61,410 nt of DNA from Elusimicrobiota bacterium (GTDB taxonomy: Bacteria; Elusimicrobiota; Elusimicrobia; UBA1565), in the NCBI GenBank assembly GCA_003450735.1, contig DMEZ01000013.1, positions 1 through 61,410 of the forward strand, written 5' to 3'. How positions within the stretch are numbered: position 1 is the stretch's first letter; every line of letters starts with the position of its first letter. The notes under the pieces are model-generated. The model did not search any database. It was not told the DNA's origin and saw only the letters and a list, made by a program, of their open reading frames with translations. Below are positions 1 through 61,410 of the stretch, in pieces. The position numbers were made by a program, and so were the translations under genes.

Positions 1-1110
1 GACACGCCCGACCCGCCCGGCGGGCGCATCGAGCGCGGCCCCGGCGGCGAGCCCTCGGGCGTATTGCGCGAGGAGGCCATGGCGCTGGTGGAGAGCCTGC
101 TCCCGGAAAACAGCCAAGAGGAGCTGATGGAGGGCGCCCGGCGGGCCCTCAAGATGGCGGCCGGCTTCGGACTCACCGCGCTCCACGAGGCGGCGGCCGA
201 TGAGAAGACGCTCGCGGCCTACGCCGAGCTCGAGCGCCGCGGAGAGCTCACCGCCCGCGTCGACGCCTCCTTCCAGCTCGACCCCTCCAGCGGCGTCCCG
301 GACCTGGAGGCCCTGCGCGCGCGCCATCAAGGGAAGCTCCTGCGCCTGACCGGGGGGAAGATCTTCGCCGACGGCGTGCTCGAGGCCCGCACCGGCGCAG
401 TCCTCGAGCCCTATGTCGGCCGCGGCGGGCTCGGCACGGCGCTCTGGGACCAGAAAGCCTTCGATGAAGCGGCCTCGGAGCTCGACCGCCGGGGCTGCCA
501 GGTCCACGTGCACGCGGTGGGCGACCGGGCCGTGCGCATGGCCCTCGACGCGGTGGCCGAGGCCCGCCGGCGCAACGGCCCTGGCGGGCCGACGCACGAG
601 ATCGTCCACCTCGAGCTCATCGACCCCTCAGACCTGCCCCGCTTCAAGGCCCTGCGCGTCGCCGCCGGCTTCCAGCCGCTCTGGGCCTGGCGCGACCCCT
701 ACATCACCGACCTCACCGAGCCCGTGCTGGGGCCCGAGCGCTCCGCGCGCCTCTACCCCCTGGGCTCGGCCCTGCGCGCCGGAGCCCTGCTGGCCTGCGG
801 CAGCGACTGGTCGGTGAGCTCCATGAACCCCTGGGAGGCCATCCAAGTCGGTGCGACCCGTCGGGGCTTGGAGGAGGGGCCCGGTCAGGCCTGGCTGCCG
901 GGAGAGACGCTCCCGCTCGACGAGCTGCTGCGCTGCTACACGACCGGCGGGGCTTTGGCCGGAGGGCTGGACGCCGGGGCTCTCGAGCCGGGCAAGCCGG
1001 CGGACTTCATCGTGCTCGACCGCGACCCGTACCGCACGCCCCTGCACCAGCTCAAGGCCGTGAAGGTGCTCGAGACTTATCTGGAAGGACGCCGGGTCTA
1101 CTCGGAGTAA
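1..1110 (+). CDS. Amidohydrolase-family metal-dependent hydrolase (amidohydrolase 3 / YtcJ-like), 5'-partial; the frame is open to base 1
   Basis: ORF 64..1110 continues in-frame to position 1 without a stop. C-terminal motifs HVHAVGD, ACGSDWSV and KPADFIVLD are typical of the amidohydrolase TIM-barrel family. Confidence 0.7.
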   Translation, partial: DTPDPPGGRIERGPGGEPSGVLREEAMALVESLLPENSQEELMEGARRALKMAAGFGLTALHEAAADEKTLAAYAELERRGELTARVDASFQLDPSSGVPDLEALRARHQGKLLRLTGGKIFADGVLEARTGAVLEPYVGRGGLGTALWDQKAFDEAASELDRRGCQVHVHAVGDRAVRMALDAVAEARRRNGPGGPTHEIVHLELIDPSDLPRFKALRVAAGFQPLWAWRDPYITDLTEPVLGPERSARLYPLGSALRAGALLACGSDWSVSSMNPWEAIQVGATRRGLEEGPGQAWLPGETLPLDELLRCYTTGGALAGGLDAGALEPGKPADFIVLDRDPYRTPLHQLKAVKVLETYLEGRRVYSE

Positions 1111-2831
1111 GCGTAGAAGTACGGCAGTCCCAAAAAGCCCAGCCCCGCGACGTTCTCCTCGTTGCCGCAGCCCTTCACGCCCGCGCGGCAGGCCTCGAAC
1201 TCGGCCGGGGAGTAGGTCCAGATCTGCGGGACGTCCTCCTGGGCCCGGCGCAAGACCTTCGCCCAGGCCCGGCGCCGGGCTTTGGGATCCTCCGACGACG
1301 CCGCCTCGTCGATGAGAGCGTCGAGCCCGGGGCTGGAGTACCCCTGCCGCCGGGCGAGCCGGCCTCCGCTGTGGAGGAGCGGGTAGGCGAACGCGGCGAG
1401 GTCCGGGATCTCCGCGCTGAAATCCGCGACCGCCAAGGGCAGGGTGCGCGCGTCCAGCTCCCGCCGCAGGCGCTCGCGCTCCATGGGATGGAGGCGCGCC
1501 CTGAACTGCGGGCCGAGCGATTCGAGCCCCGCCTGCAGGACCCTCGCCGCGACCAGCTCCGCGGGGGAGCCGGCGTCGAAGGCGATGGGCAGGACGAAGC
1601 CCTTCCTCCAGAGAGCGCCCCCGCGGACACCCTTGAGAAGAGCCGCCGCGCGGGCGAGGTCCTTCTTCCAGCGCGGCCTGGCCGCGGTCTCCAGGAGGGC
1701 CGGCGGGAACGGGCCGTCCGTGCGCCGGCCCGAGGAGCCCAGGGCTTCCCGGTGGTAGCGCTCGTAGTCGAAGAGGAAGGAAAAGGCCTGGCGCACGGCG
1801 CGCTCGGCGAAGAGATCGGCCGGCAGGCCCTTCCCGTCCAGCACGCCGGAGCCCACGAAGGGCGAGGCGCTGGAGACGCGGAGGTTGAAGAGCACGAGCT
1901 TCCCCAGGCGCCCGAGCGGCGGGCTTTCGGCCCAGCGGATGCCCGGGTAGCCTTTCGCTCGGCGGGCGAAGGCGTCCTCCATGTCCGCGGCGTCCGCGTC
2001 TGCGGCCTCGAGGCGGAGGATGCGCTCCCCGGCGCTGGGCACCACGCGCAGGGCGGCCCTCCGCAGGGCCGCGGGCTTGCGCCAGTAGCCCTCGTGGCGG
2101 GCGAGCAAAGCATCCCCGGAGTCCGCCTTCTCGAGCCGGTAGGGGCCGGTGCCGTTCATGCGAGCGTCCAAGGGGCTCTTCGCGGGCCGCTCGGCGAGAC
2201 GGGCGTACCAGTCCGCCTCGCTCCCGTCCCAGTCGCCCTGGGCGAGAGCCCAGTCCTTGGAGGTCATGACGGGCATGGAGGCGATGAGCTTGAGAAGGAG
2301 CGGGACGGGGCGCTTGAAGCGCAGGACGAGCGCCCCCTTGCGGGCTTCGACCGCATCGAAGGCGGCCTTGAGCTCCGAGGCCGGCAGGACGCGGGGGTCC
2401 GGGCTGTCCGGCCGCCCCGCGAGGAGGCCGAGCAGGATGGAGGCGGCCGAGCCCTCGTCGGCGTAGATCATCGCCCGGAGGAAGGAGTAGCGCACGTCCT
2501 CGGCGCTCAGCTCGGAGCCCCCGTGCAGGCGCACGCCCTTGCGCACGGGGAAGGCCGCGACGAGGCGGTCTTCGGAGAGCAGGCCGTTCTCATGGGAGGG
2601 GATGTCCTCGGCGAGGAGCGGGAGGAAGACCTCCGACTGCCGCTCGCCCAGGAAGGCGAGGAGGGGCTCGTAGACGTTGCCGGCCAGCAGGAAATCCGAA
2701 GCCTCCGCCGTCCGGGCCGGGTCCATGCTCGTCCAGGGGCGGTCGAGCAGGTAGGTGAAGGTGCCCGTGTCCTGGATCTGCGCCGAGGCGGGGAGCGCGA
2801 AGGCCAGCAGGGCCGCGGGGAGCGCTCTCAT
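1098..2831 (-). CDS. ABC transporter substrate-binding protein, family 5 (peptide/nickel SBP-like), secreted
   Basis: A 577-aa product from an internal ATG (MRALPAALLAFALPASAQ signal peptide). Size and overall architecture fit SBP_bac_5. The N-terminal 23 aa of the longer ORF look non-coding. Start overlaps the upstream gene's stop as ATGA. Confidence 0.6.
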   Translation of the reverse strand: MRALPAALLAFALPASAQIQDTGTFTYLLDRPWTSMDPARTAEASDFLLAGNVYEPLLAFLGERQSEVFLPLLAEDIPSHENGLLSEDRLVAAFPVRKGVRLHGGSELSAEDVRYSFLRAMIYADEGSAASILLGLLAGRPDSPDPRVLPASELKAAFDAVEARKGALVLRFKRPVPLLLKLIASMPVMTSKDWALAQGDWDGSEADWYARLAERPAKSPLDARMNGTGPYRLEKADSGDALLARHEGYWRKPAALRRAALRVVPSAGERILRLEAADADAADMEDAFARRAKGYPGIRWAESPPLGRLGKLVLFNLRVSSASPFVGSGVLDGKGLPADLFAERAVRQAFSFLFDYERYHREALGSSGRRTDGPFPPALLETAARPRWKKDLARAAALLKGVRGGALWRKGFVLPIAFDAGSPAELVAARVLQAGLESLGPQFRARLHPMERERLRRELDARTLPLAVADFSAEIPDLAAFAYPLLHSGGRLARRQGYSSPGLDALIDEAASSEDPKARRRAWAKVLRRAQEDVPQIWTYSPAEFEACRAGVKGCGNEENVAGLGFLGLPYFYAYSE

Positions 2832-3529
2832 GGCATATCCGAAGTCAGCTTGGTGCCGCTCCGGTCGTACATCACGGTCTTCATGCTCATCCCGCCCCAC
2901 GAGGAGAGCGCCCCGCCCTGGACCGCGAGGGCGAGCATGGCCCGGTCGAGGCCGTCCACGGAGAGGCCGCGCACGTAGTTGCGGCCCAGGTTGTAGATCT
3001 GCTGGAACCAGAGCGTGTCGCCCGAGGCGTCCAGGTGGAGGATGCGCGCGGGGTAGCTGCCGTCGCTGAGGACGCAGGAGCCGGCGACCCAGGCCTCGCC
3101 CGCCTCGTTGGCCGCCGCGTAGGACGCCTCGCAGCCCGGGGCCGTGGTGTCCGAGCGCTCCCAGAGATAGTCCCCCGAGGGCGAGTACTTCATCATCCAG
3201 AAGTAGCGGCTCCCCTGCCAGAGCCGCATGCCGGCCAAGAGGATGCCGCCGCGGGGGTCGAGGGCGAGCGCATTGGCGTGCTCTTGGTAGCCGTCCGAGT
3301 GGGTGCGCTCCCAGAGCAGGCTGCCCGTTCCGTCGATATAGGTGATCCGGAGGGAAGTGTTCTGCCCGTCGAAGAGGCTCATCGCGCTGATCGAGTTGCC
3401 GGCGCTGTCGAAGACCTGCAGTAGCCCGCCGTCCTGCCCGCCGATGCTCGCGGCGCCGAAGCAGGGGGGGCGCGCGCAGAGGAGCGCGAGGGCGAGGGCG
3501 AGGGCGGCGGTCTTGAGCGGGAGGCGCAT
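2828..3529 (-). CDS. Secreted beta-propeller repeat protein (SBBP-like repeats)
   Basis: Signal peptide MRLPLKTAALALALALLCA. Repeated DG(S/T)LLWER / GDYLWER / GDTLWFQ motifs resemble Solibacter-type beta-propeller (SBBP) repeats. ATGA overlap with the SBP gene. Confidence 0.5.
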   Translation of the reverse strand: MRLPLKTAALALALALLCARPPCFGAASIGGQDGGLLQVFDSAGNSISAMSLFDGQNTSLRITYIDGTGSLLWERTHSDGYQEHANALALDPRGGILLAGMRLWQGSRYFWMMKYSPSGDYLWERSDTTAPGCEASYAAANEAGEAWVAGSCVLSDGSYPARILHLDASGDTLWFQQIYNLGRNYVRGLSVDGLDRAMLALAVQGGALSSWGGMSMKTVMYDRSGTKLTSDMP

Positions 3530-3599
3530 GGCTTCCCAGGATTTCAGCAATTTCCTCGAAGCCTTGCCAGCGGGAGCTCTCAAGGGCTATGCTCTATGC

Positions 3600-4778
3600 G
3601 TGAGTCCGCGCCTGCTTTTCCCGGCCCTGCTCCTGCTGGCCGCCTGCTCCAAGGGCTCCGCCCCCGTCGTCGGCCGGCCGGCCCCGGAGTTCAAGCTCGA
3701 CAAGGTCCTGCAGGCCCCGGTCGAGCGATTCGAGGGCTGGAAGAGCCTCCAGGGGAAGGCGGTCGTGCTCGAGTTCTGGGACACCGGCTGCGTCTCCTGC
3801 GTGGACGCCATCCCGCATCTCAACGACCTCGCCGAGCGCTTCAAGGACCGGCCCGTCGTGTTCCTCTCCGTGACCAAGGACGACGAGGAGACCGTGCGCG
3901 CCTTCCTCAAGGGCCGGCCCATGCGCGGCTGGGTGGGCCTCGACTTGGCCAAGCGCGCCTACGACGCTTTCCGCGTCCGCGCCGTGCCCCGCACCTTCAT
4001 CGTCGACGCCGGCGGGCGCCTGGTGGCCGACACCTACCCCGGCATGCTCGACGCCGAGACCCTCGAGAAGGCCCTGGCCGGGGCTCTCATCGAAGCCCCC
4101 ACCGACGCGCAGAAGGAGACGGCCGCCCTGCGCGCCATGCTCGGCCTGCAGGACGAGGAGCCGCTGCCCGCCCTCCTCGTGCGCGTCTCGCCGACGCGGC
4201 CCGGAGCCGACGGCGGCAAATACGGCCCGGGCCTCTTCAAGCAGTTCGGCATCACCTTCGAGGACATGGCGGCCTACGCCTACGAGGGGCGCAGGGGGCG
4301 AGTCGATTTCCGTTCCACCCGGGCGCTGGAGCGCTGCGACGTCCTCCTTTATTCCGCGGGCGCCGACGAAGCGCGCAAGCGGCGCCTCATGGGAGAGGCC
4401 CTGCAGACGCTCTTCCCGCACAAGGCGCGGCGCGAGGCCCGCACGGTGGACGTCTACCGCCTCGTGATGCGGGCCGGCCCCGCCCCGGGCCGCCGCAAGC
4501 CGGCCGACACGGACGTCATGGGGGGCGGGGGGAAGAAGGGCTCCGGCAGCCTCAAGTACAAGAACACCCCGCTAAGCTGGCTCGCCTCGGGCTTGGAGCG
4601 GGAGCTCGAGCGGCCCGTCTTCGACAAGACCGGCTCCAAGGAGAGCTTCGACTTCGAGATCGTCTGGGACGCCGGAAAGAAGGGCGCCCTCGAGAAGGCC
4701 CTCGACCCCATCGGGGTGCGCCTCATCCCCGCCAAGGCCCCGGTCGACTACCTCGTGGTCGAGGAGGAGCGCCCGTGA
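3600..4778 (+). CDS. Lipoprotein: TlpA-like thioredoxin/redoxin domain (CxxC) fused to a C-terminal TIGR03435-like 'soil-associated' domain
   Basis: GTG at 3600 gives MSPRLLFPALLLLAACSKG (lipobox LAAC). Redoxin motif WDTGCVSC plus RAVPRTFIVD. C-terminal ~230 aa carry DKTGSKESFDFEIVWD, which resembles the TIGR03435 signature. The true start is uncertain; the ORF extends to 3342 but would overlap the divergent gene. Confidence 0.55.
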   Translation: MSPRLLFPALLLLAACSKGSAPVVGRPAPEFKLDKVLQAPVERFEGWKSLQGKAVVLEFWDTGCVSCVDAIPHLNDLAERFKDRPVVFLSVTKDDEETVRAFLKGRPMRGWVGLDLAKRAYDAFRVRAVPRTFIVDAGGRLVADTYPGMLDAETLEKALAGALIEAPTDAQKETAALRAMLGLQDEEPLPALLVRVSPTRPGADGGKYGPGLFKQFGITFEDMAAYAYEGRRGRVDFRSTRALERCDVLLYSAGADEARKRRLMGEALQTLFPHKARREARTVDVYRLVMRAGPAPGRRKPADTDVMGGGGKKGSGSLKYKNTPLSWLASGLERELERPVFDKTGSKESFDFEIVWDAGKKGALEKALDPIGVRLIPAKAPVDYLVVEEERP

Positions 4779-5509
4779 GGCGGGGGCTGCTCCTCGCCGC
4801 GCTGCTGCCCCTGCAGGCGTGCCTCTACACCCATCACCGGGAGAAGGCCGCCCTCGCCCCCCAGGAGAGAGCGGTCTCCGGCGGCCTGCGAGCGGGAGAC
4901 ATCCTGGCGGACTGCTTCGTCTACCGCTCCTCCGAACTGCCCCTCTCGGCCTTCTTCCGGCGCCTGGCCAAGGGCGAGTTCGACAAGGCTCTCCAGAGCA
5001 TCCGCCTGCGCTACGAGCCCTCGGCCCACGACGGGAAGGCGATGAAGGCCCTGCTCAAGGCGCGCTTCGTGCCCGTGCTGGTGCGCGCGCGCAACGAGGG
5101 CTCCGCTTCCGCCGACCTCGGCGCCGTGCGCTGGACGCTCCACAGCGCCGACGGCGTGCTCGACCCCATCCCGCCCGCGGAGCTGCCCAAGGCGCTCGAA
5201 GGCGTTCACTGGCCCGCGGTCGCGGCCAACGTGTACAACACGACCGTCGTGGTGGTGGGCTACACGGCCGTGCTGGCCGCCATCGCCGCGACGGTCTACT
5301 ATGGAGGGAACGGCCCCATCCCCGCGGAATTCCTGTCCCTTCCCGAGCGGGATGCGGTATGGAACCCGGTCAAGAAGACCTTGGACCTCGACTACCAGGA
5401 CTTCCTGCTGCGCGGCGGGACGCTGGCCCCCGGCGAGAGCCGGCAGGGCCTGCTCTTCTTCCGCCTGAAGGGCAAGGACTGGGGAGGGCTCGCCCTCCAG
5501 GCAGGGTGA
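4775..5509 (+). CDS. Lipoprotein of unknown function
   Basis: GTG start overlapping the upstream stop (GTGA). MRRGLLLAALLPLQAC lipobox. Contains an internal hydrophobic segment TTVVVVGYTAVLAAIAATVYY. No domain recognised. Confidence 0.45.
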   Translation: MRRGLLLAALLPLQACLYTHHREKAALAPQERAVSGGLRAGDILADCFVYRSSELPLSAFFRRLAKGEFDKALQSIRLRYEPSAHDGKAMKALLKARFVPVLVRARNEGSASADLGAVRWTLHSADGVLDPIPPAELPKALEGVHWPAVAANVYNTTVVVVGYTAVLAAIAATVYYGGNGPIPAEFLSLPERDAVWNPVKKTLDLDYQDFLLRGGTLAPGESRQGLLFFRLKGKDWGGLALQAG

Positions 5510-5510
5510 C

Positions 5511-6197
5511 ATGATCGGGATCCTGGCGGCGGCGGTCGGCATCTCATCGGCGACCCTGGTCTGGCAGCCCTCGCACCAGACCGACACGGGGGAGGCCTAC
5601 GACGAGTCCGCGGTGTGCGGAGGCATCGTGGACGCCGCGATGGCCGCCGCGCCCGCACTTCAGGAGCACAGGGTCTGGAGCCGCGGAGTGAAGAACCTGC
5701 ACCACGCGGACTCCGGCACCAACACCCTCATCGCCCACACCTCCGCGCTGGTCGGGGGGAGGAAGTCCGGCTACGCCTACGAGCTCGACCTCTCCAACGC
5801 GCTCAAGCCGCTCGTCTTCGTGGGCGTGCACAACAACGGCGGCACGAAGCGCCACGCGGTCTGGGCTTACGTCCACGACGGCGACAGGCACGAGGCGCAG
5901 AGCCGCCGGCTGGCCGCGCTCCTCCTCGAGGAGGTCGCGGCCGCGACCGACCTGCAGGATCGCGGGACGCACCTCGACAGCTCCACGGGCCGCAACGACT
6001 ACCGCTGCAGGGCCACCGGCAAGCTGGCGTTCTACAGCATCGACGAGAACGTGAACGCCGCCCCTTACCGGGTACTCATGGAGATCGGCGACCTCGACGC
6101 GAGCCGGGAGTTCCTGCAGGACCCGGCCAACCAGAAGAGGCTGGGCGAAGCGCTCAAGCGCGGGGTCGCGAGGTTCCTGGAGAGCCTGCCCCGATGA
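5511..6197 (+). CDS. Zinc amidase, Amidase_3 (MurNAc-L-alanine amidase)-like with a divergent N-terminus
   Basis: NLHHADSG resembles the AmiA SIHADA motif. VLMEIGDL...LGEALKRGVARFL resembles the AmiA VLVETGF...LAEAIYKGLRNYF tail. The canonical DAGHGG motif is absent and possibly replaced by SHQTDTGEAYDE. N-terminal hydrophobic segment present. Confidence 0.4.
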   Translation: MIGILAAAVGISSATLVWQPSHQTDTGEAYDESAVCGGIVDAAMAAAPALQEHRVWSRGVKNLHHADSGTNTLIAHTSALVGGRKSGYAYELDLSNALKPLVFVGVHNNGGTKRHAVWAYVHDGDRHEAQSRRLAALLLEEVAAATDLQDRGTHLDSSTGRNDYRCRATGKLAFYSIDENVNAAPYRVLMEIGDLDASREFLQDPANQKRLGEALKRGVARFLESLPR

Positions 6198-7114
6198 GAG
6201 CCCTGCTGCTCCTCGCCGCGCTCTGCGCGTGCTCCCGCCAGGAGGACACGATGAAGACCTATTCGGCGGACGGCCGGCTCCCCATCGAGAAGCTCTTCGA
6301 GGCCCAGGACACGCTCCTGCGCTCGGGCCGCTGGGAAGTCGAGACGGTCTTCGATGACCGAGGCCTGCCCTCGCGCGTGTTCCGCACGAAGAAGAAGGGC
6401 CCGGCCCTCTGGGTGCTGGCCGGCATCCACGGCGAGGAGCCGGCCCCGCCCAACGCGGTGGCCCAGAACATCGAGAAGTTCGACGCCCTCGCAAGAAAGG
6501 GGATCCCGGTCGTGCTCTTCCCGCTCTGCAACCCCGTCGGCTACGTGAAGGCCTGGCGCTACCCGGACTCGGAAGGGCGCTCGGGGACCGGGCACAGCGT
6601 GGGCGACAGCGACCATCTGCTCCCGGACAAGGCGGGCAAGCCCCGGGCCATGAAGGCGACGTCCGCCCAGGCCGGCGCCCTGACCGCCAAGGTGCTCGCG
6701 CTCTCCAAGGACTATCCGCCGGTCCTCTCGGTCGACCTCCACGAGGACGACTCCATCGCGAAAGGCTACCTCTACTCCCAAGGCCCGAAGGGCCGGCAGG
6801 ACCCCGCGGCCAAGGCCATCATCGCCGAGATGGACCGCCTGGGCTATCCGGTCCAGCTGACGGGGCAGACCAGCTTCGACGAGATCATCGTCGGCGGGGT
6901 CATCTCCGGCGTGCAGGACGGCTCGGTGGACGAGCTCATCGCGGCCCGCGAGATCCTCGTCGACGGGGCGAGGCGCCCGGGGCCGGGAGGGAAGTCCGTG
7001 GTCGTCGTGGAGACCAGCACCATGAAGGCCCCCATCTCGGAGCGCCTGCGGGTGCACGACGCGGTCTTAAAGATGCTGGAGAAGCTCTACCAGGAGACGA
7101 ACTCGTCCTTCTGA
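6194..7114 (+). CDS. M14 zinc carboxypeptidase-like / AstE-AspA family lipoprotein (MpaA-like murein peptide amidase candidate)
   Basis: ATGA overlap with the upstream gene. MRALLLLAALCAC lipobox. Zinc-site motifs WVLAGIHGEEP (HxxE) and VDLHED. Confidence 0.55.
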   Translation: MRALLLLAALCACSRQEDTMKTYSADGRLPIEKLFEAQDTLLRSGRWEVETVFDDRGLPSRVFRTKKKGPALWVLAGIHGEEPAPPNAVAQNIEKFDALARKGIPVVLFPLCNPVGYVKAWRYPDSEGRSGTGHSVGDSDHLLPDKAGKPRAMKATSAQAGALTAKVLALSKDYPPVLSVDLHEDDSIAKGYLYSQGPKGRQDPAAKAIIAEMDRLGYPVQLTGQTSFDEIIVGGVISGVQDGSVDELIAAREILVDGARRPGPGGKSVVVVETSTMKAPISERLRVHDAVLKMLEKLYQETNSSF

Positions 7115-7467
7115 GCGTAGTCCTTGAGGTGCCAGACGACGCCTTCCCGGTCCGTGAAGAAGTAGACCTTCCCCGAGGCGTTCTCCGCCGTCCTGTCGAT
7201 GGGGAAGCCCAGTTCCTCCTCGATGAACCTCTTCGCGCCGGAGCGGCGCAGGCAGGGCTGGCAGATGCCCGAGGCGGCGGGGGGAGAGGGAACGGCGCGC
7301 TTCTTGACCTCCACGCAGAGGCCCTCGGGGCTGATGAACATGGCGGTGCCGGCCGCGTCCACGACCTTGTGGCGCCCGCCGCCGAAGAGCTTCACGAGGA
7401 AGAGGCAATAGGCCGGCACGTCCTTCACGTGAGCCTCGATGTGGTCGAACGACGCGGTCAAAACCAT
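7087..7467 (-). CDS. VOC/glyoxalase-bleomycin resistance family protein
   Basis: A 126-aa product. Size and composition fit a VOC-fold protein. Convergent 28-nt overlap with the upstream gene. Confidence 0.45.
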   Translation of the reverse strand: MVLTASFDHIEAHVKDVPAYCLFLVKLFGGGRHKVVDAAGTAMFISPEGLCVEVKKRAVPSPPAASGICQPCLRRSGAKRFIEEELGFPIDRTAENASGKVYFFTDREGVVWHLKDYAQKDEFVSW

Positions 7468-7514
7468 GGCCGCCTCCCTTGCATGGATGCCATTGAGGTA
7501 TACTCTACCATCTC

Positions 7515-8879
7515 ATGAGACTGAGAGTCCGCTTCTCGCTGGTCATCCTGAGCCTCATCCTGCTCAGCCAGGTGTTCTTCAGCGCGGCGTACTACTACAT
7601 CGAGCGCCGCTCCGAGATGGGCCTCATGTACCAGCAGGCCATGCAGAGCGTGCAGCTGGCCACCGCCGAGTGCCACGAGGCGATGGTCACCGGCGACTGG
7701 GGCACCGCGCGGGAGTACTTCGTCGCGCTCGGCATGCTCCCGGCGGTCCGCCACGCCGACTGCATGGACGCGGGGGGCCGCATCCTCGCCCACTCCGACC
7801 CGACCCGCATCGGCGAGAGGAACCTGGACGCCTTCGGCGTGGCCGAGGGGGTCTGGCAGGTCTCACGCTCGGTCCGCCTCCCCGGCCGCGGCGCGGGGCT
7901 GGCGCGCATCGGCTACGACGCCGCCGAGCTCGACGCCCAGGTGCGCGGACGCCTCGCCCGGACGATGCTCGTCCTGAGCCAGGTGGGCGTGTTCTCCATG
8001 GTCTTGGGTTTGCTCGCCGCCTTCCTGGTCGCCCGCGCCCAGACCCGGCCCATCGAGGAGCTGGCGGCGGCGACGGCCGAGCTCAGCGCGGGCCACCTCG
8101 ACTTCCGCCTCCCGGAAGACGCCCGGCGCGACGAGCTGGGGCTTCTGCGCCTGAAGTTCAACGAGATGGCGCACCGGCTGGGGGAGCTCGACAAGATGAA
8201 GCGGCGCCTCGTCGAGAGCCTGACCCACGACCTCAAGAACCCGCTGGCCGGCATCAAGGCGAGCCTCCAGATGATGCTCGACCGCAACGCCGGCCCCCTG
8301 ACCGCCGCGCAGAAGAAGTACATGGAGTCCTCGCTCGAGTCCGCGGACCGGCTCTGGGACACCATCGACGGGATCCTGGATGCCATGCGCCTGCAGGCCG
8401 GGCCCTTCCCCATCCAGCTCGAAGACGCGGAGGTCGAGGCGCTCGTCCGGCCCGCGGCGGCCGGCCTGGAGCCGAAGGCGGAGAGGTGCGGCGTCAAGCT
8501 GAAGACCTCCGTCCCGAAGGGGCTGCCCCGGGTGAAGGCCGACTGCGAGCTGGTCCAGCGGGTGCTCGGCAACCTCCTCGCCAACGCCCTCAAGTTCACC
8601 CCGTCGGGGGGGACCGTCACCCTCCGCGCCGAGAAGGACGGAGGGACCGTGCGCTTCGAGGTGCGGGACACCGGGGCGGGCATCCCGGCCGAGGAGCTCT
8701 CCCGCATCTTCGAGCCCTTCTACCAGGTCTCGGAGACCGGGAGCCTTGCGCGGGAGCACGGTTCCGGCCTGGGCCTGAGCATCTGCGAGCGCATCGTGCG
8801 CGAGCACGGCGGCCGCATCTGGGCCGAGAGCGAGTTCGGGAAAGGTTCGGCGTTCTTCTTCACCCTGCCCGCGGCGTGA
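7515..8879 (+). CDS. Sensor histidine kinase (2 TM, HAMP, HisKA, HATPase_c)
   Basis: H-box SLTHDLKNPLAGI. N-box/G-boxes LGNLLANALKFT, RDTGAGI, GSGLGLSI. N-terminal TM helix and a second TM before the HAMP-like linker. Confidence 0.85.
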   Translation: MRLRVRFSLVILSLILLSQVFFSAAYYYIERRSEMGLMYQQAMQSVQLATAECHEAMVTGDWGTAREYFVALGMLPAVRHADCMDAGGRILAHSDPTRIGERNLDAFGVAEGVWQVSRSVRLPGRGAGLARIGYDAAELDAQVRGRLARTMLVLSQVGVFSMVLGLLAAFLVARAQTRPIEELAAATAELSAGHLDFRLPEDARRDELGLLRLKFNEMAHRLGELDKMKRRLVESLTHDLKNPLAGIKASLQMMLDRNAGPLTAAQKKYMESSLESADRLWDTIDGILDAMRLQAGPFPIQLEDAEVEALVRPAAAGLEPKAERCGVKLKTSVPKGLPRVKADCELVQRVLGNLLANALKFTPSGGTVTLRAEKDGGTVRFEVRDTGAGIPAEELSRIFEPFYQVSETGSLAREHGSGLGLSICERIVREHGGRIWAESEFGKGSAFFFTLPAA

Positions 8880-9104
8880 GCCGCCCTCACGGTAGCCCGA
8901 CCGACGAGGGGTCGGGCAGGTCCCAGGCCTTCCACAGGCGCAGGTAGTCCCTGCTCGAAAGCAAAACCAGCTCGGCCTTCGAGGCGGGGTCCAGCCAGCG
9001 AAGCAGCCGGATCATCCGCTCCTCCGAGAGCGCGACGCAGGCCGAGGTCTGGTCGCCGGCCCCGGACGATAGCGGAATCGAAAGCGCGCTTGTATAATGC
9101 GTGC

Positions 9105-11300
9105 ATGAGAAAACTGCTGGCGCTCGCCCTCCTCCTGCTCTCCCCGACCCTGTCCTGGAGCCTGGACCAGGCGCTGGAGGCGAAGATCGGCGCCCTCCTC
9201 GGCAGGATGACGCTCGAGGAGAAGCTCGGCCAGCTCCAGCAGCTCGGCGGCCCCGGCACCCAGCCGGCGCCGCCGAACTACTCCGAAGCGGCACGGAAGG
9301 GCCGGCTCGGCTCCGTGCTCACCCTGCTCGGGAGCAAGAACATCAACGAGCTCCAGAAGGCCGCCCTGGAGTCGCGCCTCAAGATCCCCATCCTCTTCGG
9401 CTTCGACGTCATCCACGGCTACCGGACGATCTTCCCCATGCCCCTGGCCGAGGCCGCCTCCTGGGAGCCCTCGCTCGCCGAGAAGGCCGCGCAGATCGCC
9501 GCGGCCGAGGCTTACGCCGCCGGCGTGCGCTGGACCTTCGCGCCCATGGTGGACATCGCCCGAGACCCGCGCTGGGGCCGCATCATGGAGGGCTCCGGCG
9601 AGGACCCCTACCTCGGCTCGGTCTTCGCGGCGGCGCGCGTGCGGGGCTTCCAGGGCACAGACTACTCCGAGCCCGGCCGGCTCGCGGCCTGCGCCAAGCA
9701 CTGGGCGGCCTACGGCGCCGCCGAGGCGGGACGCGACTACAACACGGCCGACGTCTCCGAACGGACCCTGCGCGAGGTCTACTTCCCGCCCTTCAAGGCC
9801 GCCGTGGACGCCGGAGTGGCCACCTTCATGAGCGCCTTCAACGACCTCGACGGCCTGCCCGCCTCGGCCAATCCCTGGACGCTCACCCAGGTTTTGCGCA
9901 AGGAGTGGGGGTTCGAGGGCTTCGTGGTCAGCGACTACGAGTCCATCAAGGAGCTCATCAAGCACGGCGTGGCGGCCGACGCGGCCGGCGCCGCCCTGGC
10001 CGCCCTGCCCGCCGGAGTGGACATGGAGATGGTCAGCGACACCTTCATGGCGAGCGTCCCGACGCTGGTCCAGCAGGGGGAGCTCTCAATGGAGACCGTC
10101 AACGAGGCCGTGCGCCGCGTCCTGCGGATCAAGATGCGGCTCGGCCTCTTCGAGCGCCCCTTCGCGGAGGACCTCCCCGAGGCCGAGACGATGAAGAAGC
10201 CGGAGTACCTCGCCGCGGCCAAGGAGGCGGCGGACAAGTCCCTCGTCCTGCTCAAGAACGACGGGCCGACCCTGCCCTTCACGAAGGACCTCAAGACCCT
10301 CGTGGTGGTGGGGCCCCTGGCCGCCGACACCACCTCGATGCTGGGCTGGTGGGCAGGCGACGGGAAGCCGGAGGACGCGATCACCCTGCTCGACGGCCTC
10401 CGCCGGAAGCTGCCCACCGCGTCCGTCAAACAGTTCCAGGGCTGCGACATCGACTGCTTGAGCGACGGCGGCTTCGCCGAGGCCGTCGAGGCCGCGAAGT
10501 CCGCCGACGCCGTGGTCCTCGCTCTCGGCGAGAGCTACACCATGAGCGGCGAGGCGGCCTCGCGCTCTTCCATCGACCTGCCTGGGCATCAGCTCGAGCT
10601 GGCCCTCGCGGTGCTGGCCGCGGGCAAGCCTACGGCCGTCGTGCTCTTCAACGGCCGCCCGATGACGCTCTCGAAGCTGCACGAGAAGGCGCCGGCCATC
10701 CTCGAGGCCTGGTTCCCCGGGACGATGGGCGGCCACTCGGTGGCCGACGCGCTGTTCGGGGACGTGAACCCGGGGGGGAAGCTGCCCTCCACCTTCCCGA
10801 GGAACCTGGGGCAGGTCCCGCTCTACTACAACCACAAGAACACCGGCCGGCCGGCGCTCAACCCGACCGACCGTTACCTCTCGAAATATATCGATTCGCC
10901 CAACGCGCCGCTCTACCCCTTCGGCTGGGGCTTAAGCTACACGACCTTCGCCCTCAAGGACCTGAGCCTGGACCAGAAGACGATTCCCCCGTCGGGGAGC
11001 ATCCAGGCCTCGGTCACGGTGGAGAACACGGGCCCCGTGGCGGGGGATGAGGTCGTTCAGCTCTACATCCGCGATGCCGTGTCCTCAGTCTCGCGGCCGG
11101 TCCGAGAGCTCAAGGGCTTCCAGCGCGTGACGCTCAAGCCCGGCGAGCAGCGGCGCGTCGGGTTCGCGCTGGGGCCCAAGGAGCTCGGCGCCTACGACCA
11201 GGAGATGCGCTGGAAAGTGGAGCCCGGGACCTTCCAGGTGTTCGCCGGCACCTCGTCGGCGGGGGGGCTGGAGGCGTCCTTCGATGTTTTATCGAAGTGA
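9105..11300 (+). CDS. bglX: Glycoside hydrolase family 3 beta-glucosidase (BglX-like), secreted
   Basis: Signal peptide MRKLLALALLLLSPTLSWS. GH3 motifs GFDVIHGYRT, KHWAAYGA, FVVSDYESI. Perfect TATAAT at 9093-9098, only 6 nt before the ATG. Confidence 0.85.
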   Translation: MRKLLALALLLLSPTLSWSLDQALEAKIGALLGRMTLEEKLGQLQQLGGPGTQPAPPNYSEAARKGRLGSVLTLLGSKNINELQKAALESRLKIPILFGFDVIHGYRTIFPMPLAEAASWEPSLAEKAAQIAAAEAYAAGVRWTFAPMVDIARDPRWGRIMEGSGEDPYLGSVFAAARVRGFQGTDYSEPGRLAACAKHWAAYGAAEAGRDYNTADVSERTLREVYFPPFKAAVDAGVATFMSAFNDLDGLPASANPWTLTQVLRKEWGFEGFVVSDYESIKELIKHGVAADAAGAALAALPAGVDMEMVSDTFMASVPTLVQQGELSMETVNEAVRRVLRIKMRLGLFERPFAEDLPEAETMKKPEYLAAAKEAADKSLVLLKNDGPTLPFTKDLKTLVVVGPLAADTTSMLGWWAGDGKPEDAITLLDGLRRKLPTASVKQFQGCDIDCLSDGGFAEAVEAAKSADAVVLALGESYTMSGEAASRSSIDLPGHQLELALAVLAAGKPTAVVLFNGRPMTLSKLHEKAPAILEAWFPGTMGGHSVADALFGDVNPGGKLPSTFPRNLGQVPLYYNHKNTGRPALNPTDRYLSKYIDSPNAPLYPFGWGLSYTTFALKDLSLDQKTIPPSGSIQASVTVENTGPVAGDEVVQLYIRDAVSSVSRPVRELKGFQRVTLKPGEQRRVGFALGPKELGAYDQEMRWKVEPGTFQVFAGTSSAGGLEASFDVLSK

Positions 11301-11382
11301 GGAGCGGGAGATAGCGGGTCAGATTCCGGGCCTTCTTCTTGCGGAAGAAGGGCACCGTAGCGTAGAATAATGGAGAGGCCCC

Positions 11383-11793
11383 GTGATCATCACCGAATTC
11401 CTCCAGAACCAGGTCCCTTTCCTCAAGGGGCTCACGGACGAGCAGGCCCGCGAGCTCGCCTCCGCCGTGGAGGAGCGCGCCTACAAGTCGGGCCAGACGA
11501 TCGTCTTCAAAGGGGCCACCGTGGACGGCCTGCACGTGATCGCCGCCGGCAAGGTCTCGGTCTGCGCCAAGGCGGAGAAGAACAGCGCAGGGGCCCCGGG
11601 CGCCGTGCTGGGCCCGGGCGACGTCTTCGGCGAGCGGTCCATCGTCGAGATCACGACGGCGAAGGCGGCCTTCAAGGGCGCGGCCCCCGAGACCCTCCTC
11701 TTCGTCATCCCGCAGCGCGCCTTCGTCCGGCTCCTCCAGAACGACACGGCCCTCAAGTTCCGAGTCTACGCCCTCCTCAAATCCTCCGGCTGA
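11383..11793 (+). CDS. Cyclic nucleotide-binding domain protein (single cNMP-binding domain)
   Basis: GTG start. The beta-roll motif FGERS (GDVFGERSIVE) is typical of CAP-family cNMP-binding domains. Confidence 0.6.
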   Translation: MIITEFLQNQVPFLKGLTDEQARELASAVEERAYKSGQTIVFKGATVDGLHVIAAGKVSVCAKAEKNSAGAPGAVLGPGDVFGERSIVEITTAKAAFKGAAPETLLFVIPQRAFVRLLQNDTALKFRVYALLKSSG

Positions 11794-11796
11794 CCT

Positions 11797-12213
11797 CTAC
11801 GCCCCGGGCTTCAAGTAGCGGTCCACCAGCGCCATAAGACGCTGCGGCTCGATCGGCTTGTCGATGAACGCCTCGGGGGCGCTGCAGCCGTAGAACTTGC
11901 CCAGATCGTCGGCGGAGAACTTCAGCTCGGTGATGCGGTTGATGGACGAGAGCATGACGACGGGGATCGCGGCCAGAGCCGGGTCACGCCGCAGCTCCCG
12001 GAAGACGTCGAAGCCATCGGCTTTCGGCATCTGGACGTCCAGGATGACCATCTGCGGCCGGTGCTGCCGGATCAGCTCGAGCGCCTTCTCTCCGTCCGGA
12101 GCCTCGATCACCTCGCAGCAGGCATCCTCCAGGATCTGGCGCACGAAAGCGATGCAGTCCGGCTCATCGTCGGCGATCAGCACTTTGGGGCGTGGTTCCA
12201 CAGAGAGCCTCAC
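11797..12213 (-). CDS. Single-domain response regulator (CheY-like receiver)
   Basis: KVLIADDEPD, ILDVQMPKADG and a conserved K in the SAPEAFIDKP region. Paralog of the receiver at 26305..26706 (shared FYGCxxPEAFIDKPIEP tail). GTG start at 12213 or 12201. Confidence 0.7.
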   Translation of the reverse strand: MRLSVEPRPKVLIADDEPDCIAFVRQILEDACCEVIEAPDGEKALELIRQHRPQMVILDVQMPKADGFDVFRELRRDPALAAIPVVMLSSINRITELKFSADDLGKFYGCSAPEAFIDKPIEPQRLMALVDRYLKPGA

Positions 12214-12365
12214 TGGGGCGGCGCATCCCCGCGAACGCGGGCCGGGACTTCTCCGCCGTATCGATCCGGCCGCCTTGCAGACTATAGGATATTTCACCCT
12301 ATCCTGGACCTGGAAGGCCTCCAGGCCCGGGGTATTGTTGTAGAATCCCGCCTGAGCCGAGCTTC

Positions 12366-13958
12366 ATGATGGCCATCCAGAATCAGGCTCCACTCCTCCG
12401 GCTGGGAACGCTCATGGCGGGCTGGGCCTGCGCATCGGTCCTGGCCGGCTGCGCCGTCGCCGGCCGGAGGCCCGTCATCTGGCGGGAGCCGGCCCTCACG
12501 GTCTGGGACTTCTCTGACCCGGCCGCCCCCCTGACGCCCGCCTCGGGCCCCGCCAGCCTCGCCTATTCCGGCGCCGATGGGCCCGGCTGGGGAGCCAAGA
12601 CCAAGACGGGCCGGGCGAGCGCCCTGGGACTGCCCCCCATGGCGGACGGCGATCCGTGGGTCCTGGCCTTGCCGGCCAGGAGCGCACGGGAGGGGCTGTC
12701 CCTGACGCACCGGGGCTCTCCCAACGGGGCGTTCCTGCGCAAGGGCAGGGTCTCCAACTACACCCTCGTCATGGACGTGCTCTGGCCGGAATCGGCCGCC
12801 GGCTCCACCCGCAGCGTCCTCCAGACCGACCTGGGCGGCGCCGGCGAGGCCGAACTCCGCGTGAGCGCGGAGAACGAGCTCGGGAGCGGGGACGTCTTCG
12901 GAGGCGTCCTGGCGCCGGGACGCTGGCACCGGCTGGCCGTCTCGGTGCAGTCCGCGAAAGGCTACGGAGGGGTCGGGCAGGTCCATAAGTTCATCGACGG
13001 CCGGTTCGTGGGCGCCTACCTCACCGACAGCCCCGGGGAGGTGAGCCGGTGGACCCTGGGGGATTCCCTGCTCCTCTTCACGGACAGCGAGCCCGTCTCG
13101 ACCGAGGTCGCCCTTGGCGGCCTGATGTTCATCGACCGCAACCTCCCCATGGAAGAGCTCTCCCGCCTCGGCGGCCCCTCGGCGGCGGGCGCCGGCGCGC
13201 CTGGGCCGGCGCCCGGCCCGGAGAAGCCTCTCTCCAGGCGCGTAGGCGTCGTCGGACACCGCGGCGACAACTGCTGCGCCCCGGAGAACACCTTGGCCGC
13301 CATCCGGCAGGCCTTCGACAAGGGAGCCGAGTACGTCGAGGTCGACGTCCGCCGGACGGCCAACGGCGACCTCGTGCTCCTGCACGACGAGACCGTCGAC
13401 AGAACGACCGACGGACGGGGCCGCGTCGCGGACCTGACCCTCTGGGAGCTCAAGGCGCTCGACGCCGGCTCCTGGCACAGCCCGAAGTTCGCGGGCGAGA
13501 AGATCCCCACCCTGGCCGAGGCCCTGCTGGCCGCCAAGGGGCGCGGCAAGCTGATCCTGGACGTCAAGGCTCTCGATGTCGGGCAGGACATCCGCAGGGC
13601 GCTCTCCGAAGCCGGCGTCGGCCCGGACGCCATCCTGCCGGTCATGAACGTGGACGCCCGGGCTTTGGCGGACTTCCGCAAGCACCTCGGGGGAGCGGTG
13701 CTCCTGTGGGGGGAGGCGCCGGACCCCTCCGCCCTCGACGCCCTCAAGGCCTCGGGCGTGGGCGGCTTTGAAGTGCCGTTCTGGACCGTCAAGCCCCCGT
13801 TCCTCGAGGCCGCGCGCGCGCGCGGCATGCCGGTCATCGTCTATACGGTCATCGCCCCCGACACGATGCGCTGGCTGGCCGACGACGTGGGCGTGGACGT
13901 CATCGAGACGGATTTCCCCGGCGTCCTGAACTCCCTGCGGCCCAAGTTGCAGCCTTAG
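12366..13958 (+). CDS. Lipoprotein fusion: N-terminal concanavalin A-like (LamG-like) domain plus C-terminal glycerophosphodiester phosphodiesterase (GDPD) domain
   Basis: Lipobox VLAGC. C-terminal GDPD motifs VGHRGDNCCAPENT, EVDVRRTANGDLVLLHDETVDRTTDG. The N-terminal ~260 aa are predicted beta-sandwich; the LamG-like assignment is tentative. Confidence 0.65.
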   Translation: MMAIQNQAPLLRLGTLMAGWACASVLAGCAVAGRRPVIWREPALTVWDFSDPAAPLTPASGPASLAYSGADGPGWGAKTKTGRASALGLPPMADGDPWVLALPARSAREGLSLTHRGSPNGAFLRKGRVSNYTLVMDVLWPESAAGSTRSVLQTDLGGAGEAELRVSAENELGSGDVFGGVLAPGRWHRLAVSVQSAKGYGGVGQVHKFIDGRFVGAYLTDSPGEVSRWTLGDSLLLFTDSEPVSTEVALGGLMFIDRNLPMEELSRLGGPSAAGAGAPGPAPGPEKPLSRRVGVVGHRGDNCCAPENTLAAIRQAFDKGAEYVEVDVRRTANGDLVLLHDETVDRTTDGRGRVADLTLWELKALDAGSWHSPKFAGEKIPTLAEALLAAKGRGKLILDVKALDVGQDIRRALSEAGVGPDAILPVMNVDARALADFRKHLGGAVLLWGEAPDPSALDALKASGVGGFEVPFWTVKPPFLEAARARGMPVIVYTVIAPDTMRWLADDVGVDVIETDFPGVLNSLRPKLQP

Positions 13959-15556
13959 CCCGCCTTCGGCGTATAGCCGGGGATGCGGCTCTCGTCCACC
14001 GCGTCGATCTGGGCCGGGGGGAGGAACTGCTTGGCGTACGCCAGGTACACCTTCTCGCGGACGAAGACGTCGAAGAGGTCGGGGTCGATGTGTCCCCCGA
14101 GCTTCATCTTCCCCAGGATCTCCAGCGCTTCCGACAGGGTCTTGCCCTTCTTGTAGGGCCTATCCGCGGCGGTGAGCGCCTCGAAGATGTCCGCGATGCC
14201 GATCATGCGCGCCTGCACCGACATCTGCTCGCGCGTGAGCCCCTTCGGGTACCCCTTGCCGTCCATGCGCTCGTGGTGGCCGCCGGCGAACTCCGGCACG
14301 TTCTTCAGCTGCTTCGGCCAGGGGAGCGATTCCAGCATCTTGATGCTGACCTCGATGTGGCGGTTGATGATCCGCCGCTCCTCCTCCGTCAGGGTGCCGG
14401 CGCGGATGGTGAGATTCTTGACCTCGTCCTCGCTCAGGAAATCGGCCGTCCGGCCGTCGGCGCCGCGCCACCGGTAGGCGGCGATCCGGCGCACGCGCGC
14501 GCAGTCCTCCTCCGCCATGAACTCGCCGCCGACGTTGCAGCGCCGCAGGAAAGCGCGGTCGTCCTCGAGCTGCCGGAGGCGGGCCTCGTAGGCGGCGCGG
14601 AGGGAGGCTTCGCCGCCCCCGGCCGCCAGGGCGCGCAGCAGTTCGATCTCGGCATCCCGCTTGAGCACTTCGAAGCGCGTGTCCAGCAGGTGGATGCGGT
14701 CGAAGATGGTCTGCAGCTTGGTGGCCTTGTCGACGATGTCCACCGGAGTCGTGATCTTGCCGCAGTCGTGCAGCAGCGCCGCGATCTTGAGCTCGTGCCT
14801 CTGCGCGTCGGTCATGTCCGCGCCCGCCGCCTCGGCGAGCATCATGGTCAGGGCCGGCACGCGCGCGCAGTGGCCGCCGGTGTAGGGGGATTTGTCGTCG
14901 ATCGCGGTATTGATGAGGACGACGAGGGATTCGAAGAGCTCCTCGAGCTGCTCGATCAGCCTCCGGTTGGTCAGCACGATGGCGGCCTGCGAGGCGAGCG
15001 ACTCGAGCAGGTGCTGGTGGTCCTCGTCGAACGGGACGATCCCGCCGCTTTGCGGGTCCTGGGCGTTGATCAGCTGCAGCACCCCGATGACCTCGTCCTC
15101 GTGGTTGAGCATCGGCACCGTGAGGAAGGAGGTGGAGCGGTAGCCGTTCTTCGCGTCGAAGCTCTTCGTCCCCGAGAAGTCGTACTCCTCCGCGGCGTAG
15201 GCGTCCGGGAGGTTCACCGTCTCGCCGCTGAGCGCGGCGTGGGTGACCACCATCTTGTGGTCGGGCCGCCCCTCTTTGTCGTAGAGGGAAATCGGATCGA
15301 AGCGGATGGGCACGCCCGAGGTGCCGCCCATCGCGACCTTCAGGGAATCGGTGCGCAGGATGGCGAAGCGCAGGACCCGCTGCTCCGGGTCGTGGAGGTA
15401 GAGGGTGCCGGCGTCGGCGTTGGCGACGCGCTTGGCGGCGAGCAGGATGGTCTCGAGCAGGTGGTCGAGGTCGCCCTGCCTCGAGAGCGCGATGCCGATC
15501 TCGTTGAGCTCCTTGAGGCGGTGCGCGAGGTTCTCGTCGGAGCGCATGGGCGTCAT
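13955..15556 (-). CDS. GAF domain + HD-GYP domain c-di-GMP phosphodiesterase
   Basis: HD motif LLHDCGK. HD-GYP signature HHERMDGKGYP. N-terminal GAF-like region. ATGA overlap with the upstream gene. Confidence 0.8.
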   Translation of the reverse strand: MTPMRSDENLAHRLKELNEIGIALSRQGDLDHLLETILLAAKRVANADAGTLYLHDPEQRVLRFAILRTDSLKVAMGGTSGVPIRFDPISLYDKEGRPDHKMVVTHAALSGETVNLPDAYAAEEYDFSGTKSFDAKNGYRSTSFLTVPMLNHEDEVIGVLQLINAQDPQSGGIVPFDEDHQHLLESLASQAAIVLTNRRLIEQLEELFESLVVLINTAIDDKSPYTGGHCARVPALTMMLAEAAGADMTDAQRHELKIAALLHDCGKITTPVDIVDKATKLQTIFDRIHLLDTRFEVLKRDAEIELLRALAAGGGEASLRAAYEARLRQLEDDRAFLRRCNVGGEFMAEEDCARVRRIAAYRWRGADGRTADFLSEDEVKNLTIRAGTLTEEERRIINRHIEVSIKMLESLPWPKQLKNVPEFAGGHHERMDGKGYPKGLTREQMSVQARMIGIADIFEALTAADRPYKKGKTLSEALEILGKMKLGGHIDPDLFDVFVREKVYLAYAKQFLPPAQIDAVDESRIPGYTPKAG

Positions 15557-16344
15557 TTCGTCTTCAAGTCCTTCAGGTCCCAGCCGTAGAACCAGCTCAG
15601 GGAGAACCGCAAGGTCTTGACCGTCCGATGGAGCTGAGGATAGGTCTCCCAGCAGTATTCCGAGCCGACGTCGAAATACTTGCCCTTGAAGACCGCGGCG
15701 AGGGAGGGCCCGTGCACGTCGTAGTACTGCCGGTTCTTGGAGCGCAGGCGCCAGTCATAGGACGCGTAGGTGTGGAACATCCAGCCCCAGCCGAGCGCCG
15801 CCCAGTCCACACCCTGCCGGACCCAGCCCTGCGAGCCGGAGCCTTCCTCGCCGTGGAGATCGTAGGTCATCTTGCCCCAGGTGGAGAGCGGAAGGGCGAG
15901 CGGGGCGCGGGAGCCCAGGCGGGGCTTCCCGGTCCACTTGGAGACGTCCCAGGAGCTGAACCAGCTGCCGAAGAGGGAATAGTTGTTGTCGTCAAGGGGG
16001 AGGTCGGGATAGCGCAGCCATGCGAACTCCGCTCCGGCGGTGAGGGGCCCTTTCGCGAGCGAAGCGATCAAGGACGGCCCGTAGGTGTTGTAGTAGGTCT
16101 TGTTCTTGTTGCGCACGCGCCAGTTGTACGCGGCGTAGGTGTCCATGTCCACGTCCCCTTTGAACCGGACCCAGCGCACTCCCTGCCTGGCCCAGCCCTG
16201 CACGCCGGTGCCTTCCGTGTCGTCGGAGCCGCGCTTAAGGCTGCCCCAGGTGGAGCCGGGGTAGCCCTCGGGGGAGTAGGTCTCGGAGCCCGCCGGAGCG
16301 GACGCGAAGACGAGGAGCGTCAAAACCGCGGTTCGAAGCCTCAT
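15553..16344 (-). CDS. Secreted W/Y-rich protein with an internal tandem duplication (two ~115-aa repeats)
   Basis: Signal peptide MRLRTAVLTLLVFASAPAGS. Repeat 1 GVQGWARQGVRW...YAAYNWRVRNKNKTYYNTYGPSL matches repeat 2 GSQGWVRQGVDW...YASYDWRLRSKNRQYYDVHGPSL. ATGA overlaps at both ends place it in the bcs operon. Confidence 0.5.
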   Translation of the reverse strand: MRLRTAVLTLLVFASAPAGSETYSPEGYPGSTWGSLKRGSDDTEGTGVQGWARQGVRWVRFKGDVDMDTYAAYNWRVRNKNKTYYNTYGPSLIASLAKGPLTAGAEFAWLRYPDLPLDDNNYSLFGSWFSSWDVSKWTGKPRLGSRAPLALPLSTWGKMTYDLHGEEGSGSQGWVRQGVDWAALGWGWMFHTYASYDWRLRSKNRQYYDVHGPSLAAVFKGKYFDVGSEYCWETYPQLHRTVKTLRFSLSWFYGWDLKDLKTK

Positions 16345-18134
16345 CGGGCCACCTTCCTGAAGTCCTGGGGGGACGGTATCGTGCCGGAAGGCGTCAGCGC
16401 ATATTCGGGCAGCGGCTTCCACTCGTCGCTCTTCAGCCTGTAGACATAGCCTTCGCCGAGCCGCATCACGGCGGCGTTCTCGTCCTCGGCCAGGAACTCC
16501 GTGCCGGGAACCTCCGCGGCGAGAGCCTCCGGCCTGCGGGCGTCCTTGGAGAAGGGGTCATGGCGCAGGAACTCCGCGAGGAGCCAGGCCAGGGCGAGAA
16601 AGCTCGCGGGCTTGGTGATGACCTGCGGTTTCGCGGCATCCGCGTGGAAGGGCTTCCCGACCAATCTCACGGCGACGGGCACGGTCGCGATGGGGGGGAG
16701 CGGGATGTCCCGGACGTCCTTGGCCTGCATCTTCGTGCCGGTCAAGGCCGCGCCGTGCTCCGGCACGAACACCACGACCGCGCTGCGGCCCGATCTCTCG
16801 ACCGTCGAGAGGAAGGATTCCAGCTGTGCGATCATAGCCTCGAGCCTTCCCCTGTAGGAGGCGGCGTCGTCCGGGCCTCCGGAGACTCCCGACTTGTGCG
16901 TTCCCATGTGGAGATTGGCGGTATTGTAGTACAACGCCGCCCTCGGCGCCGACGACTCCTGGCGGGCTTTCCAGAATCGGCTCAGCGCCGCTTCGTCCTG
17001 GCTCATGGGGGAGTCGTCGAACATCCGATAGGCCGTCGGCAGGCCGTCGATGCCGATAGGCGGATCTCCCCGGCCGTACTTCTGCACGTTGACCGCGAAA
17101 TCGGCGTACTTGCCGTCGTTGTTGGTCATCGTGTAGGTCTTGAACCCGACGCTCCTCAGCCGGCCCAGGAGATAACAGCTGGCGGGGGCTTCGTCATAGA
17201 GCGCCTTGTGCCGCATCTGTCCGCAAGGGGCCTTCAGCAGGCGCAGCGACGCCGGGCCACTGTAGGAGCAGGCCGCGCTGAAATCGGTGAAGACGTAGTC
17301 GAACCTCGAGAAGAACGGCAGCAGGTCGGCCCCGGCATCCCTGATGTCCTTCCACGAGAGCGAGCAGATGTGCAGGAGGATCACGTCGAAAGGCCGCGCG
17401 CCATTCTCGGGAGGCGGGATCGCCACCACCCTGCGGCGTTCCTTCCGGTAGAAAGCCGCCGGCGACGCGCTGGGCCCCTCCGGCTCGGCCTCCTCCTCCG
17501 CCGGCTCCGGCTGCGGGGCGGGCGCCTCGGACCGGGCGAGGGCGGCTACCCTGTCGTAGAACGGGTCCTCGGGCAGCGGCTTCCTCGGCTCCAGGACCGG
17601 CCTCCTCGAGAGTTCCGCGGGAGCGTCCTCGCCCTCCAGGGCCAGGACGCCGTGCTTCGCCTGCAGACCCCACGCCGCGCCGAAGAGGACGTAGGCGCAG
17701 AGGGCGAGCGTCAGGGGCTTCCTGCGTGAGACGAGGAAGCATGCCGCGCAGAGCGCGAGCCCGGCCGCGAGCATCGGCAGGTTCAGGAACTGCCAGAGGA
17801 ACTCCGATAGGTAGCGCGCCGACGGGCGCTGCTTCGGGTCCGCCAGAAAATCAATGATCGTCATGGGAGGAGGGAGGAAGGATTCCCGCCACAGGAGCGC
17901 CAGCGCCGCGACGGCCGCCGACGCCCCGATGAGAGCGGTGAGGAGGCGGCTCTTCTTCGGGGGGGCGTGGAGCGCTAGATGCACGGCAAGCGCGAGCGCC
18001 CCCGTCAGGGCCGCATCGAGGGTGAGATAGCCGGCCAACGAGAGGACCGCCGCCGCGGCCAGGTACGCGTACCAGGCGGCCGCCAGCTCCTCGGAGAACC
18101 CACGGGGATCGAACGCCAGGCCGGCGATTCTCAC
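16341..18134 (-). CDS. bcsG: Cellulose biosynthesis protein BcsG-like phosphoethanolamine transferase (N-terminal TM domain + alkaline-phosphatase-like domain)
   Basis: N-terminal multi-TM region. Catalytic-domain motif ILLHICSLSWKDI (Cys/Ser ligands). PEHGAAL (Glu-His). The gene sits immediately downstream of bcsB. Confidence 0.55.
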   Translation of the reverse strand: MRIAGLAFDPRGFSEELAAAWYAYLAAAAVLSLAGYLTLDAALTGALALAVHLALHAPPKKSRLLTALIGASAAVAALALLWRESFLPPPMTIIDFLADPKQRPSARYLSEFLWQFLNLPMLAAGLALCAACFLVSRRKPLTLALCAYVLFGAAWGLQAKHGVLALEGEDAPAELSRRPVLEPRKPLPEDPFYDRVAALARSEAPAPQPEPAEEEAEPEGPSASPAAFYRKERRRVVAIPPPENGARPFDVILLHICSLSWKDIRDAGADLLPFFSRFDYVFTDFSAACSYSGPASLRLLKAPCGQMRHKALYDEAPASCYLLGRLRSVGFKTYTMTNNDGKYADFAVNVQKYGRGDPPIGIDGLPTAYRMFDDSPMSQDEAALSRFWKARQESSAPRAALYYNTANLHMGTHKSGVSGGPDDAASYRGRLEAMIAQLESFLSTVERSGRSAVVVFVPEHGAALTGTKMQAKDVRDIPLPPIATVPVAVRLVGKPFHADAAKPQVITKPASFLALAWLLAEFLRHDPFSKDARRPEALAAEVPGTEFLAEDENAAVMRLGEGYVYRLKSDEWKPLPEYALTPSGTIPSPQDFRKVAR

Positions 18135-18140
18135 GGCCCT

Positions 18141-20306
18141 CTACTTGCCCGTGATCCGCTTCTTCCTGTACTTGTTCAGGAAGTAGAACAGCGCCAGGCT
18201 GAGGGCGACGACGACGAGGGCCAGCAGGGCGTAATACAGCCACGGATGCGCGTACAGGTACGCATCCATCTTCGAGATCGGGCCGGCCTTCCCAGCGAAA
18301 TACTTCCTCCCGATGCTCACGGCGATCATGTTCTTCTCGGGGTCGTTGAGGTCGAGCAGGACGAGGTCGCCTTTCAGGTTCGCCTGCACGCTGTACTTCA
18401 TGAGGGCGAGGGAGAGGGCCCGGACTTCCTTGGGAGTGCGGGCGGTCAGCAGGACGACGCTGTGCCCTTCGCCGTAGGGTGATTGGAACTCCATCACCGC
18501 GCCGGTGTTCGTGCTCAGCCCGCTGACCTGCCGGCTGAACGCGAACTGCGATTCGTCCGCCCAGCCCTGCACGACGGGGTAGGGGAACGACATCTCCTTG
18601 GTCAGCGCGAGGGGCGCCTTCTCGCGAATCCCGGCGGGCAGGCTGTCGATGTCGCCGATGATCATGAGCTCGCCGTCGTATCTCTTGGGCGGCTGGGTGA
18701 TGAACTGGATCTCCAGGAGCGGGTGGCCGTTCTTCTGGGTGATCGAGCCCAGGAGGTTCAGCGCGGCCTCGATGCCCTCCCGGCCCGTGTTCGCCAGGTA
18801 GACCCTGGCGCCGTGCCCGTCGGGCCAGCGGGTGATGGGGAACCCGTTGAGCATGAAGAGCTCCAGGCGCGGCATGTCCACGTAGTGCGGCATGGGCGGG
18901 AAGCGGATCGTGGAGACGTCCATGACGGTCAGGAACAGGTTCTGGGTCTGGAAATACTCGCAGTTCTTGCCGATGGAAGGCGTCAGGACGGGCTCCAGCC
19001 GCAGGACATTGCTCCCCGGCTTGAAGAGGTAGGTGGGGATGTCCAGCATGTAGCCTTCGACGAGGCCGCCCTTCTCGTCGTTGAGGTGGATCCCGCGCAG
19101 GAGCTGGCCGTTCAGAGACAGGTTCACGACCGAGTCGGAGCGCCCGGCGGCGCCGTAGGAGTAGCTCAGCGACAGCTTGGCATAGAGGTTCTGCTTGATG
19201 AGGAAATCCGGGGGCAGGCGGAAGCTCAGCTCCGCCATGCTGGAGTTGATGCCCTTGAAGGTGCGGGTGGGGAAGTTCAGGGACTTGAAGGTGTAGGTCT
19301 TGTCCGCCTTGATGACCTCCTTGCCGCCGTAGAGCGGGATGTCCGGCATCTTGATCCCCGTCACGGTCATCTCGTCCATCTCCGGGAACGGCGCGGACAT
19401 GATGGCGAAGGTCTCGGCGGCGAGCTTCAGGTGGTCCTTGTTCAGGCCCGATACGACGAGCAGGGCATGGTAGGGGTCGCTGAGGCCCTCCCGCACCTGC
19501 CGGACGGGCAACGGCATGATCTTCAGGAACGGCCCCTTGACCCCCGCTTTGGCGTCGTACCCCGCCGCCTCCAGGACCCTGCCCGCGAAATCCGCGTCCC
19601 CGATGAGGATGTTGTCGTAGCCGGGCACGATCTCCCGCGACACGGCGAAGACGACTTCCCGATAATCGAACCTCATGGCGACGCCGGAGGCGATGATCCC
19701 GGCGATGGAGATGGTTTCCGCGGAGCTGTCGGGCATGACGATGACGACCTCGCCGCGGGGGGTCAGCTTGGGGTCGAAGAGGAAATTCGTGACCGCGGAC
19801 AGCCTCAGGGGGACCCGTTCGAGGGCATACTCGATCTCGAGGACCGCGTCGTCGTCGCCCAGCTTGAGCGTGGTCCAAAGCTCGGGCTGGCACGGGAATT
19901 CGCAGCCCATGGTGTAATGCTGGTGAGCGATGAAACTCAGGTCGTTGTAGCCCGGCTTGAACAGCTTCGCTGGCAGGTCCACCTTCATCGCCCCTTCGGG
20001 GGCCAGCGGGTTCAGGTTCCTCTGCGCGACCGCCTCCCCGTTGAACCTCACGATCAGGCGCGAGTTGGCGGCCAGGAGGGCGGTGGAGTTGACGAAGCCG
20101 AAGGAAAGCGACGCCTTCTTGACCTTCCAGCGCTCCGGGACAGGCAGGGACACCCCGTATTCGGCGGCCGTGCATTTGAGGTCGTAGCGCGTGGCCGAAC
20201 TGACCTTGTAGAGCGGGATCCGGATGGTCTCGGAGTGCGCCGCCTCGAGGCCTGCCGACGAGAGCAGGGCGCACGCCAGCATCGCGGAGGCGAAGGGGCG
20301 TCTCAT
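18141..20306 (-). CDS. bcsB: Cellulose synthase subunit BcsB-like (periplasmic, C-terminal TM anchor)
   Basis: Signal peptide MRRPFASAMLACALLSSAGLEA. Large periplasmic protein with a single C-terminal TM helix (YYALLALVVVALSLALFYFL), the topology expected of BcsB. Located in the bcsA operon. Confidence 0.6.
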   Translation of the reverse strand: MRRPFASAMLACALLSSAGLEAAHSETIRIPLYKVSSATRYDLKCTAAEYGVSLPVPERWKVKKASLSFGFVNSTALLAANSRLIVRFNGEAVAQRNLNPLAPEGAMKVDLPAKLFKPGYNDLSFIAHQHYTMGCEFPCQPELWTTLKLGDDDAVLEIEYALERVPLRLSAVTNFLFDPKLTPRGEVVIVMPDSSAETISIAGIIASGVAMRFDYREVVFAVSREIVPGYDNILIGDADFAGRVLEAAGYDAKAGVKGPFLKIMPLPVRQVREGLSDPYHALLVVSGLNKDHLKLAAETFAIMSAPFPEMDEMTVTGIKMPDIPLYGGKEVIKADKTYTFKSLNFPTRTFKGINSSMAELSFRLPPDFLIKQNLYAKLSLSYSYGAAGRSDSVVNLSLNGQLLRGIHLNDEKGGLVEGYMLDIPTYLFKPGSNVLRLEPVLTPSIGKNCEYFQTQNLFLTVMDVSTIRFPPMPHYVDMPRLELFMLNGFPITRWPDGHGARVYLANTGREGIEAALNLLGSITQKNGHPLLEIQFITQPPKRYDGELMIIGDIDSLPAGIREKAPLALTKEMSFPYPVVQGWADESQFAFSRQVSGLSTNTGAVMEFQSPYGEGHSVVLLTARTPKEVRALSLALMKYSVQANLKGDLVLLDLNDPEKNMIAVSIGRKYFAGKAGPISKMDAYLYAHPWLYYALLALVVVALSLALFYFLNKYRKKRITGK

Positions 20307-20322
20307 GGAGCGCGTGATTCTA

Positions 20323-21282
20323 TCAAAAGTAATTGTAATAGCCCATCCATAGATTCTCGAAGAACCCGCACTGCAGGTCGTTGAGGAGGCCCGCCCGGAC
20401 CTGTTCCGCGATCTCGTGCTCCGCATGGCATGCCCCCGCGCCGGCGTGGCCGCCTCCGCCGTACCTCTTCATGATGCTACCGATGTCCAGGGGGCAGGTC
20501 CTGTCGAGGACGGATTTTCCCGCCGCGAAGAACGCCCGGCCGCTCTTCCCGGTCGAGGAGACGTGCATGGACACGTTGCACTCGGGGAACAGGGCGTAAG
20601 TCATGAACTTGTTTCCCGGGACGATCCGCTCCTCCTGCCTCATGTCGGTGAGGACGAGGTTGGAGTGCACCGACGCGCATCTCAGGATCTGGCCCTTGTA
20701 CTCGTCGATGCACGCGAAATAGAGCTCCAGCCTCTCCTCCACGTCCGGGATGCTCAGGAGCTCCCATACGGTGCGGCGCTTCGCCTCGTCCATCAGCTCG
20801 ACGATGAGCTCGTCGTGGGACGCACGGAACCTCTTGAACTGCTCCAGGCCCGTCCTCGTGTCGATCAGGTAGCTCAGGAGGGTCCAGCCCGTCGGATACA
20901 GGATCTCCTCGCTCGCGATCCGGGCGCTGAAGCCCTTGTCGACCGCGTCGAGGATGTCGTCGTGGATGCCCGCGAACCGCTCCGCTCCGTAATGGTTGAA
21001 GATCACCCTCGCCGTGGAGGGCGCCCGGGTGTCGACCTTCAGATTGTGCTTGTCGACCGCCGGCTTGTGCGCGGAGGGATAGTGGTCGAAGGCCAGGTGG
21101 GCGTCGTCCTGGTACGGGAGCCCCGCCGTGATGTCGCCGGCCGTGACCTTGAACTTCCCGCTCTCGACGTCCTTCGGGTGGACGAAGGCGACGCTCTCGA
21201 GGAGGCCCAGCTCCTTGAGGAGCATGCCGCAGACCAGCCCGTCGAAATCGCTCTTGGTGACGAGCCGGTATCTTCCGCCCAA
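20323..21282 (-). CDS. DHH/DHHA1-family phosphoesterase-like protein (NrnA-like), with the DHH motif degenerate to DHY
   Basis: Motif I DFDG. FDHY sits in the place of DHH. DHHA1 signature GGGGHAGAGA. Inserted between bcsA and bcsB. Confidence 0.45.
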   Translation of the reverse strand: MGGRYRLVTKSDFDGLVCGMLLKELGLLESVAFVHPKDVESGKFKVTAGDITAGLPYQDDAHLAFDHYPSAHKPAVDKHNLKVDTRAPSTARVIFNHYGAERFAGIHDDILDAVDKGFSARIASEEILYPTGWTLLSYLIDTRTGLEQFKRFRASHDELIVELMDEAKRRTVWELLSIPDVEERLELYFACIDEYKGQILRCASVHSNLVLTDMRQEERIVPGNKFMTYALFPECNVSMHVSSTGKSGRAFFAAGKSVLDRTCPLDIGSIMKRYGGGGHAGAGACHAEHEIAEQVRAGLLNDLQCGFFENLWMGYYNYF

Positions 21283-21283
21283 G

Positions 21284-23557
21284 CTAGGCCTCCGCCCTCG
21301 CCCAGAGGCGGTCGACGTAGCCCGCGAGGCGGTTCGAGTGGAGCTTGACGTGGTCCATCGAGGGGACGAGGATGAACTTGAGCACCGCGACGTAGAACAC
21401 CCGCAAGCCCATGGCGCTCGACTTGAGGAGGAAGAGCAGGATCCACACGGGGTTGGCCGGCTTGGTCTTCTGCTCCCAGAAATCCGCCCACCGCTGGCTG
21501 TCGCCGAAGACGAACTCGACGGCCTCCATGCGCTGCTTCTCGTCGCTCAGGATGAACTCGCAGCCGCAGGCCCAGGTTGTCCCCCTGCGGACCTGCCGCT
21601 GGACACGCGCCTCGATCCTGAATCTCTTGCCGTGGCTGTTCCGGGTCTCGAGGATGAGGTGCTCGAGGGGCGCCAGCTCGTCGGCCAGCTCGAAGGAGAG
21701 CCCGACGCCCGACATGGAGATGTCGTCCATCTGCGCTTCCAGCGCCTTGCCCAGCCTGGGCAGGGTGAGATGCGCCGTGCCTTTCGCCCACATCCGGTGG
21801 TGCCGGCGCACCTGCTTGCGCTCGAAGAACGCCCCGAACGACGAGAGCGCCAGCAGGAGGTTCACCAAGCACCACACGAAGGTGATCGTCGTGATGTCCC
21901 GGTAGATCGGGTACGTGTACCACTTGATCGCCGCGGCCGGGACGGCGACGATGAGCACCCCGGTCAGCAGGAGGAAGGGCAGGGCGAACCCGCTCAGGAA
22001 GTCGCTCTCCAGGCTCTTCCCCTTCGGCGTCACCTTGAAGGACGGCTTCCTCGGGTTCAGGAAGACGGACAGGACCACGGGGATCAGGAACAAAGACTGG
22101 ATGCCCTCGAAGAACTCCGAGAAGAAGGGCCAGCGGAACCGCCCGTAGAGGAACCCCGTCAAAACCATGGACCCCAGCACGTGCGGGAGCGCGTAGGCCA
22201 AAACCTGGGGCACGGAGGCGAAGAAGACCCTCAAATCCAGGAGCAGGAACGCCGCCGGCGCGACGTAGAAGATGACCCTCGACGCCCCGAAGAACCAGTA
22301 GAAGCAGCTGTTGAAGTAGCAGAGCTTCTGGTAGAGCTTCAGGCCTTTCGCGAACAGCGGGTTGTTCAGGACGAAGATCTGGGTCATCCCCTGGGCCCAG
22401 CGGCTCTTCTGCACGATCAGGTCGTCGAACGTCTCCGGGGAAAGGCCGCAGACCATGGGCCGCGGGATGTAGACGCTCTTATAGCCCCGCTGGTGCAGGG
22501 CCACGGCGGTCTCGCAGTCCTCGGTGATGGTCTCGCCGCAGACGCCCCCGATCTCCTCGAGGCAGCTCCGCCTCAGCAGCGCCGCCGAGCCGCAGAAATA
22601 GCTCGAGTTCCACATGTCGAGGCCCGGGTGGATGCCGCGGTAGAACATGTCGTTCTCGCTGGGCGCGTCCTTGAAGATCGCCATGTTCTTCTCGATCGGG
22701 TTCGGGTTGATGAAGAAGTGCGGCGTCTGCACGAACGCGACCTTCTCGTCTTTCAGGAACCAGCCCGCGGTGTTCTTCAGGATGTCCCTCACGGGGACGT
22801 GGTCGCAGTCCAGGATGAGCACCAGGTCGGCGCTCGTGTGCCCCAGCGCGTGGCTGAGGTTCCCGGCCTTGGCCCTGAGATTCTTCTCGCGCGTGATGTA
22901 GCCGATGCCGTGCCTCTCGGCCAGCCCCTTCAGGGCGTAGTACCTCTCCCAGGCCTGGGGCCCGGTCTTCGGGTCGCACCGCTTCGCGACGGTGGCCCCG
23001 TCGTCGAGGATGTGGATCTTCAGCTTGTTTTTTGGGTAATCGATGTTCAGGGCGGCCAGGGCCGTGAGCTTCACGATGCCGATCGGCTCGCTGTAGGTCG
23101 GGATGAGCACGTCCACGGAAGGGTAGCTGGACGTGTCCGCGGGCAGCGGCATGATCTTGTTCTCGAGCGGCCAGATGCTCGTGAAGATGCCGAGCAGGTG
23201 GACGCTGATGGCGTACATCTCGGCGAGGTAGAGGGCCATCATGGCCAGGGTGTCCGCCGGCCCCGTATAGACCAGGGTCTCGGTCGTCCTCCAGACCACG
23301 TAGCGGAGGGTCAGGAAGGAGGCCAGGACGATGAAGAGGATCCTCAGGGGGGGCTTCTTGACCCTGTCGATGGGCTTGAGGAGGAAAAGGACGGCGAGGG
23401 AGCCCCAGCCGACGACGTACTGGCTGCTGAGCTCCAGGTGCAGCTGCGCGAGATGGTAGAAGAGATAGAGCGCGGCGGCGAGGAACGCGTACGAGAAGCC
23501 CGGGATGACGCCGGGATGCTTCAGCAGGAAGTCCTTCAACGAGCCGGCGGACGTCAA
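21284..23557 (-). CDS. bcsA: Cellulose synthase catalytic subunit BcsA (GT2) with C-terminal PilZ domain
   Basis: GT2 motifs D,D,D (ILDDG, LDCDH), TED, QKSRWAQG (QxxRW). PilZ motifs RRHHR and DISMSGVGL. TTG start at 23557 overlaps the cyclase stop (TTGA). The N-terminal 70 aa of the longer ORF look non-coding. Confidence 0.9.
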   Translation of the reverse strand: MTSAGSLKDFLLKHPGVIPGFSYAFLAAALYLFYHLAQLHLELSSQYVVGWGSLAVLFLLKPIDRVKKPPLRILFIVLASFLTLRYVVWRTTETLVYTGPADTLAMMALYLAEMYAISVHLLGIFTSIWPLENKIMPLPADTSSYPSVDVLIPTYSEPIGIVKLTALAALNIDYPKNKLKIHILDDGATVAKRCDPKTGPQAWERYYALKGLAERHGIGYITREKNLRAKAGNLSHALGHTSADLVLILDCDHVPVRDILKNTAGWFLKDEKVAFVQTPHFFINPNPIEKNMAIFKDAPSENDMFYRGIHPGLDMWNSSYFCGSAALLRRSCLEEIGGVCGETITEDCETAVALHQRGYKSVYIPRPMVCGLSPETFDDLIVQKSRWAQGMTQIFVLNNPLFAKGLKLYQKLCYFNSCFYWFFGASRVIFYVAPAAFLLLDLRVFFASVPQVLAYALPHVLGSMVLTGFLYGRFRWPFFSEFFEGIQSLFLIPVVLSVFLNPRKPSFKVTPKGKSLESDFLSGFALPFLLLTGVLIVAVPAAAIKWYTYPIYRDITTITFVWCLVNLLLALSSFGAFFERKQVRRHHRMWAKGTAHLTLPRLGKALEAQMDDISMSGVGLSFELADELAPLEHLILETRNSHGKRFRIEARVQRQVRRGTTWACGCEFILSDEKQRMEAVEFVFGDSQRWADFWEQKTKPANPVWILLFLLKSSAMGLRVFYVAVLKFILVPSMDHVKLHSNRLAGYVDRLWARAEA

Positions 23558-24369
23558 TTCGTATCGCCCGTGATCGTTACGCTGTGCTCGGTCGTCCGCC
23601 TTTCCTCGTCGGAGCCTGAGCGGCCCAGCTTCCAGTAGGCCGCGGCCGCGAGGAGGATCGCGCCGGCCAGGGCCAGGAGGACCTTGATGCACAGCGGGCA
23701 CTTCTCTTGGACATCCTGGACCGGCTTCCTGGCGGAGAGGTCGCGCTGGATCTCGGTCTTGTTCCAATAGCCCTTGTAGAGCTTCATGGGCTCTTTCTTG
23801 CCCTTCAGCTCGACTTCCTTGGCGAAGCCGCAGTAGATCTCGGCGCGGTCCGAGAGCGCGTTGTAGGCCTCCTCCGAGAGGAGGATCTCGCCGGGGTTCG
23901 CCTGCGCCTCGATCCTGGACGAGACGTTCACGACGTCGCCGAAGATGTCGTTCTTCTCCACGATGCCGAGGCCCACGTGGATGCCGATGCGCATGAGGAT
24001 CGGGATCGTGAGCTTCTTCTCCAGGTTGAACGCGTCGATGCCCTTCTGGATCTCCGCGGCGGCCCGCAGGGCGCTCTGGGCGTTCTCGTAGTAGGACATC
24101 GTGCCGTCGCCCATCGTCTTGACGAGGATCCCGTCGTGCTTCTTGATGACCGGGAAAACGATGTCGAAGTGCTGTTTTATCAGCGTCCGGTGGGCGATGT
24201 CCCCGTGCGTCTCGGCGATGGCCGTGGAGCCCTTGAGATCGGTGAACATGACCGTGATGGTCTTCTGGAACCGGTCCTTGAACAGCTTGTCGAGGCGGGC
24301 GCGCTCCTCGATGATCTTGTCTACGTTCAAATCGTCTTCAGGATCTTCTTTCCGCTGTTCATCTGCCAT
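23554..24369 (-). CDS. Class III adenylate/guanylate cyclase (CHD) with a C-terminal transmembrane anchor
   Basis: Metal-binding Asps in FTDLKGST and KTMGDG. GIHVGLGIV and NVSSRIE motifs. The Lys before TMGDG suggests ATP specificity. C-terminal TM helix VLLALAGAILLAAAAYW. Confidence 0.75.
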   Translation of the reverse strand: MADEQRKEDPEDDLNVDKIIEERARLDKLFKDRFQKTITVMFTDLKGSTAIAETHGDIAHRTLIKQHFDIVFPVIKKHDGILVKTMGDGTMSYYENAQSALRAAAEIQKGIDAFNLEKKLTIPILMRIGIHVGLGIVEKNDIFGDVVNVSSRIEAQANPGEILLSEEAYNALSDRAEIYCGFAKEVELKGKKEPMKLYKGYWNKTEIQRDLSARKPVQDVQEKCPLCIKVLLALAGAILLAAAAYWKLGRSGSDEERRTTEHSVTITGDTN

Positions 24370-24399
24370 GCGTCAGGCCTCGCGCGACATGTATAACAT

Positions 24400-24429
24400 T
24401 TACCAATTAGCATCGCGATATTACCAATT
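24400..24429. promoter_or_regulatory. Direct repeat TTACCAATT x2, spaced 21 bp, in the promoter region of the cyclase-bcsA operon
   Basis: Repeats at 24400-24408 and 24421-24429. They lie 31 and 52 bp upstream of the cyclase ATG (24369, minus strand), in a locally AT-rich 84-bp intergenic region. Confidence 0.35.
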
Positions 24430-24453
24430 TTCCGACTCGCTGACCCTAGGCCT

Positions 24454-26235
24454 CTATCTTCTCAGGGTGAGAGTGAGGGAAGCGCCTTCTCTGGCGAGCG
24501 AGGCCGGACTTGCGGCCGAGAAGGGCCCGGAGGAGGCCGTGATCTCGTAGTCGCCCAGGAACGCGCGCGCTCGATACTCCCCGCGCCAGTCCGCGGTCCC
24601 GCCGGTCTGCGTGTTCCAATCCTTCAGGAGGAGCTCCTCGAGCGCGGCGGCCGCCGGCTTCTTCGACCAGTCCCTCCGGTAGAGCGCCATGACCGGTTCG
24701 GAATGGACGCCCTCCCAGAAGCCCCAGAGGGTGATGCCCTCCACCGCGGGGTGGCTGAACATCGCGGTCATGAAATCGCGCAGGTAATCGGCCTGGAGCT
24801 CCTCGTCGGCCACCTCGACGTCGAGCTCAGTGGCCTGCAGGGGCTTGCCGAGCCGTCCGAACCGGTCGAGGACCCTCAGCAGCCGCTCGGGCGGCGTAAG
24901 GTCGTAGCGGAAATGACACTGCAGGCCGACGCCGTCGAGCGGGGCCCCATCCGAAAGGATCCGGCGGATGAGCGCTTCGTAGCGGTCCTGCTGCTCGAGG
25001 TTCAGGCCGAAGCCGTCCAGGACGTCGTAGTCGTTCACGAAGAGCCTGGCTTCGGGGTCGGCCTTCCGCGCGAGGCGGAACCATTCGAGAGCCTCCCCGC
25101 GGCCCAGGAGGCCGAGGACCTCCGGGTGGCCGATGGGCTCGTTGAGCACGTCCCACTCCGCGGCCTTCCCTCGGTAATAGGCCGCTTCCTCCGTGATGTG
25201 CCCGCGGATGGTTTTCCGCAGTCGGTCCGGGTCGTTCTTCAGGTTCTCCATGCCCTCGGGCATGTGCTCCCAGCCGGGCCAGACCAGGGTATGGCCCCGG
25301 AGCTTGATGCCCCCGGCCTTCAGCCAGGCGGCCGTCTTGTCGGCCCAGGCTCTCTGCTCGCCTTTCCAGAAGGGCCACTTGAGTCCGTTCTCTATGGTGG
25401 CGGAGTTGAAGAGCCGCAGGAAGGTCTCCTTGTAGCGGCGCCGGTCGTCGTCCCGGCCCCCGGAGAAGAGGGTCGCCGAGTTGATCGCGCTGCCGAAGAA
25501 GAACGCATGCCGCTTCAGTCTGACCTGGACGGCCGCGCCCGGCGCCGGCTTCCCGTCCGGGTCCACGACCTTGACCGTGATGCCGGCTTTCCGGATGCGC
25601 TCGATGCGCTCTTCGGCGGCTTTCCTCCACGGGGCCCCGGGCTCCCGGCCTTCATAGAACCCGGCGGCGGGGACCCGGACAGGGCTCCGGCCGAGGCCGA
25701 CGAGCTCGAAGCCGGCGAGCTCCACCGTCTGCGCGCCGAATCCGAGCCTGAAAGCGATCTGCGCTCCCCCGGCCGGATAATCCCCGGCCGACCTGAAAGG
25801 TACGTCGATGCGCCGCCAGCGCAGGCCGGCCTCCGCCGGGAGAACGATGGATTTCCGGTACTCGCCGCCGACCTGCTCGAAGACGAAGTCCACCCGGGCC
25901 TTCGCGGGCGAGAACAGCGGCCTCCGGACGTAGAACCTGGCCGCCAGAAGGTCCCCGGCGCGCACCGGCGCGGCCGTCGGCGCTCTCAACTGCACCTCGT
26001 AAGGCTGAGGCGGCCTGGCCAGGGTGCGCAGGCGCAGCGCCTGCCCGCGGATCGAGACAGCGCCGCGGCCGCCGGCAAGAAAGGAGGCAGGGTCGCTCAG
26101 ATCGGAGGGCCTCACCAGCGGGGTCCCCGGCGGGAGCGGCGGCGCGGCGGGAAGCCTCAAGACGTAGAAGCCGTATGCCGAGTATGCCGCGGCGGCGGCC
26201 AGGGCGGCGCAGGAGGCGGCCAGGAGGCGCTTCAC
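24454..26235 (-). CDS. Glycoside hydrolase family 10 (endo-beta-1,4-xylanase-like) with an N-terminal beta-sandwich (CBM4/9-like) region, secreted
   Basis: GH10 catalytic motifs WDVLNEP (acid/base) and QATELDV (nucleophile). In-frame GTG starts at 26265 or 26235 (MKRLLAASCAALAAAAA signal peptide). Confidence 0.7.
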   Translation of the reverse strand: MKRLLAASCAALAAAAAYSAYGFYVLRLPAAPPLPPGTPLVRPSDLSDPASFLAGGRGAVSIRGQALRLRTLARPPQPYEVQLRAPTAAPVRAGDLLAARFYVRRPLFSPAKARVDFVFEQVGGEYRKSIVLPAEAGLRWRRIDVPFRSAGDYPAGGAQIAFRLGFGAQTVELAGFELVGLGRSPVRVPAAGFYEGREPGAPWRKAAEERIERIRKAGITVKVVDPDGKPAPGAAVQVRLKRHAFFFGSAINSATLFSGGRDDDRRRYKETFLRLFNSATIENGLKWPFWKGEQRAWADKTAAWLKAGGIKLRGHTLVWPGWEHMPEGMENLKNDPDRLRKTIRGHITEEAAYYRGKAAEWDVLNEPIGHPEVLGLLGRGEALEWFRLARKADPEARLFVNDYDVLDGFGLNLEQQDRYEALIRRILSDGAPLDGVGLQCHFRYDLTPPERLLRVLDRFGRLGKPLQATELDVEVADEELQADYLRDFMTAMFSHPAVEGITLWGFWEGVHSEPVMALYRRDWSKKPAAAALEELLLKDWNTQTGGTADWRGEYRARAFLGDYEITASSGPFSAASPASLAREGASLTLTLRR

Positions 26236-26304
26236 GTTCGCTCCAGATGGATGATACGCATCCACCGGATGCGATGCAAGCCGGGAAGCGGCCCCGCGGG
26301 GAGC

Positions 26305-26706
26305 CTAGGCCGGCTTGAGCAGACGGGCTACGGTCTGTTCGAGCAGGGCCGGCTCGATGGGCTTGTCGATGAAGGCCTCGGGCTCCTTGCAGCCGTAGTA
26401 CTCCCCCAGGTCCTCGGCCGAGAACTTCAGCCCGCTGCGCCGGTTCACGGATGTCAGCATGATGACCGGGATCGAGGCCAGGTCCTTGTCGGTCCGCAGC
26501 GCCGCGAACACCCCGAACCCGTCCATCTTGGGCATCTGGACGTCCAGGATGACCAACCGAGGCCTGCTCTGGCGGATCAGCTGGAGCGCCTTCTCTCCGT
26601 CGGGAGCGTCGAGCAGTTCGCAGGGGAAGCCTTCCAGGACGCCCCGCACGAAAGAGATGCAGTCCGGCTCGTCGTCGGCGATCAGGATCTTGGGCTGTTC
26701 GTTCAA
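26305..26706 (-). CDS. Single-domain response regulator (CheY-like receiver)
   Basis: KILIADDEPD, ILDVQMPKMDG, LTSVNR...KPIEP. TTG start with a GAGGAGG SD 7 nt upstream. Paralog of 11797..12213. Confidence 0.8.
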   Translation of the reverse strand: MNEQPKILIADDEPDCISFVRGVLEGFPCELLDAPDGEKALQLIRQSRPRLVILDVQMPKMDGFGVFAALRTDKDLASIPVIMLTSVNRRSGLKFSAEDLGEYYGCKEPEAFIDKPIEPALLEQTVARLLKPA

Positions 26707-26737
26707 GGTCGTTCCTCCTCGGCGTCTCTTCGGCGGG

Positions 26738-27166
26738 TCAGGCCAGCACCTTCTTGACCGTCTCGATCAGGACCTGGGGGTCCACGGGCTTCTCGACGTA
26801 GGCGTCCGGCTTGGCGTCGACGCCGACGACCTTCTTCTTCGCCGCGGCATGCGAGTCGTCGCAGAGGTAGGACTTCATGTCCACGCCCGTGACCTTCGAG
26901 GCGCCGCTCACCACGATCACGGGGACCTGCCGGAAGCCCTCCTGCCGCTTGAATTGGTTGAAGAACGCCAAGCCGCTCTGCCCCGGCATCATGAGGTCGA
27001 GGAAGACGATATCGGGCCTGCGCCCGGAGGCCTTCTCCAGGGCGTCCTTGCCGTTCTTCGCCGAGAAGGTCTCGAAGCCGTGGTCCTCCAGGATCTGCGA
27101 GATGAAATCGATGTTGTCCTGCTCATCGTCCACGACCAGCGCGACCTTGCCGTTGAATTCTGCCAT
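26738..27166 (-). CDS. Single-domain response regulator (CheY-like receiver)
   Basis: VALVVDDEQD, FLDLMMPGQSG, VIVVSGASK. AGGAGG SD upstream of the ATG. Confidence 0.8.
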   Translation of the reverse strand: MAEFNGKVALVVDDEQDNIDFISQILEDHGFETFSAKNGKDALEKASGRRPDIVFLDLMMPGQSGLAFFNQFKRQEGFRQVPVIVVSGASKVTGVDMKSYLCDDSHAAAKKKVVGVDAKPDAYVEKPVDPQVLIETVKKVLA

Positions 27167-27205
27167 GGTCCTCGATCCTCCTGGAATCGGCGGGCTTCGA
27201 AAGCC

Positions 27206-28735
27206 CTACCCGCCCTGCCGGCCTGCGTCCATCGCGGCCTGTCTGCTCCTGGGGAGCCGGAGGCTGAAGGTGGTGCCCCGGCCGAGGGCGGTGTCGACCT
27301 CGATGCGTCCCCCGTGCTCTTGAACGATCTTGCGGGTCACGGAAAGGCCGAGCCCCGTGCCCTTGGAGCCCTTGGTGCTGAAGAAGGCCTTGAAGAGGGA
27401 CCCGCGCGCGGCCTCGTCCATGCCGCAGCCCTGGTCGGCCACGTCCACCGCCACCTCGCCGCAGTCGAGCTCGCGCACGCGCACGTCCACGCCGGCCCCT
27501 TCGCGCCCCTCGCAGGCGTCCAAGGCGTTGGTGACCAGGTTCAGGACGCACCGGCAGATCCCCTGGCCGTCGAGTTCGACCGGGTTCGGCCCGGGGGTCG
27601 GCTCGAAGCGCAGGGGCACGCCCCGCTCGTGCGCCTTGGGAGCCATCAGGTCCACGACGCCCTTCACGACCTCGTTGAGGTCGCACGCCTGGTATTCGGG
27701 CCGGCGCTCCTTCGCGTAGGTCAGCATGTCCTGGACGAGGTTCTTCAGGAGCTCGAGGTTCCTGTCGATCATCCCGATGCTGCGGCCCGGGATGTCCGAC
27801 CCGGCCTTCTTGACCGCGGACTTGAGCAGGTACATCCCGCCGCTCAGCCCGTTGAGCATGTTCTTGATGCAGTGCGCCACCCCGGCTACCGCCTCGCCGA
27901 TGGCGGCCAGGCGCGCGGCCTTGAGGGATTCGCGGATGAGCTGCGCGTTGTGGATGGCGACCGCGATCTGGCCGGCTACGGCCTCCGCGAGGGCGAGGTC
28001 GTGGCGGCTGAAGCCCTCGCCCCCGTTCTTGTTGACCAGCTCGAGGGCGCCGATGCACTGGGAATCGACGATCAGCGGCACGCAGAGGATCGAATGGGTG
28101 AGGAAGCCGCTCTCTTCGTCCGCCTTCTTGGAGAAGCGCGGGTCCTGGAGGGGGTTGTTGACGATGACCGCCAGCCGCTTGGACACGCAGTCGCCCACGA
28201 TGCCCTCGCCTTCCGCGAGGCGGAAGCTCGCCAGCTTGGAGGCGCCGCCCTCCGTCACCACGAACTGGAACACGAGCTCGCGCGCCCCCTTGTCCCAGAG
28301 CGCGATGGTCGCCCCTCCGACGTCCAGCATCTCGCCGGCGATCCGGATGACCGTGGGCAGGAGCTTATCGAGGTCCTGGGACGCGCTGTGGATCAGGCGC
28401 GAAGTGTCGACGAGGCCCCGGAGCTCGGCCAGCAGGAAGCGGTGGGCGTGGTCGTTGCGCCTGCGGCCGATCGCCTGTCCCGTCCTGGATGAGAGCTTAG
28501 CGACGATCAGCCCGCCGCAGCCGCAGGCGACCTCGGTGTCGGCCCGGAACGCCGCCAGGTCGTATTCCCGACCGCAGGTCGGGCAGGACATCCGCTTCCT
28601 TTCGCTGACGATCCGGCGGTAGGCGAGCCACGGGAGGATCCGGATCCTTTCGCCGCAGGAGCACGCGATCTCGGTCTCGTTGAGAGACCGGTCCGCCTCG
28701 TAACGATGACGGCACTTAGGGCATTCGGCCAGCAT
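27206..28735 (-). CDS. Sensor histidine kinase: duplicated N-terminal zinc-ribbon, GAF, HisKA, HATPase_c (cytoplasmic, no TM seen)
   Basis: Two CPxC(x16-18)CxCG repeats (CPKCRH...CSCG and CPTCGR...CGCG). GAF-like region. H-box GVAHCIKNML. HATPase LNLVTNALDA, DQGCGM, GTGLGLSV. Confidence 0.75.
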   Translation of the reverse strand: MLAECPKCRHRYEADRSLNETEIACSCGERIRILPWLAYRRIVSERKRMSCPTCGREYDLAAFRADTEVACGCGGLIVAKLSSRTGQAIGRRRNDHAHRFLLAELRGLVDTSRLIHSASQDLDKLLPTVIRIAGEMLDVGGATIALWDKGARELVFQFVVTEGGASKLASFRLAEGEGIVGDCVSKRLAVIVNNPLQDPRFSKKADEESGFLTHSILCVPLIVDSQCIGALELVNKNGGEGFSRHDLALAEAVAGQIAVAIHNAQLIRESLKAARLAAIGEAVAGVAHCIKNMLNGLSGGMYLLKSAVKKAGSDIPGRSIGMIDRNLELLKNLVQDMLTYAKERRPEYQACDLNEVVKGVVDLMAPKAHERGVPLRFEPTPGPNPVELDGQGICRCVLNLVTNALDACEGREGAGVDVRVRELDCGEVAVDVADQGCGMDEAARGSLFKAFFSTKGSKGTGLGLSVTRKIVQEHGGRIEVDTALGRGTTFSLRLPRSRQAAMDAGRQGG

Positions 28736-29105
28736 GCGTCCCCCTGCTGCGCAGGCGTGCGGCGGGATTAGGGCCTCGGCGCACGGTAACACGCCCCGAG
28801 GACTGAAGACAAATGAATTTTTTTCATCGTCGTATTAGCGCATCTAATATCCGGAGCCTCCGGCCCGGCCGAGACTGGACGTCCATGCCGCATTATACCA
28901 CCCAGGCCCCGGCGGCGGCCAGGACGGCGACGCCCAGCGCCGCGTCCGCGCCGCGACGCCGCCGAAGAGGACCTGCAGCGTCACCTCGAAGGACGTCCAG
29001 CCGAGCCAGAGCGCTCCCGCCACCGGCAGGGCGTTCCTGGCCAGCACCAGCCACGGCCCCAGGTTTCCATGAAGGACTCGGAACGGTTTCTTGGGAGATG
29101 CTCCA

Positions 29106-31112
29106 TCACGTCCCAAGCCGGACGAGCGCCCGCGCCCGCGCATCGGTCGCCGACAGGAAGCTCGAGTGGCTCCACGACAGGTCCCGGCCCGAGGCCGGCG
29201 CGCCGGTCTCCTTGTCGAACTGCTCGGCCAGCTCGCCGGAGGGGGGGGTCGCGCGCTTGAGCGTCCTCAGCAGGTCGTCTCCGCGCAGGACGAGGCCCCG
29301 CAGCAGGCTCTCCCGCTCGGCCAGGGCCTCATCGCGCAGCGCTCCTCCTCCCGCCCGCCTCAGCGCCCTCGAGAGGAACTCCCGGTTGAGCGGGGTCACG
29401 GGGATGGACTCCTTTTTCGACAGCAGTTCCGCGGCCCGGTAGTGGAGCTCCGCGTAGGCCATCGTGGCGAACACCCACGGGTTCCCGCCAAAGTAGGTGT
29501 CCCCGTTGTAGCGCCCCATCGCCACGCCCTCGTCTTCGGCGCGCTTCTTGTTGAACGGGTATAGGGACTCGAAGAGGTCTTCCAGCTTCACCGCGGTGGA
29601 CAGCACGCGCTCGTCGAGGGGGGACGTCCGCCCCTCCGTCAGGCCCCCATGCAGGGCCGCGAGCAGCACCGCGACGTCCAGCCCCTCGCCGGGCTTCTCC
29701 TTCACCGTCCCGTCCCAGTAGGTCCGGGGCCCCAGCGCGAAGGCATAGTAGCCCTTGTCCTCCAGCCAGAGCTTGTCCAGCTCCGCGTACAGCCGCCTCG
29801 AGGCCTCGACACGGCCGCCCGCCCTCAGGGCCGCGGCCTGCACCGCGCGGGTATAGTAGTCGTGCCCGCGGTACTCCTCCCACAGGTCGAAGCCCTCGCG
29901 CTCCGTGTCCGAGGCGATGAAGTCCAGGTCGGTCTTCGCCGCCTCGGGGTCCACGCGCAGAAGGGCCAGCGCCCGCAGGGCCGGCCCGTCGTACTGCGGC
30001 CTCGACCAGCGCAAAAAGTCTCGGGAGCCGTCGGCATTGAAGCGCGGCTCGCCCAGGTCGGAGGCTTGCAGGGAGCGGGAGAACGCGGCGAAATCCTTCA
30101 CCTGCTGGTCGTGCCCCAGCGCCGCCAGCTCGGACATGACCAAGGCCGAGTCCCGCACCCAGTGGAAGAAATAGTCCGGCTCCGGGGGCTTGCCCGCCGG
30201 GGCCGCGACCACGGAGCCCGGCTTCGGGGTGATGCTCGCCCGGATCTTCCCGCCTTCGATCTTCAGGCCGGCCTTGCGGGCGGGGTCGGCGTGGACCTCA
30301 TCGAACTCTTTCTCCACGACGGTCCCCGTCGAAGACACGTTGCGCAGGAGGCGCTCGAGCGAGAGCTTCCTCTGAGCGGCGATCCAGGTTTCGAGCCCGA
30401 AATGGGCGAAGATCCGGTCGAAGGCCTCCCGCTCCTTCTCAGGATGGAACTGCACCGCCAGGATGGAGCCCTTCTCCATCGCCTCGACGACGCCGTCGTC
30501 CGCCGCGGCGGCGACCGTGAAGCCCTCCGCCGGCCGCTTGACCGCCTGATGGTGGTACGAGTTCACCCGGATGCGGTCCTTTCCCAGAAGCGCCCGCAGC
30601 AGGCTCCCTTTCTTCAGGTCGACTTCGTGGTAGCAAGGCTTGGACTTCCCGTCCTCGCGGACGCGGTGGACGATCTTGCCGACCTGGGAGGGGAGGTCCT
30701 GGTAGAGGCTGCCCCCGGCGTAGACGTTGAGCAGCTGGTGGCCCTTGCAGATGCCGAGGATGGGGAGCTTCCGCTCCAGGCTCCTCTTGACCGCGGCGAA
30801 CTCGTAGAGGTCGAAGCCCTTGTCGACCGTCTCGAGCTTCGGGTGCGGCTCCTCGCCGTAGAGGTCGGGCGAGACGTCGTCGCCTCCCGGCACCAGCAGG
30901 CCGTCGAGGGAGTCGAGGCGCGCCTCGGTCTCGCTGGAGGCCAGCGCCTGGAAGAGCGGGACGATCTCGGCCCCGTGGGCCTTCAGCGCCTTGGAGTAGT
31001 AGGGGAGCTTGTCCTCCGCGGCCAGCGCTTGCTCCTCAGTGTAAAGCAGTCCGATCCTGGGAGGGGCGGCCTCCGCGAGCGCGGCCGCGGCGAGGAGGGC
31101 GAGCCAGGCCAT
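29106..31112 (-). CDS. Secreted fusion protein: class I glutamine amidotransferase-like (peptidase C26) domain + GH15 glucoamylase-like (alpha/alpha)6 domain
   Basis: Signal peptide MAWLALLAAAALAEA. GATase1 triad motifs ILGICKGHQLLN and VQFHPE. GH15 motifs HWVRDSALV and GFDLWEE. Confidence 0.65.
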   Translation of the reverse strand: MAWLALLAAAALAEAAPPRIGLLYTEEQALAAEDKLPYYSKALKAHGAEIVPLFQALASSETEARLDSLDGLLVPGGDDVSPDLYGEEPHPKLETVDKGFDLYEFAAVKRSLERKLPILGICKGHQLLNVYAGGSLYQDLPSQVGKIVHRVREDGKSKPCYHEVDLKKGSLLRALLGKDRIRVNSYHHQAVKRPAEGFTVAAAADDGVVEAMEKGSILAVQFHPEKEREAFDRIFAHFGLETWIAAQRKLSLERLLRNVSSTGTVVEKEFDEVHADPARKAGLKIEGGKIRASITPKPGSVVAAPAGKPPEPDYFFHWVRDSALVMSELAALGHDQQVKDFAAFSRSLQASDLGEPRFNADGSRDFLRWSRPQYDGPALRALALLRVDPEAAKTDLDFIASDTEREGFDLWEEYRGHDYYTRAVQAAALRAGGRVEASRRLYAELDKLWLEDKGYYAFALGPRTYWDGTVKEKPGEGLDVAVLLAALHGGLTEGRTSPLDERVLSTAVKLEDLFESLYPFNKKRAEDEGVAMGRYNGDTYFGGNPWVFATMAYAELHYRAAELLSKKESIPVTPLNREFLSRALRRAGGGALRDEALAERESLLRGLVLRGDDLLRTLKRATPPSGELAEQFDKETGAPASGRDLSWSHSSFLSATDARARALVRLGT

Positions 31113-31122
31113 CTCAGAGCTT

Positions 31123-31631
31123 CGGGCTCTGGAAGCCGAGCCTCTTCAACCCCGCCTTCACCTCGGGACAGCTCATGAAGAGCCTCCAGAGGAGGCCGGT
31201 GCGGTAGTTCTCGATCATGACCACGATGGGCCCCTGGTCGATGGCCAGGTGGGACTTGGCGGTCCAGCCCTCCCCTGGAAGAGGAAGGAGGTCTCCACGA
31301 GGTCCCCGCCGTCGTCCTTGCGGCTGAAGGGGATCACCAGCCGGCCGGCCGCCGCCTCGCGGCTCACCCCGCCGCGCTCCGCGGCGACGACGAGGGCCAT
31401 GACGCCGAACCCGGTGCCGCCGATGGTGACGACCTCGCCGCCGTAGCCGTAGGCCCTGTGGCTCCTTTCGCGGGCCAGGCCGCTGTCGGGGTGTGCGAAG
31501 TCCCAGAAGTAACGGACGGTCTGCTTCTGCACGAGCTCGAGGAGCTCGTCGTCGCTGAGCTTCACCGGACGAAGCTCGGCGAAGGCCCGGGCGGGGAGCA
31601 GCAGAACGGCGGCCAGGAGGAGGATCCTCAC
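31123..31631 (-). pseudogene. Remnant of a glycoamylase-like (PF10091/DUF3131-type) gene: frameshifted and internally deleted
   Basis: N-terminal segment (GTG 31631, signal peptide, TVRYFWDFAHPDSGLARER, GGTGFGVMALVVAAERG) runs in one frame. The conserved C-terminus DQGPIVVMIENYRTGLLWRLFMSCPEV...KLGFQS reads only in a different frame, 31123..~31270. About 300 aa of the expected middle are missing. Confidence 0.35.
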
Positions 31632-33202
31632 GCGGGGGAGAGGTTGGCGAGCTTCACCGCCGGATTCTTGCCCATGAAGTACTCGCAGTCCCAGAGGGTC
31701 TTGAAGAGGGCGACGGCGCGGCCGTCGACATCCTGGGCGAGGCGCGCTCCGGCGGGCAGGAGGTCTTCCCCGAAAGGCGTCAAAACCCAGCGCACCACCG
31801 TCCAAGGGGAGGCCTCGAAGCGGGACTCCGCCCCGTACTCGTTCCTCAGGCGGTACTGCAGGACCTCGAACTGGAGGGGGCCCACCGCGCCGAGCAGGGG
31901 CACGCGGGAGGCCGCTCCGGGCAGGGTGAAGGTCTGCACGACCCCCTCCTGGAGGAGGTGGTCGAGGCCCGTTCGGAAGCGCTTGAACTCGGCCGTGCGG
32001 GTGCTGTGCAGGAAGGCGAAATGCTCGGGCGGGAATTTCGGCATGGGCTTGAAGGCGATGGCCGCGTCCTCGGTCAGGGTGTCGCCGATGCGGAACTGCG
32101 AGTGGCCCACGAGGCCCACCACGTCGCCGGCGAACGCCTCGTTCAGGAGTTCGCGGTCGCGGCCGAAGAGCTTGTGGGAGCTCGAGAGGCGCATCGTCTC
32201 GCCCGTGCGCGCGTGGAACACCTTCATGTCCCTTTCGAAGCGGCCGGAGCAGACACGCAGGAAGGCGAGCTGGTCGCGGTGGCGGGGGTCCATGTTCGAC
32301 TGGATCTTGAAGATGAAGCCGGAGAAGCGGGGGTCGTCGGGCTCCACTCGGCCGCTTGTCGTCGGCTGGGGGCGCGGGGGGGAGGAGAGCTTTAGGAAGC
32401 CGTCCAAAAGCAGCTGGACGCCGAAGTTGTGGACCGCGCTGCCGAAGAAGACCGGGGTCATGTCGCCGGCCTTCACCGCCGCCGGGTCGAAGGGCGTCCC
32501 CGCCCCCTCGACGACGGCCAGCTCGTCCTGGACCTTGCGCGCGGCCTCCGGGGCGAGGTGCTCCGCGAGGGCCTCGTCGAAGCCCTCGAGCACGGTGAGG
32601 GGAGCGCGGAACGCCCCGCCCGGCGCGCGCTCGAAGAAGTGGAGGCGCCTGGGGCCGCGCTCGAAGACCCCGTTGAAATCCTCGCCCATGCCCAGCGGCC
32701 AGTCCATGGGGAAGGGGTGCAGATGCAGGCGGCGGTCGATCTCATCGAGCAGTTCGAGCGGCTCGAGCGAGGGGCGGTCGAGCTTGTTGATGAAGGTGAA
32801 GATGGGGAGCTGGCGGAAGCGGCAGATCTCGAAGAGCTTGAGGGTCTGGCTCTCGATGCCCTTGGCTCCGTCGAGCACCATGATGACCGCATCGACGGCG
32901 GTCAGCACGCGGTAGGTGTCCTCCGAGAAGTCCCGGTGCCCTGGGGTATCCAACAAGTTGAGATGCCGGCCCCCATACTCGAACTGCAGGACCGTCGAGT
33001 TGACCGAGATGCCGCGCTTGCGCTCCAGTTCCATCCAGTCGGAGGTCGTGTTCTGCTCCCTCCTGCGCGCGGTGACCGAGCCGGCCAGCTGGACGGCGCC
33101 GCCGTAGAGCAAAAGCTTCTCGGTGAGGGTGGTCTTGCCCGCGTCGGGGTGGGAGATGATGGCGAGCGTGCGGCGCTTGGAGATCTCCTCGCGGTGGTCC
33201 AT
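31628..33202 (-). CDS. prfC: Peptide chain release factor 3
   Basis: GTPase motifs AIISHPDAGKTT, DTPGH, NKLD. Full-length (524 aa) RF3-like. Confidence 0.9.
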   Translation of the reverse strand: MDHREEISKRRTLAIISHPDAGKTTLTEKLLLYGGAVQLAGSVTARRREQNTTSDWMELERKRGISVNSTVLQFEYGGRHLNLLDTPGHRDFSEDTYRVLTAVDAVIMVLDGAKGIESQTLKLFEICRFRQLPIFTFINKLDRPSLEPLELLDEIDRRLHLHPFPMDWPLGMGEDFNGVFERGPRRLHFFERAPGGAFRAPLTVLEGFDEALAEHLAPEAARKVQDELAVVEGAGTPFDPAAVKAGDMTPVFFGSAVHNFGVQLLLDGFLKLSSPPRPQPTTSGRVEPDDPRFSGFIFKIQSNMDPRHRDQLAFLRVCSGRFERDMKVFHARTGETMRLSSSHKLFGRDRELLNEAFAGDVVGLVGHSQFRIGDTLTEDAAIAFKPMPKFPPEHFAFLHSTRTAEFKRFRTGLDHLLQEGVVQTFTLPGAASRVPLLGAVGPLQFEVLQYRLRNEYGAESRFEASPWTVVRWVLTPFGEDLLPAGARLAQDVDGRAVALFKTLWDCEYFMGKNPAVKLANLSPA

Positions 33203-33219
33203 GGGGATAATATATTACC

Positions 33220-35367
33220 ATGTCCGTCGCAGCCGAGTCCCCGCGCATGATCCGCCGGAAAGAGTGGCAGCTGTTCGCGGTCTCCTTCGTCAGCCTGTTC
33301 TTGGAGCTGATGCTCATCCGCTGGTCCCCCGCGGTCGTCCGCCTCATCGCCTATTACGCCAACCTGCTTTTGATCAGCTCCTTCCTGGGGCTGGGGATCG
33401 GCGCGATGCAGGGGCTTCGCCGGAAGAGCCTCTTCGGGCTCTTCCCTCCGCTCCTGCTCCTCCACGTCGGGGTCCTGCTGCTCTGCCGCCAGGCGATCCT
33501 GCCGGGGAGCGGCCTCGAGCTCCGCTTCGGGGGCGAGGAGCACGCCCGCCTCCTGAACTACGCCGTCCTGGTCGGCGTCTTCCTCGCGAACGCCGCCGTC
33601 TTCGTGCCGCTGGGACAGAGGATCGGCTCGCTCTTCGAAAGCCTCCCCGCCCTCAAGGCCTACGCATGGGACCTCTCCGGAAGCCTCTGCGGCGCGGTCT
33701 GCTTCGGCGTGTTCTCCTGGTCTCATTTCTCCCCGCTGGCCGGCCTCGCCCTCGTTTCGGGCGTGGTCCTCGCCCTCTCCGAGAGGAAGGAGCTCCGGCT
33801 CCGCCTGCCCTGCTTTTTGGCCGTCCTGGCGTGCGTCGGCCTGTCCTCCGAGCAGGGCGCCGTCTGGTCCCCGTACTATTTCGTCACGGTCCATGAGGGC
33901 AACCCGGGCGCCAAGCGGCTGGGCGGGGACAACGTCCTCGCGGAGCTCTTCTTCGCCGACTCGCGCCCGGTCTCGCGGCCCCGGGAGGGCCTCCGCGCGA
34001 TGAAAGACCCTCCGATCTACACCGCCCGGGTCAACCAGTTCTTCTATCAGCCCAACCTGACCTTGAACCCCGCCCGCTACACCGACCCGGCCGTCTCCGC
34101 CTTCATCGAGTGGCTCAGCCACGGCTACCGGCTGCCCTTCGCCCTCTCCCGCGCCCATGAGCGCGTGCTGGTTTTGGGGGCCGGAGGCGGCACCGACGTC
34201 GAAGCCGCCCTCGCCTCCGGGGCGGAGCAAGTCGACGCGGTGGAGATCGACCCCGTCCTCGTCGGCCTCTCCCGGAAGTTCAACCCGTCCGGCGTGTACG
34301 ACTCGCCCCGGGTGCGGGTGCACGTCGACGACGCCCGGGCGTTCCTGCGAAAGGCGGCCCCGGGCTACGACATGGTGCTCTTCGGCCTCCTCGACTCCCA
34401 GGCCCTCTTCAGCCAGATGAGCAGCATCCGGCTCGACGGCTACGTCTACACCGTGGAGAGCATGCGCTCGGCCTACGCGCTGCTGGCCCCCGAAGGCCTG
34501 CTGAGCGTCTCCTTCATGGCGGGCAAGGACTGGGTGGCGGCCAAGCTGCTGCGCATGCTGCAGGAGGCCACCGGGAAGACTCCGCTCATGTACGCGGACC
34601 TCGGCCAAGTCGTCCTCTGCGTTTCCCGCGGTCCGGCGCCCGAGGCGCCCCCGAGCATCGGCCGCTTCCGCCGGGTCCGGATGGAGTCGCTCCCGTCCCT
34701 CGAAGCCCCCAGCGACGACTGGCCCTACCTGTATCTCTCCGGGAGGAGGATCCCGCCGGACTACCTGGCGGTGATCCTGACCCTGCTGGCCTTGTCCATC
34801 GCGGCCGTGGTCCTCCAGCGCGGCCGGGGCTTCGGGGCCGAGGACGGGAAGTTCCTGTTCCTGGGCATGGGGTTCCTGCTGCTGGAGACCGCGAGCATCA
34901 GCGACTGCTCGCTCTACCTCGGGACCACCTGGCTGGTGACCACGGCCGTGGTCTCGGGAGTCCTGCTCATGTGCCTGGCCGCGAACCTCGCGGCGCAGAA
35001 GCTCAGGCCGCCCCCCTGGAAGATGGCCGTTCCCCTGTTCGCGACCCTCCTGCTCCTTTACGCGATGCCGAAAGACCAGGTGCTCTCGGCGCCCCTGTGG
35101 GGGAGGCTCCTGTGGACCGTGCTCGTCGTCCCTTTGCCCGTGTTCTTCGCGGGTCTCCTGTTCTCCTCGTCCTTCCGGGACGCCGGCTCCCGGTCGGCGC
35201 TCTTCGGCGCCAACCTCATCGGCGCCGTGATCGGGGGCTTCTGCGAGTACCTGGGGATGGCGATCGGGCATCGCGCCCTCCTGCTGATCGTGATGGGGGC
35301 CTACGCCGCCAGCCTGCTCGCCGGCTCAGGTCCGGCGGGACGGCAGGACTTCGAGCACGGCCGCTGA
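33220..35367 (+). CDS. Membrane-embedded spermidine synthase-like (polyamine aminopropyltransferase fold) protein with N- and C-terminal multi-TM domains
   Basis: Central Rossmann-type motif VLVLGAGGGTD...VDAVEIDP...VHVDDARAFL...YDMVLFGLLD. Flanked by ~7 N-terminal and ~6 C-terminal TM helices. The start may be 33247. Confidence 0.65.
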   Translation: MSVAAESPRMIRRKEWQLFAVSFVSLFLELMLIRWSPAVVRLIAYYANLLLISSFLGLGIGAMQGLRRKSLFGLFPPLLLLHVGVLLLCRQAILPGSGLELRFGGEEHARLLNYAVLVGVFLANAAVFVPLGQRIGSLFESLPALKAYAWDLSGSLCGAVCFGVFSWSHFSPLAGLALVSGVVLALSERKELRLRLPCFLAVLACVGLSSEQGAVWSPYYFVTVHEGNPGAKRLGGDNVLAELFFADSRPVSRPREGLRAMKDPPIYTARVNQFFYQPNLTLNPARYTDPAVSAFIEWLSHGYRLPFALSRAHERVLVLGAGGGTDVEAALASGAEQVDAVEIDPVLVGLSRKFNPSGVYDSPRVRVHVDDARAFLRKAAPGYDMVLFGLLDSQALFSQMSSIRLDGYVYTVESMRSAYALLAPEGLLSVSFMAGKDWVAAKLLRMLQEATGKTPLMYADLGQVVLCVSRGPAPEAPPSIGRFRRVRMESLPSLEAPSDDWPYLYLSGRRIPPDYLAVILTLLALSIAAVVLQRGRGFGAEDGKFLFLGMGFLLLETASISDCSLYLGTTWLVTTAVVSGVLLMCLAANLAAQKLRPPPWKMAVPLFATLLLLYAMPKDQVLSAPLWGRLLWTVLVVPLPVFFAGLLFSSSFRDAGSRSALFGANLIGAVIGGFCEYLGMAIGHRALLLIVMGAYAASLLAGSGPAGRQDFEHGR

Positions 35368-35733
35368 AGCCAGGGCGAGCACGGCGAAGAAGACCGCCGC
35401 GAGGGGATAGGCGGGGATGGAGACGGGGAGCTCGGCGAGGATCCGGATCTGCCCCTTCTGCCGGCGCAGCTCGTCCAAGGGCACCTTGGCGAAAGGGACC
35501 TTCTGCTTGTCGACGACGACGCCGTCCATGATGGCGAGGGTGTAGTAGAACCGCTTCTCGGCCGGCGCGAAGGAGAACTGCAGAGGGCTGCGCTTGAGCA
35601 CCACGATGGCGACCTTCCGATCGCTCTCGCGGGTGGCCTGGACCCCGGAGACGTAGCTGAAGGCCTGGTAGGCGACGACCTGCGCGGCCATCAGGAGCAG
35701 GGCGAAAGGGTGGCGCTTGAGCTGCTGCAGCAT
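35326..35733 (-). CDS. Small membrane protein of unknown function
   Basis: A 135-aa product with N- and C-terminal hydrophobic helices. Start is 2 nt after the asnS stop. Convergent 42-nt overlap with the upstream gene. Confidence 0.35.
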   Translation of the reverse strand: MLQQLKRHPFALLLMAAQVVAYQAFSYVSGVQATRESDRKVAIVVLKRSPLQFSFAPAEKRFYYTLAIMDGVVVDKQKVPFAKVPLDELRRQKGQIRILAELPVSIPAYPLAAVFFAVLALASAAVLEVLPSRRT

Positions 35734-35735
35734 GA

Positions 35736-37148
35736 TCAGAACTCCGCCGAGCGCGGCACGCGCGGGTAGGGGATCACGTCCCGGATGTTGGACATCCCGG
35801 TCACGAACTGCACCGTGCGCTCCAAGCCCAGCCCGAAGCCCGCGTGCGGCACCGTCCCGAAGCGGCGCAGGTCGAGGTACCACCCGTAGTCCTCGGGCTT
35901 CATGTTCATCGCCCGGATGCGGCCTTCCAGCACGTCGAGCCGCTCCTCGCGCTGGGAGCCGCCGATGATCTCGCCGATCTTCGGCACCAGCACGTCCATC
36001 GCGGCCACCGTGCGCTCGCCGCCGTGATCTGCGGCGTCGTCGTTCATGCGCATGTAGAACGCCTTGATCTTGGCCGGGTAATTCATGAGGATGACCGGCT
36101 TCTTGAACTTCTCCTCGGTCAGGTAGCGCTCGTGCTCGGTCTGCAGATCCACGCCCCAGGACACCGGGAACTCCCAGGTCTTGCCCGACGCCTTGAGGAT
36201 CTCCACCGCCTCCGTGTAGGAGAGGCGCACGAAGTCGCTCTGGATGATGTGCTTGAGCGTGTCGGGCAGGGTCTTGTCGTTGCGCTCGCTCAGGAAGGCG
36301 ACGTCCTTTGGACAGCGCTCCAGGGTCTTGGACAAGATGTGCTTGAGGAAGGCCTCGGCGAGGTCCGCGTCGTCATCGAGGTCGCAGAAGGCCATCTCCG
36401 GCTCGACCATCCAGAACTCGGAGAGGTGGCGGGGCGTGTTCGAGTTCTCGGCCCGGAAGGTCGGGCCGAAGGTGTAGATCTTGTCCAGGGCGCAGGCGTA
36501 GGTCTCGCCCTCGAGCTGGCCCGACACGGTCAGGAAGGTCGGGCGGCTGAAGAAATCCTGGCTGTAGTCGATCTTCCCGTCCGCGCCGCGGGGGGGCTTC
36601 TCGAAGTCGAGGGTGCTGACGCGGAACATCTGCCCCGCGCCCTCGCAGTCGCTGCCCGTCACGATGGGCGTATGGACGTACAGGAAGCCCCGCTCCTGGA
36701 AGAAGCCGTGGACCGCGGCGCAGACCGCGTTGCGCACGCGCGCCACCGCGCCGAAGGTGTTGGTGCGGGGGCGCAGGTGGGCCACCGTGCGCAAAAACTC
36801 CATCGTGTGCTTCTTGGGCTGGATGGGGAAGGTCTCGTCGGCCCGGCCGAGCAGCTCCACCTCGGAGGCCTTGAGCTCCACCGCCTGCCCCTTGCCCGGG
36901 CTCGCCGCGAGCTCGCCGCGGACGAGCACCGAACAGCCGGCGGTGAGGCGCACGACGACGCTCTCGTAGTTCGAAAGCGAAGCCTCGGCCATCACCTGGA
37001 TGCTCTCGAAGCAGGAGCCGTCGTTGACCGTGATGAAGCTGAACCCGCCCTTGCTGCAGCGCAGGGTCCTGACCCAGCCGGCGAGGACGATCTTCCCGCC
37101 GGGGGGCGAGGCCAGCGCCTCGCGCACGAGGGAGCGCTTCGGGAACAT
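35736..37148 (-). CDS. asnS: Asparagine--tRNA ligase
   Basis: Class II aaRS motifs ([12 protein letters not shown]). N-terminal OB-fold anticodon-binding domain. AsnS-specific length. Confidence 0.9.
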
Positions 37149-37149
37149 A

Positions 37150-37773
37150 TCAGACGGTGAAGAGGCGGTCGCCCGCGTCGCCCAGGCCCGGCACGATGTA
37201 GCCGTGCGTGTTGAGCACCGGGTCCACGGCCGCGGTGAAGATGTGCACGTCCGGGTGCTCGCGGTGCACGCGGCGGATGCCGGTGCGGGTCGCGAGCAGC
37301 GTCACGAGGCGCACGTCCTTCGCCCCGTCCGTCTTGAGGATGCGCACCGCCTCGGCGGCCGAGCCGCCGGTGGCGAGCATCGGGTCGAGCAGGAGCACGA
37401 AGCTCTTGTCGAGCCCGGCGGGCAGGCGCACGTAGTAGCGGATCGGGTTGAGCGTCTCCTCGTTGCGGTAGAGCCCGATGTGGCCCTCGCGCGCCTCGGG
37501 GAGGATGCGGCTCAAGCCCGGCATCATCCCGAGGCCCGCGCGGAGGATGGCCACGAGCGCGGCCGGCTGGCCGAGCTTGCGCGCGGAGGCGGTCTTGAGC
37601 GGGGTCGCGACCTGCTCGGGCTGGGTCTTGACGCCCTTCAGGGCCTCGAGGCCGAGGATGAGCCCGGCGTTCTCCATGAGCTCCTTGAAGCGGGGCCTCG
37701 GGGTGGCCTTGTCGCGCAGGCCGGCGAGGGCGTGCTGGAGGACGGGATGGTCGCAGACGATGAGCTTGCTCAC
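37150..37773 (-). CDS. upp: Uracil phosphoribosyltransferase
   Basis: GTG start overlapping the deoA stop (GTGA). PRPP-binding motif [14 protein letters not shown]-terminal [12 protein letters not shown]. Confidence 0.9.
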
Positions 37774-39080
37774 TGGATCACCTTCAGGATGGTCTTGCGG
37801 GGCGCGGGCGCCTTGCGCCCCACATCCAAAGCGCTCTGGGCCATCTTGAGGCCCTCTCCCAGGCGCTTCGCGTCCGAGGCATAGACCGAAGCCAGGGTCT
37901 CGCCCTTGCGCACCCGGTCGCCGAGCTTGCGGCGCAGGGTGAAGCCGGCGCCGAAATCGATCTTGTCTTCCTGGCGGTCCCGCCCGGCGCCCAGGGCCAC
38001 CGCGGCGCGGCCGAAGAGCTTGGCGTCGAGCCGGGTGAGGAAGCCCTCCGCGGGCGCCTTCAGCTCGGCCTTGAGCCTGGAGACGGGGAGGAAGCGCTCG
38101 GGGTCGTCGGCCACGCGCGGGTCGCCGCCCTGCGCCTTCACCATCTCCTTGAAGCGCTTGAGCGGCTTGCCGGTCAGGATGAGCTTCTTGAGGCGCTCGG
38201 CGCCCTTGCGCCAGTCCTTCTCGAGGCGGCCCAGCACCAGCATCCAGCCGCCCAGGGTGAAGAGCACTTCGGCGTAATCGGAGGCCGTGAAGTCGCCGCG
38301 CAGGATGTCCACCGCCTGACGGATCTCCAGGGCGTTGCCCACCTGCAGGCCCAGGGGCTGCTCCATGTCGGTCATCACGGCCACGCAGCGCAGGCCCGAG
38401 CCGCAGGCGGTGCGCACCAGGTCGCAGGCCAGCCCTTCGGCCTGCTTCGGGTCCTTGAAGAAAGCGCCCGAGCCGCACTTCACGTCCATGATGAGGCCGT
38501 CGAGGTCCTCGGCGAGCTTCTTCGAGAGGATGCTCGCGACGATGAGCGGGCGCGACTCCACGGTCGCGGTCGCGTCGCGCAGGGCGTAGAGCTTGCCGTC
38601 GGCCGGGGCGAGGTCGCCGCTCTGCCCGAACATGCACACGCCGAGCCGCTTCACCTGCCGCTCGACCGCGGGGATGGGGATGCGCACCTTGAAGCCGCGG
38701 ATGCTCTCGAGCTTGTCGAGCGTGCCGCCCGTGTGGCCCAGCCCGCGGCCCGACATCATCGGGACCGCCGCGCCGGCCACGGCCAGGAGGGGGGCGAGCG
38801 GGATGGAGATGCCGTCCCCCACGCCGCCGGTCGAGTGCTTGTCCACCTTGGGCGCCTTGACCTTGGAGAGGCGCACGGTGCGCCCCGAGCGGGCCATCGC
38901 CCGGGTGAAGGCGACGGTCTCCGTGCGGCTCATTCCGTTGAGCCGCACGGCCATCAGCCAGGCGGAGAGCTGGTAGTCCGGCACCGAGCCCGAGGCCGCG
39001 GCCTTGGCGATGAACTCGAGCTCCGCGGGGGCGTGCTCGAGGCGGTCGCGCTTCTTGGCGATGAGGTCGAGCATCCTCAT
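37770..39080 (-). CDS. deoA: Thymidine/pyrimidine-nucleoside phosphorylase
   Basis: KHSTGGVGD and HTGGTLDKLE motifs. A 437-aa product from the internal ATG. The upstream 86 codons of the long ORF look non-coding. Confidence 0.85.
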   Translation of the reverse strand: MRMLDLIAKKRDRLEHAPAELEFIAKAAASGSVPDYQLSAWLMAVRLNGMSRTETVAFTRAMARSGRTVRLSKVKAPKVDKHSTGGVGDGISIPLAPLLAVAGAAVPMMSGRGLGHTGGTLDKLESIRGFKVRIPIPAVERQVKRLGVCMFGQSGDLAPADGKLYALRDATATVESRPLIVASILSKKLAEDLDGLIMDVKCGSGAFFKDPKQAEGLACDLVRTACGSGLRCVAVMTDMEQPLGLQVGNALEIRQAVDILRGDFTASDYAEVLFTLGGWMLVLGRLEKDWRKGAERLKKLILTGKPLKRFKEMVKAQGGDPRVADDPERFLPVSRLKAELKAPAEGFLTRLDAKLFGRAAVALGAGRDRQEDKIDFGAGFTLRRKLGDRVRKGETLASVYASDAKRLGEGLKMAQSALDVGRKAPAPRKTILKVIQ

Positions 39081-39084
39081 GCGC

Positions 39085-39987
39085 TCAACCCTCCTGCAGG
39101 CCCTCGAGCAGGCTCTCGAGGAAGCTGCGGATGACCCCGGCCATCTTCTGGCCGAGGGCCAGCACGTCGCTGTGCTCCAGGTTCTCCTTGGAGAGGCCGG
39201 CGGCCATGTTCGAGATCCAGCCGAAGGCGAGCACCTCCATGCCGATCTGCCGCGCGGTGATGGACTCCGGCACGACGGACATGCCGACCACGGTGCCGCC
39301 GAGCTGGGCGAAGGCCCGGATCTCGGCGGGAGTCTCATAGGAGGGTCCGCCCACCGCGGTGTAGACGCCCTCGTGGGCGGTGATCTTGAGCTTTTTGCAG
39401 AGCTCGAGCGCCTTCCTGCGCAGGGCCGGGGTGTAGGCGCCGGCGAGATCGGGGAACATCTCGCCGAACTCCTTGGTGTGGTAGCCTCGCAGAGGGTTGG
39501 CCCCCATGAAGTTCATGTGGTCGTTCATGAAGACGAGGTCGCCGGGCTTGATCTCCTCGCGCAGGGAGCCCACGGCGGCGCTCAGGACGAGCTTCTTGGC
39601 CCCGAGGGCCTTGAGGACGCGGACCGGGAGGGTGATGGCGTCCATCGTGTGCCCCTCGTAATAGTGGAAGCGTCCCTGCATGATGGCGACCCCGAGCGAC
39701 CCCATCTCGCCCAGGACCAGCTTGCCCGCGTGCCCGCTCACCGTCGGCTTGGGGAAGCCCGGGATGTCGGAGTAGGAGATGACGACTTGGTTCTGCAAAG
39801 TCGGGACGGCGCCGGAGAGCCCGCTGCCCAGGATGATGCCCACATCGGGGGACTTCGGAGCGGCGGCTCCGAGTCCCTGGATGCGGCCTTCCAGGAAGGC
39901 GGCGGCTTCCTGGATGCGCTTGAGATAGTCGACGCGGTCGTGGTCTCTGTTCACTTTTTTTCTTTGGAAGTTGCGGTTTTTCCTCAA
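39085..39987 (-). CDS. punA: Purine nucleoside phosphorylase (PNP/MTAP family I)
   Basis: Motifs GIILGSGL, VGMSVVPE, YETPAE. The exact start is uncertain. Confidence 0.8.
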   Translation of the reverse strand: MRKNRNFQRKKVNRDHDRVDYLKRIQEAAAFLEGRIQGLGAAAPKSPDVGIILGSGLSGAVPTLQNQVVISYSDIPGFPKPTVSGHAGKLVLGEMGSLGVAIMQGRFHYYEGHTMDAITLPVRVLKALGAKKLVLSAAVGSLREEIKPGDLVFMNDHMNFMGANPLRGYHTKEFGEMFPDLAGAYTPALRRKALELCKKLKITAHEGVYTAVGGPSYETPAEIRAFAQLGGTVVGMSVVPESITARQIGMEVLAFGWISNMAAGLSKENLEHSDVLALGQKMAGVIRSFLESLLEGLQEG

Positions 39988-40032
39988 GAATTCTCTGGCC
40001 GGAGTTTAGCATTTTTTTATACCATCCCGTTT

Positions 40033-40848
40033 ATGAGCGTCGACGAGCTCAAAACCTTGGCACGCGGGCTTCGCGTGGACATCGTCCGCATGATCGAGGC
40101 GGCCGGCTCGGGGCATCCGGGCGGCTCGCTCTCCGTCGTGGACATCCTGGCGGCGCTCTACACGCGCGTCCTGCGCCACCGCCCCGAAGAGCCAGGCTGG
40201 CCGGAGCGCGACCGGTTCCTCCTCTCGAAAGGCCACGCCTGCCCCGCGCTCTACGCGGTGCTCGCCCACTGCGGCTACTTCCCTAAGGAAAAGCTCTCCA
40301 CTCTGCGCCGGCTCGACAGCCCGCTCCAGGGCCACCCCGACCGCCTCCGCCTGCCCGGCGTCGAGGCCTCCACCGGCTCGCTCGGCCTGGGGCTCTCCAT
40401 CGGGATCGGCATGGCCCTCGCGGCCAAGCTCGACAAGAAGGGCTTCCACACCTGGTGCGTGCTCGGAGACGGCGAGATGCAGGAAGGCCAGGTCTGGGAG
40501 GCCGCCATGGCCGCGCCCCAGCTCAAGCTGGGCAATCTCTCCATGATCGCGGACTTGAACGGGGGCCAGATCGACGGGCCCGTCGCCGAGGTCATGGACC
40601 TCGAGCCGCTCTCCGACAAGCTGAAGGCCTTCCGCTGGGACGTCCGCGTCATCGACGGCCACGATTTCAAGCAGATCCTCGATGCGTTGGAGTGGGCCGC
40701 GGCCGCGAAGGACCGCCCCGCCGCCATCCTCGCCAAGACGGTCAAGGGCAAGGGCGTCTCGTTCATGGAAGGCGTCATCGACTGGCACGGCAAGGCCCCG
40801 AACAAGGACGAAGCCGACCGGGCCGTGCGGGAGATCGAGAGTGCCTAA
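40033..40848 (+). CDS. Transketolase, N-terminal (thiamine diphosphate-binding) subunit
   Basis: GSGHPGGSLS, GDGEMQEG and SKGHA motifs. Split-type transketolase. Confidence 0.85.
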   Translation: MSVDELKTLARGLRVDIVRMIEAAGSGHPGGSLSVVDILAALYTRVLRHRPEEPGWPERDRFLLSKGHACPALYAVLAHCGYFPKEKLSTLRRLDSPLQGHPDRLRLPGVEASTGSLGLGLSIGIGMALAAKLDKKGFHTWCVLGDGEMQEGQVWEAAMAAPQLKLGNLSMIADLNGGQIDGPVAEVMDLEPLSDKLKAFRWDVRVIDGHDFKQILDALEWAAAAKDRPAAILAKTVKGKGVSFMEGVIDWHGKAPNKDEADRAVREIESA

Positions 40849-41779
40849 GGCCACGCGTCAGGCCTTCGGCGAGGCCCTCGCCGAGCTCGCCGCCTCCAGG
40901 CCCCAGGTCGTCGTCCTCGACGCCGACCTCTCCAAGTCCACGATGACGAGCCTCTTCGGCAAGAAGTTCCCGGAGCGGCGCTTCCAGTTCGGCATCGCCG
41001 AAGCCAACATGATCGGCGCGGCGGCGGGCCTGGCGCTCTGCGGCAAGGTCCCGGTCGTCAGCAGCTTCGCCTGCTTTTTGGTCGGACGCCTCGAGACGAT
41101 CCGCGTCTGCGCGGCCTACAACCGCACGAACGTGAAGCTCGTGGGCACCCACGCGGGGCTCGGCATCGGAGACGACGGCGCCTCCCAGATGGGCCTCGAG
41201 GACCTCGGCGCCCTGCGCTCCCTGCCCAACCTGAGCATCCTTCAGCCCGCTGACGAGCTCGAGACCCGGCAGATGACCGAGTGGATGCTGGACCACGACG
41301 GCCCCGTCTACCTGCGCCTCACGCGCCAGAAGACGGCCGACGTCCACGGCCCGGACTACCGCTTCAAGCTCGGCGCCGCGGACACGGTCTACGAGCCTCC
41401 GCCCGGAGCGCCCCTGCAGGCCACCCTCTTCGCGAGCGGGGGGACGGTCGGCGAGGCGGTGAAGGCGGCGCGAGCCCTGATGGATCGGGGATTCAGGGCT
41501 CGCGCCGTCAACTGCGGCTCCCTCGTCCCCTTCGACGAAGAAGCGGTCGTCCGGGCCGCCCAGGACAGCGCCCGGCTCGTGACCCTCGAGGACCACCACG
41601 TCAACGGCGGCCTCGGCAGCGCCGTCTGCGAGGCGGCCGCGCGGCGCGCCTGCGCCGTCCCCGTCCTGCGGCTCGGGGCCACGGAGTTCGGAGAGTCCGG
41701 GACGGCCGAAGAGCTCTACGAGAAGCGGGGCCTCTCCTGGTCGCACGCCGCCGAGGCCTGCCTCAGGAACCTGGCGTAG
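40841..41779 (+). CDS. Transketolase, C-terminal (pyrimidine-binding) subunit
   Basis: GTG start overlapping the upstream stop. FGIAEANMIGAAAGLA motif. Transketolase C-terminal domain. Confidence 0.85.
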   Translation: MPKATRQAFGEALAELAASRPQVVVLDADLSKSTMTSLFGKKFPERRFQFGIAEANMIGAAAGLALCGKVPVVSSFACFLVGRLETIRVCAAYNRTNVKLVGTHAGLGIGDDGASQMGLEDLGALRSLPNLSILQPADELETRQMTEWMLDHDGPVYLRLTRQKTADVHGPDYRFKLGAADTVYEPPPGAPLQATLFASGGTVGEAVKAARALMDRGFRARAVNCGSLVPFDEEAVVRAAQDSARLVTLEDHHVNGGLGSAVCEAAARRACAVPVLRLGATEFGESGTAEELYEKRGLSWSHAAEACLRNLA

Positions 41780-41781
41780 CT

Positions 41782-42453
41782 GTGCGTTCCCTTCCCTTCT
41801 TTCTGCTCACGGCTTGGACGCCGTGCGCCTTCGCGCAGACGAACCCGAACTATCTGCCGGTCTTCGAATCCGGCATGAAGTCGGCCGGCCTTCAACTGGG
41901 CCTGAACCGGCCGATGGCGACTCGGGATTTCGATCAGGACGTAGGCCCAGGGGCGGCTTTGAACCTGTCTGGGAGCTACTTCGTCTTGGATTGGATCGCG
42001 ATCGGAGCCGAGCTTGGCTATGTCACGTTCGGAGCTCGGACCCACGCCGAGACGGACGCAGTGGGAACCACCGCCGACATAGAGCGAGAAGCCGCAGGAT
42101 TTTATGCAGACATCATCGGGCGGTTCAATCTCGTGCGTGAACGGACATGGACGCCGTATGTCCTCGGCGGCGTAGGGCGCCATACCGTCGTGATGGCCAT
42201 CACATCGAAGACTCCAGGCGCCCTCCTCTGCTCGACCTCTGGACAGTGCTCCTCGACCGCCACAGGCTCAGCCGGGAGCGGCATGACATGGACCGTCGGA
42301 GCAGGCGCCGAGTTCTTCATCATCCGCGGCATGACCCTGTCCCTGGAGGCCCGCTACCGCCAGTTCAATCTCAACAAGCAATTCCTCATTCCCAACTCCA
42401 TTGAGTCCTTGAGTTATCAGCTTGGCATGACATTTTATTTCGGTCACTCATGA
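41782..42453 (+). CDS. Outer-membrane beta-barrel protein (OmpA/OmpW-like small barrel), copy 1
   Basis: GTG start. Signal peptide VRSLPFFLLTAWTPCAFAQ. Alternating beta-strand pattern. C-terminal aromatic YFGHS. Confidence 0.45.
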   Translation: MRSLPFFLLTAWTPCAFAQTNPNYLPVFESGMKSAGLQLGLNRPMATRDFDQDVGPGAALNLSGSYFVLDWIAIGAELGYVTFGARTHAETDAVGTTADIEREAAGFYADIIGRFNLVRERTWTPYVLGGVGRHTVVMAITSKTPGALLCSTSGQCSSTATGSAGSGMTWTVGAGAEFFIIRGMTLSLEARYRQFNLNKQFLIPNSIESLSYQLGMTFYFGHS

Positions 42454-43019
42454 TGCCCCTTCATCGCCTGCGAAGCCTGGCGGCTCCGCTGCTCTTCTTC
42501 TGGGCCGCAACGGCCTCGGCCCAGTCGGCGCCGGGCTACACCCCTCTATTCGATGAAGGCCTCAAGTCGGTCGCGCTCCGTCTAGGAGCTTCGCGCCCCA
42601 CTCCTTCCAACGGCTTCGACAAGGACGCCAAGGCCGGCCCGGGGCTCTCCCTGCAGGGGCTCTACTACGCCTGGGACTGGGTCGGCGTCGGAGCCGACCT
42701 GGGCTATCATACCTTCGGGAAGGACGCGAATGCTCTCGCGCTCGATGCCATCGTCCGATTGAACTTCCTTCGGGAGTCTTCATGGTCGCCTTATCTTATG
42801 GGAGGGGCTGGCCACGCCCAGAGCTCGGTGACCCGCAACGGCGCGAAAGAGTCGTCGACCGGAGGCTCCTTCCTCGCCGCCGGAGGGATCGAGGCCTTCG
42901 TCCTGCGCGGCATGAGCGTCTCCTTCGAGGCGCGCTTTACGGCGTTCCGGGGAGGCGGCAGCGGGGTCGAGTCCCTCGCCTACCTGCTCGGGGCCGCGTT
43001 CTGGTTCGGCTACGACTGA
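42450..43019 (+). CDS. Outer-membrane beta-barrel protein, tandem paralog (copy 2)
   Basis: ATGA overlap. Signal peptide ...AATASAQS. Same architecture as copy 1 (PLFDEGLKS..., C-terminal FWFGYD). Confidence 0.45.
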   Translation: MMPLHRLRSLAAPLLFFWAATASAQSAPGYTPLFDEGLKSVALRLGASRPTPSNGFDKDAKAGPGLSLQGLYYAWDWVGVGADLGYHTFGKDANALALDAIVRLNFLRESSWSPYLMGGAGHAQSSVTRNGAKESSTGGSFLAAGGIEAFVLRGMSVSFEARFTAFRGGGSGVESLAYLLGAAFWFGYD

Positions 43020-43095
43020 GGGCCCGCCCTTCCCTCTTTGACCAAGAGTCTCAAAAAGGAGTAGCATCCCGCTCAGGCGTCCTGGAGGCACAGTC

Positions 43096-45132
43096 ATGGA
43101 TCTGATGCTCGCCGCCGTGGTCCGCATCGAGTTCTGGCTCGCCGTGGCCGGACTCTTCGTCGTCTACCATTCCATCGTCATCGTGGGCGGGACGCAGATC
43201 GCCATCCTCGAGCGCCGCTGGCTCGGCCGCAAGCTGCCGGGCGGCCGCGTGGTGGCCTACTCGACCGAGGTCGGCATGCAGGCGCGCACGCTCGCGCCGG
43301 GCCTGCACTTCGTCATCCCCTTCATCTACCGCGTCGAGAAGACCCCGATGCTCAAGATCGGCGAGGATGAAGTGGGCCTCATGGAGTCCATCGACGGGGT
43401 GCCGGTGGAGCCGGGCCGCATCTTCGCCCGCGTCGTGGAAGGGCACTCCCTGTTCCAGGACGGCGAGACCTTCCTTAAGAACGGCGGGGAGAAGGGCCCC
43501 CAGCTCGAGGTCCTGCCTCCCGGCCTCTACCGCATCAACCCCTATCTCTTCCGGGTCGAGCGCGTCCCCATGACGCGCGTGCCCAACTCGCAGATCGGCA
43601 TCGTGGTGGCGACCGACGGCAGGCCCATCGAGTCGCCACGGCTGCTGGGCAAGAAGATCGAGGGGCACAACAACTTCCAGGACGGCCGGGCCTTCCTCGA
43701 GAAGGGCGGCCAGAAGGGCCCCCAGATCGACGTGCTCCTGCCCGGCTCCTTCCGCATCAACACCAAGCTCTTCCAGGTCGAGATCAAGCCCGCGATCATG
43801 GTCCAGGCGACCAAGGTCGGCCTGGTCACCGCCCGGGACGGCGAGCCCCTCCCCCAGGGCGAGTACGTCGCCAAGACCGTGGAGGGCGACGAGGAGTTCC
43901 AGAACGCCGCCGCCTTCCTGGCCAACGGAGGCCAGCGCGGCCCGCAGTTCGACTTCCTGCGGCCGGGCACCTACTACGTGAACCCGCTGATGTTCGAGGT
44001 GGGAGTGGCCGACGTCCTGCTGGTCCAGCGCGGCGAGGTCGCCGTCATCGTCTCCAACGTGGGCAAGGACCCCTCCCGTCCCGCCCAGGCCGAGCCGGAG
44101 AACCGCCTGATCCAGGGCGTGGAGCGCTACGTGGTCGAGCCCGGCTACCGCGGTATCCAGCGCGAGGTGCTCGGGCCCGGGACCTACTACATCAACCGCT
44201 GGGCCTTCACCCCGCACCTCATCCCGACGGTCAACATCACCATCGACTGGGCGGACACCAAGCCGACCAAGGATATGCCCGTCGTATTCAACCCCTTGGC
44301 CATCGTGTCCAAGGACGGCTTCGAGATGACCGTCGAGGTCAAGGTCATCATCCGGGTCCTGCCCCAGCAGGCGCCGCACATGGTCGCCCGCATCGGCACC
44401 ATCCAGAACCTCATCGAGGCGGTCATCCATCCGCTCATCGACAGCTCCTTCCGCAACCAGGCCTCCTCCACGGAGGCGATGAACTTCATGCAGGACCGCC
44501 ACGAGCAGCAGCGGCTGGCGGAGCAGCACGTCATCGAGGAGCTCAAGCGCTACTACGTCGAGTGCGTGAGCGTGCTCATCTGCCAGATCAAGCTGCCCGA
44601 GCGGCTGATGCAGACCCTCACCAACAAGGTCGTGGCCACCCAGCAGAAGTCCATGTTCGACGCCCAGCAGGAGGCCGAGGGCCGCCGCAAGGAGATGGAG
44701 AAGACCAAGGCCCAGGCGGACCTCCAGCCCTCGCTCGTGAAGGCCGAGATCGACGTGCAGATCGCCAGCCAGCAGAAGCAGCAGGCCATCGTCCTGGCCG
44801 AGGGCAAGGGGCAGTCCACCCGTCTCGAGCAGGAGGGCGTCGCGGCCGGCGTCGAGGCGGTGGGGCGCGCCGAGGGCGAGAAGATCCGCGCCATCGGGCA
44901 GGCCACGGCCGAGGCCTACCAGAAGCAGGCGAACGCCCTGGGGATGCTTCCTCTCGCGATGATCGAGGTCATGCGCCGGGTCTCCGAGGGCAAGGTCAAG
45001 ATCACCCCGGACGTGGTCGTGAGCGGCGGGGGGGGCGCGGACAACAACGCCAACATGTCCGGCGTCCTCTCCGCGTTCATGGCCTCGATCATGGCGGACA
45101 AGCTCTCCGCCCGCGGTCCGGACAAACCCTGA
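43096..45132 (+). CDS. Flotillin-like SPFH/band-7 family protein (YqiK-like) with three internal repeats
   Basis: N-terminal TM. Three repeats FQDG.xFLxxGGxKGPQ...PG.YRIN...F. Long coiled-coil/Ala-Gln-rich C-terminal half. Confidence 0.75.
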   Translation: MDLMLAAVVRIEFWLAVAGLFVVYHSIVIVGGTQIAILERRWLGRKLPGGRVVAYSTEVGMQARTLAPGLHFVIPFIYRVEKTPMLKIGEDEVGLMESIDGVPVEPGRIFARVVEGHSLFQDGETFLKNGGEKGPQLEVLPPGLYRINPYLFRVERVPMTRVPNSQIGIVVATDGRPIESPRLLGKKIEGHNNFQDGRAFLEKGGQKGPQIDVLLPGSFRINTKLFQVEIKPAIMVQATKVGLVTARDGEPLPQGEYVAKTVEGDEEFQNAAAFLANGGQRGPQFDFLRPGTYYVNPLMFEVGVADVLLVQRGEVAVIVSNVGKDPSRPAQAEPENRLIQGVERYVVEPGYRGIQREVLGPGTYYINRWAFTPHLIPTVNITIDWADTKPTKDMPVVFNPLAIVSKDGFEMTVEVKVIIRVLPQQAPHMVARIGTIQNLIEAVIHPLIDSSFRNQASSTEAMNFMQDRHEQQRLAEQHVIEELKRYYVECVSVLICQIKLPERLMQTLTNKVVATQQKSMFDAQQEAEGRRKEMEKTKAQADLQPSLVKAEIDVQIASQQKQQAIVLAEGKGQSTRLEQEGVAAGVEAVGRAEGEKIRAIGQATAEAYQKQANALGMLPLAMIEVMRRVSEGKVKITPDVVVSGGGGADNNANMSGVLSAFMASIMADKLSARGPDKP

Positions 45133-45142
45133 GCGGGATCCC

Positions 45143-46393
45143 ATGCCCCTGAAAAGAAGCCGGAACGCCGACGCCGAAATCCGGGCCCTGCGGGCCCAGC
45201 TCGCCCGCGAGCGCTCCCAGAGCCGGCGCCGCGCGGAGCTCTTCGAGAAGGCCATCCAGACCAACGACCTGCGCGAGGTGGGCGAGGAGATGTACCGCTA
45301 CTTCTTCAGCCACTTCGGCGTCTACAAGGGCGACATCACCATCCTGACCGACTACGACGAGCGCGAGTTCTACGACCTCGTCGGCTGGACGCCCCGCCAG
45401 GACACGCCCTCCCCCGAGGAGCTGCTGCGCCTGGCGACCCAGCACTGCGAGTACCTGCGCAGCCTCGTCGAGGAGCAGATCTTCATCGGCTACAGCCCCG
45501 ACGAGGAGCGGGAGATCAAGGAATCCTACCTGGTCGAGCAGAGCATGCTCGAGAGCATGGTCACCAAGGCGCCCCGCCTCGTCAACGACGTGCTCTGTGA
45601 GCTCTCGGCCAAGGAGATCGAGGAAGCCAAGAAGCAGCAGACCCGCTCCTGGCTGAACTGGACGGTGCTCCACCCGGACAACTCGAAGCTGCTGGCCAAG
45701 ATGCACATGTCCTTCCGCAAGGCCCGCAAGCGGACCCTCGCCGAACTCACGCGCCAGCTGCGCCCCTTCGAGAACCTGCTCGGCTACCGCATCCTGCACA
45801 CCCGGGACTTCAAGCGGGTCAAGTACCTCTCCGAGCGCGACGCCCTGACGGGGCTCTACCTGCGCCCCACGCTGGCCAAGCGCTGGGACTACGCCGTGGA
45901 CCACGGCTCGCGCGGCCGCCGGAAGGCCGCCGTCAGCGTGGCCATGCTGGACCTGGACCTCTTCAAGCGCTTCAACGACAACTACGGGCACGAGGTGGGA
46001 GACCGGGTCCTGCGGCACTTCGCGCAGTCGGTGCAGTCGGCCCTGCGCGGGACCGACGTGGTGGGCCGCTACGGCGGCGAGGAGTTCGTGGCCCTCTTCC
46101 CCGGCGCCGACACGGGCGGGGTGCTCACCATCCTCAAGCGCATCCACGAGCGCATCAAGGACGTCAACTTCCTGCCGCCCGCGGCCTGGGTCGCGGGCGC
46201 CACGCCCGAGCACCTGCGCTTCAGCGCCGGCGTCTTCACCCTGGAGCCCGGCCGCAAGGACGCGAAGCCCAGCTTCGACGAGGCCATCAAGGCCGCCGAC
46301 GAGCTGCTCCTCTACTGCAAGCAGTCCGGCCGCAACGCGGCCGCCTACCGGGACTCGGCCGGCCGCATCCGGCGCTTCCGCTTCGAAGACTAG
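45143..46393 (+). CDS. Diguanylate cyclase (GGDEF domain) with an N-terminal domain of unknown function
   Basis: GGEEF motif RYGGEEF. GGDEF signatures FKRFNDNYGH and DALTGL. 10 nt downstream of the flotillin gene. Confidence 0.8.
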   Translation: MPLKRSRNADAEIRALRAQLARERSQSRRRAELFEKAIQTNDLREVGEEMYRYFFSHFGVYKGDITILTDYDEREFYDLVGWTPRQDTPSPEELLRLATQHCEYLRSLVEEQIFIGYSPDEEREIKESYLVEQSMLESMVTKAPRLVNDVLCELSAKEIEEAKKQQTRSWLNWTVLHPDNSKLLAKMHMSFRKARKRTLAELTRQLRPFENLLGYRILHTRDFKRVKYLSERDALTGLYLRPTLAKRWDYAVDHGSRGRRKAAVSVAMLDLDLFKRFNDNYGHEVGDRVLRHFAQSVQSALRGTDVVGRYGGEEFVALFPGADTGGVLTILKRIHERIKDVNFLPPAAWVAGATPEHLRFSAGVFTLEPGRKDAKPSFDEAIKAADELLLYCKQSGRNAAAYRDSAGRIRRFRFED

Positions 46394-46413
46394 CGGACCG
46401 CGCTGGAGCCGTC

Positions 46414-47307
46414 ATGCTATCGCCGATCCGCATATCCCCGAGCCTCGCGGCGCTCCTGCTCGCTCTGCCGGCGCATCCGGCCGCGCCGCAGCCGTCCACG
46501 ACCGAGATTATCCATACCGGTCATCTCATCGTGGATGATCATGAAGTCCCGCCGCCCTACAAGGTCGAAGCGATCGGGGAGATTGTCCTGCTGAACGGCA
46601 TCCAGATCTACCCGCACAAGCCCACGCCCTCCGAGATCGCGGAAAACGCCGAGAAGCAGGAGGCGAGGAAACTGCTGGACTCGCTCCACGAGGAGTTCGA
46701 CAAGATTGAGAAGCTGGAGGGGCATGAGAAGGCCGTCGACCAGCTAAGAATGGAATTGAGGAAACATCCCAAGTACAAGAACTTTTCAATCGAAGAGACG
46801 GATGGGGGTACCAGAGTCGATCTTGGGATGGGTAGCGATGATGCACTGGAGCATAGCTACTTCTTTCGATTCATGGGTAAGAAATATCGTCAATTTAATG
46901 ACAGTCACAGAGGTCCACTAATCGATCCAGGCTTAGGAATAGGGGACATCATCGAAATCGCAGTAAATCGGGTACTACTGGACCCTCTATTGCGGCTGGC
47001 TAGAGCAATCCTCGGAATCAAGATACAAAACGAAGAGAACCACCCCGGTTTCGCCAGCAAGACTATCCAAAGCGAGTTTAACTCGGTTACACATCCTTTG
47101 GGAACCAAGGGCTGCGTAGTGGTATTGGAAGGGCATTTATATTGGACAACCAAATTTAAAGCCAAGTTCGCTTGCGATGAATACTTGAGGGTCGTCCACA
47201 ATAAAACCACTATGGATGCCGCATGGAAAAACCTGCGCTATCATTTCGTGGACTCAGACTACATGGAGAAACATCTGCGGCGATACCTGAAAGCCAAAGG
47301 CAGATGA
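46414..47307 (+). CDS. Secreted hypothetical protein; the 3' two-thirds of the gene is compositionally anomalous (low GC)
   Basis: Signal peptide MLSPIRISPSLAALLLALPAHPAA. No domain recognised. GC drops sharply from about 46740 onward. Confidence 0.4.
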   Translation: MLSPIRISPSLAALLLALPAHPAAPQPSTTEIIHTGHLIVDDHEVPPPYKVEAIGEIVLLNGIQIYPHKPTPSEIAENAEKQEARKLLDSLHEEFDKIEKLEGHEKAVDQLRMELRKHPKYKNFSIEETDGGTRVDLGMGSDDALEHSYFFRFMGKKYRQFNDSHRGPLIDPGLGIGDIIEIAVNRVLLDPLLRLARAILGIKIQNEENHPGFASKTIQSEFNSVTHPLGTKGCVVVLEGHLYWTTKFKAKFACDEYLRVVHNKTTMDAAWKNLRYHFVDSDYMEKHLRRYLKAKGR

Positions 47308-47518
47308 TACATTCACGACGGGATACCGCTTGCCGTTGTTCGAGCTTCCGCCCCGCCGATAGGCGGGGACGAAGCCGCGCGCCCGAGGCGCGTAAAAAGC
47401 GCCTTTTCGACGGATCGGATCGCTCTATCCCATCTCTCGATCGTTGAACATGCAAACATTCTTCAAGGAGCGAGTCGCTCTCCCATCGATCAACCCTGTC
47501 TACTCCGACTTATAACCA

Positions 47519-47550
47519 CCTGTTCCGGCTCCATCCTGTTCCGGCTCCAT
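47519..47550. repeat. 16-bp perfect tandem duplication (CCTGTTCCGGCTCCAT x2)
   Basis: Read directly from the sequence. Confidence 0.9.
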
Positions 47551-47600
47551 CTTCTCCCGTGGGGGGGACTACTTGGAAATAACGCTTAAATAATAAGCCA

Positions 47601-47628
47601 AATCAACATCGTCCGGACGATGTTGATT
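47601..47628. repeat. Perfect 28-bp palindrome (AATCAACATCGTCC|GGACGATGTTGATT)
   Basis: Read directly from the sequence. Lies in the low-GC intergenic island between 47307 and 47919. Confidence 0.9.
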
Positions 47629-47918
47629 GTGCTGAAAAAATAAGCGGAATCTCAGAGGGGTGGGGGGGGCAGCCGTTCTCCCGGAGTCTCAACAACCCAT
47701 GAGGATCCCCTCATGTACCGATAGCATCGCAAGCGTTGGCACTCTTTCCACTCAAACGACCGGCACCCCGCCGGAACCGATGCGGACATCCCCGCTTGAA
47801 AGCCCAATCGCCTAGGCCCCCGAGCCCGACCGGCCCACTGCGCAGGCCCATTAGGCCCAGCGTGTTTTCAGGCCCCTAGCCCCTGTCGGCGCCCGCCTGA
47901 CGCCGCTACACTCAAGAC

Positions 47919-49736
47919 ATGAAGCGGTCACTGGGCCTCCTCCTCGCCCTCCTCCTCTCGGCGCAGACCTCGCAGGCGCAGTTCGTGCAGAGCGCGGCCG
48001 CCCTCGCGGCCCCGAAGGCCGGCGTCGCCCTCCCCGCGGGCCTGGCCTTGCCGCAGGTCGCCGCCCCCGGGCTCCTCAGCCCGCTCTACGCTCCGAACCT
48101 GAACCTCGGCCTCCCTCTGCCGGCCGCCCCGCTCGCGGCGCCGAAGGTTTCGGCCCCGGCCAAGGCCCAGGCCCCGCGCGCCCTGCTCAAAGAAGCCCCC
48201 ATCCCCGCGTCGCCCCTAGGCGACGCAGGGACGGCGCGAGCGGAGAACGGCCAGCGCGCCGCGACCGTCCTCGAGCAGCTCCAGCAGGTCCAGGCCCCCG
48301 CCGCCGAGGCCGCCTCGCCCGAGCGCATCGAACAGCTCTACAACGGAGGGGTGAAGCCGGAGGCGTCCGCGGCCGAGGCCCTCGAGGCCCCGGAGGTCGA
48401 GGAAGGCCTGCCGCTGGGCTGGGTCCGCAAGGAGCAGGCCAAGAGCCGCTCGGTGGACTCGAGGACCGCCAGGCTCCAGCGCAAGGCGCAGAGCCGGGGC
48501 TTCTCCAGGGCCGCCCTGAACCCCGAGGTGCTCAAGCGCCACAACGCCCATTACACGCACGAGGTCCCGGTCGGCGAGGTCACCGACCAGAAGTCGTCGG
48601 GCCGCTGCTGGATCTTCGCCGGCCTGAACATGATCCGCTCCATGATGCTCGCCGAGGGGCGCATCGGAAAGGACTTCGAGTTCTCGCAGAACTACCTTTA
48701 CTTCTTCAGCCAGCTCGAGCAGTCGAACCGCTACCTCGAGCAGGTCATGAAGGCGGCCTATGAGCCGGGCTCGGTGAAGCACATCCCGCGCGACCTCCAG
48801 ATGATCGCCCCCAGCGTCGAGGACGGCGGGCACTTCGAATACCTGCAGTTCCTCGTCGGCAAGTACGGCCTCGTCCCGAAGAGCGCGATGCCGGAGACCA
48901 AGAGCTCGGGCGCGACGGACGGGCTCGACGGCGAGCTCAACTACAGCCTGGGCATCACCGTGCGGGAGTTGCTCGAGGACGCCCGCGCCCTCGAGAACGG
49001 CCGAGGCCCCTCCCGCGCGCGTGAGATCCGGGAGCGGGGGATGGACCGCGTCTGGAAGATCCTGGCCGCGCACCTCGGCACCCCGCCCGAGCGCGTCTCC
49101 CACCCCGTGAAGGGCCGCAAGCGCTCCTTCACGCCCCAGCGCTTCGCCAAGGACTTCGCCGGCTACCGCCTAGACGACTACGTCCACGTCACCGCCTACC
49201 CCTACGAGAAGCAGGGCGTCGCGGGAGAGGAGGACGACAGCTCGATCGGCGCCGCCACGCGCGGCCACCGTGCCCGCAACGTCAAGGCCCTCAACGTGAG
49301 CCTCGACCGGCTCGAGCGGCTGGCCCTCGCGGCCCTCGAGGGCGGCCAGCCCGTCGACATCTTCGCCTCCATGAAGCGGGACATCAGCGGGAAGACGGGC
49401 ATCATGCACCCCGCCGTCTTCGACCGCGCCGCGGTCTACGGCTGGTCGGCCGAGCAGGAGCGTGAGAAGCTCACCCGCGCCCAGGGCGTCTCGCTGGGCC
49501 TCAACGGCCCCGACCACCTCATGATGCTGACCGGCTTCGACCGGCCCGACCCGGAGAAGCCCGTCGTCAAGTTCAAGGTCGAGAACTCCTGGGGCCCGAA
49601 GATCGGCGACCACGGCGTCTTCCACATGTACCGCGAGTGGTTCCGGCAGAACCTGTTCGGCATCGTCGTCCACAAGAGCTTCCTATCCAAGGCCGAGCGC
49701 AAGGCCTGGGAAGCCGCCAAGAAGAACGCGGACTGA
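47919..49736 (+). CDS. pepC: Peptidase C1B (aminopeptidase C / bleomycin hydrolase)-like cysteine peptidase with an N-terminal signal peptide and Ala/Pro-rich extension
   Basis: Active-site QKSSGRCWIFAGLNM. C-terminal catalytic region NSWGPKIGDHGVFHM. A signal peptide and ~150-aa low-complexity N-terminal region precede the catalytic domain. Confidence 0.75.
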   Translation: MKRSLGLLLALLLSAQTSQAQFVQSAAALAAPKAGVALPAGLALPQVAAPGLLSPLYAPNLNLGLPLPAAPLAAPKVSAPAKAQAPRALLKEAPIPASPLGDAGTARAENGQRAATVLEQLQQVQAPAAEAASPERIEQLYNGGVKPEASAAEALEAPEVEEGLPLGWVRKEQAKSRSVDSRTARLQRKAQSRGFSRAALNPEVLKRHNAHYTHEVPVGEVTDQKSSGRCWIFAGLNMIRSMMLAEGRIGKDFEFSQNYLYFFSQLEQSNRYLEQVMKAAYEPGSVKHIPRDLQMIAPSVEDGGHFEYLQFLVGKYGLVPKSAMPETKSSGATDGLDGELNYSLGITVRELLEDARALENGRGPSRAREIRERGMDRVWKILAAHLGTPPERVSHPVKGRKRSFTPQRFAKDFAGYRLDDYVHVTAYPYEKQGVAGEEDDSSIGAATRGHRARNVKALNVSLDRLERLALAALEGGQPVDIFASMKRDISGKTGIMHPAVFDRAAVYGWSAEQEREKLTRAQGVSLGLNGPDHLMMLTGFDRPDPEKPVVKFKVENSWGPKIGDHGVFHMYREWFRQNLFGIVVHKSFLSKAERKAWEAAKKNAD

Positions 49737-49740
49737 AGGG

Positions 49741-50190
49741 CTAGCGCCCGCCCGTCTCGTCGACGGTGACCGACTGGAAGACGGGCGGCTCGATCCTGGG
49801 AGGGCCGGTGTCGCCCGGCCTCGGGCGCGGCAGGATGGGCTTCCGCTGGATGTTCTTGCCCTTGTTGACGAGGAACAGACTCATCACGATCATCCAGAAG
49901 ATCAGCAGGCCGAAGAAGCCCCAGGCCAAGTAGCGCGCGATCGGGGGGGCGGGGGGCTTCTCCTTCGCCGTGTCCTGACGCAGGAGGGCGAAGATCTCCT
50001 CATCCTTCATCGGCGCCTTAGGCTCACCCTGCGGGGACTGCTGAACCGGCACGGCGGGCGGAGGGGGAGGCGGAGCAGGCTCCGCAGGCGCCGCTTTCAC
50101 CGGCTTTTTGAAAGGCTCCTTGCAGAAGTCGCACCACGCCTGAGTGTCGGGAGTCTCGAAACCGCAGGATGGGCACTTCACCGCGTCCAC
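49741..50190 (-). CDS. Zinc-ribbon-containing, Pro-rich membrane protein (hypothetical)
   Basis: GTG start. CPSCG...CDFC zinc-ribbon. Pro-rich linker. TM helix YLAWGFFGLLIFWMIVMSLFLV. Confidence 0.4.
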   Translation of the reverse strand: MDAVKCPSCGFETPDTQAWCDFCKEPFKKPVKAAPAEPAPPPPPPAVPVQQSPQGEPKAPMKDEEIFALLRQDTAKEKPPAPPIARYLAWGFFGLLIFWMIVMSLFLVNKGKNIQRKPILPRPRPGDTGPPRIEPPVFQSVTVDETGGR

Positions 50191-50540
50191 CCCTGGGCCG
50201 AGAAGGCGTCCTTGACATGGCGGATTTCGCCGTCCTGCAGGGCGACGACGTCGAAGCGCACCGGCGCGTCGAGCTTCTCGCGCTGGAGATAGGCGAGCGC
50301 GGCCCGGACGATGCGTCCCTGCTTGCGCCGGTCCACGGCGCACTCGGCCGGCCCGAAACGGCCCGAGGAGCGCGCTTTGACCTCCACGAAGATTACGGTG
50401 CTCCCGTCCCGGGCGATGAGGTCCACTTCGCCCATCCGGGTGCGCCAGCTTCGGGCCAGGATGCGCCAGCCCAGGGACTCCAGGAAGCGCTCGGCGGCGG
50501 CCTCGCCGGCCCGTCCCAGCTTCAGGCGCTCCTCAGACAC
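50178..50540 (-). CDS. yraN: YraN-family (UPF0102) endonuclease
   Basis: A 120-aa product with GE.DL(I/V)A and IFVEVK motifs. Confidence 0.7.
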   Translation of the reverse strand: MSEERLKLGRAGEAAAERFLESLGWRILARSWRTRMGEVDLIARDGSTVIFVEVKARSSGRFGPAECAVDRRKQGRIVRAALAYLQREKLDAPVRFDVVALQDGEIRHVKDAFSAQGWTR

Positions 50541-51168
50541 GGACCATCCCCGATACCGGATGGAAGCTGCGGCGATGGACCGGCGAGGGGCCCAGGCGGC
50601 CGAGGGCGTCCATGTGCTCCGCGCTGCCGTAGCCCTTGCTCTTCGCGAAGCCGTAGCCCGGGTAGCGCGACTCGAGCACCCTCATCCAGCGGTCCCGCAC
50701 GACCTTGGCGACGACGCTCGCGGAGGCGATGGAGAGCGAGAGGTCGTCCCCGCCCACGAGCGTCTTCTGGCGCAAAGCCAGGCCGGGAACCGCCTGGTTG
50801 CCGTCCACGAGCACCCAGGGGGCCTCTTCCGGCGCCAGACGCAGGCGCTCGAGGGCCCGGCGCATGGCCAGGAAAGTCGCCTGCAGGATGTTGACCTGGT
50901 CGATCTCTTCGGGCAGCGCCCAGCCGACGCCGACGCGCGCGGCCCTGCGGATGAGGGGGAAGACCCTTTCGCGCCCCTTCGGAGTGAGCTTCTTGGAATC
51001 CTTGACGCCCGCGAGTTCGGGCAGGGGCCGCGAGGGGAGCAGGACGGCCGCGGCCACGACGGGACCGGCCAGCGGCCCGCGCCCCGCCTCGTCGATGCCG
51101 ATAAGAGAAGAGGCGCCTAGTCGGCGCCTCGTCTCCGTGTCGTAAGCTTCCAGCGTCCCGGTGTCCAA
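50533..51168 (-). CDS. rnhB: Ribonuclease HII
   Basis: IGIDEAGRGPLAGPVV catalytic motif. Confidence 0.85.
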   Translation of the reverse strand: MDTGTLEAYDTETRRRLGASSLIGIDEAGRGPLAGPVVAAAVLLPSRPLPELAGVKDSKKLTPKGRERVFPLIRRAARVGVGWALPEEIDQVNILQATFLAMRRALERLRLAPEEAPWVLVDGNQAVPGLALRQKTLVGGDDLSLSIASASVVAKVVRDRWMRVLESRYPGYGFAKSKGYGSAEHMDALGRLGPSPVHRRSFHPVSGMVRV

Positions 51169-51176
51169 GCGAGAGT

Positions 51177-51602
51177 CTACTTCTTGGCGGCGGGCTCCTC
51201 TTTGGCGGGCGCCGCGGCGGGCGGGGCCTCGGCGGCCGGAGCGGCCTCGGAGGCTTCCGCCTGCTCGCGCGTGTCCTCGTTGAGGCGGGCGGCCTTGCCC
51301 GAAAGCCCGCGCAGGTAGTAGAGGCGGGCGCGGCGAGCCTTGCCGGGCCGGGTGACCTCGAGCTTCATGAGGCGGGGGGAGTGCATGGGGAAGGTGCGCT
51401 CGACGCCGACGCCGAAGGAGACCTTGCGGACGGTGAACATCTCGCCGGCGCCGACGCCGCGCCGCGTGATGACCGTGCCTTCGAACGCCTGGAGGCGCTC
51501 GTTGTCGCCCTCGACGACCTTCAAGGTGACGCGGACCGTGTCGCCGGGCTTGAAATCCGGGAACTTGCGCTTTTCCGGCTGGGGAATCTTGAATGATGCC
51601 AT
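51177..51602 (-). CDS. rplS: 50S ribosomal protein L19 (with Ala/Pro/Glu-rich C-terminal extension)
   Basis: [20 protein letters not shown] and [10 protein letters not shown] motifs. Confidence 0.9.
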
Positions 51603-51626
51603 GGGACGTCCTCGCTTAGAACGGGT

Positions 51627-52346
51627 TCAGACCCTTAATCTTAACTTTTTTCGGGCGGGCTTTTCCAGCAGGTCGGGCCGCTTGAGGGCGGTGGCCCGCC
51701 GGGCTGCCTCGCGCCGCCAGGCGTCGATGCGGGCGTGGTCGCCGCTCAAGAGCACCTCGGGGACCTTGCGGCCGCGCCACTCTGCCGGACGGGTATACTG
51801 CGGGTAGTCGAGCAGGCGCTCGGTGAAGGACTCCTTCTCGGCCGCCCCGGGCTTGGCCAGCACGCCGGGCAAAAGGCGGGCGACGGCGTCCACGACCGCC
51901 ATGGCGGGGATCTCGCCCCCCGTCAGCACGAAGTCCCCGACCGAAAGCTCCAGGTCCACGAAGTCCAGGATGCGCTCGTCGACGCCCTCGTAGTGGCCGC
52001 AGACGAGGACGAGGTGCCGTTCCTTGGCGAACTTGGCGGCGAGCGCCTGGTCGAAGCGGCGGCCCTGGGGGGAGAGGAGGATGACCTTGGAGTTCTTCTT
52101 GCGAAGGCGCTTCAAGGCCTGGAAGAGCGGCTCGGCCATCAAGAGCATCCCGGCCCCGCCGCCGTAGGGCCGGTCGTCGACGGTATGGTGGCGGTCGGTG
52201 GAGAAATCGCGCAGGTCGGTGAGGCGGACGTCGAGGAGCCCGCGCTCCCGGGCGCGCTTGAGGATGCTCTCCGAGAAGGGCCCCTCGAACATCCGGGGGA
52301 ACAGCGTGAGGACGTCGAAGCGGAGCGGGGGCTTGGGTCTGCTCAC
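51627..52346 (-). CDS. trmD: tRNA (guanine37-N1)-methyltransferase
   Basis: FDVLTLFP, VCGHYEG, LTGGE motifs. Confidence 0.9.
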   Translation of the reverse strand: MSRPKPPLRFDVLTLFPRMFEGPFSESILKRARERGLLDVRLTDLRDFSTDRHHTVDDRPYGGGAGMLLMAEPLFQALKRLRKKNSKVILLSPQGRRFDQALAAKFAKERHLVLVCGHYEGVDERILDFVDLELSVGDFVLTGGEIPAMAVVDAVARLLPGVLAKPGAAEKESFTERLLDYPQYTRPAEWRGRKVPEVLLSGDHARIDAWRREAARRATALKRPDLLEKPARKKLRLRV

Positions 52347-52570
52347 TCCACGTCTAGGACGACCGTCTTGTCCGCCTTGGCGGCGGCGACGCCGACGATG
52401 GCGCGGATGGCCTTGATGACCTTGCCCTGCTTGCCGATGATCTTGCCCTTGTCCTCTTCGGCGACCTTCAGCATGAGGCGGGTCACGCCGCCTTCCTCGG
52501 AGGCCGTCACGTCGACCTTGTCCGGCTGGTCGACGAGCTGGCGGGCGATGTGGAGGGCGAGCTCCTTCAT
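52343..52570 (-). CDS. KH-domain RNA-binding protein (YlqC/UPF0109 family)
   Basis: A 75-aa product with the IIGKQGKVIKAIR KH motif. Located between rpsP and trmD. Confidence 0.7.
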   Translation of the reverse strand: MKELALHIARQLVDQPDKVDVTASEEGGVTRLMLKVAEEDKGKIIGKQGKVIKAIRAIVGVAAAKADKTVVLDVE

Positions 52571-52845
52571 GCCTTCGCCCCAGCGGCCTCCTGCTTCTGC
52601 TGCTTCTCGTAAGTCTTCAGCAGGGTGCGCGCGGTGTCGCTGGGCTGGGCCCCGTTCTTGAGCCAGTAGGCGACGCGCTCCACATTGATCTGGAGCTTGT
52701 CCTTGATCTTCTCGCCCCGCGGATTGTAGGAGCCCAGGACTTCGAGCGGCGTGCCGCTCTGCCCGCGCGTCTTGACGACGGCCACGAGCCGATAATGGGC
52801 CTGCTTGGGTTTGCCGATGCGCTGAAGCCGGATGCTGACCGCCAT
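52567..52845 (-). CDS. rpsP: 30S ribosomal protein S16
   Basis: MAVSIRLQRIGKPKQAHYRLV N-terminal signature. Confidence 0.9.
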   Translation of the reverse strand: MAVSIRLQRIGKPKQAHYRLVAVVKTRGQSGTPLEVLGSYNPRGEKIKDKLQINVERVAYWLKNGAQPSDTARTLLKTYEKQQKQEAAGAKA

Positions 52846-52895
52846 GGTGATATGCCTCCTGGAAAAACTCGCTGTCCCCGAAAGGACTCCTTATT

Positions 52896-53582
52896 CTACG
52901 ATTTTTTGAGGGCTTTTTGCGCGGCTTTCTCGATGCGGCGCGCCGCGGCGGCCGGATCCCGGGCGCCGAACACCGCGCTGCCGGCGACCAGGCTGTCGGC
53001 GCCGGCGGACGCGGCCGCAGGCGCGGTCCGTTCGTCGATGCCCCCGTCCACCTGCAGCCAGGCCTTCAGGCCCCGGCGATCGAGCTCCCGGCGAAGGACG
53101 CGCACCTTGGAGAGCATCTTCGGCATGAAGGCTTGCCCGCCGAAGCCCGGCTCCACCGTCATGACGAGGGCGAGGTCGAGGTCGGCCAGGAAGGGGAGCA
53201 GGGCCGAGACAGGGGTCTTCGGCTTGATAGCCAGCCCGGCGCCGGTGCCGCGCGCGCGCAGGGCGCGCAGCAGCGGCCGCGGGCGCGGGCAGGCCTCCAG
53301 GTGGAAGACCACCCAATCCGCGCCGGCCTCGGCGAAGAGGGGGGCGTAGCGGACGGGGTCCGAGACCATGAGGTGCGCATCGAGCCGGCAAGCACCGCTC
53401 CGCAGGGCCTTCAGCGCGCTCGGGCCGTAGGTGAGGTTCGGGACGAAATGGCCGTCCATCACATCGAGGGAGGCCCAGCGGGCCCCGGACCGATCGAGGT
53501 CGCGGCGCAAGGCGCCCGGATCGGCCGAGAGGAGGGAGGGGACCACCCGCACCCGTCCGTCGGGGCGCAGGGGCCGCTTCAC
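52896..53582 (-). CDS. rpe: Ribulose-phosphate 3-epimerase
   Basis: GTG start overlapping the upstream stop. PSLLSAD, DVMDGHFVPN, MTVEPGFGGQ motifs. Confidence 0.85.
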   Translation of the reverse strand: MKRPLRPDGRVRVVPSLLSADPGALRRDLDRSGARWASLDVMDGHFVPNLTYGPSALKALRSGACRLDAHLMVSDPVRYAPLFAEAGADWVVFHLEACPRPRPLLRALRARGTGAGLAIKPKTPVSALLPFLADLDLALVMTVEPGFGGQAFMPKMLSKVRVLRRELDRRGLKAWLQVDGGIDERTAPAAASAGADSLVAGSAVFGARDPAAAARRIEKAAQKALKKS

Positions 53583-54517
53583 AGGTTGCGCTCCTCGACC
53601 AGGATGCCGTTGAGGAAGATCTTCACGCGCGCCTTCTTGGTGGCCGGCACGGCCAGATCCACCTTCGAGCCGGGCGCGCGCAAGCCGTTGAAGAGCTCGC
53701 GCTCCCCCTGCTGGTCCACGAGCACGATCCGCAGCAGGCTCTCGCTGGCTCCCTGGGGGACCTGGTAGTGGAAGCCCGCGGCGGCGGCTTCTTCGCGGCC
53801 GCCGGGCCGGGCGCTGATGGTCAGGGTGACCTTGGCCCCGTCGGAGACGACGGCATCGGCCAGGGGCTGCTGCTCGAGCACGACGCCGTAGGGGAACAGG
53901 GAGCTCGGGTCCTTGACGACGGAGATCTCGACGCCGTGCTTGCCCGCCCACTGGCTCGCCTCGGCGATGTTCTTGCGCAGGAGGTCGGGCATCAAGACCA
54001 CGCCCTCGGGCGGGGCCCCGCCGGAGACGACCACGTTGACCAGGGTGTTCTTCTCAACGCTGGACTCCGCCTTCGGGTCCTGGGAGAGCACGAGGCCCTT
54101 GTCGAGGCGCAGCGAGTAGGACTCGCTCACCTCGCCCAGGGCCAGCTGGCTCTGGCGCAGGAGGATCTCCGCGTTGCGCAGGGGCAGGCTGGCCAGGGAG
54201 GGGGTGAACACCGTCTCGCCGCCCTGGGAGACCACGACCCGGATCGTCTTGCCCTCGCGCACCTTCGTGCCGCCCGGCGGGCGCTGGCGGACGATGGAGC
54301 CGATGGGCACGCTCCCGTTGAACTCCTCGCCCTCCTTCATCAGGGGAAGGTCGAGCGGGGCGAGCATGCTCAGGGCGCCGGCGATGGATTTGCCGCGGAT
54401 GTCGGGAACGACCTGGATCTTGCGGTTGTGCACCGCTCCCTCGATCCCCCAGCGCAACGCGGCGTAGCCGAGGCCGCCGAGGACGAGGAGGGCCAGGAGG
54501 ACCTCCAGAATGTGCAC
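53579..54517 (-). CDS. PASTA domain-containing membrane protein (three PASTA repeats)
   Basis: N-terminal TM. Three ~65-aa repeats with the V.VP.(L/V).G pattern. Confidence 0.65.
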   Translation of the reverse strand: MHILEVLLALLVLGGLGYAALRWGIEGAVHNRKIQVVPDIRGKSIAGALSMLAPLDLPLMKEGEEFNGSVPIGSIVRQRPPGGTKVREGKTIRVVVSQGGETVFTPSLASLPLRNAEILLRQSQLALGEVSESYSLRLDKGLVLSQDPKAESSVEKNTLVNVVVSGGAPPEGVVLMPDLLRKNIAEASQWAGKHGVEISVVKDPSSLFPYGVVLEQQPLADAVVSDGAKVTLTISARPGGREEAAAAGFHYQVPQGASESLLRIVLVDQQGERELFNGLRAPGSKVDLAVPATKKARVKIFLNGILVEERNL

Positions 54518-54528
54518 GCGGTTCGATT

Positions 54529-55479
54529 TCAGGGAAGAGTCTCCAGGCGGCCGCCGGGGCCCAGACGCAGTCCGTTGAGGAAATCCGCCGAGAAAACCGG
54601 CTTTTTCCCCTCAGGCTGGACTTGCGAGATCCACAACCGGCCGGAGCGCAATCGTATCAAAATCCCTCGAGAGCGTTCAACGCGGACCAGGTCGCCCGCC
54701 TCTCCCGGACCCTCCGCTCCCGCCTCCAGGGCCGTTTTGAGGACGGCCACGCGCAGGGGCTGCTCCCGGCCGGGGACCTTGAGCAGCAGGTAGGGCTTCG
54801 GCCCGCCCTGCAGGGCGCGCACCCTGTTGTGGAACTCCTCGGCGCTCTGCTTGAAATCGAGCCGGGCGATAGCGGCGTGGAGCTTGGGGGCCCGCGTCGG
54901 CTCGCCCGCCTGGGGTTCCCGGCGGACGCGGCCCTCGGCGACCTCGCCCAGAGCGGAGCCCAGTTCGCGCACGCCGAGGTCGACGAGGCGACTCATAAGG
55001 GTCGGCTCATCGTCGTCCTCCCGCACGTCCTCGGGAGCCTGGCGCTGGAGGGGCCCGGTGTCGAGGCCCTCCTCGATCCAGAACAACGACACCCCCGAGC
55101 GGCGCTCCCCGCTCAGGAGCGTCCAAGCGACCGGCGCGGCCCCGCGCCAGCGCGGGAGCAGGGAGAAATGCACGTTCAGGAAGCCGTGCCGGGTCGAGGC
55201 CAGCACCTCGGGCTTGAGGATGCGTCCATACGCAACGACGACGGCCATGTCCGCGCCCAAGGCTTGGAGTTCGGGCGCAGGCTCCGCGGGATCGGCCGGC
55301 TGGAGCACCCGGAGCCCCAGGCGCTGGGCCGCCAGCTTGACCGGCGGCGGTGAGAGCTTGAGGCCCCGGCCGGAAGGTTTGTCCGGCTGGGTGAGGACGG
55401 CGGCGACCTCATGCTCGCGGGCGCACGCCTCCAGGAACGGGACGGCCTCCCCGGGGGAGCCAAGGAAGAGGAGCCTCAT
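54529..55479 (-). CDS. fmt: Methionyl-tRNA formyltransferase
   Basis: MRLLFLGSP, NVHFSLLPRWRGAAP motifs. Confidence 0.9.
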   Translation of the reverse strand: MRLLFLGSPGEAVPFLEACAREHEVAAVLTQPDKPSGRGLKLSPPPVKLAAQRLGLRVLQPADPAEPAPELQALGADMAVVVAYGRILKPEVLASTRHGFLNVHFSLLPRWRGAAPVAWTLLSGERRSGVSLFWIEEGLDTGPLQRQAPEDVREDDDEPTLMSRLVDLGVRELGSALGEVAEGRVRREPQAGEPTRAPKLHAAIARLDFKQSAEEFHNRVRALQGGPKPYLLLKVPGREQPLRVAVLKTALEAGAEGPGEAGDLVRVERSRGILIRLRSGRLWISQVQPEGKKPVFSADFLNGLRLGPGGRLETLP

Positions 55480-55985
55480 AGCCAGGTCTTCTTGAGCTCT
55501 TTGAGAGCGGCGGCGACCTCGAGACGCTGGTCGAGGGTGAACTGATCGATGAAGAGCTTGCCGTCGAGGTGGTCGACCTCGTGCTGGAAGGCCCGGGCGA
55601 GCAAGCCCGTCCCCGTGCGCTCCCAGGGCTGGCCGTTCTCATCGAGCGCGCGGATGCGCACGCGGCTGTAGCGGCGGGTCTTGCGGTAGAGGCCCGGGAT
55701 GGAAAGGCAGCCTTCTTCCTCGATCACGAGGCCTTCGCGGCTGAGGATCTCGGGGTTCAGGAGGACGAGGCGCTCGGGCTTGCCTTCAGGCTTGACGTCG
55801 ATGATGGAGAGACGGAGGACCAGGCCGACCTGCTGGGCGGAGAGCCCCACCCCCCTGGCGGCGTACATCGTAGCCCACATGTCCCCGAGCAGACGGGGGA
55901 GCTCGTTCTTGACCGCGTCGAAATCGACGGGAGGAGCTGGCTTCTTGAGGACCGGCTCGCCGTGCTTGGTGATGCGCAGGATCAC
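55476..55985 (-). CDS. def: Peptide deformylase
   Basis: GVGLSAQQVG, EGCLS, HEVDHL motifs. Confidence 0.9.
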   Translation of the reverse strand: MILRITKHGEPVLKKPAPPVDFDAVKNELPRLLGDMWATMYAARGVGLSAQQVGLVLRLSIIDVKPEGKPERLVLLNPEILSREGLVIEEEGCLSIPGLYRKTRRYSRVRIRALDENGQPWERTGTGLLARAFQHEVDHLDGKLFIDQFTLDQRLEVAAALKELKKTWL

Positions 55986-55998
55986 CGAAGGGCGCCTG

Positions 55999-56574
55999 CT
56001 AGGCCGACTCTCGGCCTTCGATGTAAGCGATGACCTCGCCGGGCGTCTTCTTCTTCAGGAGGTCGTCGATGAAGGCCGGCTGGAAGAGAGCCGAGACCCC
56101 GCGCAGGAGGTAGAGGTGCTGCTGGAACATCTCCTGGCGCATGGGCGTGAAGAAGACGCACATCGCCCGGATGACGATATCGGGTTGCTTGGGGTCCGCC
56201 AGGCCCTGGGGGATGAGCCCGAAGACGGCCGAGATGGAGTCCAGGCCCTCGATGCGGGCGTGGGGGATGGAAAGGCCGGTGTCCAGGGTGGTGCTCATGC
56301 CCTGCTCGCGTTCGAGGATCTTGGAGAGCAGCCGCTTGGACTCGCCGAGCTTCTTGATCTTGCACAGCCGCTCGATGAGCAGTTCGATGAGCTGGTCCTT
56401 GCTCTTTCCCGCCGGCAGCCAAAGCACGAGTTCGTCCGACAGGAGGTTCCCAAGACGGATGCCGTTCGAGGAACCTGTCGGATTAGGAGAGGAGGGCTTG
56501 CTTGAGCCGGACGGCGCGGCGGCCTTACCGTCCTTTTTGCGGAACCAGCCGAGAGTCATTAACCCTCCTATCAT
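55999..56574 (-). CDS. PTS EIIA-2 (fructose/Ntr-type, PtsN-like) domain protein with an N-terminal low-complexity extension
   Basis: Phosphorylation-site-like SIPHARIEGL. EIIA-2 fold length after a ~40-aa Ser/Pro-rich N-terminus. Confidence 0.6.
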   Translation of the reverse strand: MIGGLMTLGWFRKKDGKAAAPSGSSKPSSPNPTGSSNGIRLGNLLSDELVLWLPAGKSKDQLIELLIERLCKIKKLGESKRLLSKILEREQGMSTTLDTGLSIPHARIEGLDSISAVFGLIPQGLADPKQPDIVIRAMCVFFTPMRQEMFQQHLYLLRGVSALFQPAFIDDLLKKKTPGEVIAYIEGRESA

Positions 56575-56615
56575 AACAATCCTGGAGTCTTTCTGTCAAT
56601 ATTCCGCTTTGATTT

Positions 56616-58172
56616 ATGCTGAAATTTCCGATAAAATGCGGGTTCATGGCCTCTCTTTCCGGCCAGACCGTGCTCCTCACCCGCCCCAAGCGCCAGTCCA
56701 GCGGGTTGGCTCGTTTGCTCGCGCGCCTGGGTGCCCGGAGCGTCCCGGTCCCGCTCATCCGCACGCGCGCCCCGCGCAGTTGGAAGCCGCTCGACGCGGC
56801 CCTGCGCGCCCTCGAAAGCTTCGATGCGGTGGCCTTCACGAGCGCCAACGGCGTGGAGGGCTTCTTCCAGAGGGCTCGCCGGGTCTTCAAGAGAACTCCT
56901 CGCGCCCCCCGGAGGATCTACGCCATCGGCCCGGCCACCGCCCAAGCCCTGGCCGGGCACGGCTGGCGGGCTCTCAGCGTCCCGGAGGACCACGAAGGAG
57001 GGGCCTTGGCCCGCCGCATGGGGAAGGTGAAGGGGATGAAGATCCTCATCCCCCGGGCCCAGACCGCTCGGGAGGAACTGCCGGCCCTCCTCCGGAAGGC
57101 GGGAGCCGACGTCCGCATCGCGCCCGCCTACCGGACGGAGCCTGATCCGGCAGGCCGCCGGGCCCTGCGCCGCTCATCAAGCGCCGACTGGGTGACCTTC
57201 ACTTCGGTCTCGACCGTCAGGGCGTTCTTCGACGCCCTGGGGGAGACGGAGGCCCGACGCTTCCTCTCCCGGGCCCGAGCCGCCGCCATCGGTCCAGTCA
57301 CGGCGGCCGAACTCAGGAGCCGCGGCGTCGAACCGGCGGCCCAGGCCCGGCCCTCCACCTCGGAGGGTCTCGCCCAGGCTCTCGCCGACGCCGCCGACCT
57401 CAGGGGCACGCTCGTCGCCGCCCTAAGGGAAGCCGGCGCCGTCCTGCGGGAGCGCTACGGGAAGGTGCATGTCCGCTACAAAGGGCGCGCGAACCTGGTC
57501 ACCGAGGCCGACCACGCCAGCGAGCAGCGCATCCTCGACGTCATCCTCTCCCGCTATCCGAGCCACGATTTTCTGACGGAAGAGCGCGAGCCCCGCTCGA
57601 CCGGCTCGGATTTCGTCTGGGTGGTGGACCCGCTCGACGGCACCACGAACTACGCGCACGGCTTCCCGGTCTTCTGCGTCTCCATCGGGCTCCTGCACCG
57701 AGGACGCCCGCTCCTGTCGGGAGTCTACGACCCCTGCCGGAACGAGATGTTCCTGGCCGAGCGGGGACGCGGGGCGATGCTCAACGGCAAGCCCCTGCGT
57801 GTCTCGAGAGCGGGGAACGTGTCCGAATCCCTCCTGCTGACCGGCTTCGCCTACGACCGGGCCGCGCGGGCCGACTACCTCATCCGCTTTTATAAGGAAT
57901 TCATGCGCCGCTGCCACGATGTGCGCCGTTCGGGCTCCGCCGCGCTGGACCTGGCGTGGACGGCCGCCGGCAGGGTGGACGGCTACTGGGAGTTCTCGCT
58001 CAAGCCCTGGGACGTCGCGGCCGGCTGGCTGCTGGTCAGCGAGGCGGGGGGGGAGGTCACCGACTTCTCCGGCAAGGCCTGGGACGGCCTGAAACTCCTT
58101 GGACGCGAGACCCTCGCCAGCAACGGCCGAATCCACGCGCAGATGCTCCGCCTCATCCGCCGCCACCTCTAA
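56616..58172 (+). CDS. Fusion protein: uroporphyrinogen-III synthase (HemD) domain + inositol monophosphatase-family (SuhB/IMPase) domain
   Basis: N-terminal ~250 aa HemD-like (VLLTRP...). C-terminal IMPase motifs TEADHASEQ, WVVDPLDGTTNY, WDVAAG. Alternative start at 56646. Confidence 0.65.
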   Translation: MLKFPIKCGFMASLSGQTVLLTRPKRQSSGLARLLARLGARSVPVPLIRTRAPRSWKPLDAALRALESFDAVAFTSANGVEGFFQRARRVFKRTPRAPRRIYAIGPATAQALAGHGWRALSVPEDHEGGALARRMGKVKGMKILIPRAQTAREELPALLRKAGADVRIAPAYRTEPDPAGRRALRRSSSADWVTFTSVSTVRAFFDALGETEARRFLSRARAAAIGPVTAAELRSRGVEPAAQARPSTSEGLAQALADAADLRGTLVAALREAGAVLRERYGKVHVRYKGRANLVTEADHASEQRILDVILSRYPSHDFLTEEREPRSTGSDFVWVVDPLDGTTNYAHGFPVFCVSIGLLHRGRPLLSGVYDPCRNEMFLAERGRGAMLNGKPLRVSRAGNVSESLLLTGFAYDRAARADYLIRFYKEFMRRCHDVRRSGSAALDLAWTAAGRVDGYWEFSLKPWDVAAGWLLVSEAGGEVTDFSGKAWDGLKLLGRETLASNGRIHAQMLRLIRRHL

Positions 58173-58297
58173 ACGCTGGTGCCTGAAACGCTGGTGCCTG
58201 TCATTACACTCCGCACACCATACACCTGGCGCCACAGGCCCGCATCAAGACCAAAGTGTAATGACCCGCAGGTGTAATGACAGGCACCTACTCCTAA
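58171..58297. repeat. Composite palindromic intergenic element: 15-bp tandem duplication, then a 17-bp perfect inverted repeat (GGTGCCTGTCATTACAC / GTGTAATGACAGGCACC) separated by 62 nt
   Basis: Tandem AAACGCTGGTGCCTG x2 at 58171-58200. IR arms at 58193-58209 and 58272-58288. GTGTAATGAC duplicated at 58257-58266. Confidence 0.85.
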
Positions 58298-59263
58298 CTA
58301 GAAGCGGGCGCCGATGGCGATGCGATGGGTGGTGCCGAGGTCGCCGAAGGGCACCCACGCGTAGTCCAGCCGCACGCGGCGCAGATCCACCCCGAGCCCC
58401 GCCGACGCCCCGGAGAAGCCTTCCAGGTCGCGCGCATAGCGCATGTTGTAGCCGCCGCGCACGCTGGCTCCGAAGCCCTCTCCGAAAGGCTGGTTGTACT
58501 CCGCGCCGAGGCAGAAGTACGGGTCCGAATCCACCGGCAGGTTCGCGTCCAGCAGGCCGTTGAAGCGAGGGCTGATGTGCCAGAGCGCACCGACCGCGGC
58601 CTTGAAGGGGAGCGGGTCGGACATCGAGCCGACCTTGATGGGGGGGCCGAAGTTCAGGATCGCGAGCCCGAGGTCGAGCGGGCTCTCGCCCAGGTCGGTG
58701 ATGCGCTCGACCTGGAGTCCGAAGTCCAGGGCGAAGGTGGAGCCCGAGGCGTCGTCGATCTCCGAACGGATGTACTTCAGGCTCGAGCCCAGCCGCACGC
58801 GCTTCAACTGCCGGGCGTAGCCGAACGCCAAGGCCAGATCGTTCGGCGCGAACTCCGAGGTCGGGTCGCCCACGGTGCTGTAGCCTTGGATGGCGGACTG
58901 GGAGAAGTAGACGAAGGACGCCCCGAGGACGCCCTTCTGCTCCGGAAGGGGGTGGGCGTAGGCGAGCGCGCCGGAATACATGGTCTCAAGGAGGTTGCTG
59001 TAGCCCATGGCTGCGTCGGGCCGGCCGGCAGCCTCCAGGCGGGAGAGCCCCGCGGGGTTCCAGAACATCGCCTCGGAGTTGTCCACGGCGGCGGCGCTGG
59101 CGCCTCCGAGAGAAGGGATGCGGCCGCCCGCCGGCAGCTTGAGAAAGGCCGCGCCGGTCGTGCCGGTAGCCTTGTCGGTGAAGGGGTCTTCCGGGAAGAC
59201 GCCCGCATGCGCCTGGACGGCCAACAGCGACGCGAAGAGGAGTACGGAGCTCAGACGGGCCAA
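58298..59263 (-). CDS. Outer-membrane beta-barrel protein (PorV/UPF0164-like, tentative)
   Basis: Signal peptide MARLSSVLLFASLLAVQAHA. Amphipathic beta-strand pattern. C-terminal ...IAIGARF aromatic terminus. Confidence 0.4.
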   Translation of the reverse strand: MARLSSVLLFASLLAVQAHAGVFPEDPFTDKATGTTGAAFLKLPAGGRIPSLGGASAAAVDNSEAMFWNPAGLSRLEAAGRPDAAMGYSNLLETMYSGALAYAHPLPEQKGVLGASFVYFSQSAIQGYSTVGDPTSEFAPNDLALAFGYARQLKRVRLGSSLKYIRSEIDDASGSTFALDFGLQVERITDLGESPLDLGLAILNFGPPIKVGSMSDPLPFKAAVGALWHISPRFNGLLDANLPVDSDPYFCLGAEYNQPFGEGFGASVRGGYNMRYARDLEGFSGASAGLGVDLRRVRLDYAWVPFGDLGTTHRIAIGARF

Positions 59264-60267
59264 ACCGGACCCCGGCCCTTCGGCTTTGGGATCGACTCAT
59301 CCGGCAGCGCCTCGTCCGCCGCGGGGGCGGCTGCCGGGGCGGGGGCAGGAGCGGGCGCCTGGACGTCCAGCTGGATGACAGGCTGAGCTTCAACGACGGG
59401 CGGCGGCACAGCGGGAGCCGGCTCGGCGGCGGGCGGAGGCGCAGCCGGCACGGCCGCCATCGCCTGGGCCAGCGCCTGCTCGGGAGTGGGGGCGGGGACG
59501 ATCTTGCCTGGGATCGGGATGCGGACAGGTTCGCGCTTCGTCGCGGGGAGCGGGGCGGCCGCGGGAGCCTGCTGCGGCGAGACGGCCTGCGGCTTCGGCG
59601 CCGCGGCGGGCGCGGGCGCGGCGGAGGGCTGGAGGACGACCGGCTTCGGAGCCGGAGCTGGGGCGGCCGTCCGAGGCTGCGCGGCCGGCTTCGAAGCCGG
59701 AGCCGGCGTGCCATGCGCTTCGACCTGTTCGTGGAGATCCCCCTGCAGTTCGGCGAGCCTCTTGAGCAGGGCGTCGAACTGGTTGTCGTGGCGGGAGACC
59801 ATCCCGTTGAGGTCGCCTCGGAGCTGGTGGATCTCCTTCTCGAAATGCTCCATCTGCATCTTCAGGTTCTGCAGGTAGACGACCGCCGGGCTCAGGCCCA
59901 GGGTGGTGACCTTGACGTCCGGCTTCTCCAGCGGCGAAGCCGAAGGGAGCGCGGCTTTGGATTCTGCGGCCGGGACCGGCGCCGGGGCGGGAGCGGGCGC
60001 AGGGGGGAGGGCGGCGGCGGGCTTGGGCGCCTCCGCCGGCTTCTCCTGGGGAACTTCGGCGACGAGCTTCGCGTCTTCTTTTTTCGGCGCTACGACCTTG
60101 ATCGGCTCGACGGTCTCCTCCGCTTCCGGCTCGATGGGAGGCTCGCCGGAATCCGTTTCGGCGACCACCTCGCGGTAGCGCTTGAGGAGAAAAGCGAAAA
60201 GACCGCCCCCGACGCCGAGGCCGGCCAGATACGCCCAAACCCAGTGGTCGAGAAAGATGGCTCCCAT
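59251..60267 (-). CDS. Membrane-anchored Pro/Ala-rich protein with a central coiled-coil segment (hypothetical)
   Basis: N-terminal TM WVWAYLAGLGVGGGLFAFLL. Long PAPAPAP low-complexity tracts. Central heptad-like region LQNLKMQMEHFEKEIHQLRGDL. Confidence 0.35.
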   Translation of the reverse strand: MGAIFLDHWVWAYLAGLGVGGGLFAFLLKRYREVVAETDSGEPPIEPEAEETVEPIKVVAPKKEDAKLVAEVPQEKPAEAPKPAAALPPAPAPAPAPVPAAESKAALPSASPLEKPDVKVTTLGLSPAVVYLQNLKMQMEHFEKEIHQLRGDLNGMVSRHDNQFDALLKRLAELQGDLHEQVEAHGTPAPASKPAAQPRTAAPAPAPKPVVLQPSAAPAPAAAPKPQAVSPQQAPAAAPLPATKREPVRIPIPGKIVPAPTPEQALAQAMAAVPAAPPPAAEPAPAVPPPVVEAQPVIQLDVQAPAPAPAPAAAPAADEALPDESIPKPKGRGPVWPV

Positions 60268-60326
60268 GGTCAGATTTGCAAGTTTAGAGGAATTTCATCC
60301 GTCTGTCAATAGGAGGTATGTGTTAT

Positions 60327-60431
60327 ATGCTGGAAAACTATGGATATGATGGATCAGCTGTTACGAATCATCAACAACAGGGTGTGGACGTTGTTAAACA
60401 ATTAATAAAATATTCAAGCCTGACACCATAA
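60327..60431 (+). CDS. Candidate small ORF (34 aa) in an AT-rich island
   Basis: AGGAGG at 60311-60316, 10 nt upstream of the ATG. Peptide MLENYGYDGSAVTNHQQQGVDVVKQLIKYSSLTP. Speculative. Confidence 0.2.
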   Translation: MLENYGYDGSAVTNHQQQGVDVVKQLIKYSSLTP

Positions 60432-60622
60432 ATTACAAACAATGATGAATACTGCTTGTTTTATATGCATTATAAGTGACTCTCTCGTGCATAACAAGTC
60501 TGGCACTCATTAACTTGACTGCCTGAGCTCCGGTTTGCTATCATTGCCGGACATGCTCGTACATTCGCCGAGTCCCTCCGCCGCGTGCATGCAATCCCAA
60601 CTGTGACGGGAGCCCCCATATC

Positions 60623-61410
60623 ATGAGAGAGAACATCTATTCCACCGAACCTATCGCCATCATCGGCCTCGGCGGCATCTTCCCGAAAGCCGCCGACATC
60701 CCGACCTTCTGGAAGAACATCCTCGGCAAAGTCGACTCGATCATCGAAGTGCCGGCCGACCGATGGGACTGGCATCTCTATTACAGCGCCGACCATTCCG
60801 CTCCCGACAAGACCTATTCCAAGATCGGCGGCTTCATCCAGGGTTTCAAGTTCGACCCGCTCCCCCTGCGCATCCCGCCGGGCGTCGCCAAGCAGATGGA
60901 CACCGTCCAGCAGTACGCCGTGGTCGCGACCGCCGAGGCCCTGAAGGACTCCGGCTACGACAAGAAGCCCTTCGACTCCGCGCGCACGGCCGTCATCTTC
61001 GGCAACGCGATGGGCGGCATCAAGAAGGAAGCCACCGATCAGCGCGTCTACACCGCCGAGATCCGCAAGCGCATCACCGAGTCCAAGGGCCTCTCGAAGC
61101 TCGATGACAAGACCCGCGAAGCGGTCGCCGACGAGATCGAGGCCTCCATCAAGGCCGGCCTGAGCCCCATCACCGAGGACACGATGCCCGGCGAGCTCTC
61201 CAACGTCATCGCCGGCCGCGTGGCCAACGTCTTCAACCTCAACGGCCCGAACTTCACGGTGGACGCCGCCTGCGCGGCCTCGCTCGCCGCCATCTCCCAG
61301 GCCATCAACGGCCTGCGCCTGCGCGAGTTCGACATGGCGGTCACGGGCGGCATCGACCAGATGATGGCCCCCCCGGCCTTCGTGAAGTTCTGCAAGATCG
61401 GCGCCCTCTC
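60623..61410 (+). CDS. Type I polyketide/PUFA-synthase-like beta-ketoacyl synthase (PfaA-like KS), 3'-partial
   Basis: IAIIGLGGIFPKA KS N-terminal motif. Active-site TVDAACAASLAAI. Open to the window end. Confidence 0.8.
   Translation, partial: MRENIYSTEPIAIIGLGGIFPKAADIPTFWKNILGKVDSIIEVPADRWDWHLYYSADHSAPDKTYSKIGGFIQGFKFDPLPLRIPPGVAKQMDTVQQYAVVATAEALKDSGYDKKPFDSARTAVIFGNAMGGIKKEATDQRVYTAEIRKRITESKGLSKLDDKTREAVADEIEASIKAGLSPITEDTMPGELSNVIAGRVANVFNLNGPNFTVDAACAASLAAISQAINGLRLREFDMAVTGGIDQMMAPPAFVKFCKIGAL

Follow-up and report, generated by a model that had tools for sequence, protein, structure and literature searches.

Do four abutting genes for exported envelope proteins in an Elusimicrobia MAG form a dedicated peptidoglycan-processing system, or an ordinary local cluster? 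A sequence-only reading of the locus had proposed a coupled and undescribed system, in which a TlpA-thioredoxin/TIGR03435-like fusion is linked to an Amidase_3-like enzyme and an MpaA-like M14 carboxypeptidase, and had pointed to Acidobacteriota as the place to look for it; given the host, this is the wrong phylum. Below, "the window" is the whole 61,410-nucleotide stretch of DNA that was analysed.

Operon architecture

The genes (g1 to g4) and the features that bound them are as follows.

2828-3529, minus strand: flanking gene, divergent from g1, bounding the unit upstream
3564..3593, plus strand: sigma-70-like promoter match (TTGCCA-18-TATGCT) within the 70-bp divergent intergenic region
3600..4778, plus strand: g1, GTG start at 3600, TGA stop ending at 4778; 392 aa
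4775..5509, plus strand: g2, GTG start at 4775, TGA stop at 5507-5509; 244 aa
5511..6197, plus strand: g3, ATG start at 5511, TGA stop at 6195-6197; 228 aa
6194..7114, plus strand: g4, ATG start at 6194; 306 aa
7087-7467, minus strand: flanking ORF, convergent to g4, bounding the unit downstream

The junctions can be read directly from the DNA: a GTGA overlap at 4775 between g1 and g2, a 1-nt gap (base 5510) between g2 and g3, and an ATGA overlap at 6194 between g3 and g4. Three assemblies of this organism, with genes called independently, all show these four genes, with the single difference that g1 starts at ATG 3528 instead of GTG 3600 in one of the three sets of gene calls. Because the genes are contiguous, their stops and starts overlap or abut, and opposite-strand genes lie at both ends, g1-g4 are very probably carried on one transcript in this organism. 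Translational coupling of this kind suggests stoichiometric co-expression, which is commoner for partners than for unrelated genes. Just 6 nt separate the end of the promoter match, a match to consensus only (1 site compared with 0.1 expected from shuffles), from the g1 start, and the transcript is thus possibly leaderless or has a very short leader. Neither Rfam nor tRNA scans found anything in the window. Immediately upstream of the operon lie SBP_bac_5 and Amidohydro_3 genes, the former encoding a peptide-binding protein, divergently transcribed and adjoining the operon.

Three lipoboxes had been proposed, and these are indeed legible in g1 (LLAAC), g2 (PLQAC) and g4 (AALCAC), where they are plausible, not proven.

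A common redoxin fusion and a rare lipoprotein

The domain assignment proposed for g1 holds in full. Behind a putative lipoprotein signal (MSPRLLFPALLLLAAC), residues 24-155 match the Pfam families AhpC-TSA (54.4 bits) and Redoxin (40.6 bits), both above cutoff, and residues 201-389 match DUF3738 (49.1 bits, cutoff 22) and TIGR03435 (48.8 bits, cutoff 40). The N-terminal domain resembles TlpA/ResA-like thiol:disulfide oxidoreductases, with C64-V-S-C67, cis-Pro130 and structural matches to ResA (4nmu, E 3e-12), CycY, DsbE and TlpA; CxxC, cis-Pro and the legible lipoprotein signal place it in the exported thioredoxin-fold TlpA/ResA/DsbE class, and CxxC and cis-Pro recur in 101 of 101 family members. 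At equivalog level g1 falls far short of the cutoffs for TlpA, ResA and DsbE themselves (ResA subfamily, 61.6 against 170 bits; DsbE, 33.5 against 123; TlpA, 24.5 against 230), and, in comparison with the TlpA/ResA/CcmG proteins, no cytochrome-c or copper-maturation genes lie near it. Its CVSC motif, an unusual variant of CGPC/CAPC, is preceded by Gly, whereas W-C-[GA]-P-C is found in its family.

The pairing of Redoxin with TIGR03435 is nothing unusual: 400 cluster representatives match g1 at E<=1e-30, nearly all of the best 150 over the full length. Homologues carry the database name "TIGR03435 family protein", an architecture (Redoxin+DUF3738, ~400 aa) that g1 shares and that occurs in hundreds of clusters. 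All seven sampled homologues of ~400-550 aa have both domains (six single-copy proteins, and P0270 with a second DUF3738), two others, of 808 and 829 aa, are tandem versions, and in the tenth, P0278 (1164 aa), all domains are of the thioredoxin fold. As judged from these domain assignments, the fusion is a common, stand-alone and self-contained architecture, and the g1 family is one of widespread, putatively periplasmic TlpA/ResA-like CxxC oxidoreductases permanently fused to DUF3738. Literature searches on DUF3738 and TIGR03435 found nothing functional, and a metagenome scan with g1 returned one partial thioredoxin match only, with no gene context. The g1 product probably acts on envelope proteins at large, forming or breaking their disulfides.

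The second gene encodes a rare putative lipoprotein (signal ...LLPLQAC). Its predicted structure probably represents a DUF4352/MPT63-like beta-sandwich with a hydrophobic stretch breaking it up at ~residues 150-176, an assignment that is a lead only, since the model was built from 4 sequences and is poor overall (pLDDT 57.9); the Pfam match to DUF4352 is not significant. From the beta-sandwich lipoproteins of this type (DUF4352 / YjhA, YcdA, MPT63) g2 differs by this ~27-residue mid-protein stretch. A structural or accessory role is probable.

A compact Amidase_3-fold enzyme

The proposal that g3 is Amidase_3-like is borne out: the Pfam model (PF01520) scores 31.4 bits against a gathering threshold of 27, in an alignment restricted to the C-terminal half (residues 92-220 to model positions 60-173). 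No NCBIfam model matched g3. Putative zinc ligands H22 (after beta1), E32 (at the start of alpha1) and H107 (VHNN motif) and the catalytic E191 (LEIGD motif) are all present in 119 of 119 homologues. PDB searches with the single sequence and with a profile were too insensitive (best match Cwp6, E 0.09), and structure prediction was therefore used. The model has the Amidase_3 alpha/beta fold, with Rv3717 as the best Foldseek match; all of the top 14 structural matches are peptidoglycan amidases, and the matches include the amidase-activator complexes 7rag (CwlD-GerS), 7tj4 (LytH-ActH) and 8c0j (AmiB-EnvC).

By its conserved residues and predicted fold, g3 is thus an Amidase_3-fold enzyme with a full set of putative metal-binding and catalytic residues, and it probably cleaves the MurNAc-L-Ala bond. 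It consists of a single catalytic domain without a wall-binding module, as does the single-domain Amidase_3 peptidoglycan amidase Rv3717/Ami1 of Mycobacterium, and muropeptides that are soluble or exposed locally may therefore be its substrates. Identity to any solved Amidase_3 enzyme (Rv3717/Ami1, CwlV, CwlD, Cwp6, AmiA/B/C, LytH, PlyPSA) is only 11-21%, and family-invariant insertions (WS..HH..GSNT, DSSTGRNDYRC and FYSLDEN) set g3 apart from the known members. One cysteine, Cys166, is conserved in 119 of 119 homologues, and a further one, Cys36, in 98, with Ala or Ser in the other 21; any disulfide between them would hence not be obligatory. The N-terminus of g3 is a short, uncharged hydrophobic segment only; its homologues bear ordinary signal peptides. 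With ~1000 proteins among 5.8 billion, the family is rare, and its distribution is patchy: it spans Elusimicrobia, Bacteroidota, Gemmatimonadota and Dadabacteria, at ~60% identity across phyla.

An exported M14/AstE-AspA-type enzyme

For g4, assignment to the AstE/AspA-M14 group stands in its first part: AstE_AspA_cat scores 27.3 bits (cutoff 25), over residues 69-125 only, and Peptidase_M14 falls below its cutoff (12.9 against 21.6). A putative lipoprotein signal (MRALLLLAALCAC) precedes an HxxE...H...E site (H79, E82, H183 and E273) that, with N113 and R122, is found in 118 of 118 homologues, with R151 in 115 of 118; equivalence of these residues to carboxypeptidase A was assigned by spacing, not structure. 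On this evidence g4 is a predicted M14/AstE-AspA-type zinc hydrolase with a complete site and arginines for binding a free carboxylate, in an exported family of several hundred members.

The likeness to MpaA survives at superfamily level only. MpaA (a gamma-D-Glu-meso-DAP amidase) and Csd4/Pgp1 (M14 peptidoglycan DL-carboxypeptidases) share the superfamily and zinc-site logic with g4, but g4 is not specifically related to either of them: among PDB matches to the family profile there was no MpaA structure even at E<=10, and those to CPA2/CPB (E ~2e-3) and Csd4 (4wcm, E 0.0095) were weak. MpaA is moreover cytoplasmic, whereas g4 is exported. The nearest solved structures are the Shewanella proteins 2qvp, 3ieh and 3b2y (E 4e-10 to 2e-7, over ~180 residues), which from name, length and organism appear to be orthologues of SO_3749; a literature search on the three PDB codes found nothing functional. 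Genetic work has demonstrated that SO_3749 can take the place of ArgE (PMC3219624). The motifs GxHGEE...NPxG...HED are common to this group and g4, but g4 is an exported lipoprotein rather than a cytoplasmic protein, is ~30 residues longer and has a conserved N-terminal DGR segment. It is also not an orthologue of the Shewanella-type N-acetylornithine deacetylase, as it scores 26.9 bits (E 2.5e-6) against the NF052223 cutoff of 400. The probable activity of the enzyme is release of a C-terminal residue, or of an N-acyl group, from a small periplasmic substrate that bears a carboxylate, the peptidoglycan stem peptide being one candidate.

Gene-neighbourhood conservation

The order g1-g2-g3-g4 was found only in the three assemblies of the same organism. 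Searches by tblastn and profile HMM placed DUF3738, g2 or g4 within ~8 kb of g3 in none of 80 genomes with a g3 homologue. The usual neighbours of g3 in Elusimicrobia are a Chalcone_3-PAP2 gene upstream and a response-regulator/HisKA gene downstream; a disrupted ancestral block of this composition was considered and rejected, being absent from the 61-kb window. For the other genes the samples were small: no g1-g3 partner lay near g4 homologues in six contexts, all different, and no operon partner near g2 or g1 homologues in two contexts each. Neighbours of g2 homologues were agmatine-deiminase/deoxyhypusine-synthase-type genes in one case and ParE in the other. One g1 homologue adjoined the gene for a TonB-type outer-membrane protein, and the other lay between those for acetate kinase and a sodium symporter. 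The downstream minus-strand ORF was unmatched in other g4 loci and was discarded as a conserved convergent partner. A role for g2 as a dedicated amidase activator was likewise rejected, because its homologues are not beside amidases and g3 homologues occur without g2.

Judged by co-occurrence across homologue neighbourhoods, g1-g4 do not form a conserved multi-gene system, and the claim of a coupled one, for which co-conservation had been named as the test, falls with this result. Since the four genes are found together only in one Elusimicrobia lineage, they look like an ordinary local gene cluster: the operon is made up of uncharacterised members of known families and defines no new system.

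Weighing the explanations

We consider it probable that this is a lineage-specific Elusimicrobia operon of four genes for exported envelope proteins that elsewhere are independent and stand-alone. They would then most likely lie together because envelope-maintenance genes are regulated jointly, and not because their products make up an obligate multi-protein machine.

A role in nutrient acquisition appears unlikely. In this reading the targets of g3 and/or g4, working with the SBP_bac_5 and Amidohydro_3 proteins, would not be the peptidoglycan of the cell itself but, for example, muropeptides from the environment, N-acyl amino acids or polymers resembling poly-gamma-glutamate. Such a role would accommodate the directly upstream position of those two genes, the lack of a wall-binding domain in g3, and a g3 family whose rarity, patchiness and ~60% identity across phyla fit a transferred accessory function better than core cell division. 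It would also suit g4: of the characterised groups, the Shewanella N-acetylornithine deacetylase family (NF052223; SO_3749, PMC3219624) comes closest, and the closest solved structures are likewise of Shewanella proteins, similar to g4 in size. The NF052223 score, however, argues against orthology to the deacetylase, and each of the 14 top structural matches of g3 is a peptidoglycan amidase. The SBP gene, moreover, is on the opposite strand with no adjacent permease within the window, and is not beside g3 or g4 homologues elsewhere, a related SBP being present in 2 of 80 g3 loci, several kb off.

Slightly less likely still is a dedicated periplasmic module for stem-peptide trimming, in which g3 would release and g4 trim the peptides, g1 would gate or maintain the enzymes via their cysteines, and g2 would be an adaptor or activator, as GerS is for CwlD and ActH for LytH. 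Tight coupling of the four ORFs, intact active sites in both g3 and g4, amidase-activator complexes among the structural matches of g3 and the neighbouring divergent gene for a peptide-binding protein all speak for such a module, as do the conserved cysteine pair of g3 and its top Foldseek match, Rv3717. The substrates of this single-domain amidase are muropeptide fragments, and a disulfide beside its active site is reported to control it (PMC9929850, citing Prigozhin 2013 for the disulfide). An independent fusion of a thioredoxin-fold peroxiredoxin (BCP) to a g4-type domain, found in one lineage, also counts in favour. The absence of g1C, g2 or g4 from all 80 g3 loci nevertheless weighs against the module, together with the lack of partners in the sampled g4, g2 and g1 contexts and the replacement of C36 in 21 of 119 g3 homologues. 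In addition, g1 always comes with its own DUF3738 domain, suggesting a self-contained function. The redoxin in the fusion, too, belongs to the BCP/PrxQ peroxidases (TPGCT) and not to the CxxC TlpA-type subfamily of g1 (E 0.4), and a syntenic unfused orthologue indicates that the fusion was a single event; we therefore rejected it as strong "Rosetta-stone" evidence.

Taken together, this fusion, the reported disulfide control of Rv3717 and the Cys166/Cys36 pair of g3 leave room for a link between redox protein and enzyme. In its most specific form, the cluster would be a redox-gated periplasmic muropeptide-processing unit, in which the TlpA-like domain of g1 reduces or forms a regulatory disulfide that includes the invariant Cys166 of g3, on the model of disulfide-controlled Rv3717; the g4-type M14 enzyme would in the same way have a partner of the thioredoxin fold, explaining the peroxiredoxin fusion. 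We regard this as a long shot. Were it true, Cys166 would mark a previously unrecognised redox-regulated Amidase_3 subfamily, and the redox link would provide a second example of a thiol-controlled peptidoglycan amidase, outside mycobacteria.

Under the favoured reading of a lineage-specific operon, the practical value of the locus is that it points to three families, uncharacterised but clearly delimited, that merit enzyme assay: the compact secreted Amidase_3 subfamily of g3, ~60% identical across Elusimicrobia, Bacteroidota and Gemmatimonadota and with an invariant extra cysteine; the exported M14/AstE-like family of g4, with several hundred members; and the widespread Redoxin+DUF3738 architecture of g1.

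Operon structure

The four genes and junctions described in the sequence-only reading agreed exactly with direct reading of the sequence. They lie on one strand of a window with ~70% G+C, between a divergent and a convergent ORF:

2828–3529, minus strand, divergent gene flanking g1
3600–4778, + strand, g1, TlpA-like/DUF3738 lipoprotein (direct sequence reading)
4775–5509, + strand, g2, small lipoprotein (direct sequence reading)
5511–6197, + strand, g3, Amidase_3-like (direct sequence reading)
6194–7114, + strand, g4, M14/AstE-AspA-like (direct sequence reading)
7087–7467, minus strand, convergent ORF flanking g4

The junctions, likewise read directly, are cgcccGTGAgg at 4775 (g1/g2), gggTGAcATGatc at 5507–5513 (g2/g3) and cccgATGAgag at 6194 (g3/g4). 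Gene callers returned the identical four-gene set in three independent assemblies of the same organism, and a hypothetical protein from an Elusimicrobia MAG (locus tags DCM05_) matches g3 at 100% identity. One of three gene callers chose an alternative g1 start, ATG 3528, which overlaps the start of the divergent gene (3529) and places 24 additional residues before the signal peptide. A sigma-70-like match (TTGCCA-18-TATGCT, 3564–3593; a consensus match only) has its 3′ end 6 nt before GTG 3600, which suggests that the g1 transcript may be leaderless or near-leaderless.

Protein families

The earlier domain calls for g1, g3 and g4 were borne out by Pfam/NCBIfam scores, structure matches and invariant residues. 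In g1, an AhpC-TSA/Redoxin domain (residues 24–155) precedes DUF3738/TIGR03435 (residues 201–389), with both DUF3738 and TIGR03435 models above cutoff; the N-terminal domain matches ResA, CycY, DsbE and TlpA structures and carries the redox residues C64-V-S-C67 and cis-proline P130. This fusion had been regarded as unusual, a view overturned by an exhaustive HMMER search with g1, in which 400 cluster representatives reached E ≤ 1e-30; of the best 150, almost all aligned from about residue 10 to 390, in proteins of ~380–430 aa. By Pfam, Redoxin and DUF3738 occur together in 7/7 sampled homologues of ~400–550 aa and in tandem in two further sampled proteins (808 and 829 aa); in P0278 (1164 aa), which completes the sample of ten, every domain recognised is of the thioredoxin fold and DUF3738 is missing. 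CxxC and cis-proline are present in all 101 aligned family members. Since the fusion is frequent and full-length and these redox residues are universal, g1 is, judged by its sequence, typical of a two-domain family that is self-contained; its one departure from the family is CVSC after Gly. Because this G-C-V-S-C (window 3789–3800, residues 64–67) replaces the W-C-[GA]-P-C of 80/101 members, the redox potential of g1 may be shifted. Where such proteins have a database name, for example in Phycisphaerae, it is ‘TIGR03435 family protein’; no paper on DUF3738 or TIGR03435 turned up in the literature searched.

No Pfam or NCBIfam model matched g2, and a search of 5.8 billion sequences gave just four homologues. 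Residues ~150–176 (window 5222–5302) form a ~27-residue hydrophobic stretch (AANVYNTTVVVVGYTAVLAAIAATVYY) that is kept in 4/4 homologues. It interrupts a predicted beta-sandwich, with model confidence there <50, and may insert into the membrane as a hairpin or helix.

As g3 passed the Amidase_3 cutoff narrowly (31.4 bits, cutoff 27) and aligned over its C-terminal half alone, its structure was modelled (pLDDT 87.7). Foldseek matched the model to Rv3717/Ami1, Cwp6, CwlV and AmiC (E 1e-11 to 1e-7). H22, E32, H107 and E191 are invariant across 119 homologues and by position correspond to a putative zinc triad and catalytic glutamate. [quoted passage not shown] We regard g3 as an Rv3717-like Amidase_3 enzyme that probably cleaves MurNAc-L-Ala. 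It has two cysteines only, C166 (119/119 homologues) and C36 (98/119); C166, in the motif GRNDYRC, is an extra cysteine outside the canonical Amidase_3 site. The family is small (~1,000 proteins), shares ~60% identity across Elusimicrobia, Bacteroidota, Gemmatimonadota and Dadabacteria, and is covered by no NCBIfam model.

The g4 protein scored 27.3 bits against AstE_AspA_cat (cutoff 25). Its family profile matched the Shewanella structures 2qvp, 3ieh and 3b2y (E 4e-10 to 2e-7) and, weakly, carboxypeptidases A2 and B; no MpaA chain appeared among the structure matches even at E ≤ 10, so the earlier proposal of a specifically MpaA-like enzyme is not sustained. Among named groups, NF052223 (Shewanella N-acetylornithine deacetylase) comes closest; its function rests on SO_3749 complementing argE (PMC3219624). 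Because g4 scores 26.9 bits against that group's cutoff of 400, we regard it as a putative exported relative. H79xxE82, R122, R151, H183 and E273 are essentially invariant, and the conserved arginines argue for a substrate bearing a free carboxylate; a C-terminal residue and an N-acyl amino acid are the two candidates. A g4 homologue, P0125, shares 79% identity with it. Homologues (n = 434) occur in Elusimicrobia, Acidobacteriota, Eremiobacterota, Steroidobacteraceae and a CPR lineage.

Genomic distribution and alternative readings

A pattern search run on a single genome from each GTDB species gave 242 g3 relatives; 80 of the loci were retrieved together with flanks of up to 8 kb. In these 80 loci tblastn (1e-5) detected no g1, g2 or g4. 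Profile HMMs of the redoxin and DUF3738 halves of g1, and of g2, g3 and g4, likewise found DUF3738, g2 and g4 in 0/80, and a generic thioredoxin-fold ORF in only 6/80, at least 3 kb distant. Clustering of the neighbours in these loci revealed no universal partner of g3. The usual Elusimicrobia home of g3 is a block found in about 13–17 loci as well as in L084, and absent from the window:

L084 (an Elusimicrobia locus), 4551–9852, NlpC/P60+Peptidase_C39_2 on the minus strand, then Chalcone_3-like, PAP2 phosphatase, g3 homologue and response-regulator/HisKA

Sampled contexts of the other genes are also unrelated. A 37%-identical g1 homologue follows a TonB-type outer-membrane protein, and a 50%-identical one has acetate kinase on one side and a sodium:solute symporter on the other; a 67%-identical g2 homologue lies between agmatine-deiminase-type and deoxyhypusine-synthase-type genes, and a 38%-identical one downstream of a ParE toxin gene. 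Six sampled g4 contexts all differ from one another and contain no redoxin+DUF3738 gene, g2 homologue or Amidase_3 gene. The complete g1–g2–g3–g4 order was seen only in this organism's three assemblies. In a sister lineage g2 and g3 have probably stayed together, as homologues of both (P0122, 76% identical to g2, and P0002, 87% identical to g3) are reported on one 2,465-bp Logan contig.

The cluster thus fails the co-conservation check that the sequence-only reading had set for itself, and reading it as a new coupled system is unsupported. We consider it likely that this is a lineage-specific operon co-expressing four independently distributed envelope proteins, which would comprise an oxidoreductase lipoprotein of TlpA-like/DUF3738 type, a rare lipoprotein with a predicted beta-sandwich, an Rv3717-like Amidase_3 enzyme and an exported M14/AstE-type carboxypeptidase or deacylase: new, uncharacterised members of already known families. 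That g1–g4 form a broader functional module, a dedicated periplasmic stem-peptide unit, is improbable. A specific redox-gated mechanism linking the redoxin to the enzymes is very unlikely, kept alive by C166 and C36 of g3 and by three close relatives (P0149, P0150 and P0152; loci L089/L090, 8001–9362) in one lineage, in which a BCP/PrxQ peroxiredoxin is N-terminal to a g4-type M14 domain. Against it, the fused domain is a TPGCT peroxidase with no detectable similarity to the TlpA-type domain of g1, and the fusion arose once and recently, since an unfused orthologue (P0133; L095, 8001–8966) occupies the same syntenic position. The fusion proteins are exported, 444–457 aa long, and encoded 1 nt after a response-regulator/HisKA gene.

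Surroundings of the operon

The convergent ORF (7087–7467, minus strand; 126 aa) has a glyoxalase/VOC-like N-terminal motif and reaches 28 nt into the 3′ end of g4. No Pfam match is on record for it, and it is absent beside g4 homologues in the sampled contexts. On the other side, a divergent pair (1098–3529, minus strand; 4-nt overlap) encodes a 233-aa lipoprotein with no Pfam match and a 577-aa SBP_bac_5 peptide-binding protein; no permease genes adjoin the latter, making it an orphan binding protein beside the operon. Further along the window, G+C dips to 0.59 at 46001–48000, against ~0.68–0.70 elsewhere.

Follow-up and report, generated by a model that had tools for sequence, protein, structure and literature searches.

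A probable, undescribed regulatory subunit of cellulose synthase: a PggH-like protein with a degenerate metal site, encoded between bcsA and bcsB

Regulation by c-di-GMP has its founding example in cellulose synthase, for which catalogues of accessory subunits (BcsE, F, G, Q, R and others) draw chiefly on Proteobacteria. The locus described here, from an Elusimicrobiota bacterium, raises the question of what a DHH/DHHA1-type protein is doing between bcsA and bcsB, and whether it is an enzyme of c-di-GMP turnover or a part of the synthase itself. The window, meaning the whole stretch of DNA that was analysed, comprises 61,410 nucleotides (positions 1 to 61,410 of contig DMEZ01000013.1, assembly GCA_003450735.1). 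The features around the gene are as follows:

24454..26265, minus strand, GH10 glycoside hydrolase (Pfam), 5′ of the cyclase gene and belonging to the cluster as found in Elusimicrobia
23554..24369, minus strand, class III nucleotidyl cyclase of 271 aa with a C-terminal TM helix (Pfam Guanylate_cyc)
21284..23557, minus strand, bcsA (GT2 and PilZ by Pfam; RRHHR and DISMSG intact), stop TAG at 21284-21286
21289..21293, minus strand, GGAGG Shine-Dalgarno sequence of the PggH-like gene, 6 nt upstream of its TTG
20323..21282, minus strand, PggH-like ORF of the variant clade with a degenerate metal site, 319 aa plus TGA stop
18141..20306, minus strand, bcsB (Pfam BcsB, E=5e-110), ATG at 20304-20306
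16341..18134, minus strand, bcsG, phosphoethanolamine-transferase family (Pfam CBP_BcsG, E=4e-120)
15553..16422, minus strand, 289-aa protein with no Pfam match, homologous to the C-terminal part of TPR BcsC-like proteins
13955..15556, minus strand, GAF and HD-GYP phosphodiesterase, last gene of the string, with HD and HHERMDGKGYP (HHExxDGxGYP) intact

These coordinates and the Pfam matches confirm the placement between bcsA and bcsB that had been read from the sequence in the initial annotation. The gene encodes a cytoplasmic protein and is tightly packed between its neighbours: the TTG start (21280-21282) lies 1 nt past the bcsA stop, the Shine-Dalgarno sequence falls inside the 3′ end of bcsA, and 16 nt separate the stop from the bcsB ATG. 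By this spacing and the position of the Shine-Dalgarno sequence, the gene is translationally coupled to bcsA in the window. We found no signature of horizontal insertion, with a GC content of 0.63-0.66 over the gene and its neighbours. The likely TTG start of bcsA overlaps the cyclase stop (TTGA), and BcsA, at 757 aa, equals its orthologue in locus L001 in length. The N-terminus of BcsB, MRRPFASAMLACALL, is signal-peptide-like, and this start is backed by homologue alignments from residue 1. The 289-aa protein has tblastn matches within TPR proteins of two other loci (L003 and L005), and the GH10 gene is conserved in five (L009, L010, L012, L016 and L022). An ORF at 12294-13685 on the minus strand is probably spurious, as the plus-strand ORF at 12366-13958 carries a GDPD domain.

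The closest characterised relative of the inserted protein is PggH (VCA0593; PDB 7D62), a pGpG-specific DHH/DHHA1 phosphodiesterase of Vibrio cholerae (PMC8861645). A phmmer search aligned residues 4-303 with residues 19-320 of chain 7d62_A at E=1.2e-84, and judged from this alignment the protein is a full-length PggH homologue. The same chain was the best Foldseek match of the AF2 model (pLDDT 88.7), with E=2.6e-37, TM 0.82/0.89, rmsd 2.6 Å and 45% identity in the structural alignment, and the predicted fold is that of PggH, with the DHH and DHHA1 domains of 7D62 and the rigid linker helix. The matches that followed were NrnA, GdpP, TM1595, RecJ and Cdc45. NrnA, GdpP, TM1595 and Rv2837c are DHH/DHHA1 nanoRNases and cyclic-dinucleotide phosphodiesterases that have in common with the PggH-like protein the GGGH motif for nucleotide binding and, at a Foldseek probability of 1.0, the fold of the superfamily. 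They are only 12-16% identical to it, their linker is flexible, and they form butterfly dimers and have two-metal sites in which DHH is intact. Cdc45 and the archaeal RecJ-Cdc45 (GAN) also reuse the DHH superfamily fold, Cdc45 as a non-catalytic scaffold, although at about 10% identity, with another domain architecture and a role in DNA replication. The 'DHHW' of the clostridial ccs locus is unrelated to the PggH-like gene.

The relationship to PggH came solely from the search against sequences of solved structures. Neither Pfam model, DHH (PF01368) or DHHA1 (PF02272), matched the protein even at E≤10, and an NCBIfam scan of the ORF gave no match. A canonical relative (P0100) had only sub-threshold Pfam matches (E about 4e-3 to 6e-3) and a variant one (P0010) had none, and PF02272 was carried by only 4 of the 120 best matches; the Pfam models overlook the protein together with the rest of its clade, and detect canonical PggH relatives only in occasional cases. 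A DHH/DHHA1-type protein, with PggH among the comparators, had been proposed at the outset and holds up, PggH being the nearest characterised relative. The check suggested for it, a score against DHH/DHHA1 profiles, came back empty from Pfam, and the homology to a crystallographically defined DHH/DHHA1 protein stood. Because that homology is unambiguous, the failed Pfam test would be misleading as a refutation.

In PggH the Mn2+ ligands are D15, N55, H68, H69 and D121, which are strictly conserved in Vibrio PggH (PMC8861645). The corresponding positions in the window, together with those of the nucleotide pocket and the C-terminal end, are:

21241..21249, minus strand, motif I DxD, D12-F-D14 (PggH D13 and D15), retained
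21121..21123, minus strand, G54 in place of Mn2+ ligand N55, Gly in 99/101 clade members
21079..21087, minus strand, motif III F-D66-H67-Y68 (PggH D67-H68-H69), reading DHY, with the Tyr codon TAT at 21079-21081
20929..20931, minus strand, F118 in place of Mn2+ ligand D121 (motif IV)
20854..20856, minus strand, R143 (PggH R146, dinucleotide binding), retained, Arg in 99/101
20608..20610, minus strand, K225 (PggH R228, dinucleotide binding), conservative change, Arg in 78 and Lys in 21 clade members
20446..20460, minus strand, DHHA1 GGGGH, G275-GGG-H279, followed by AGAGA, His in 98/101
20326..20373, minus strand, QCGFFENLWMGYYNYF, clade-specific aromatic C-terminal tail, absent from canonical PggH

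Three of the five Mn2+ ligands are thus replaced (N55 by G54, H69 by Y68 and D121 by F118), and D14 and H67 alone remain. The substrate-binding set of R146, R228 and H282 is present as R143, the conservatively changed K225, and H279, which is equivalent to the H282 that recognises the 5′-guanine in PggH. A further difference is the change of PggH R11 to Lys. The DxD, FDHY and GGGGHAGAGA motifs of the initial annotation are all found on the ORF translation, and its view that the DHH motif is degenerate through a Tyr is right as far as it goes, but it had missed the two other ligand losses at G54 and F118. The worry that the Tyr might be a sequencing artefact can be set aside, because the identical protein is recorded from three contigs (P0001) and 82 of the 101 clade members have Tyr here too.

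That clade was recovered in an NJ tree with the diagnostic sites excluded: climbing from the query gave a single clade of 101 sequences with no canonical member inside. A looser definition of 'variant' drew in unrelated degenerate lineages from the 50%-representative search, and monophyly then failed. The members come from Elusimicrobiota, Nitrospirota, Geobacteraceae, anammox Planctomycetota and Nitrospinota, and include an orthologue in a named species, Trichlorobacter ammonificans (a 3.06-Mb genome record). The pattern of ligand loss and the aromatic C-terminal tail define one clade in at least five phyla. The tail has the consensus NLxxGYFNYY, with G314 and Y315 invariant in alignment A1, and is modelled by AF2 as a short helix (307-313) of low pLDDT. 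At the metal site (PggH numbering), position 68 is H in 63, Y in 19 and N in 16 of the 101 members, position 69 is Y in 82, F in 8 and otherwise A, L, V or S, and position 121 is variable and hydrophobic (F42, Y22, V14, I8 and others). D13, D15, D67, R146 and H282 are each retained by 93 or more members, with 96-101 aligned per column. Mutating H68, D121, D13 or D67 abolishes PggH activity, and a D121 mutant loses catalysis while its pGpG binding stays largely intact (PMC8861645). In another protein (P0151) an MCP signalling domain is fused to a degenerate PggH-like domain, and this fusion is an independent precedent for the domain as a sensor module.

To see how far the arrangement in the window is general, we scored linkage as bcsA or bcsB at no more than 10 kb from the PggH-like gene. 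Such linkage was present in 26 of 27 variant-type locus records versus none of the 63 canonical-type loci; counted over the 86 typed loci (23 variant and 63 canonical), it was 22/23 versus 0/63. It is the variant clade, and not canonical PggH, that is physically linked to bcsA and bcsB, and this co-location, as would be expected of an accessory subunit, is conserved across taxa. An insertion between bcsA and bcsB had been called unusual, which is correct, and moreover it is a conserved architecture rather than a one-off. The usual order in variant loci is class III cyclase, bcsA, PggH-like gene, bcsB, bcsZ, bcsC and bcsG. Seven variant proteins were looked up individually, and all seven had the order bcsA, PggH-like gene, bcsB, GH8, TPR, with bcsG next in five (missing there in L001 and L090); bcsE, bcsF, bcsQ and bcsR were not seen in the variant loci looked up. 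The linkage to bcsA outlasts rearrangements in L012, L019, L020 and L022, and in L018 the variant gene lies beside the cyclase without bcsA. The cyclase (E=2e-24 against PDB Ma1120 for the window copy) is co-conserved and directly precedes bcsA in roughly 20 of the 23 variant loci and in 6 of 7 look-ups, the seventh (Trichlorobacter) having a diverged cyclase-like protein without a Pfam match at that place. Most copies conserve the catalytic residues D44, K84, D88, D141, N148 and R152. We also considered whether the PggH-like protein might substitute for a lost PilZ c-di-GMP site, and rejected this: RxxxR is intact in 25/25 linked BcsA records and DxSxxG in 24/25, including the window (L090 reads NISLSG). 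Since the PilZ motifs of BcsA are intact, the PggH-like protein would add to c-di-GMP control and not replace it.

We think it fairly probable that this PggH paralogue has no catalytic function, that it binds a nucleotide (probably pGpG) and that it belongs to the c-di-GMP-activated synthase as an accessory or regulatory subunit. With the catalytic Mn2+ site dismantled and the dinucleotide pocket kept, pGpG hydrolysis would be lost, and pGpG or a related guanine nucleotide, a ligand extrapolated from PggH, would still be bound through R143, K225 and H279. Gene linkage and translational coupling point to BcsA-BcsB as the putative partner, and the tail may dock the protein at the membrane or at the cytosolic GT/PilZ face of BcsA, so that the activity or assembly of the synthase could be coupled to the state of c-di-GMP turnover. 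The initial annotation had offered a pGpG- or nucleotide-binding pseudo-enzyme regulating the synthase as its second choice, and the retention of R146, R228 (as R or K) and the GGGH His makes this appear the better fit.

Its first choice was an active NrnA-like enzyme converting pGpG to GMP locally. In this form or a related one, the metal site would be remodelled (D12, D14, D66 and H67, joined by Tyr68 as an additional ligand) and the phosphodiesterase would remove pGpG, or some other small phosphodiester, at the synthase, completing the turnover begun by the HD-GYP enzyme of the operon or by EAL enzymes. The parent family is a pGpG hydrolase (PMC8861645), DxD, D66 and GGGH are kept in at least 93 members (96-101 aligned per column), most members have Tyr at position 69 (82/101), and the window's string does hold an intact HD-GYP gene. 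Yet we regard an active enzyme as rather unlikely: N55 is Gly in 99/101, D121 has given way to variable hydrophobic residues, H68, whose mutation, like that of D121, abolishes PggH activity (PMC8861645), is Y or N in 35/101, and F, A, L, V and S, which also occur at position 69, cannot serve as metal ligands. The proposed tie to the HD-GYP enzyme stands for the window but does not extend further, as no other variant locus has an HD-GYP match, and we rejected HD-GYP as a conserved partner. Given the conservation of D12, D14 and D66 and the presence of H67, the protein may still bind some metal, or its Tyr may act as ligand or nucleophile in another kind of chemistry. The change of R11 to Lys, and of R228 to Lys in the subclade of the window protein, could also shift ligand specificity.

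If catalysis is gone, binding might be gone as well, leaving a purely structural or assembly subunit whose dimer and aromatic tail would stabilise or organise BcsA-BcsB complexes at the membrane. Inactive DHH-superfamily scaffolds have a precedent in Cdc45 and RecJ-Cdc45, both among the fold matches, and the clade-specific tail and tight coupling to bcsA would suit this role, but it is unlikely because the near-invariant GGGH His, R146 and R228 (R/K) are hard to explain without ligand binding when catalysis appears lost. The usual neighbour 5′ of bcsA invites another idea, in which the cyclase or its product acts through the PggH-like protein on BcsA and so provides cellulose synthesis with a second nucleotide input. 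The position of the cyclase, its mostly intact catalytic residues, the pairing without bcsA in L018 and a cNMP_binding gene downstream in L090 agree with such a receptor or partner; against it, the PggH pocket recognises linear 5′-pGpG, the K/D specificity pair of the cyclase suggests cAMP, and the PggH-like gene persists where the cyclase is degenerate (Trichlorobacter and Geobacter) or absent (beside the Planctomycetota variants), which makes it improbable. The NCBI product name, exopolyphosphatase, would be matched by yeast PPX1 (2qb6), a remote DHH-superfamily fold match, but this is marginal (rank 50, TM 0.23, E=1.4e-4), the nearest characterised relative is pGpG-specific and no polyphosphatase (PMC8861645), the metal site is degenerate and the NCBIfam models give no support. 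This function is very improbable and the database name, corrected here, is misleading.

The PggH-like protein keeps much of PggH: DxD, D67, H68 and R146, as well as the His of GGGH and, at 228, a basic residue. It differs in the N55/H69/D121 to G/Y/F replacements, the extra tail, the placement in bcs operons and, as the residues suggest, the probable loss of pGpG hydrolase activity. A proposed functional analogy is with BcsE (GIL and degenerate REC-GGDEF domains; E. coli type II Bcs) and PelD, each a dead descendant of a c-di-GMP enzyme that is encoded in an exopolysaccharide operon, binds a nucleotide and tunes the synthase (PMC8892547). BcsE and the PggH-like gene both co-occur with bcsG, but the GGDEF fold is unrelated to DHH/DHHA1, and BcsE binds c-di-GMP and BcsQ/BcsF, while the ligand and partners of the PggH-like protein are putative.

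In the literature searched (DHH/DHHA1, PggH, exopolyphosphatase or adenylate cyclase with bcs) we found no description of a PggH-like gene in bcs operons, and its product is probably an undescribed regulatory subunit. To our knowledge, PggH is the only pGpG-specific enzyme. A review of nano-RNases (PMC9779919) asks, as an open question, if dedicated binding proteins and signalling roles exist for linear dinucleotides such as pGpG, and the variant clade is a concrete candidate for such a binding protein. The four-gene core of cyclase, bcsA, PggH-like gene and bcsB is conserved in Elusimicrobiota, Nitrospirota, Geobacteraceae, anammox Planctomycetota and Nitrospinota. We suggest, quite tentatively, that the protein may be a non-catalytic, dedicated pGpG receptor built into the cellulose synthase complex, in a new type of bcs operon with a cyclase. 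If true, synthase output would follow the flux of c-di-GMP turnover in addition to c-di-GMP itself, which acts through PilZ, and the PggH-like protein together with the membrane-anchored class III cyclase would mark a previously unrecognised type of bcs operon with two extra nucleotide-signalling subunits.

Each motif that the initial annotation reported for the open reading frame between bcsA and bcsB (DxD, FDHY and GGGGH) was present, and the placing of the gene was correct, with BcsA upstream and BcsB downstream on the same strand.

PggH-like gene and its motifs (motif coordinates are computed)
20323-21282, minus strand: PggH-like ORF, 319 aa
21241-21249, minus strand: DxD motif, D12-F-D14
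21079-21087, minus strand: DHY of the F-D66-H67-Y68 motif, with the Tyr codon TAT at 21079-21081
20446-20460, minus strand: GGGGH motif, followed by AGAGA

By Pfam, BcsA carries GT2 and PilZ domains and BcsB is matched at E=5e-110; BcsG, a protein of 289 aa that no Pfam family matches and a GAF + HD-GYP protein follow further downstream. A single base separates the bcsA stop (TAG, 21284-21286) from the TTG start of the ORF (21280-21282), which has GGAGG 6 nt on its 5′ side, and 16 nt lie between its TGA and the bcsB ATG (20304-20306). The PggH-like gene is translationally coupled to bcsA, the likely start of bcsA overlaps the stop of the upstream class III cyclase gene (TTGA), and GC is uniform (0.63-0.66) over the PggH-like gene and its neighbours.

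The proposed DHH/DHHA1 identity found no backing from Pfam, where no family scored against the window protein even at E<=10, but was upheld through PggH, the pGpG-specific phosphodiesterase of Vibrio cholerae. This was the sole overwhelming match among sequences of solved structures (7d62_A, E=1.2e-84, residues 4-303). An AlphaFold2 model, made from 43 clade sequences and confident (pLDDT 88.7, pTM 0.84), had 7d62 as its top structural match (E=2.6e-37, TM 0.82/0.89, rmsd 2.6 Å), with DhhP, a pAp phosphatase, TM1595, GdpP, NrnA, RecJ and Cdc45 ranking below. Together, the sequence and structural matches place the window protein in the DHH/DHHA1 fold and make its membership of the PggH family by descent essentially certain. 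The NCBIfam scan returned no informative model for it, and Pfam models fail to reach the PggH family: a precomputed DHHA1 match exists for 4 of the 120 best database matches, and a canonical relative scores only ~4e-3 to 6e-3.

The Mn2+ ligands of PggH are D15, N55, H68, H69 and D121, and D13 and D67 form the second shell; mutants at H68, D121, D13 or D67 are inactive, and in the D121 mutant pGpG binding is little affected (PMC8861645). Dinucleotide binding requires R146 and R228, and both the binding of pGpG and recognition of its 5′-guanine depend on the GGGH histidine, H282 (PMC8861645).

PggH site residues and their counterparts in the window protein
D13, D15 (second shell, Mn ligand): D12, D14, kept
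D67, H68 (second shell, Mn ligand): D66, H67, kept
N55 (Mn ligand): G54
H69 (Mn ligand): Y68
D121 (Mn ligand): F118
R11 (pApG binding): K10
R146 (dinucleotide binding): R143, kept
R228 (dinucleotide binding): K225
H282 (GGGH, 5′-G recognition): H279, kept

The His-to-Tyr change singled out earlier is real (H69 to Y68) but, since N55, H69 and D121 are all replaced, it accounts for a single lost ligand out of three. By descent the protein belongs to the PggH family, yet the catalytic feature that defines this family is missing from it.

Two sharply separate site patterns were seen among the 120 best database matches, a canonical R-DD-N-DHH-D-R-R-GGGH and a variant K-DD-G-D[H/Y/N]Y-[hydrophobic]-R-[R/K]-GGGH. 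In a neighbour-joining tree made from an alignment with the diagnostic sites removed, all variant sequences fell into one 101-member clade with zero canonical sequences inside.

Residues in the 101 clade members (PggH numbering)
Position 55: G in 99
Position 68: H in 63, Y in 19, N in 16
Position 69: Y in 82, F in 8, also A, L, V, S
Position 121: F in 42, Y in 22, V in 14, I in 8, others
D13, D15, D67, R146, H282: each retained in at least 93

The positions that once bound metal have become relaxed or hydrophobic, whereas nucleotide-binding residues are held, which appears to be the signature of catalysis lost and binding retained. A C-terminal extension (consensus NLxxGYFNYY), lacking in canonical PggH, further marks the clade; in the window protein it reads QCGFFENLWMGYYNYF, G314 and Y315 are invariant, and the AlphaFold2 model gives it as a short low-confidence helix. 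At 50% clustering the clade reduces to essentially one representative, and the wider family holds several further degenerate lineages independent of it.

Domain fusions were observed among the relatives. P0151 (726 aa), from one of those independent degenerate lineages, joins an MCP signalling domain (residues 201-360) to a degenerate PggH-like domain (residues 404-691; pattern R-E-D-N-S-H-R-N, with R146, R228 and GGGH kept), a hint that a dead PggH-like domain was reused as a sensor. In P0123, P0124, P0126 and P0129 canonical PggH domains with all ligands intact are joined C-terminally to a metallo-beta-lactamase-fold domain of the ODP family, which suggests regulated pGpG hydrolases. P0121 (631 aa), the best-scoring 50% representative, is a tandem of two PggH-like/DHHA1 units, at least one of them degenerate (R-D-N-G-N-Y-Y-T).

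The insertion between bcsA and bcsB, which the initial annotation called unusual, recurred in all seven variant-protein look-ups (Elusimicrobia, Nitrospirae, Trichlorobacter ammonificans and four metagenomic lineages), with the shared order Guanylate_cyc (~270 aa), bcsA (PilZ), variant gene, bcsB, GH8, TPR/BcsC; bcsG comes next in five, whereas L001 and L090 showed none. Of 438 relatives detected across species-representative genomes the best 80 were examined, each match being typed by site pattern and its flanks searched with the window's Bcs proteins. The tally below joins these 80 loci with the six that the first three look-ups gave.

Loci with bcsA or bcsB within 10 kb
Variant pattern, 23 loci (some of them duplicate contigs): 22
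Canonical pattern, 63 loci: 0 (many flanks short; lower-power but consistent)

Counting unique variant loci and including the four later look-ups, 21 of 22 had bcsA or bcsB within 10 kb. The single variant exception, L018 (Nitrospinia), adjoins a cyclase homologue. The same MAG holds a second variant paralogue (L019) directly upstream of bcsA-bcsB. The variant gene stays linked to bcsA even where gene order differs, as in L012 and L022 (bcsA, variant gene, bcsG; bcsB elsewhere or not seen), L019 (variant gene, bcsA, bcsB) and Kuenenia L020, where it is divergent from bcsA-bcsB. In Planctomycetota, including Kuenenia, the variant gene does not follow bcsA and has a DUF6271 gene before it (regions L017 8791-10020 and L020 6116-7261); the divergent bcsA-bcsB is 1.7 kb away in L020 and bcsA 8 kb away in L017. 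The BcsA PilZ motif RxxxR is intact in 25/25 linked records and DxSxxG in 24/25 (L090 reads NISLSG), so the linked synthases remain c-di-GMP-gated. The suggested partnership with the operon's HD-GYP enzyme did not extend beyond the window, where its motifs are intact, as HD-GYP was found in no other variant locus.

Other genes around the cluster
23554-24369, minus strand: class III nucleotidyl cyclase, 271 aa, C-terminal TM helix, immediately 5′ of bcsA
15553-16422, minus strand: the 289-aa protein
12366-13958, plus strand: ORF with a GDPD (glycerophosphodiester phosphodiesterase) domain, convergent with the bcs string at its end
26305-26706, 27206-28792 and 11797-12297, all minus strand: response-regulator receiver and GAF-histidine kinase, both located 5′ of the GH10/cyclase/bcs string, and a further protein with a receiver domain downstream
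9090-11300 (plus), 24454-26265 (minus) and 29106-31112 (minus): flanking glycoside hydrolases GH3, GH10 and GH15, the last fused to a peptidase C26/GATase domain

The window cyclase has its catalytic residues D44, K84, D88, D141, N148 and R152 intact, and its K/D pair suggests an adenylate cyclase. Most loci pair the variant gene with this cyclase, though the Trichlorobacter and Geobacter copies (L005, L021) are degenerate; no description of a cyclase subunit in bcs operons was found in the papers searched. In L090 a cNMP_binding-domain gene (16154-16723), just 3′ of the cyc-bcsA-X-bcsB-bcsZ-bcsC cluster (X being the variant gene), may be relevant to the cyclase. The 289-aa protein shares homology with the C-terminal portion of long TPR BcsC-like proteins in Nitrospirae and Geobacter loci, stands alone beside bcsB and GH10 in other Elusimicrobia, and is possibly a split-off BcsC outer-membrane domain. 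An ORF at 12294-13685 (minus strand) overlaps the GDPD-bearing ORF and is probably spurious. The receiver and kinase genes are possible transcriptional or signalling controls of the cluster, and in Elusimicrobia GH10 occupies the position held by GH8 (bcsZ) in other phyla.

With no signal peptide or TM segment and an N-terminus opening on the first beta-strand, the window protein is predicted to be cytoplasmic. We propose that it no longer hydrolyses pGpG, would bind pGpG or a related guanine nucleotide, and may dock by its aromatic tail on BcsA's cytosolic face or the membrane, where it would modulate synthase activity or assembly. A Bcs-associated function is very probable, and loss of PggH-type catalysis is probable; a role as receptor for pGpG or a guanine nucleotide is more tentative, with slightly less than an even chance. 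For the composite, a non-catalytic, nucleotide-binding PggH paralogue acting as a Bcs accessory or regulatory subunit, we lean modestly in favour.

An active enzyme with a remodelled site would fit the conserved DxD and D66 and Tyr as majority residue, but is unlikely: position 69 also takes F, A, L, V and S, position 68 takes Y and N, position 121 is hydrophobic, and HD-GYP is missing from other variant loci. A nucleotide-free scaffold, against which the near-invariant GGGH His and R146 speak, is slightly less probable again. The striking co-conservation of the cyclase and its intact catalytic residues in most loci could point to a partner or receptor of that enzyme; however, its degeneracy in Trichlorobacter and Geobacter and its absence beside the Planctomycetota variants make this improbable. 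The exopolyphosphatase of the database annotation is almost certainly wrong.

The nearest functional analogies to the proposed non-catalytic subunit are BcsE and PelD, in which inactive GGDEF domains serve exopolysaccharide machinery as c-di-GMP receptors (PMC8892547), and Cdc45 offers one inside the DHH superfamily. In the literature searched, no paper connected bcs operons with a class III cyclase or with any protein of the DHH, DHHA1 or PggH kind. The 2015 operon review of Romling and Galperin reportedly lists no DHH-type subunit. A major Bcs review makes no mention of DHH or pGpG (PMC8892547), and a nano-RNase review raises the existence of dinucleotide-binding proteins as a future question (PMC9779919). 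We regard the window protein as a degenerate PggH paralogue, without description in that literature, that was very probably recruited as a conserved component of the Bcs operon; annotating it as a pGpG phosphodiesterase or exopolyphosphatase is inappropriate.

Follow-up and report, generated by a model that had tools for sequence, protein, structure and literature searches.

A predicted tail-anchored adenylate cyclase is linked to cellulose synthase genes in at least five bacterial phyla

A small cyclase encoded next to bcsA in an Elusimicrobiota bacterium is probably, judging from its sequence and genomic context, an adenylate cyclase dedicated to the cellulose (Bcs) secretion module. Gene linkage supports this: membrane-anchored orthologues lie beside bcsA or bcsB (within the fetched flank) in 40 of 41 loci, whereas soluble or distant paralogues of the cyclase homology domain (CHD) lie beside bcs genes in 0 of 39 (Fisher p = 7.6e-22). 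Bacterial cellulose synthesis is the textbook example of an output under c-di-GMP control, and a decade of work has catalogued its accessory subunits. The protein is read here as a Bcs-associated adenylate cyclase subunit that has so far gone undescribed. It matches no accessory Bcs family described to date (BcsE, F, G, Q, R, O, S and others), its only Pfam match being PF00211, and nothing in NCBIfam comes near cutoff. A review of Bcs systems (PMC8892547) does not mention 'adenyl'. Literature searches found nothing on a bcs-linked cyclase or on the degenerate PggH homologue described below, and for adenylate cyclase or cAMP in a bcs context they returned just two-hybrid uses of adenylate cyclase.

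The window, i.e. the whole 61,410-nt stretch of DNA analysed, contains the following relevant features.

11383..11793, plus strand: stand-alone cNMP-binding domain protein, 136 aa (Pfam cNMP_binding, E = 9.5e-13)
13955..15556, minus strand: GAF and HD-GYP protein, last gene of the same-strand run (Pfam GAF and HD_5)
15553..16344, minus strand: 263-aa protein (ORF263), a homologue of the C-terminal domain in a BcsC-like protein with TPRs (BLASTP)
16341..18134, minus strand: bcsG-like phosphoethanolamine transferase (TIGR03368, PF11658)
18141..20306, minus strand: bcsB (Pfam BcsB, E = 4.7e-110)
20323..21282, minus strand: degenerate PggH-like DHH/DHHA1 protein, 319 aa (phmmer to PggH, PDB 7d62)
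21284..23557, minus strand: bcsA, cellulose synthase catalytic subunit, 757 aa, C-terminal PilZ (TIGR03030, Pfam)
23554..23557, minus strand: ATTGA junction, at which the TGA stop of the cyclase and the TTG start of bcsA overlap (direct sequence reading)
23554..24369, minus strand: tail-anchored class III adenylate cyclase, 271 aa (Pfam, PDB profile, AlphaFold2, Foldseek)
23581..23607, minus strand: near-invariant tail motif E-E-x-R-[ST]-x-x-H-[ST], residues 255-263, here EERRTTEHS (alignments)
23623..23694, minus strand: single C-terminal transmembrane helix, residues 226-249 (AlphaFold2 and hydropathy)
23770..24267, minus strand: cyclase homology domain, residues 35-200, with D44, K84, D88, D141, N148 and R152 (alignments)
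24268..24324, minus strand: N-terminal helix, residues 16-34, immediately preceding the catalytic core (AlphaFold2; conserved in alignment A1)
24454..26235, minus strand: GH10 glycoside hydrolase (Pfam Glyco_hydro_10, E = 2.2e-44)

The cyclase matches Guanylate_cyc (PF00211) with E = 9.3e-23 and 81.2 bits against a cutoff of 21.9, and a PDB profile search matched it to the Ma1120 adenylyl cyclase (E = 2.4e-31). Its AlphaFold2 model (mean pLDDT 84) comprises a helix (residues 16-34), the core (35-200) and a 24-residue helix (226-249); the best Foldseek match is again Ma1120, with a TM score of 0.92-0.94 and an rmsd of ~1.5 Å. If the helical domain in mycobacterial Cya is a guide, the N-terminal helix is probably a dimerising segment. 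The best 19-residue hydropathy window averages 2.77 (119 homologues), and ~28 residues follow the transmembrane helix. This tail is predicted to be periplasmic, an assignment of topology for which the flanking charges give no clear orientation, and its motif sits in a disordered, low-pLDDT region of the model. Ten orthologues carry a Ser/Thr kinase domain fused N-terminally, and groundwater metagenome contigs carry copies of the cyclase that are 100% identical to the one in the window.

The predicted active site is complete. D44, K84, D88, D141, N148 and R152 are invariant across 30 diverse members (alignment A1), and these six catalytic or substrate residues together with the phosphate-binding Lys are intact in 117 of 120 homologues. 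They include the metal-binding Asp pair (D44/D88) and the transition-state Asn-Arg pair (N148/R152). The gene had originally been labelled an adenylate/guanylate cyclase; Lys84 and Asp141 align to K101 and D157 of Ma1120, which by mutagenesis set its ATP preference, while guanylate cyclases have Glu at the Lys position (PMC4215837). Because of this match, the protein is assigned as an adenylate rather than a guanylate cyclase: as far as its residues predict, it is a complete class III enzyme with the ATP-specifying Lys/Asp pair.

The original prediction placed the cyclase next to bcsA in this genome; the adjacency turns out to recur widely in relatives, as the contrast with the paralogous loci shows. 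Carriers of the bcs-linked cyclase comprise ~40 species from at least five phyla, with representatives in the Elusimicrobia, Nitrospirota, Nitrospinota, Planctomycetes and Beta-/Gammaproteobacteria. Three gene orders occur: the cyclase precedes bcsA on the same strand in 19 loci, is convergent with the 3' end of bcsB in 12, and lies elsewhere inside the cluster in 9. The lone unlinked locus, from Kuenenia, is cut by a contig end; in a related Kuenenia locus, the cyclase adjoins TPR-TPR-GH8-bcsB. Pairwise divergence of the cyclase correlates with that of BcsA (r = 0.86), the value for BcsA against BcsB being r = 0.72. Every linked BcsA keeps QxxRW as well as the c-di-GMP-binding PilZ motifs RxxxR and DxSxxG; this includes the BcsA proteins of the kinase-fusion loci, for which a missing Pfam annotation (L099) had raised the possibility of PilZ loss, a candidate rejected since the motifs are intact. 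Plasmid carriage was likewise rejected, as a PLSDB search returned distant CHD proteins and no cyclase orthologue.

At the junction itself, the minus strand reads ...ACG AAT TGA, with the predicted bcsA TTG at 23555-23557 and an overlap of 4 nt. The sole alternative start is a TTG at 23537-23539, 18 nt downstream, which leaves a 14-nt gap after the cyclase stop; both starts (TTG 23557 and TTG 23539) are used by public gene callers. The overlap originally reported thus holds in the sense that bcsA starts either on the stop codon of the cyclase or 14 nt beyond it. A longer bcsA beginning inside the cyclase gene (open reading frame to 23767) is ruled out by third-position GC, which upstream of 23557 is 0.47 in the bcsA frame versus 0.90 in the cyclase frame, the gene bodies having 0.96 (bcsA) and 0.91 (cyclase); because of this low value, the upstream stretch is taken as non-coding in the bcsA frame. 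A GGAGG-like Shine-Dalgarno sequence, present before neighbouring genes, is absent before both TTG candidates; this would fit translational coupling of cyclase and bcsA, without proving it. The coupling proposed originally finds support in the overlap or 14-nt gap in the window but is not universal, since the same-strand order occurs in 19 of 41 loci. About half of the orthologues lie directly upstream of bcsA with a few-base gap or overlap, and the distance from cyclase stop to likely bcsA start is -20 to +9 nt in 8 of 16 same-strand relatives; in 22 of 41 loci, the cyclase is not co-transcribed with bcsA.

Upstream, the GH10 gene lies on the same strand and ends 84 nt before the cyclase. Among annotated relatives, four (L087, L091, L093 and L094) have the cyclase directly after a divergent gene and a gap of 260-395 nt, and for this reason it is considered the first gene of the operon there. 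A promoter and terminator scan of 13500..29000 gave results at chance level. In Rfam, the window as a whole produced no match at the gathering threshold, and the part 23400..29200 none even at E <= 1, which rules out a riboswitch or other RNA element upstream of the cyclase as far as Rfam covers these.

The neighbouring genes form a recognisable cellulose cluster. With 804.6 bits, BcsA exceeds the 699.1 cutoff of TIGR03030 (UDP-forming cellulose synthase catalytic subunit), and it contains Pfam GT2 families, PilZ and the motifs QKSRW, RRHHR and DISMSG. The bcsG-like protein scores 391.9 bits on TIGR03368, slightly below the cutoff of 410.2. ORF263 has an internal repeat and matches the 840-aa TPR protein of locus L094 over residues 603-835 (BLASTP, E = 3e-37); Pfam gives no match, and a classical BcsC barrel is ruled out, as there is no similarity to the BcsC of L087. 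The GAF and HD-GYP protein carries HD and HHERMDGKGYP motifs and is likely, from these residues, to be a c-di-GMP phosphodiesterase; such a gene also adjoins bcsA in a betaproteobacterial locus. A GH10 gene also lies within the bcs cluster of locus L008.

Between bcsA and bcsB lies a homologue of the phosphodiesterase PggH (7d62), matched over residues 4-303 (phmmer, E = 1.2e-84). The Mn ligands of PggH are Asp15, Asn55, His68, His69 and Asp121 (PMC8861645); in the window protein the changes are N55G, H69Y and D121F, while D13, D15, D67 and the GGGH motif are kept. The same class of ligand changes is found in 5 of 5 bcs-linked orthologues and in ~85 of 120 homologues. These ~85 proteins form a clade (N55G, H69Y/F/A, D121 to hydrophobic) that gains a C-terminal tail, NLxxGY[FY]N; all 7 of its loci that were inspected are bcs-linked. 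Judged by its ligand residues, the bcs-linked homologue is catalytically degenerate.

A near-universal local cAMP receptor was not found by phmmer with CRP, cNMP-binding, GAF, HD-GYP and GGDEF/EAL queries across all loci; near the cyclase, CRP-like genes occur in 2 of 41 loci, HD-GYP in 7 and GGDEF in 6. The cNMP-binding protein at 11383..11793, to which the original prediction drew attention, does contain the domain, but is found near the cyclase in no relative; its absence from their loci rules it out as a conserved partner. The suggested cross-talk between cNMP signalling and cellulose production therefore stands on gene linkage, since no cAMP receptor is conserved nearby, and any output route proposed is for the same reason a guess.

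The absence of a local receptor also bears on alternative roles. By analogy with BcsE, the cyclase could be mainly a structural or regulatory Bcs inner-membrane subunit (for example in assembly, BcsB stabilisation or BcsA gating), its helix and tail being essential and nucleotide binding or cyclisation secondary. Besides the missing receptor, two observations favour such a role. The tail Arg (R258, in 118 of 120 homologues; H262 is present in most) is conserved as strongly as the catalytic residues, and a homologue in Trichlorobacter ammonificans, in which the metal, substrate and Asn residues have been lost, occupies the same position upstream of bcsA and retains the hydrophobic helix as well as a tail resembling R-x-x-H (hhalign probability 99.4%). 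Since this protein and P0020, a further homologue, are degenerate, cAMP synthesis would be dispensable in at least some systems, and since the catalytically dead Trichlorobacter orthologue keeps its position, a non-enzymatic role is also probable. Degenerate members are rare, however, and the purifying selection on the catalytic residues is difficult to account for if there is no catalysis; a mainly structural or regulatory subunit is considered unlikely.

A looser link at the level of expression is less likely again. The cyclase would then be a free source of global cAMP that co-varies with the cellulose genes via a distant CRP-type regulator, with no physical association. cAMP-CRP control of biofilm genes is established in enterobacteria, no receptor gene is linked to the cyclase, and the cyclase heads the bcs operon in the four relatives named above; all of this is in keeping with the idea. 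It does not explain why the convergent loci, which are not co-transcribed, keep the genes adjacent, or why a global source should need a membrane anchor and an invariant tail motif, and the soluble sister paralogues are never bcs-linked.

A product other than cAMP (cGMP, or a pyrimidine cyclic nucleotide as in Pycsar cyclases) is very unlikely. Weak PADLOC matches to PycC (45 bits) and the residual guanylyl cyclase activity of Ma1120 at alkaline pH (PMC4215837) point in that direction; against it, Lys/Asp is the adenine-specifying pair, the PycC scores are far below those for the general CHD and Ma1120, and the orthologues neighbour bcs genes with no Pycsar effector alongside. A Pycsar-like defence cyclase is ruled out on the same score and on the window gene's own neighbours, GH10 and bcsA. 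An accident of this genome, or an overlap created by faulty ORF calling, can be dismissed given the contrast with the paralogues, the spread over phyla and gene orders, and the exclusion of an upstream bcsA start by third-position GC.

A dedicated adenylate cyclase, the favoured reading, might work as follows. It would dimerise via its N-terminal helix in the inner membrane beside BcsA-BcsB, and its C-terminal helix and periplasmic tail would touch the Bcs complex, with BcsB as the most likely partner. cAMP would be made at the synthase or in step with it, and would act via receptors encoded elsewhere. In this organism, the GAF domain in the HD-GYP phosphodiesterase at the operon end could be one such receptor; were this GAF to bind cAMP, it would couple cAMP to the level of c-di-GMP, which BcsA senses with its intact PilZ domain. 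The cyclase would thus supplement c-di-GMP control rather than replace it, and the fused kinase domain may provide an extra input or output in some lineages. A more far-reaching version is offered tentatively, and is doubtful as a whole: the cyclase might be a physical subunit of BcsA-BcsB whose conserved periplasmic peptide registers what state BcsB or the emerging glucan is in and translates this into cytoplasmic cAMP. Together with the dead PggH homologue as a sensor of pGpG or another nucleotide, and with the GAF-HD-GYP protein, it would form a cAMP/c-di-GMP/pGpG circuit in Elusimicrobia, Nitrospirota and relatives, kinase fusions being alternative wiring.

If the favoured reading is true, many cellulose systems, in at least five phyla, have cAMP signalling as an integral part. 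It could serve as an input, convey feedback from the secretion machinery or form a link to c-di-GMP turnover. The system would offer a testable entry to cAMP/c-di-GMP cross-talk: the protein is small, the point mutants to make are clear, and carriers such as Pseudoalteromonas denitrificans DSM 6059 and Methylobacter can be cultured. A practical consequence concerns the adenylate cyclase-reconstitution two-hybrid, a standard assay for Bcs interactions, which an active cyclase subunit would confound. The degenerate PggH clade may in turn represent a new class of nucleotide receptors, encoded in the same operon.

Among known systems, minimal class III cyclases of the Ma1120 (Mycobacterium avium)/Rv1900c type are closest in solved sequence and fold (~34% identity). 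Ma1120 shares the Lys/Asp substrate pair, and enzymes of this type are homodimeric with every catalytic residue in one chain, as is expected for the window cyclase. Ma1120 is, however, soluble and unlinked to polysaccharide genes, and Ala replaces its transition-state Asn (PMC4215837); the window cyclase has the Asn-Arg pair, the N-terminal helix, the membrane helix and the tail, and is bcs-linked. Like the window protein, mycobacterial Cya/Rv1625c and the mammalian membrane adenylyl cyclases are membrane-bound with a helical segment before the class III core, a segment that is reported to promote the active dimer in Cya/Rv1625c (PMC5699072). They differ in having six N-terminal transmembrane helices, rather than one that is C-terminal. 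PggH (VCA0593), a pGpG-specific DHH/DHHA1 phosphodiesterase of Vibrio cholerae, shares overall homology and GGGH with the window's DHH/DHHA1 protein, in which three of the five Mn ligands are replaced. In E. coli, DgcC and PdeK exemplify second-messenger enzymes that act beside BcsA and not via the global pool (PMC7397504). Those enzymes make or break c-di-GMP, a known PilZ ligand, whereas here the messenger would be cAMP. To our knowledge, BcsA has no cAMP site. E. coli BcsE, reviewed in PMC8892547, has a degenerate GGDEF-like domain. The fold of GGDEF domains is of the palm type, as is that of class III cyclases. BcsE/BcsF is likewise an accessory, membrane-tethered cytosolic nucleotide-signalling module on BcsAB. 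BcsE binds c-di-GMP, is catalytically inactive and is tethered via the small protein BcsF; the window cyclase, by contrast, matches PF00211 alone, is predicted to be active on ATP and has a membrane helix of its own.

All features that define class III cyclases at the level of sequence are present in the 271-aa cyclase, in line with the class named in the original prediction. The ORF matches Pfam Guanylate_cyc (E = 9.3e-23), and its best PDB profile match is the Mycobacterium avium adenylyl cyclase Ma1120 (E = 2.4e-31), which is also the top Foldseek hit for the predicted model (TM 0.92-0.94), followed by Rv1900c and CyaB. In an alignment of 30 diverse homologs (46-65% identity), the two metal-binding Asp residues D44 and D88 are invariant, together with Lys84, Asp141, Asn148, Arg152 and the KGK phosphate loop. 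The profile search aligns K84 and D141 with K101 and D157 of Ma1120, the ATP-specifying pair; mutagenesis showed that both residues set the preference for ATP over GTP (PMC4215837). Whereas Ma1120 carries Ala in place of the transition-state Asn of most cyclases (PMC4215837), the present family keeps the canonical Asn.

In the AlphaFold2 model built on the same alignment (mean pLDDT 84), a helix (residues 16-34) precedes the core (35-200), and a second helix of 24 residues (226-249) is followed by a disordered tail. Over 119 homologs, the top-scoring 19-residue hydropathy window has a mean value of 2.77, with about 28 residues beyond it; this tail contains a near-invariant motif, [ED]-E-x-R-[ST]-x-x-H-[ST], whose Arg is found in 118 of 120 homologs. 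With the catalytic domain in the cytoplasm and a single membrane crossing, the tail is expected in the periplasm; the flanking charges are not decisive. These features mark the family as ATP-type, tail-anchored class III cyclases with an essentially invariant tail motif.

The gene lies in a series of genes that runs entirely on the minus strand from a kinase to an HD-GYP gene. Gaps are 31-84 nt from the kinase to the cyclase and at most about 40 nt from there to the HD-GYP gene. The window matches groundwater metagenome contigs, and proteins identical to its own carry an Elusimicrobia label.

Genes of the series in downstream order (coordinates, strand, identity).
26305..28735, minus: GAF histidine kinase and two receiver proteins
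24454..26235, minus: GH10 hydrolase
23554..24369, minus: cyclase (Pfam Guanylate_cyc)
21284..23557, minus: bcsA (NCBIfam equivalog, PilZ)
20323..21282, minus: 319-aa PggH-like gene
18141..20306, minus: bcsB
16341..18134, minus: bcsG-like gene
15553..16344, minus: 263-aa gene
13955..15556, minus: GAF + HD-GYP gene, closing the operon

The bcsA product scores 804.6 bits against a cutoff of 699.1 for the NCBIfam cellulose synthase catalytic subunit equivalog, and has a PilZ domain. The overlap first proposed between the cyclase TGA and the bcsA TTG is confirmed; the junction reads AAT TGA, with the TTG one base in, giving a 4-nt overlap. The mechanical bcsA ORF runs up to 23767, but a longer bcsA that begins within the cyclase gene is ruled out because the stretch upstream of 23557 has a third-position GC of 0.47 when read in the bcsA frame, versus 0.90 in the cyclase frame (both gene bodies exceed 0.9). 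Ahead of the first membrane helix just two in-frame starts are available, TTG 23557 (−4) and TTG 23539 (+14), and public gene callers are split between them. Neither is preceded by a GGAGG-like site such as those before the neighbouring genes; this fits termination-reinitiation coupling without being proof of it.

The association extends far beyond the window. The family profile, run against one genome for each GTDB species, yielded 80 loci, which were searched with the Bcs proteins of the window and sorted by the architecture of their cyclases; exact-protein look-ups added four more. The membrane-anchored form occurs at 41 loci, 40 of which have bcsA and/or bcsB within the fetched flank.

Position of the membrane-anchored cyclase at 41 loci.
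19 loci: directly 5′ of bcsA, same strand
12 loci: convergent with the 3′ end of bcsB
9 loci: elsewhere within the cluster, e.g. bcsA-bcsB-x-cyc-bcsG in Nitrospinota
1 locus: bcsA/bcsB absent from the flank (Kuenenia, L010)

At this sole exception the contig ends 4.5 kb downstream; on another Kuenenia contig the cyclase is convergent with two TPR giants, GH8 and bcsB. Carriers include Elusimicrobia, Nitrospirota (among them the complete genome of Ca. Magnetomonas plexicatena), Nitrospinota, anammox Planctomycetes and many Beta- and Gammaproteobacteria, such as the cultured Pseudoalteromonas denitrificans DSM 6059 and Ca. Methylobacter oryzae KRF1. Among the 39 control loci, bcs genes were found at 0 of 12 with soluble paralogs and 0 of 27 with distant cyclase homology domains (CHDs; Fisher p = 7.6e-22).

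The distance from the cyclase stop to the likely bcsA start was compared in 16 relatives with both genes on one strand. It is −20 to +9 nt in eight of them, 28-42 nt in three and 82-108 nt in four; the last has only a TTG start, at +21 nt. L094, which came from a later look-up and is not counted among the 16, overlaps by 4 nt just as the window does. In pairwise divergence, the cyclase shows the same degree of conservation as BcsA, and divergence correlates more strongly between cyclase and BcsA (r = 0.86) than between BcsA and BcsB (r = 0.72), a pattern that shows joint inheritance of cyclase and BcsA but does not demonstrate contact. The genetic link between the cyclase and bcsAB spans at least five phyla, and the reading frames often overlap or abut.

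Some members carry an additional domain. In a HMMER search of 1.84 billion representatives, the full family match, including helix and tail, was also found at the C-terminus of 430-650 aa proteins whose N-terminal part is a Hanks-type Ser/Thr kinase. Such fusions occur at 10 of the 41 loci and are likewise bcs-linked; they make up about a quarter of the bcs-linked orthologs, and most are convergent with bcsB (L013, L016, L021, L025, L030, L035, L036, L037, L039, L045, L098, L099; proteins P0241-P0258). The soluble sister paralogs (L024, L041, L044, L046-L049, L051-L055) are CHD-FHA-FHA proteins or a CHD with an unknown extension, and adjoin T2SSE/MshEN ATPases, CRP-like proteins or separate kinase genes, never bcs; some are in tandem arrays. 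The kinase fusions and the FHA/kinase context of the soluble paralogs therefore tie the clade generally to Ser/Thr phospho-signalling.

On balance, we favour the view that the protein is a dedicated adenylate cyclase of the Bcs secretion module. It would dimerise through its N-terminal helix, as the helical domain of mycobacterial Cya suggests by analogy (PMC5699072), and reside beside BcsA-BcsB, with the tail contacting a periplasmic partner, most plausibly BcsB. cAMP would then be made in step with the cellulose machine and act on unlinked receptors, possibly including the GAF-HD-GYP protein of the operon. The signal could run either way, with the cyclase serving as an input to cellulose synthesis or reporting on assembly and activity of the synthase. 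The core of the original prediction, a cNMP cyclase tied to cellulose production, is supported by the bcs linkage and the ATP-type residues.

The strongest competitor, although unlikely, is that the protein is mainly a structural Bcs subunit. Trichlorobacter ammonificans (Geobacterales, complete genome) encodes, directly 5′ of bcsA, a 260-aa protein (L096:6903-7685, OW150024.1) that has no Pfam match and aligns to the family profile with 99.4% hhalign probability over 228 columns. It retains the hydrophobic helix and an Arg/His tail, while other residues stand at every position of the metal Asp, the Lys/Asp pair and the Asn; bcsA, a PggH-like gene, bcsB, GH8, a TPR/SPOR protein, bcsG and a diacylglycerol kinase follow. 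The place in the Bcs module can hence persist after catalysis is lost, an argument for anchor and tail having a physical role. The metagenomic P0020 is also degenerate, but catalytic residues are intact in 117 of 120 homologs; the family is thus, judging by its residues, normally an enzyme. A purely transcriptional association between cyclase and bcs genes is less probable still, and a product other than cAMP would be a considerable surprise given Lys84/Asp141. Adjacency by chance is excluded by the Fisher test, and a Pycsar identity was also excluded.

The dedicated cyclase would add to c-di-GMP control rather than substitute for it, since QxxRW and the PilZ motifs RxxxR and DxSxxG are preserved in every linked BcsA; by motif, BcsA is still c-di-GMP-dependent. 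Clustering of ORFs over the loci returned as recurrent genes only the cyclase, BcsA/BcsB, BcsC-like TPR proteins (31 loci) and BcsG (15 loci). Queries for CRP, cNMP-binding, GAF, HD-GYP and GGDEF/EAL proteins gave no near-universal signalling neighbour over the 41 loci (CRP-like 2/41, HD-GYP 7/41, GGDEF 6/41). The 136-aa stand-alone cNMP-binding protein (11383..11793, plus), which directly follows a GH3 beta-glucosidase-type gene (9090..11300, plus), had been noted alongside the cyclase; its domain is real, but it is not a conserved partner, as no cyclase ortholog has a counterpart nearby. In a betaproteobacterium, a GAF + HD-GYP gene of the same architecture as that in the window adjoins bcsA divergently (L095:16324-17979). 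It is the one observation that hints at how cAMP might feed into c-di-GMP, with GAF as the candidate cNMP binder. The window operon has genes of c-di-GMP-degrading type (GAF + HD-GYP, PggH-like) and no GGDEF; a GGDEF gene is found 21 kb away (45143..46393).

Neither Pfam nor NCBIfam recognises the 319-aa protein whose gene separates bcsA from bcsB. It matches PggH (E = 1.2e-84), a pGpG-specific DHH/DHHA1 phosphodiesterase of Vibrio cholerae with five named Mn ligands (PMC8861645). Three of these are replaced in the window protein and four other bcs-embedded orthologs: Gly takes the place of N55 in every one of the five, Tyr, Phe or Ala that of H69, and Phe, Leu or Val that of D121. The GGGH motif is retained in four, including the window protein, and reads GGGY in L093. 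About 85 of the 120 closest homologs show the same ligand loss, many with a C-terminal NLxxGY[FY]N tail; the other 35, more distant, are canonical. The gene lies in or beside the bcs cluster at all seven loci inspected (window, L007, L008, L093, L094, L096, L097). The protein is probably a pseudo-enzyme, and perhaps a nucleotide sensor.

Clusters of bcs genes usually carry the GH8 endoglucanase BcsZ; the GH10 (xylanase-family) gene stands in its usual slot, and L008, another Elusimicrobia genome, has a GH10 with 69% identity to it within its bcs cluster. The 263-aa protein, made up of two internal repeats, has no Pfam match and no match to classical BcsC; its match (E = 3e-37) is the C-terminal domain of a TPR protein of 840 aa in L094, and it may be an outer-membrane domain of a non-classical BcsC that is encoded on its own. 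A 530-aa protein (12366..13958, plus), whose gene converges on that of the HD-GYP protein, has a C-terminal GDPD glycerophosphodiester phosphodiesterase domain, which could be linked to lipid by-products of BcsG-type phosphoethanolamine transfer; in Trichlorobacter, a diacylglycerol kinase gene comes after bcsG. A 668-aa protein (29106..31112, minus) fuses a Peptidase_C26/GATase domain to a GH15 glucoamylase-type domain, an unusual pairing.

In Pfam and NCBIfam searches, the cyclase is a member of none of the described Bcs accessory families. The word 'adenyl' is absent from a Bcs review (PMC8892547), a 2026 survey of bcs clusters names only GGDEF/EAL neighbours, and in full-text searches adenylate cyclase turned up in a bcs context only as a two-hybrid tool; an earlier mention may still exist. 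The proteins apparently constitute an undescribed family of Bcs-dedicated, tail-anchored adenylate cyclases, in which some members are fused to a kinase and others are degenerate. Their association with bcs genes across genomes is very strong, and makes cross-talk between cAMP and c-di-GMP at the cellulose synthase directly testable. Functionally closest among known systems is BcsE-BcsF, a membrane-tethered, nucleotide-related accessory module; DgcC/PdeK, a local second-messenger pair, is also close. In contrast to both, the cyclase uses a different messenger and brings its own anchor.
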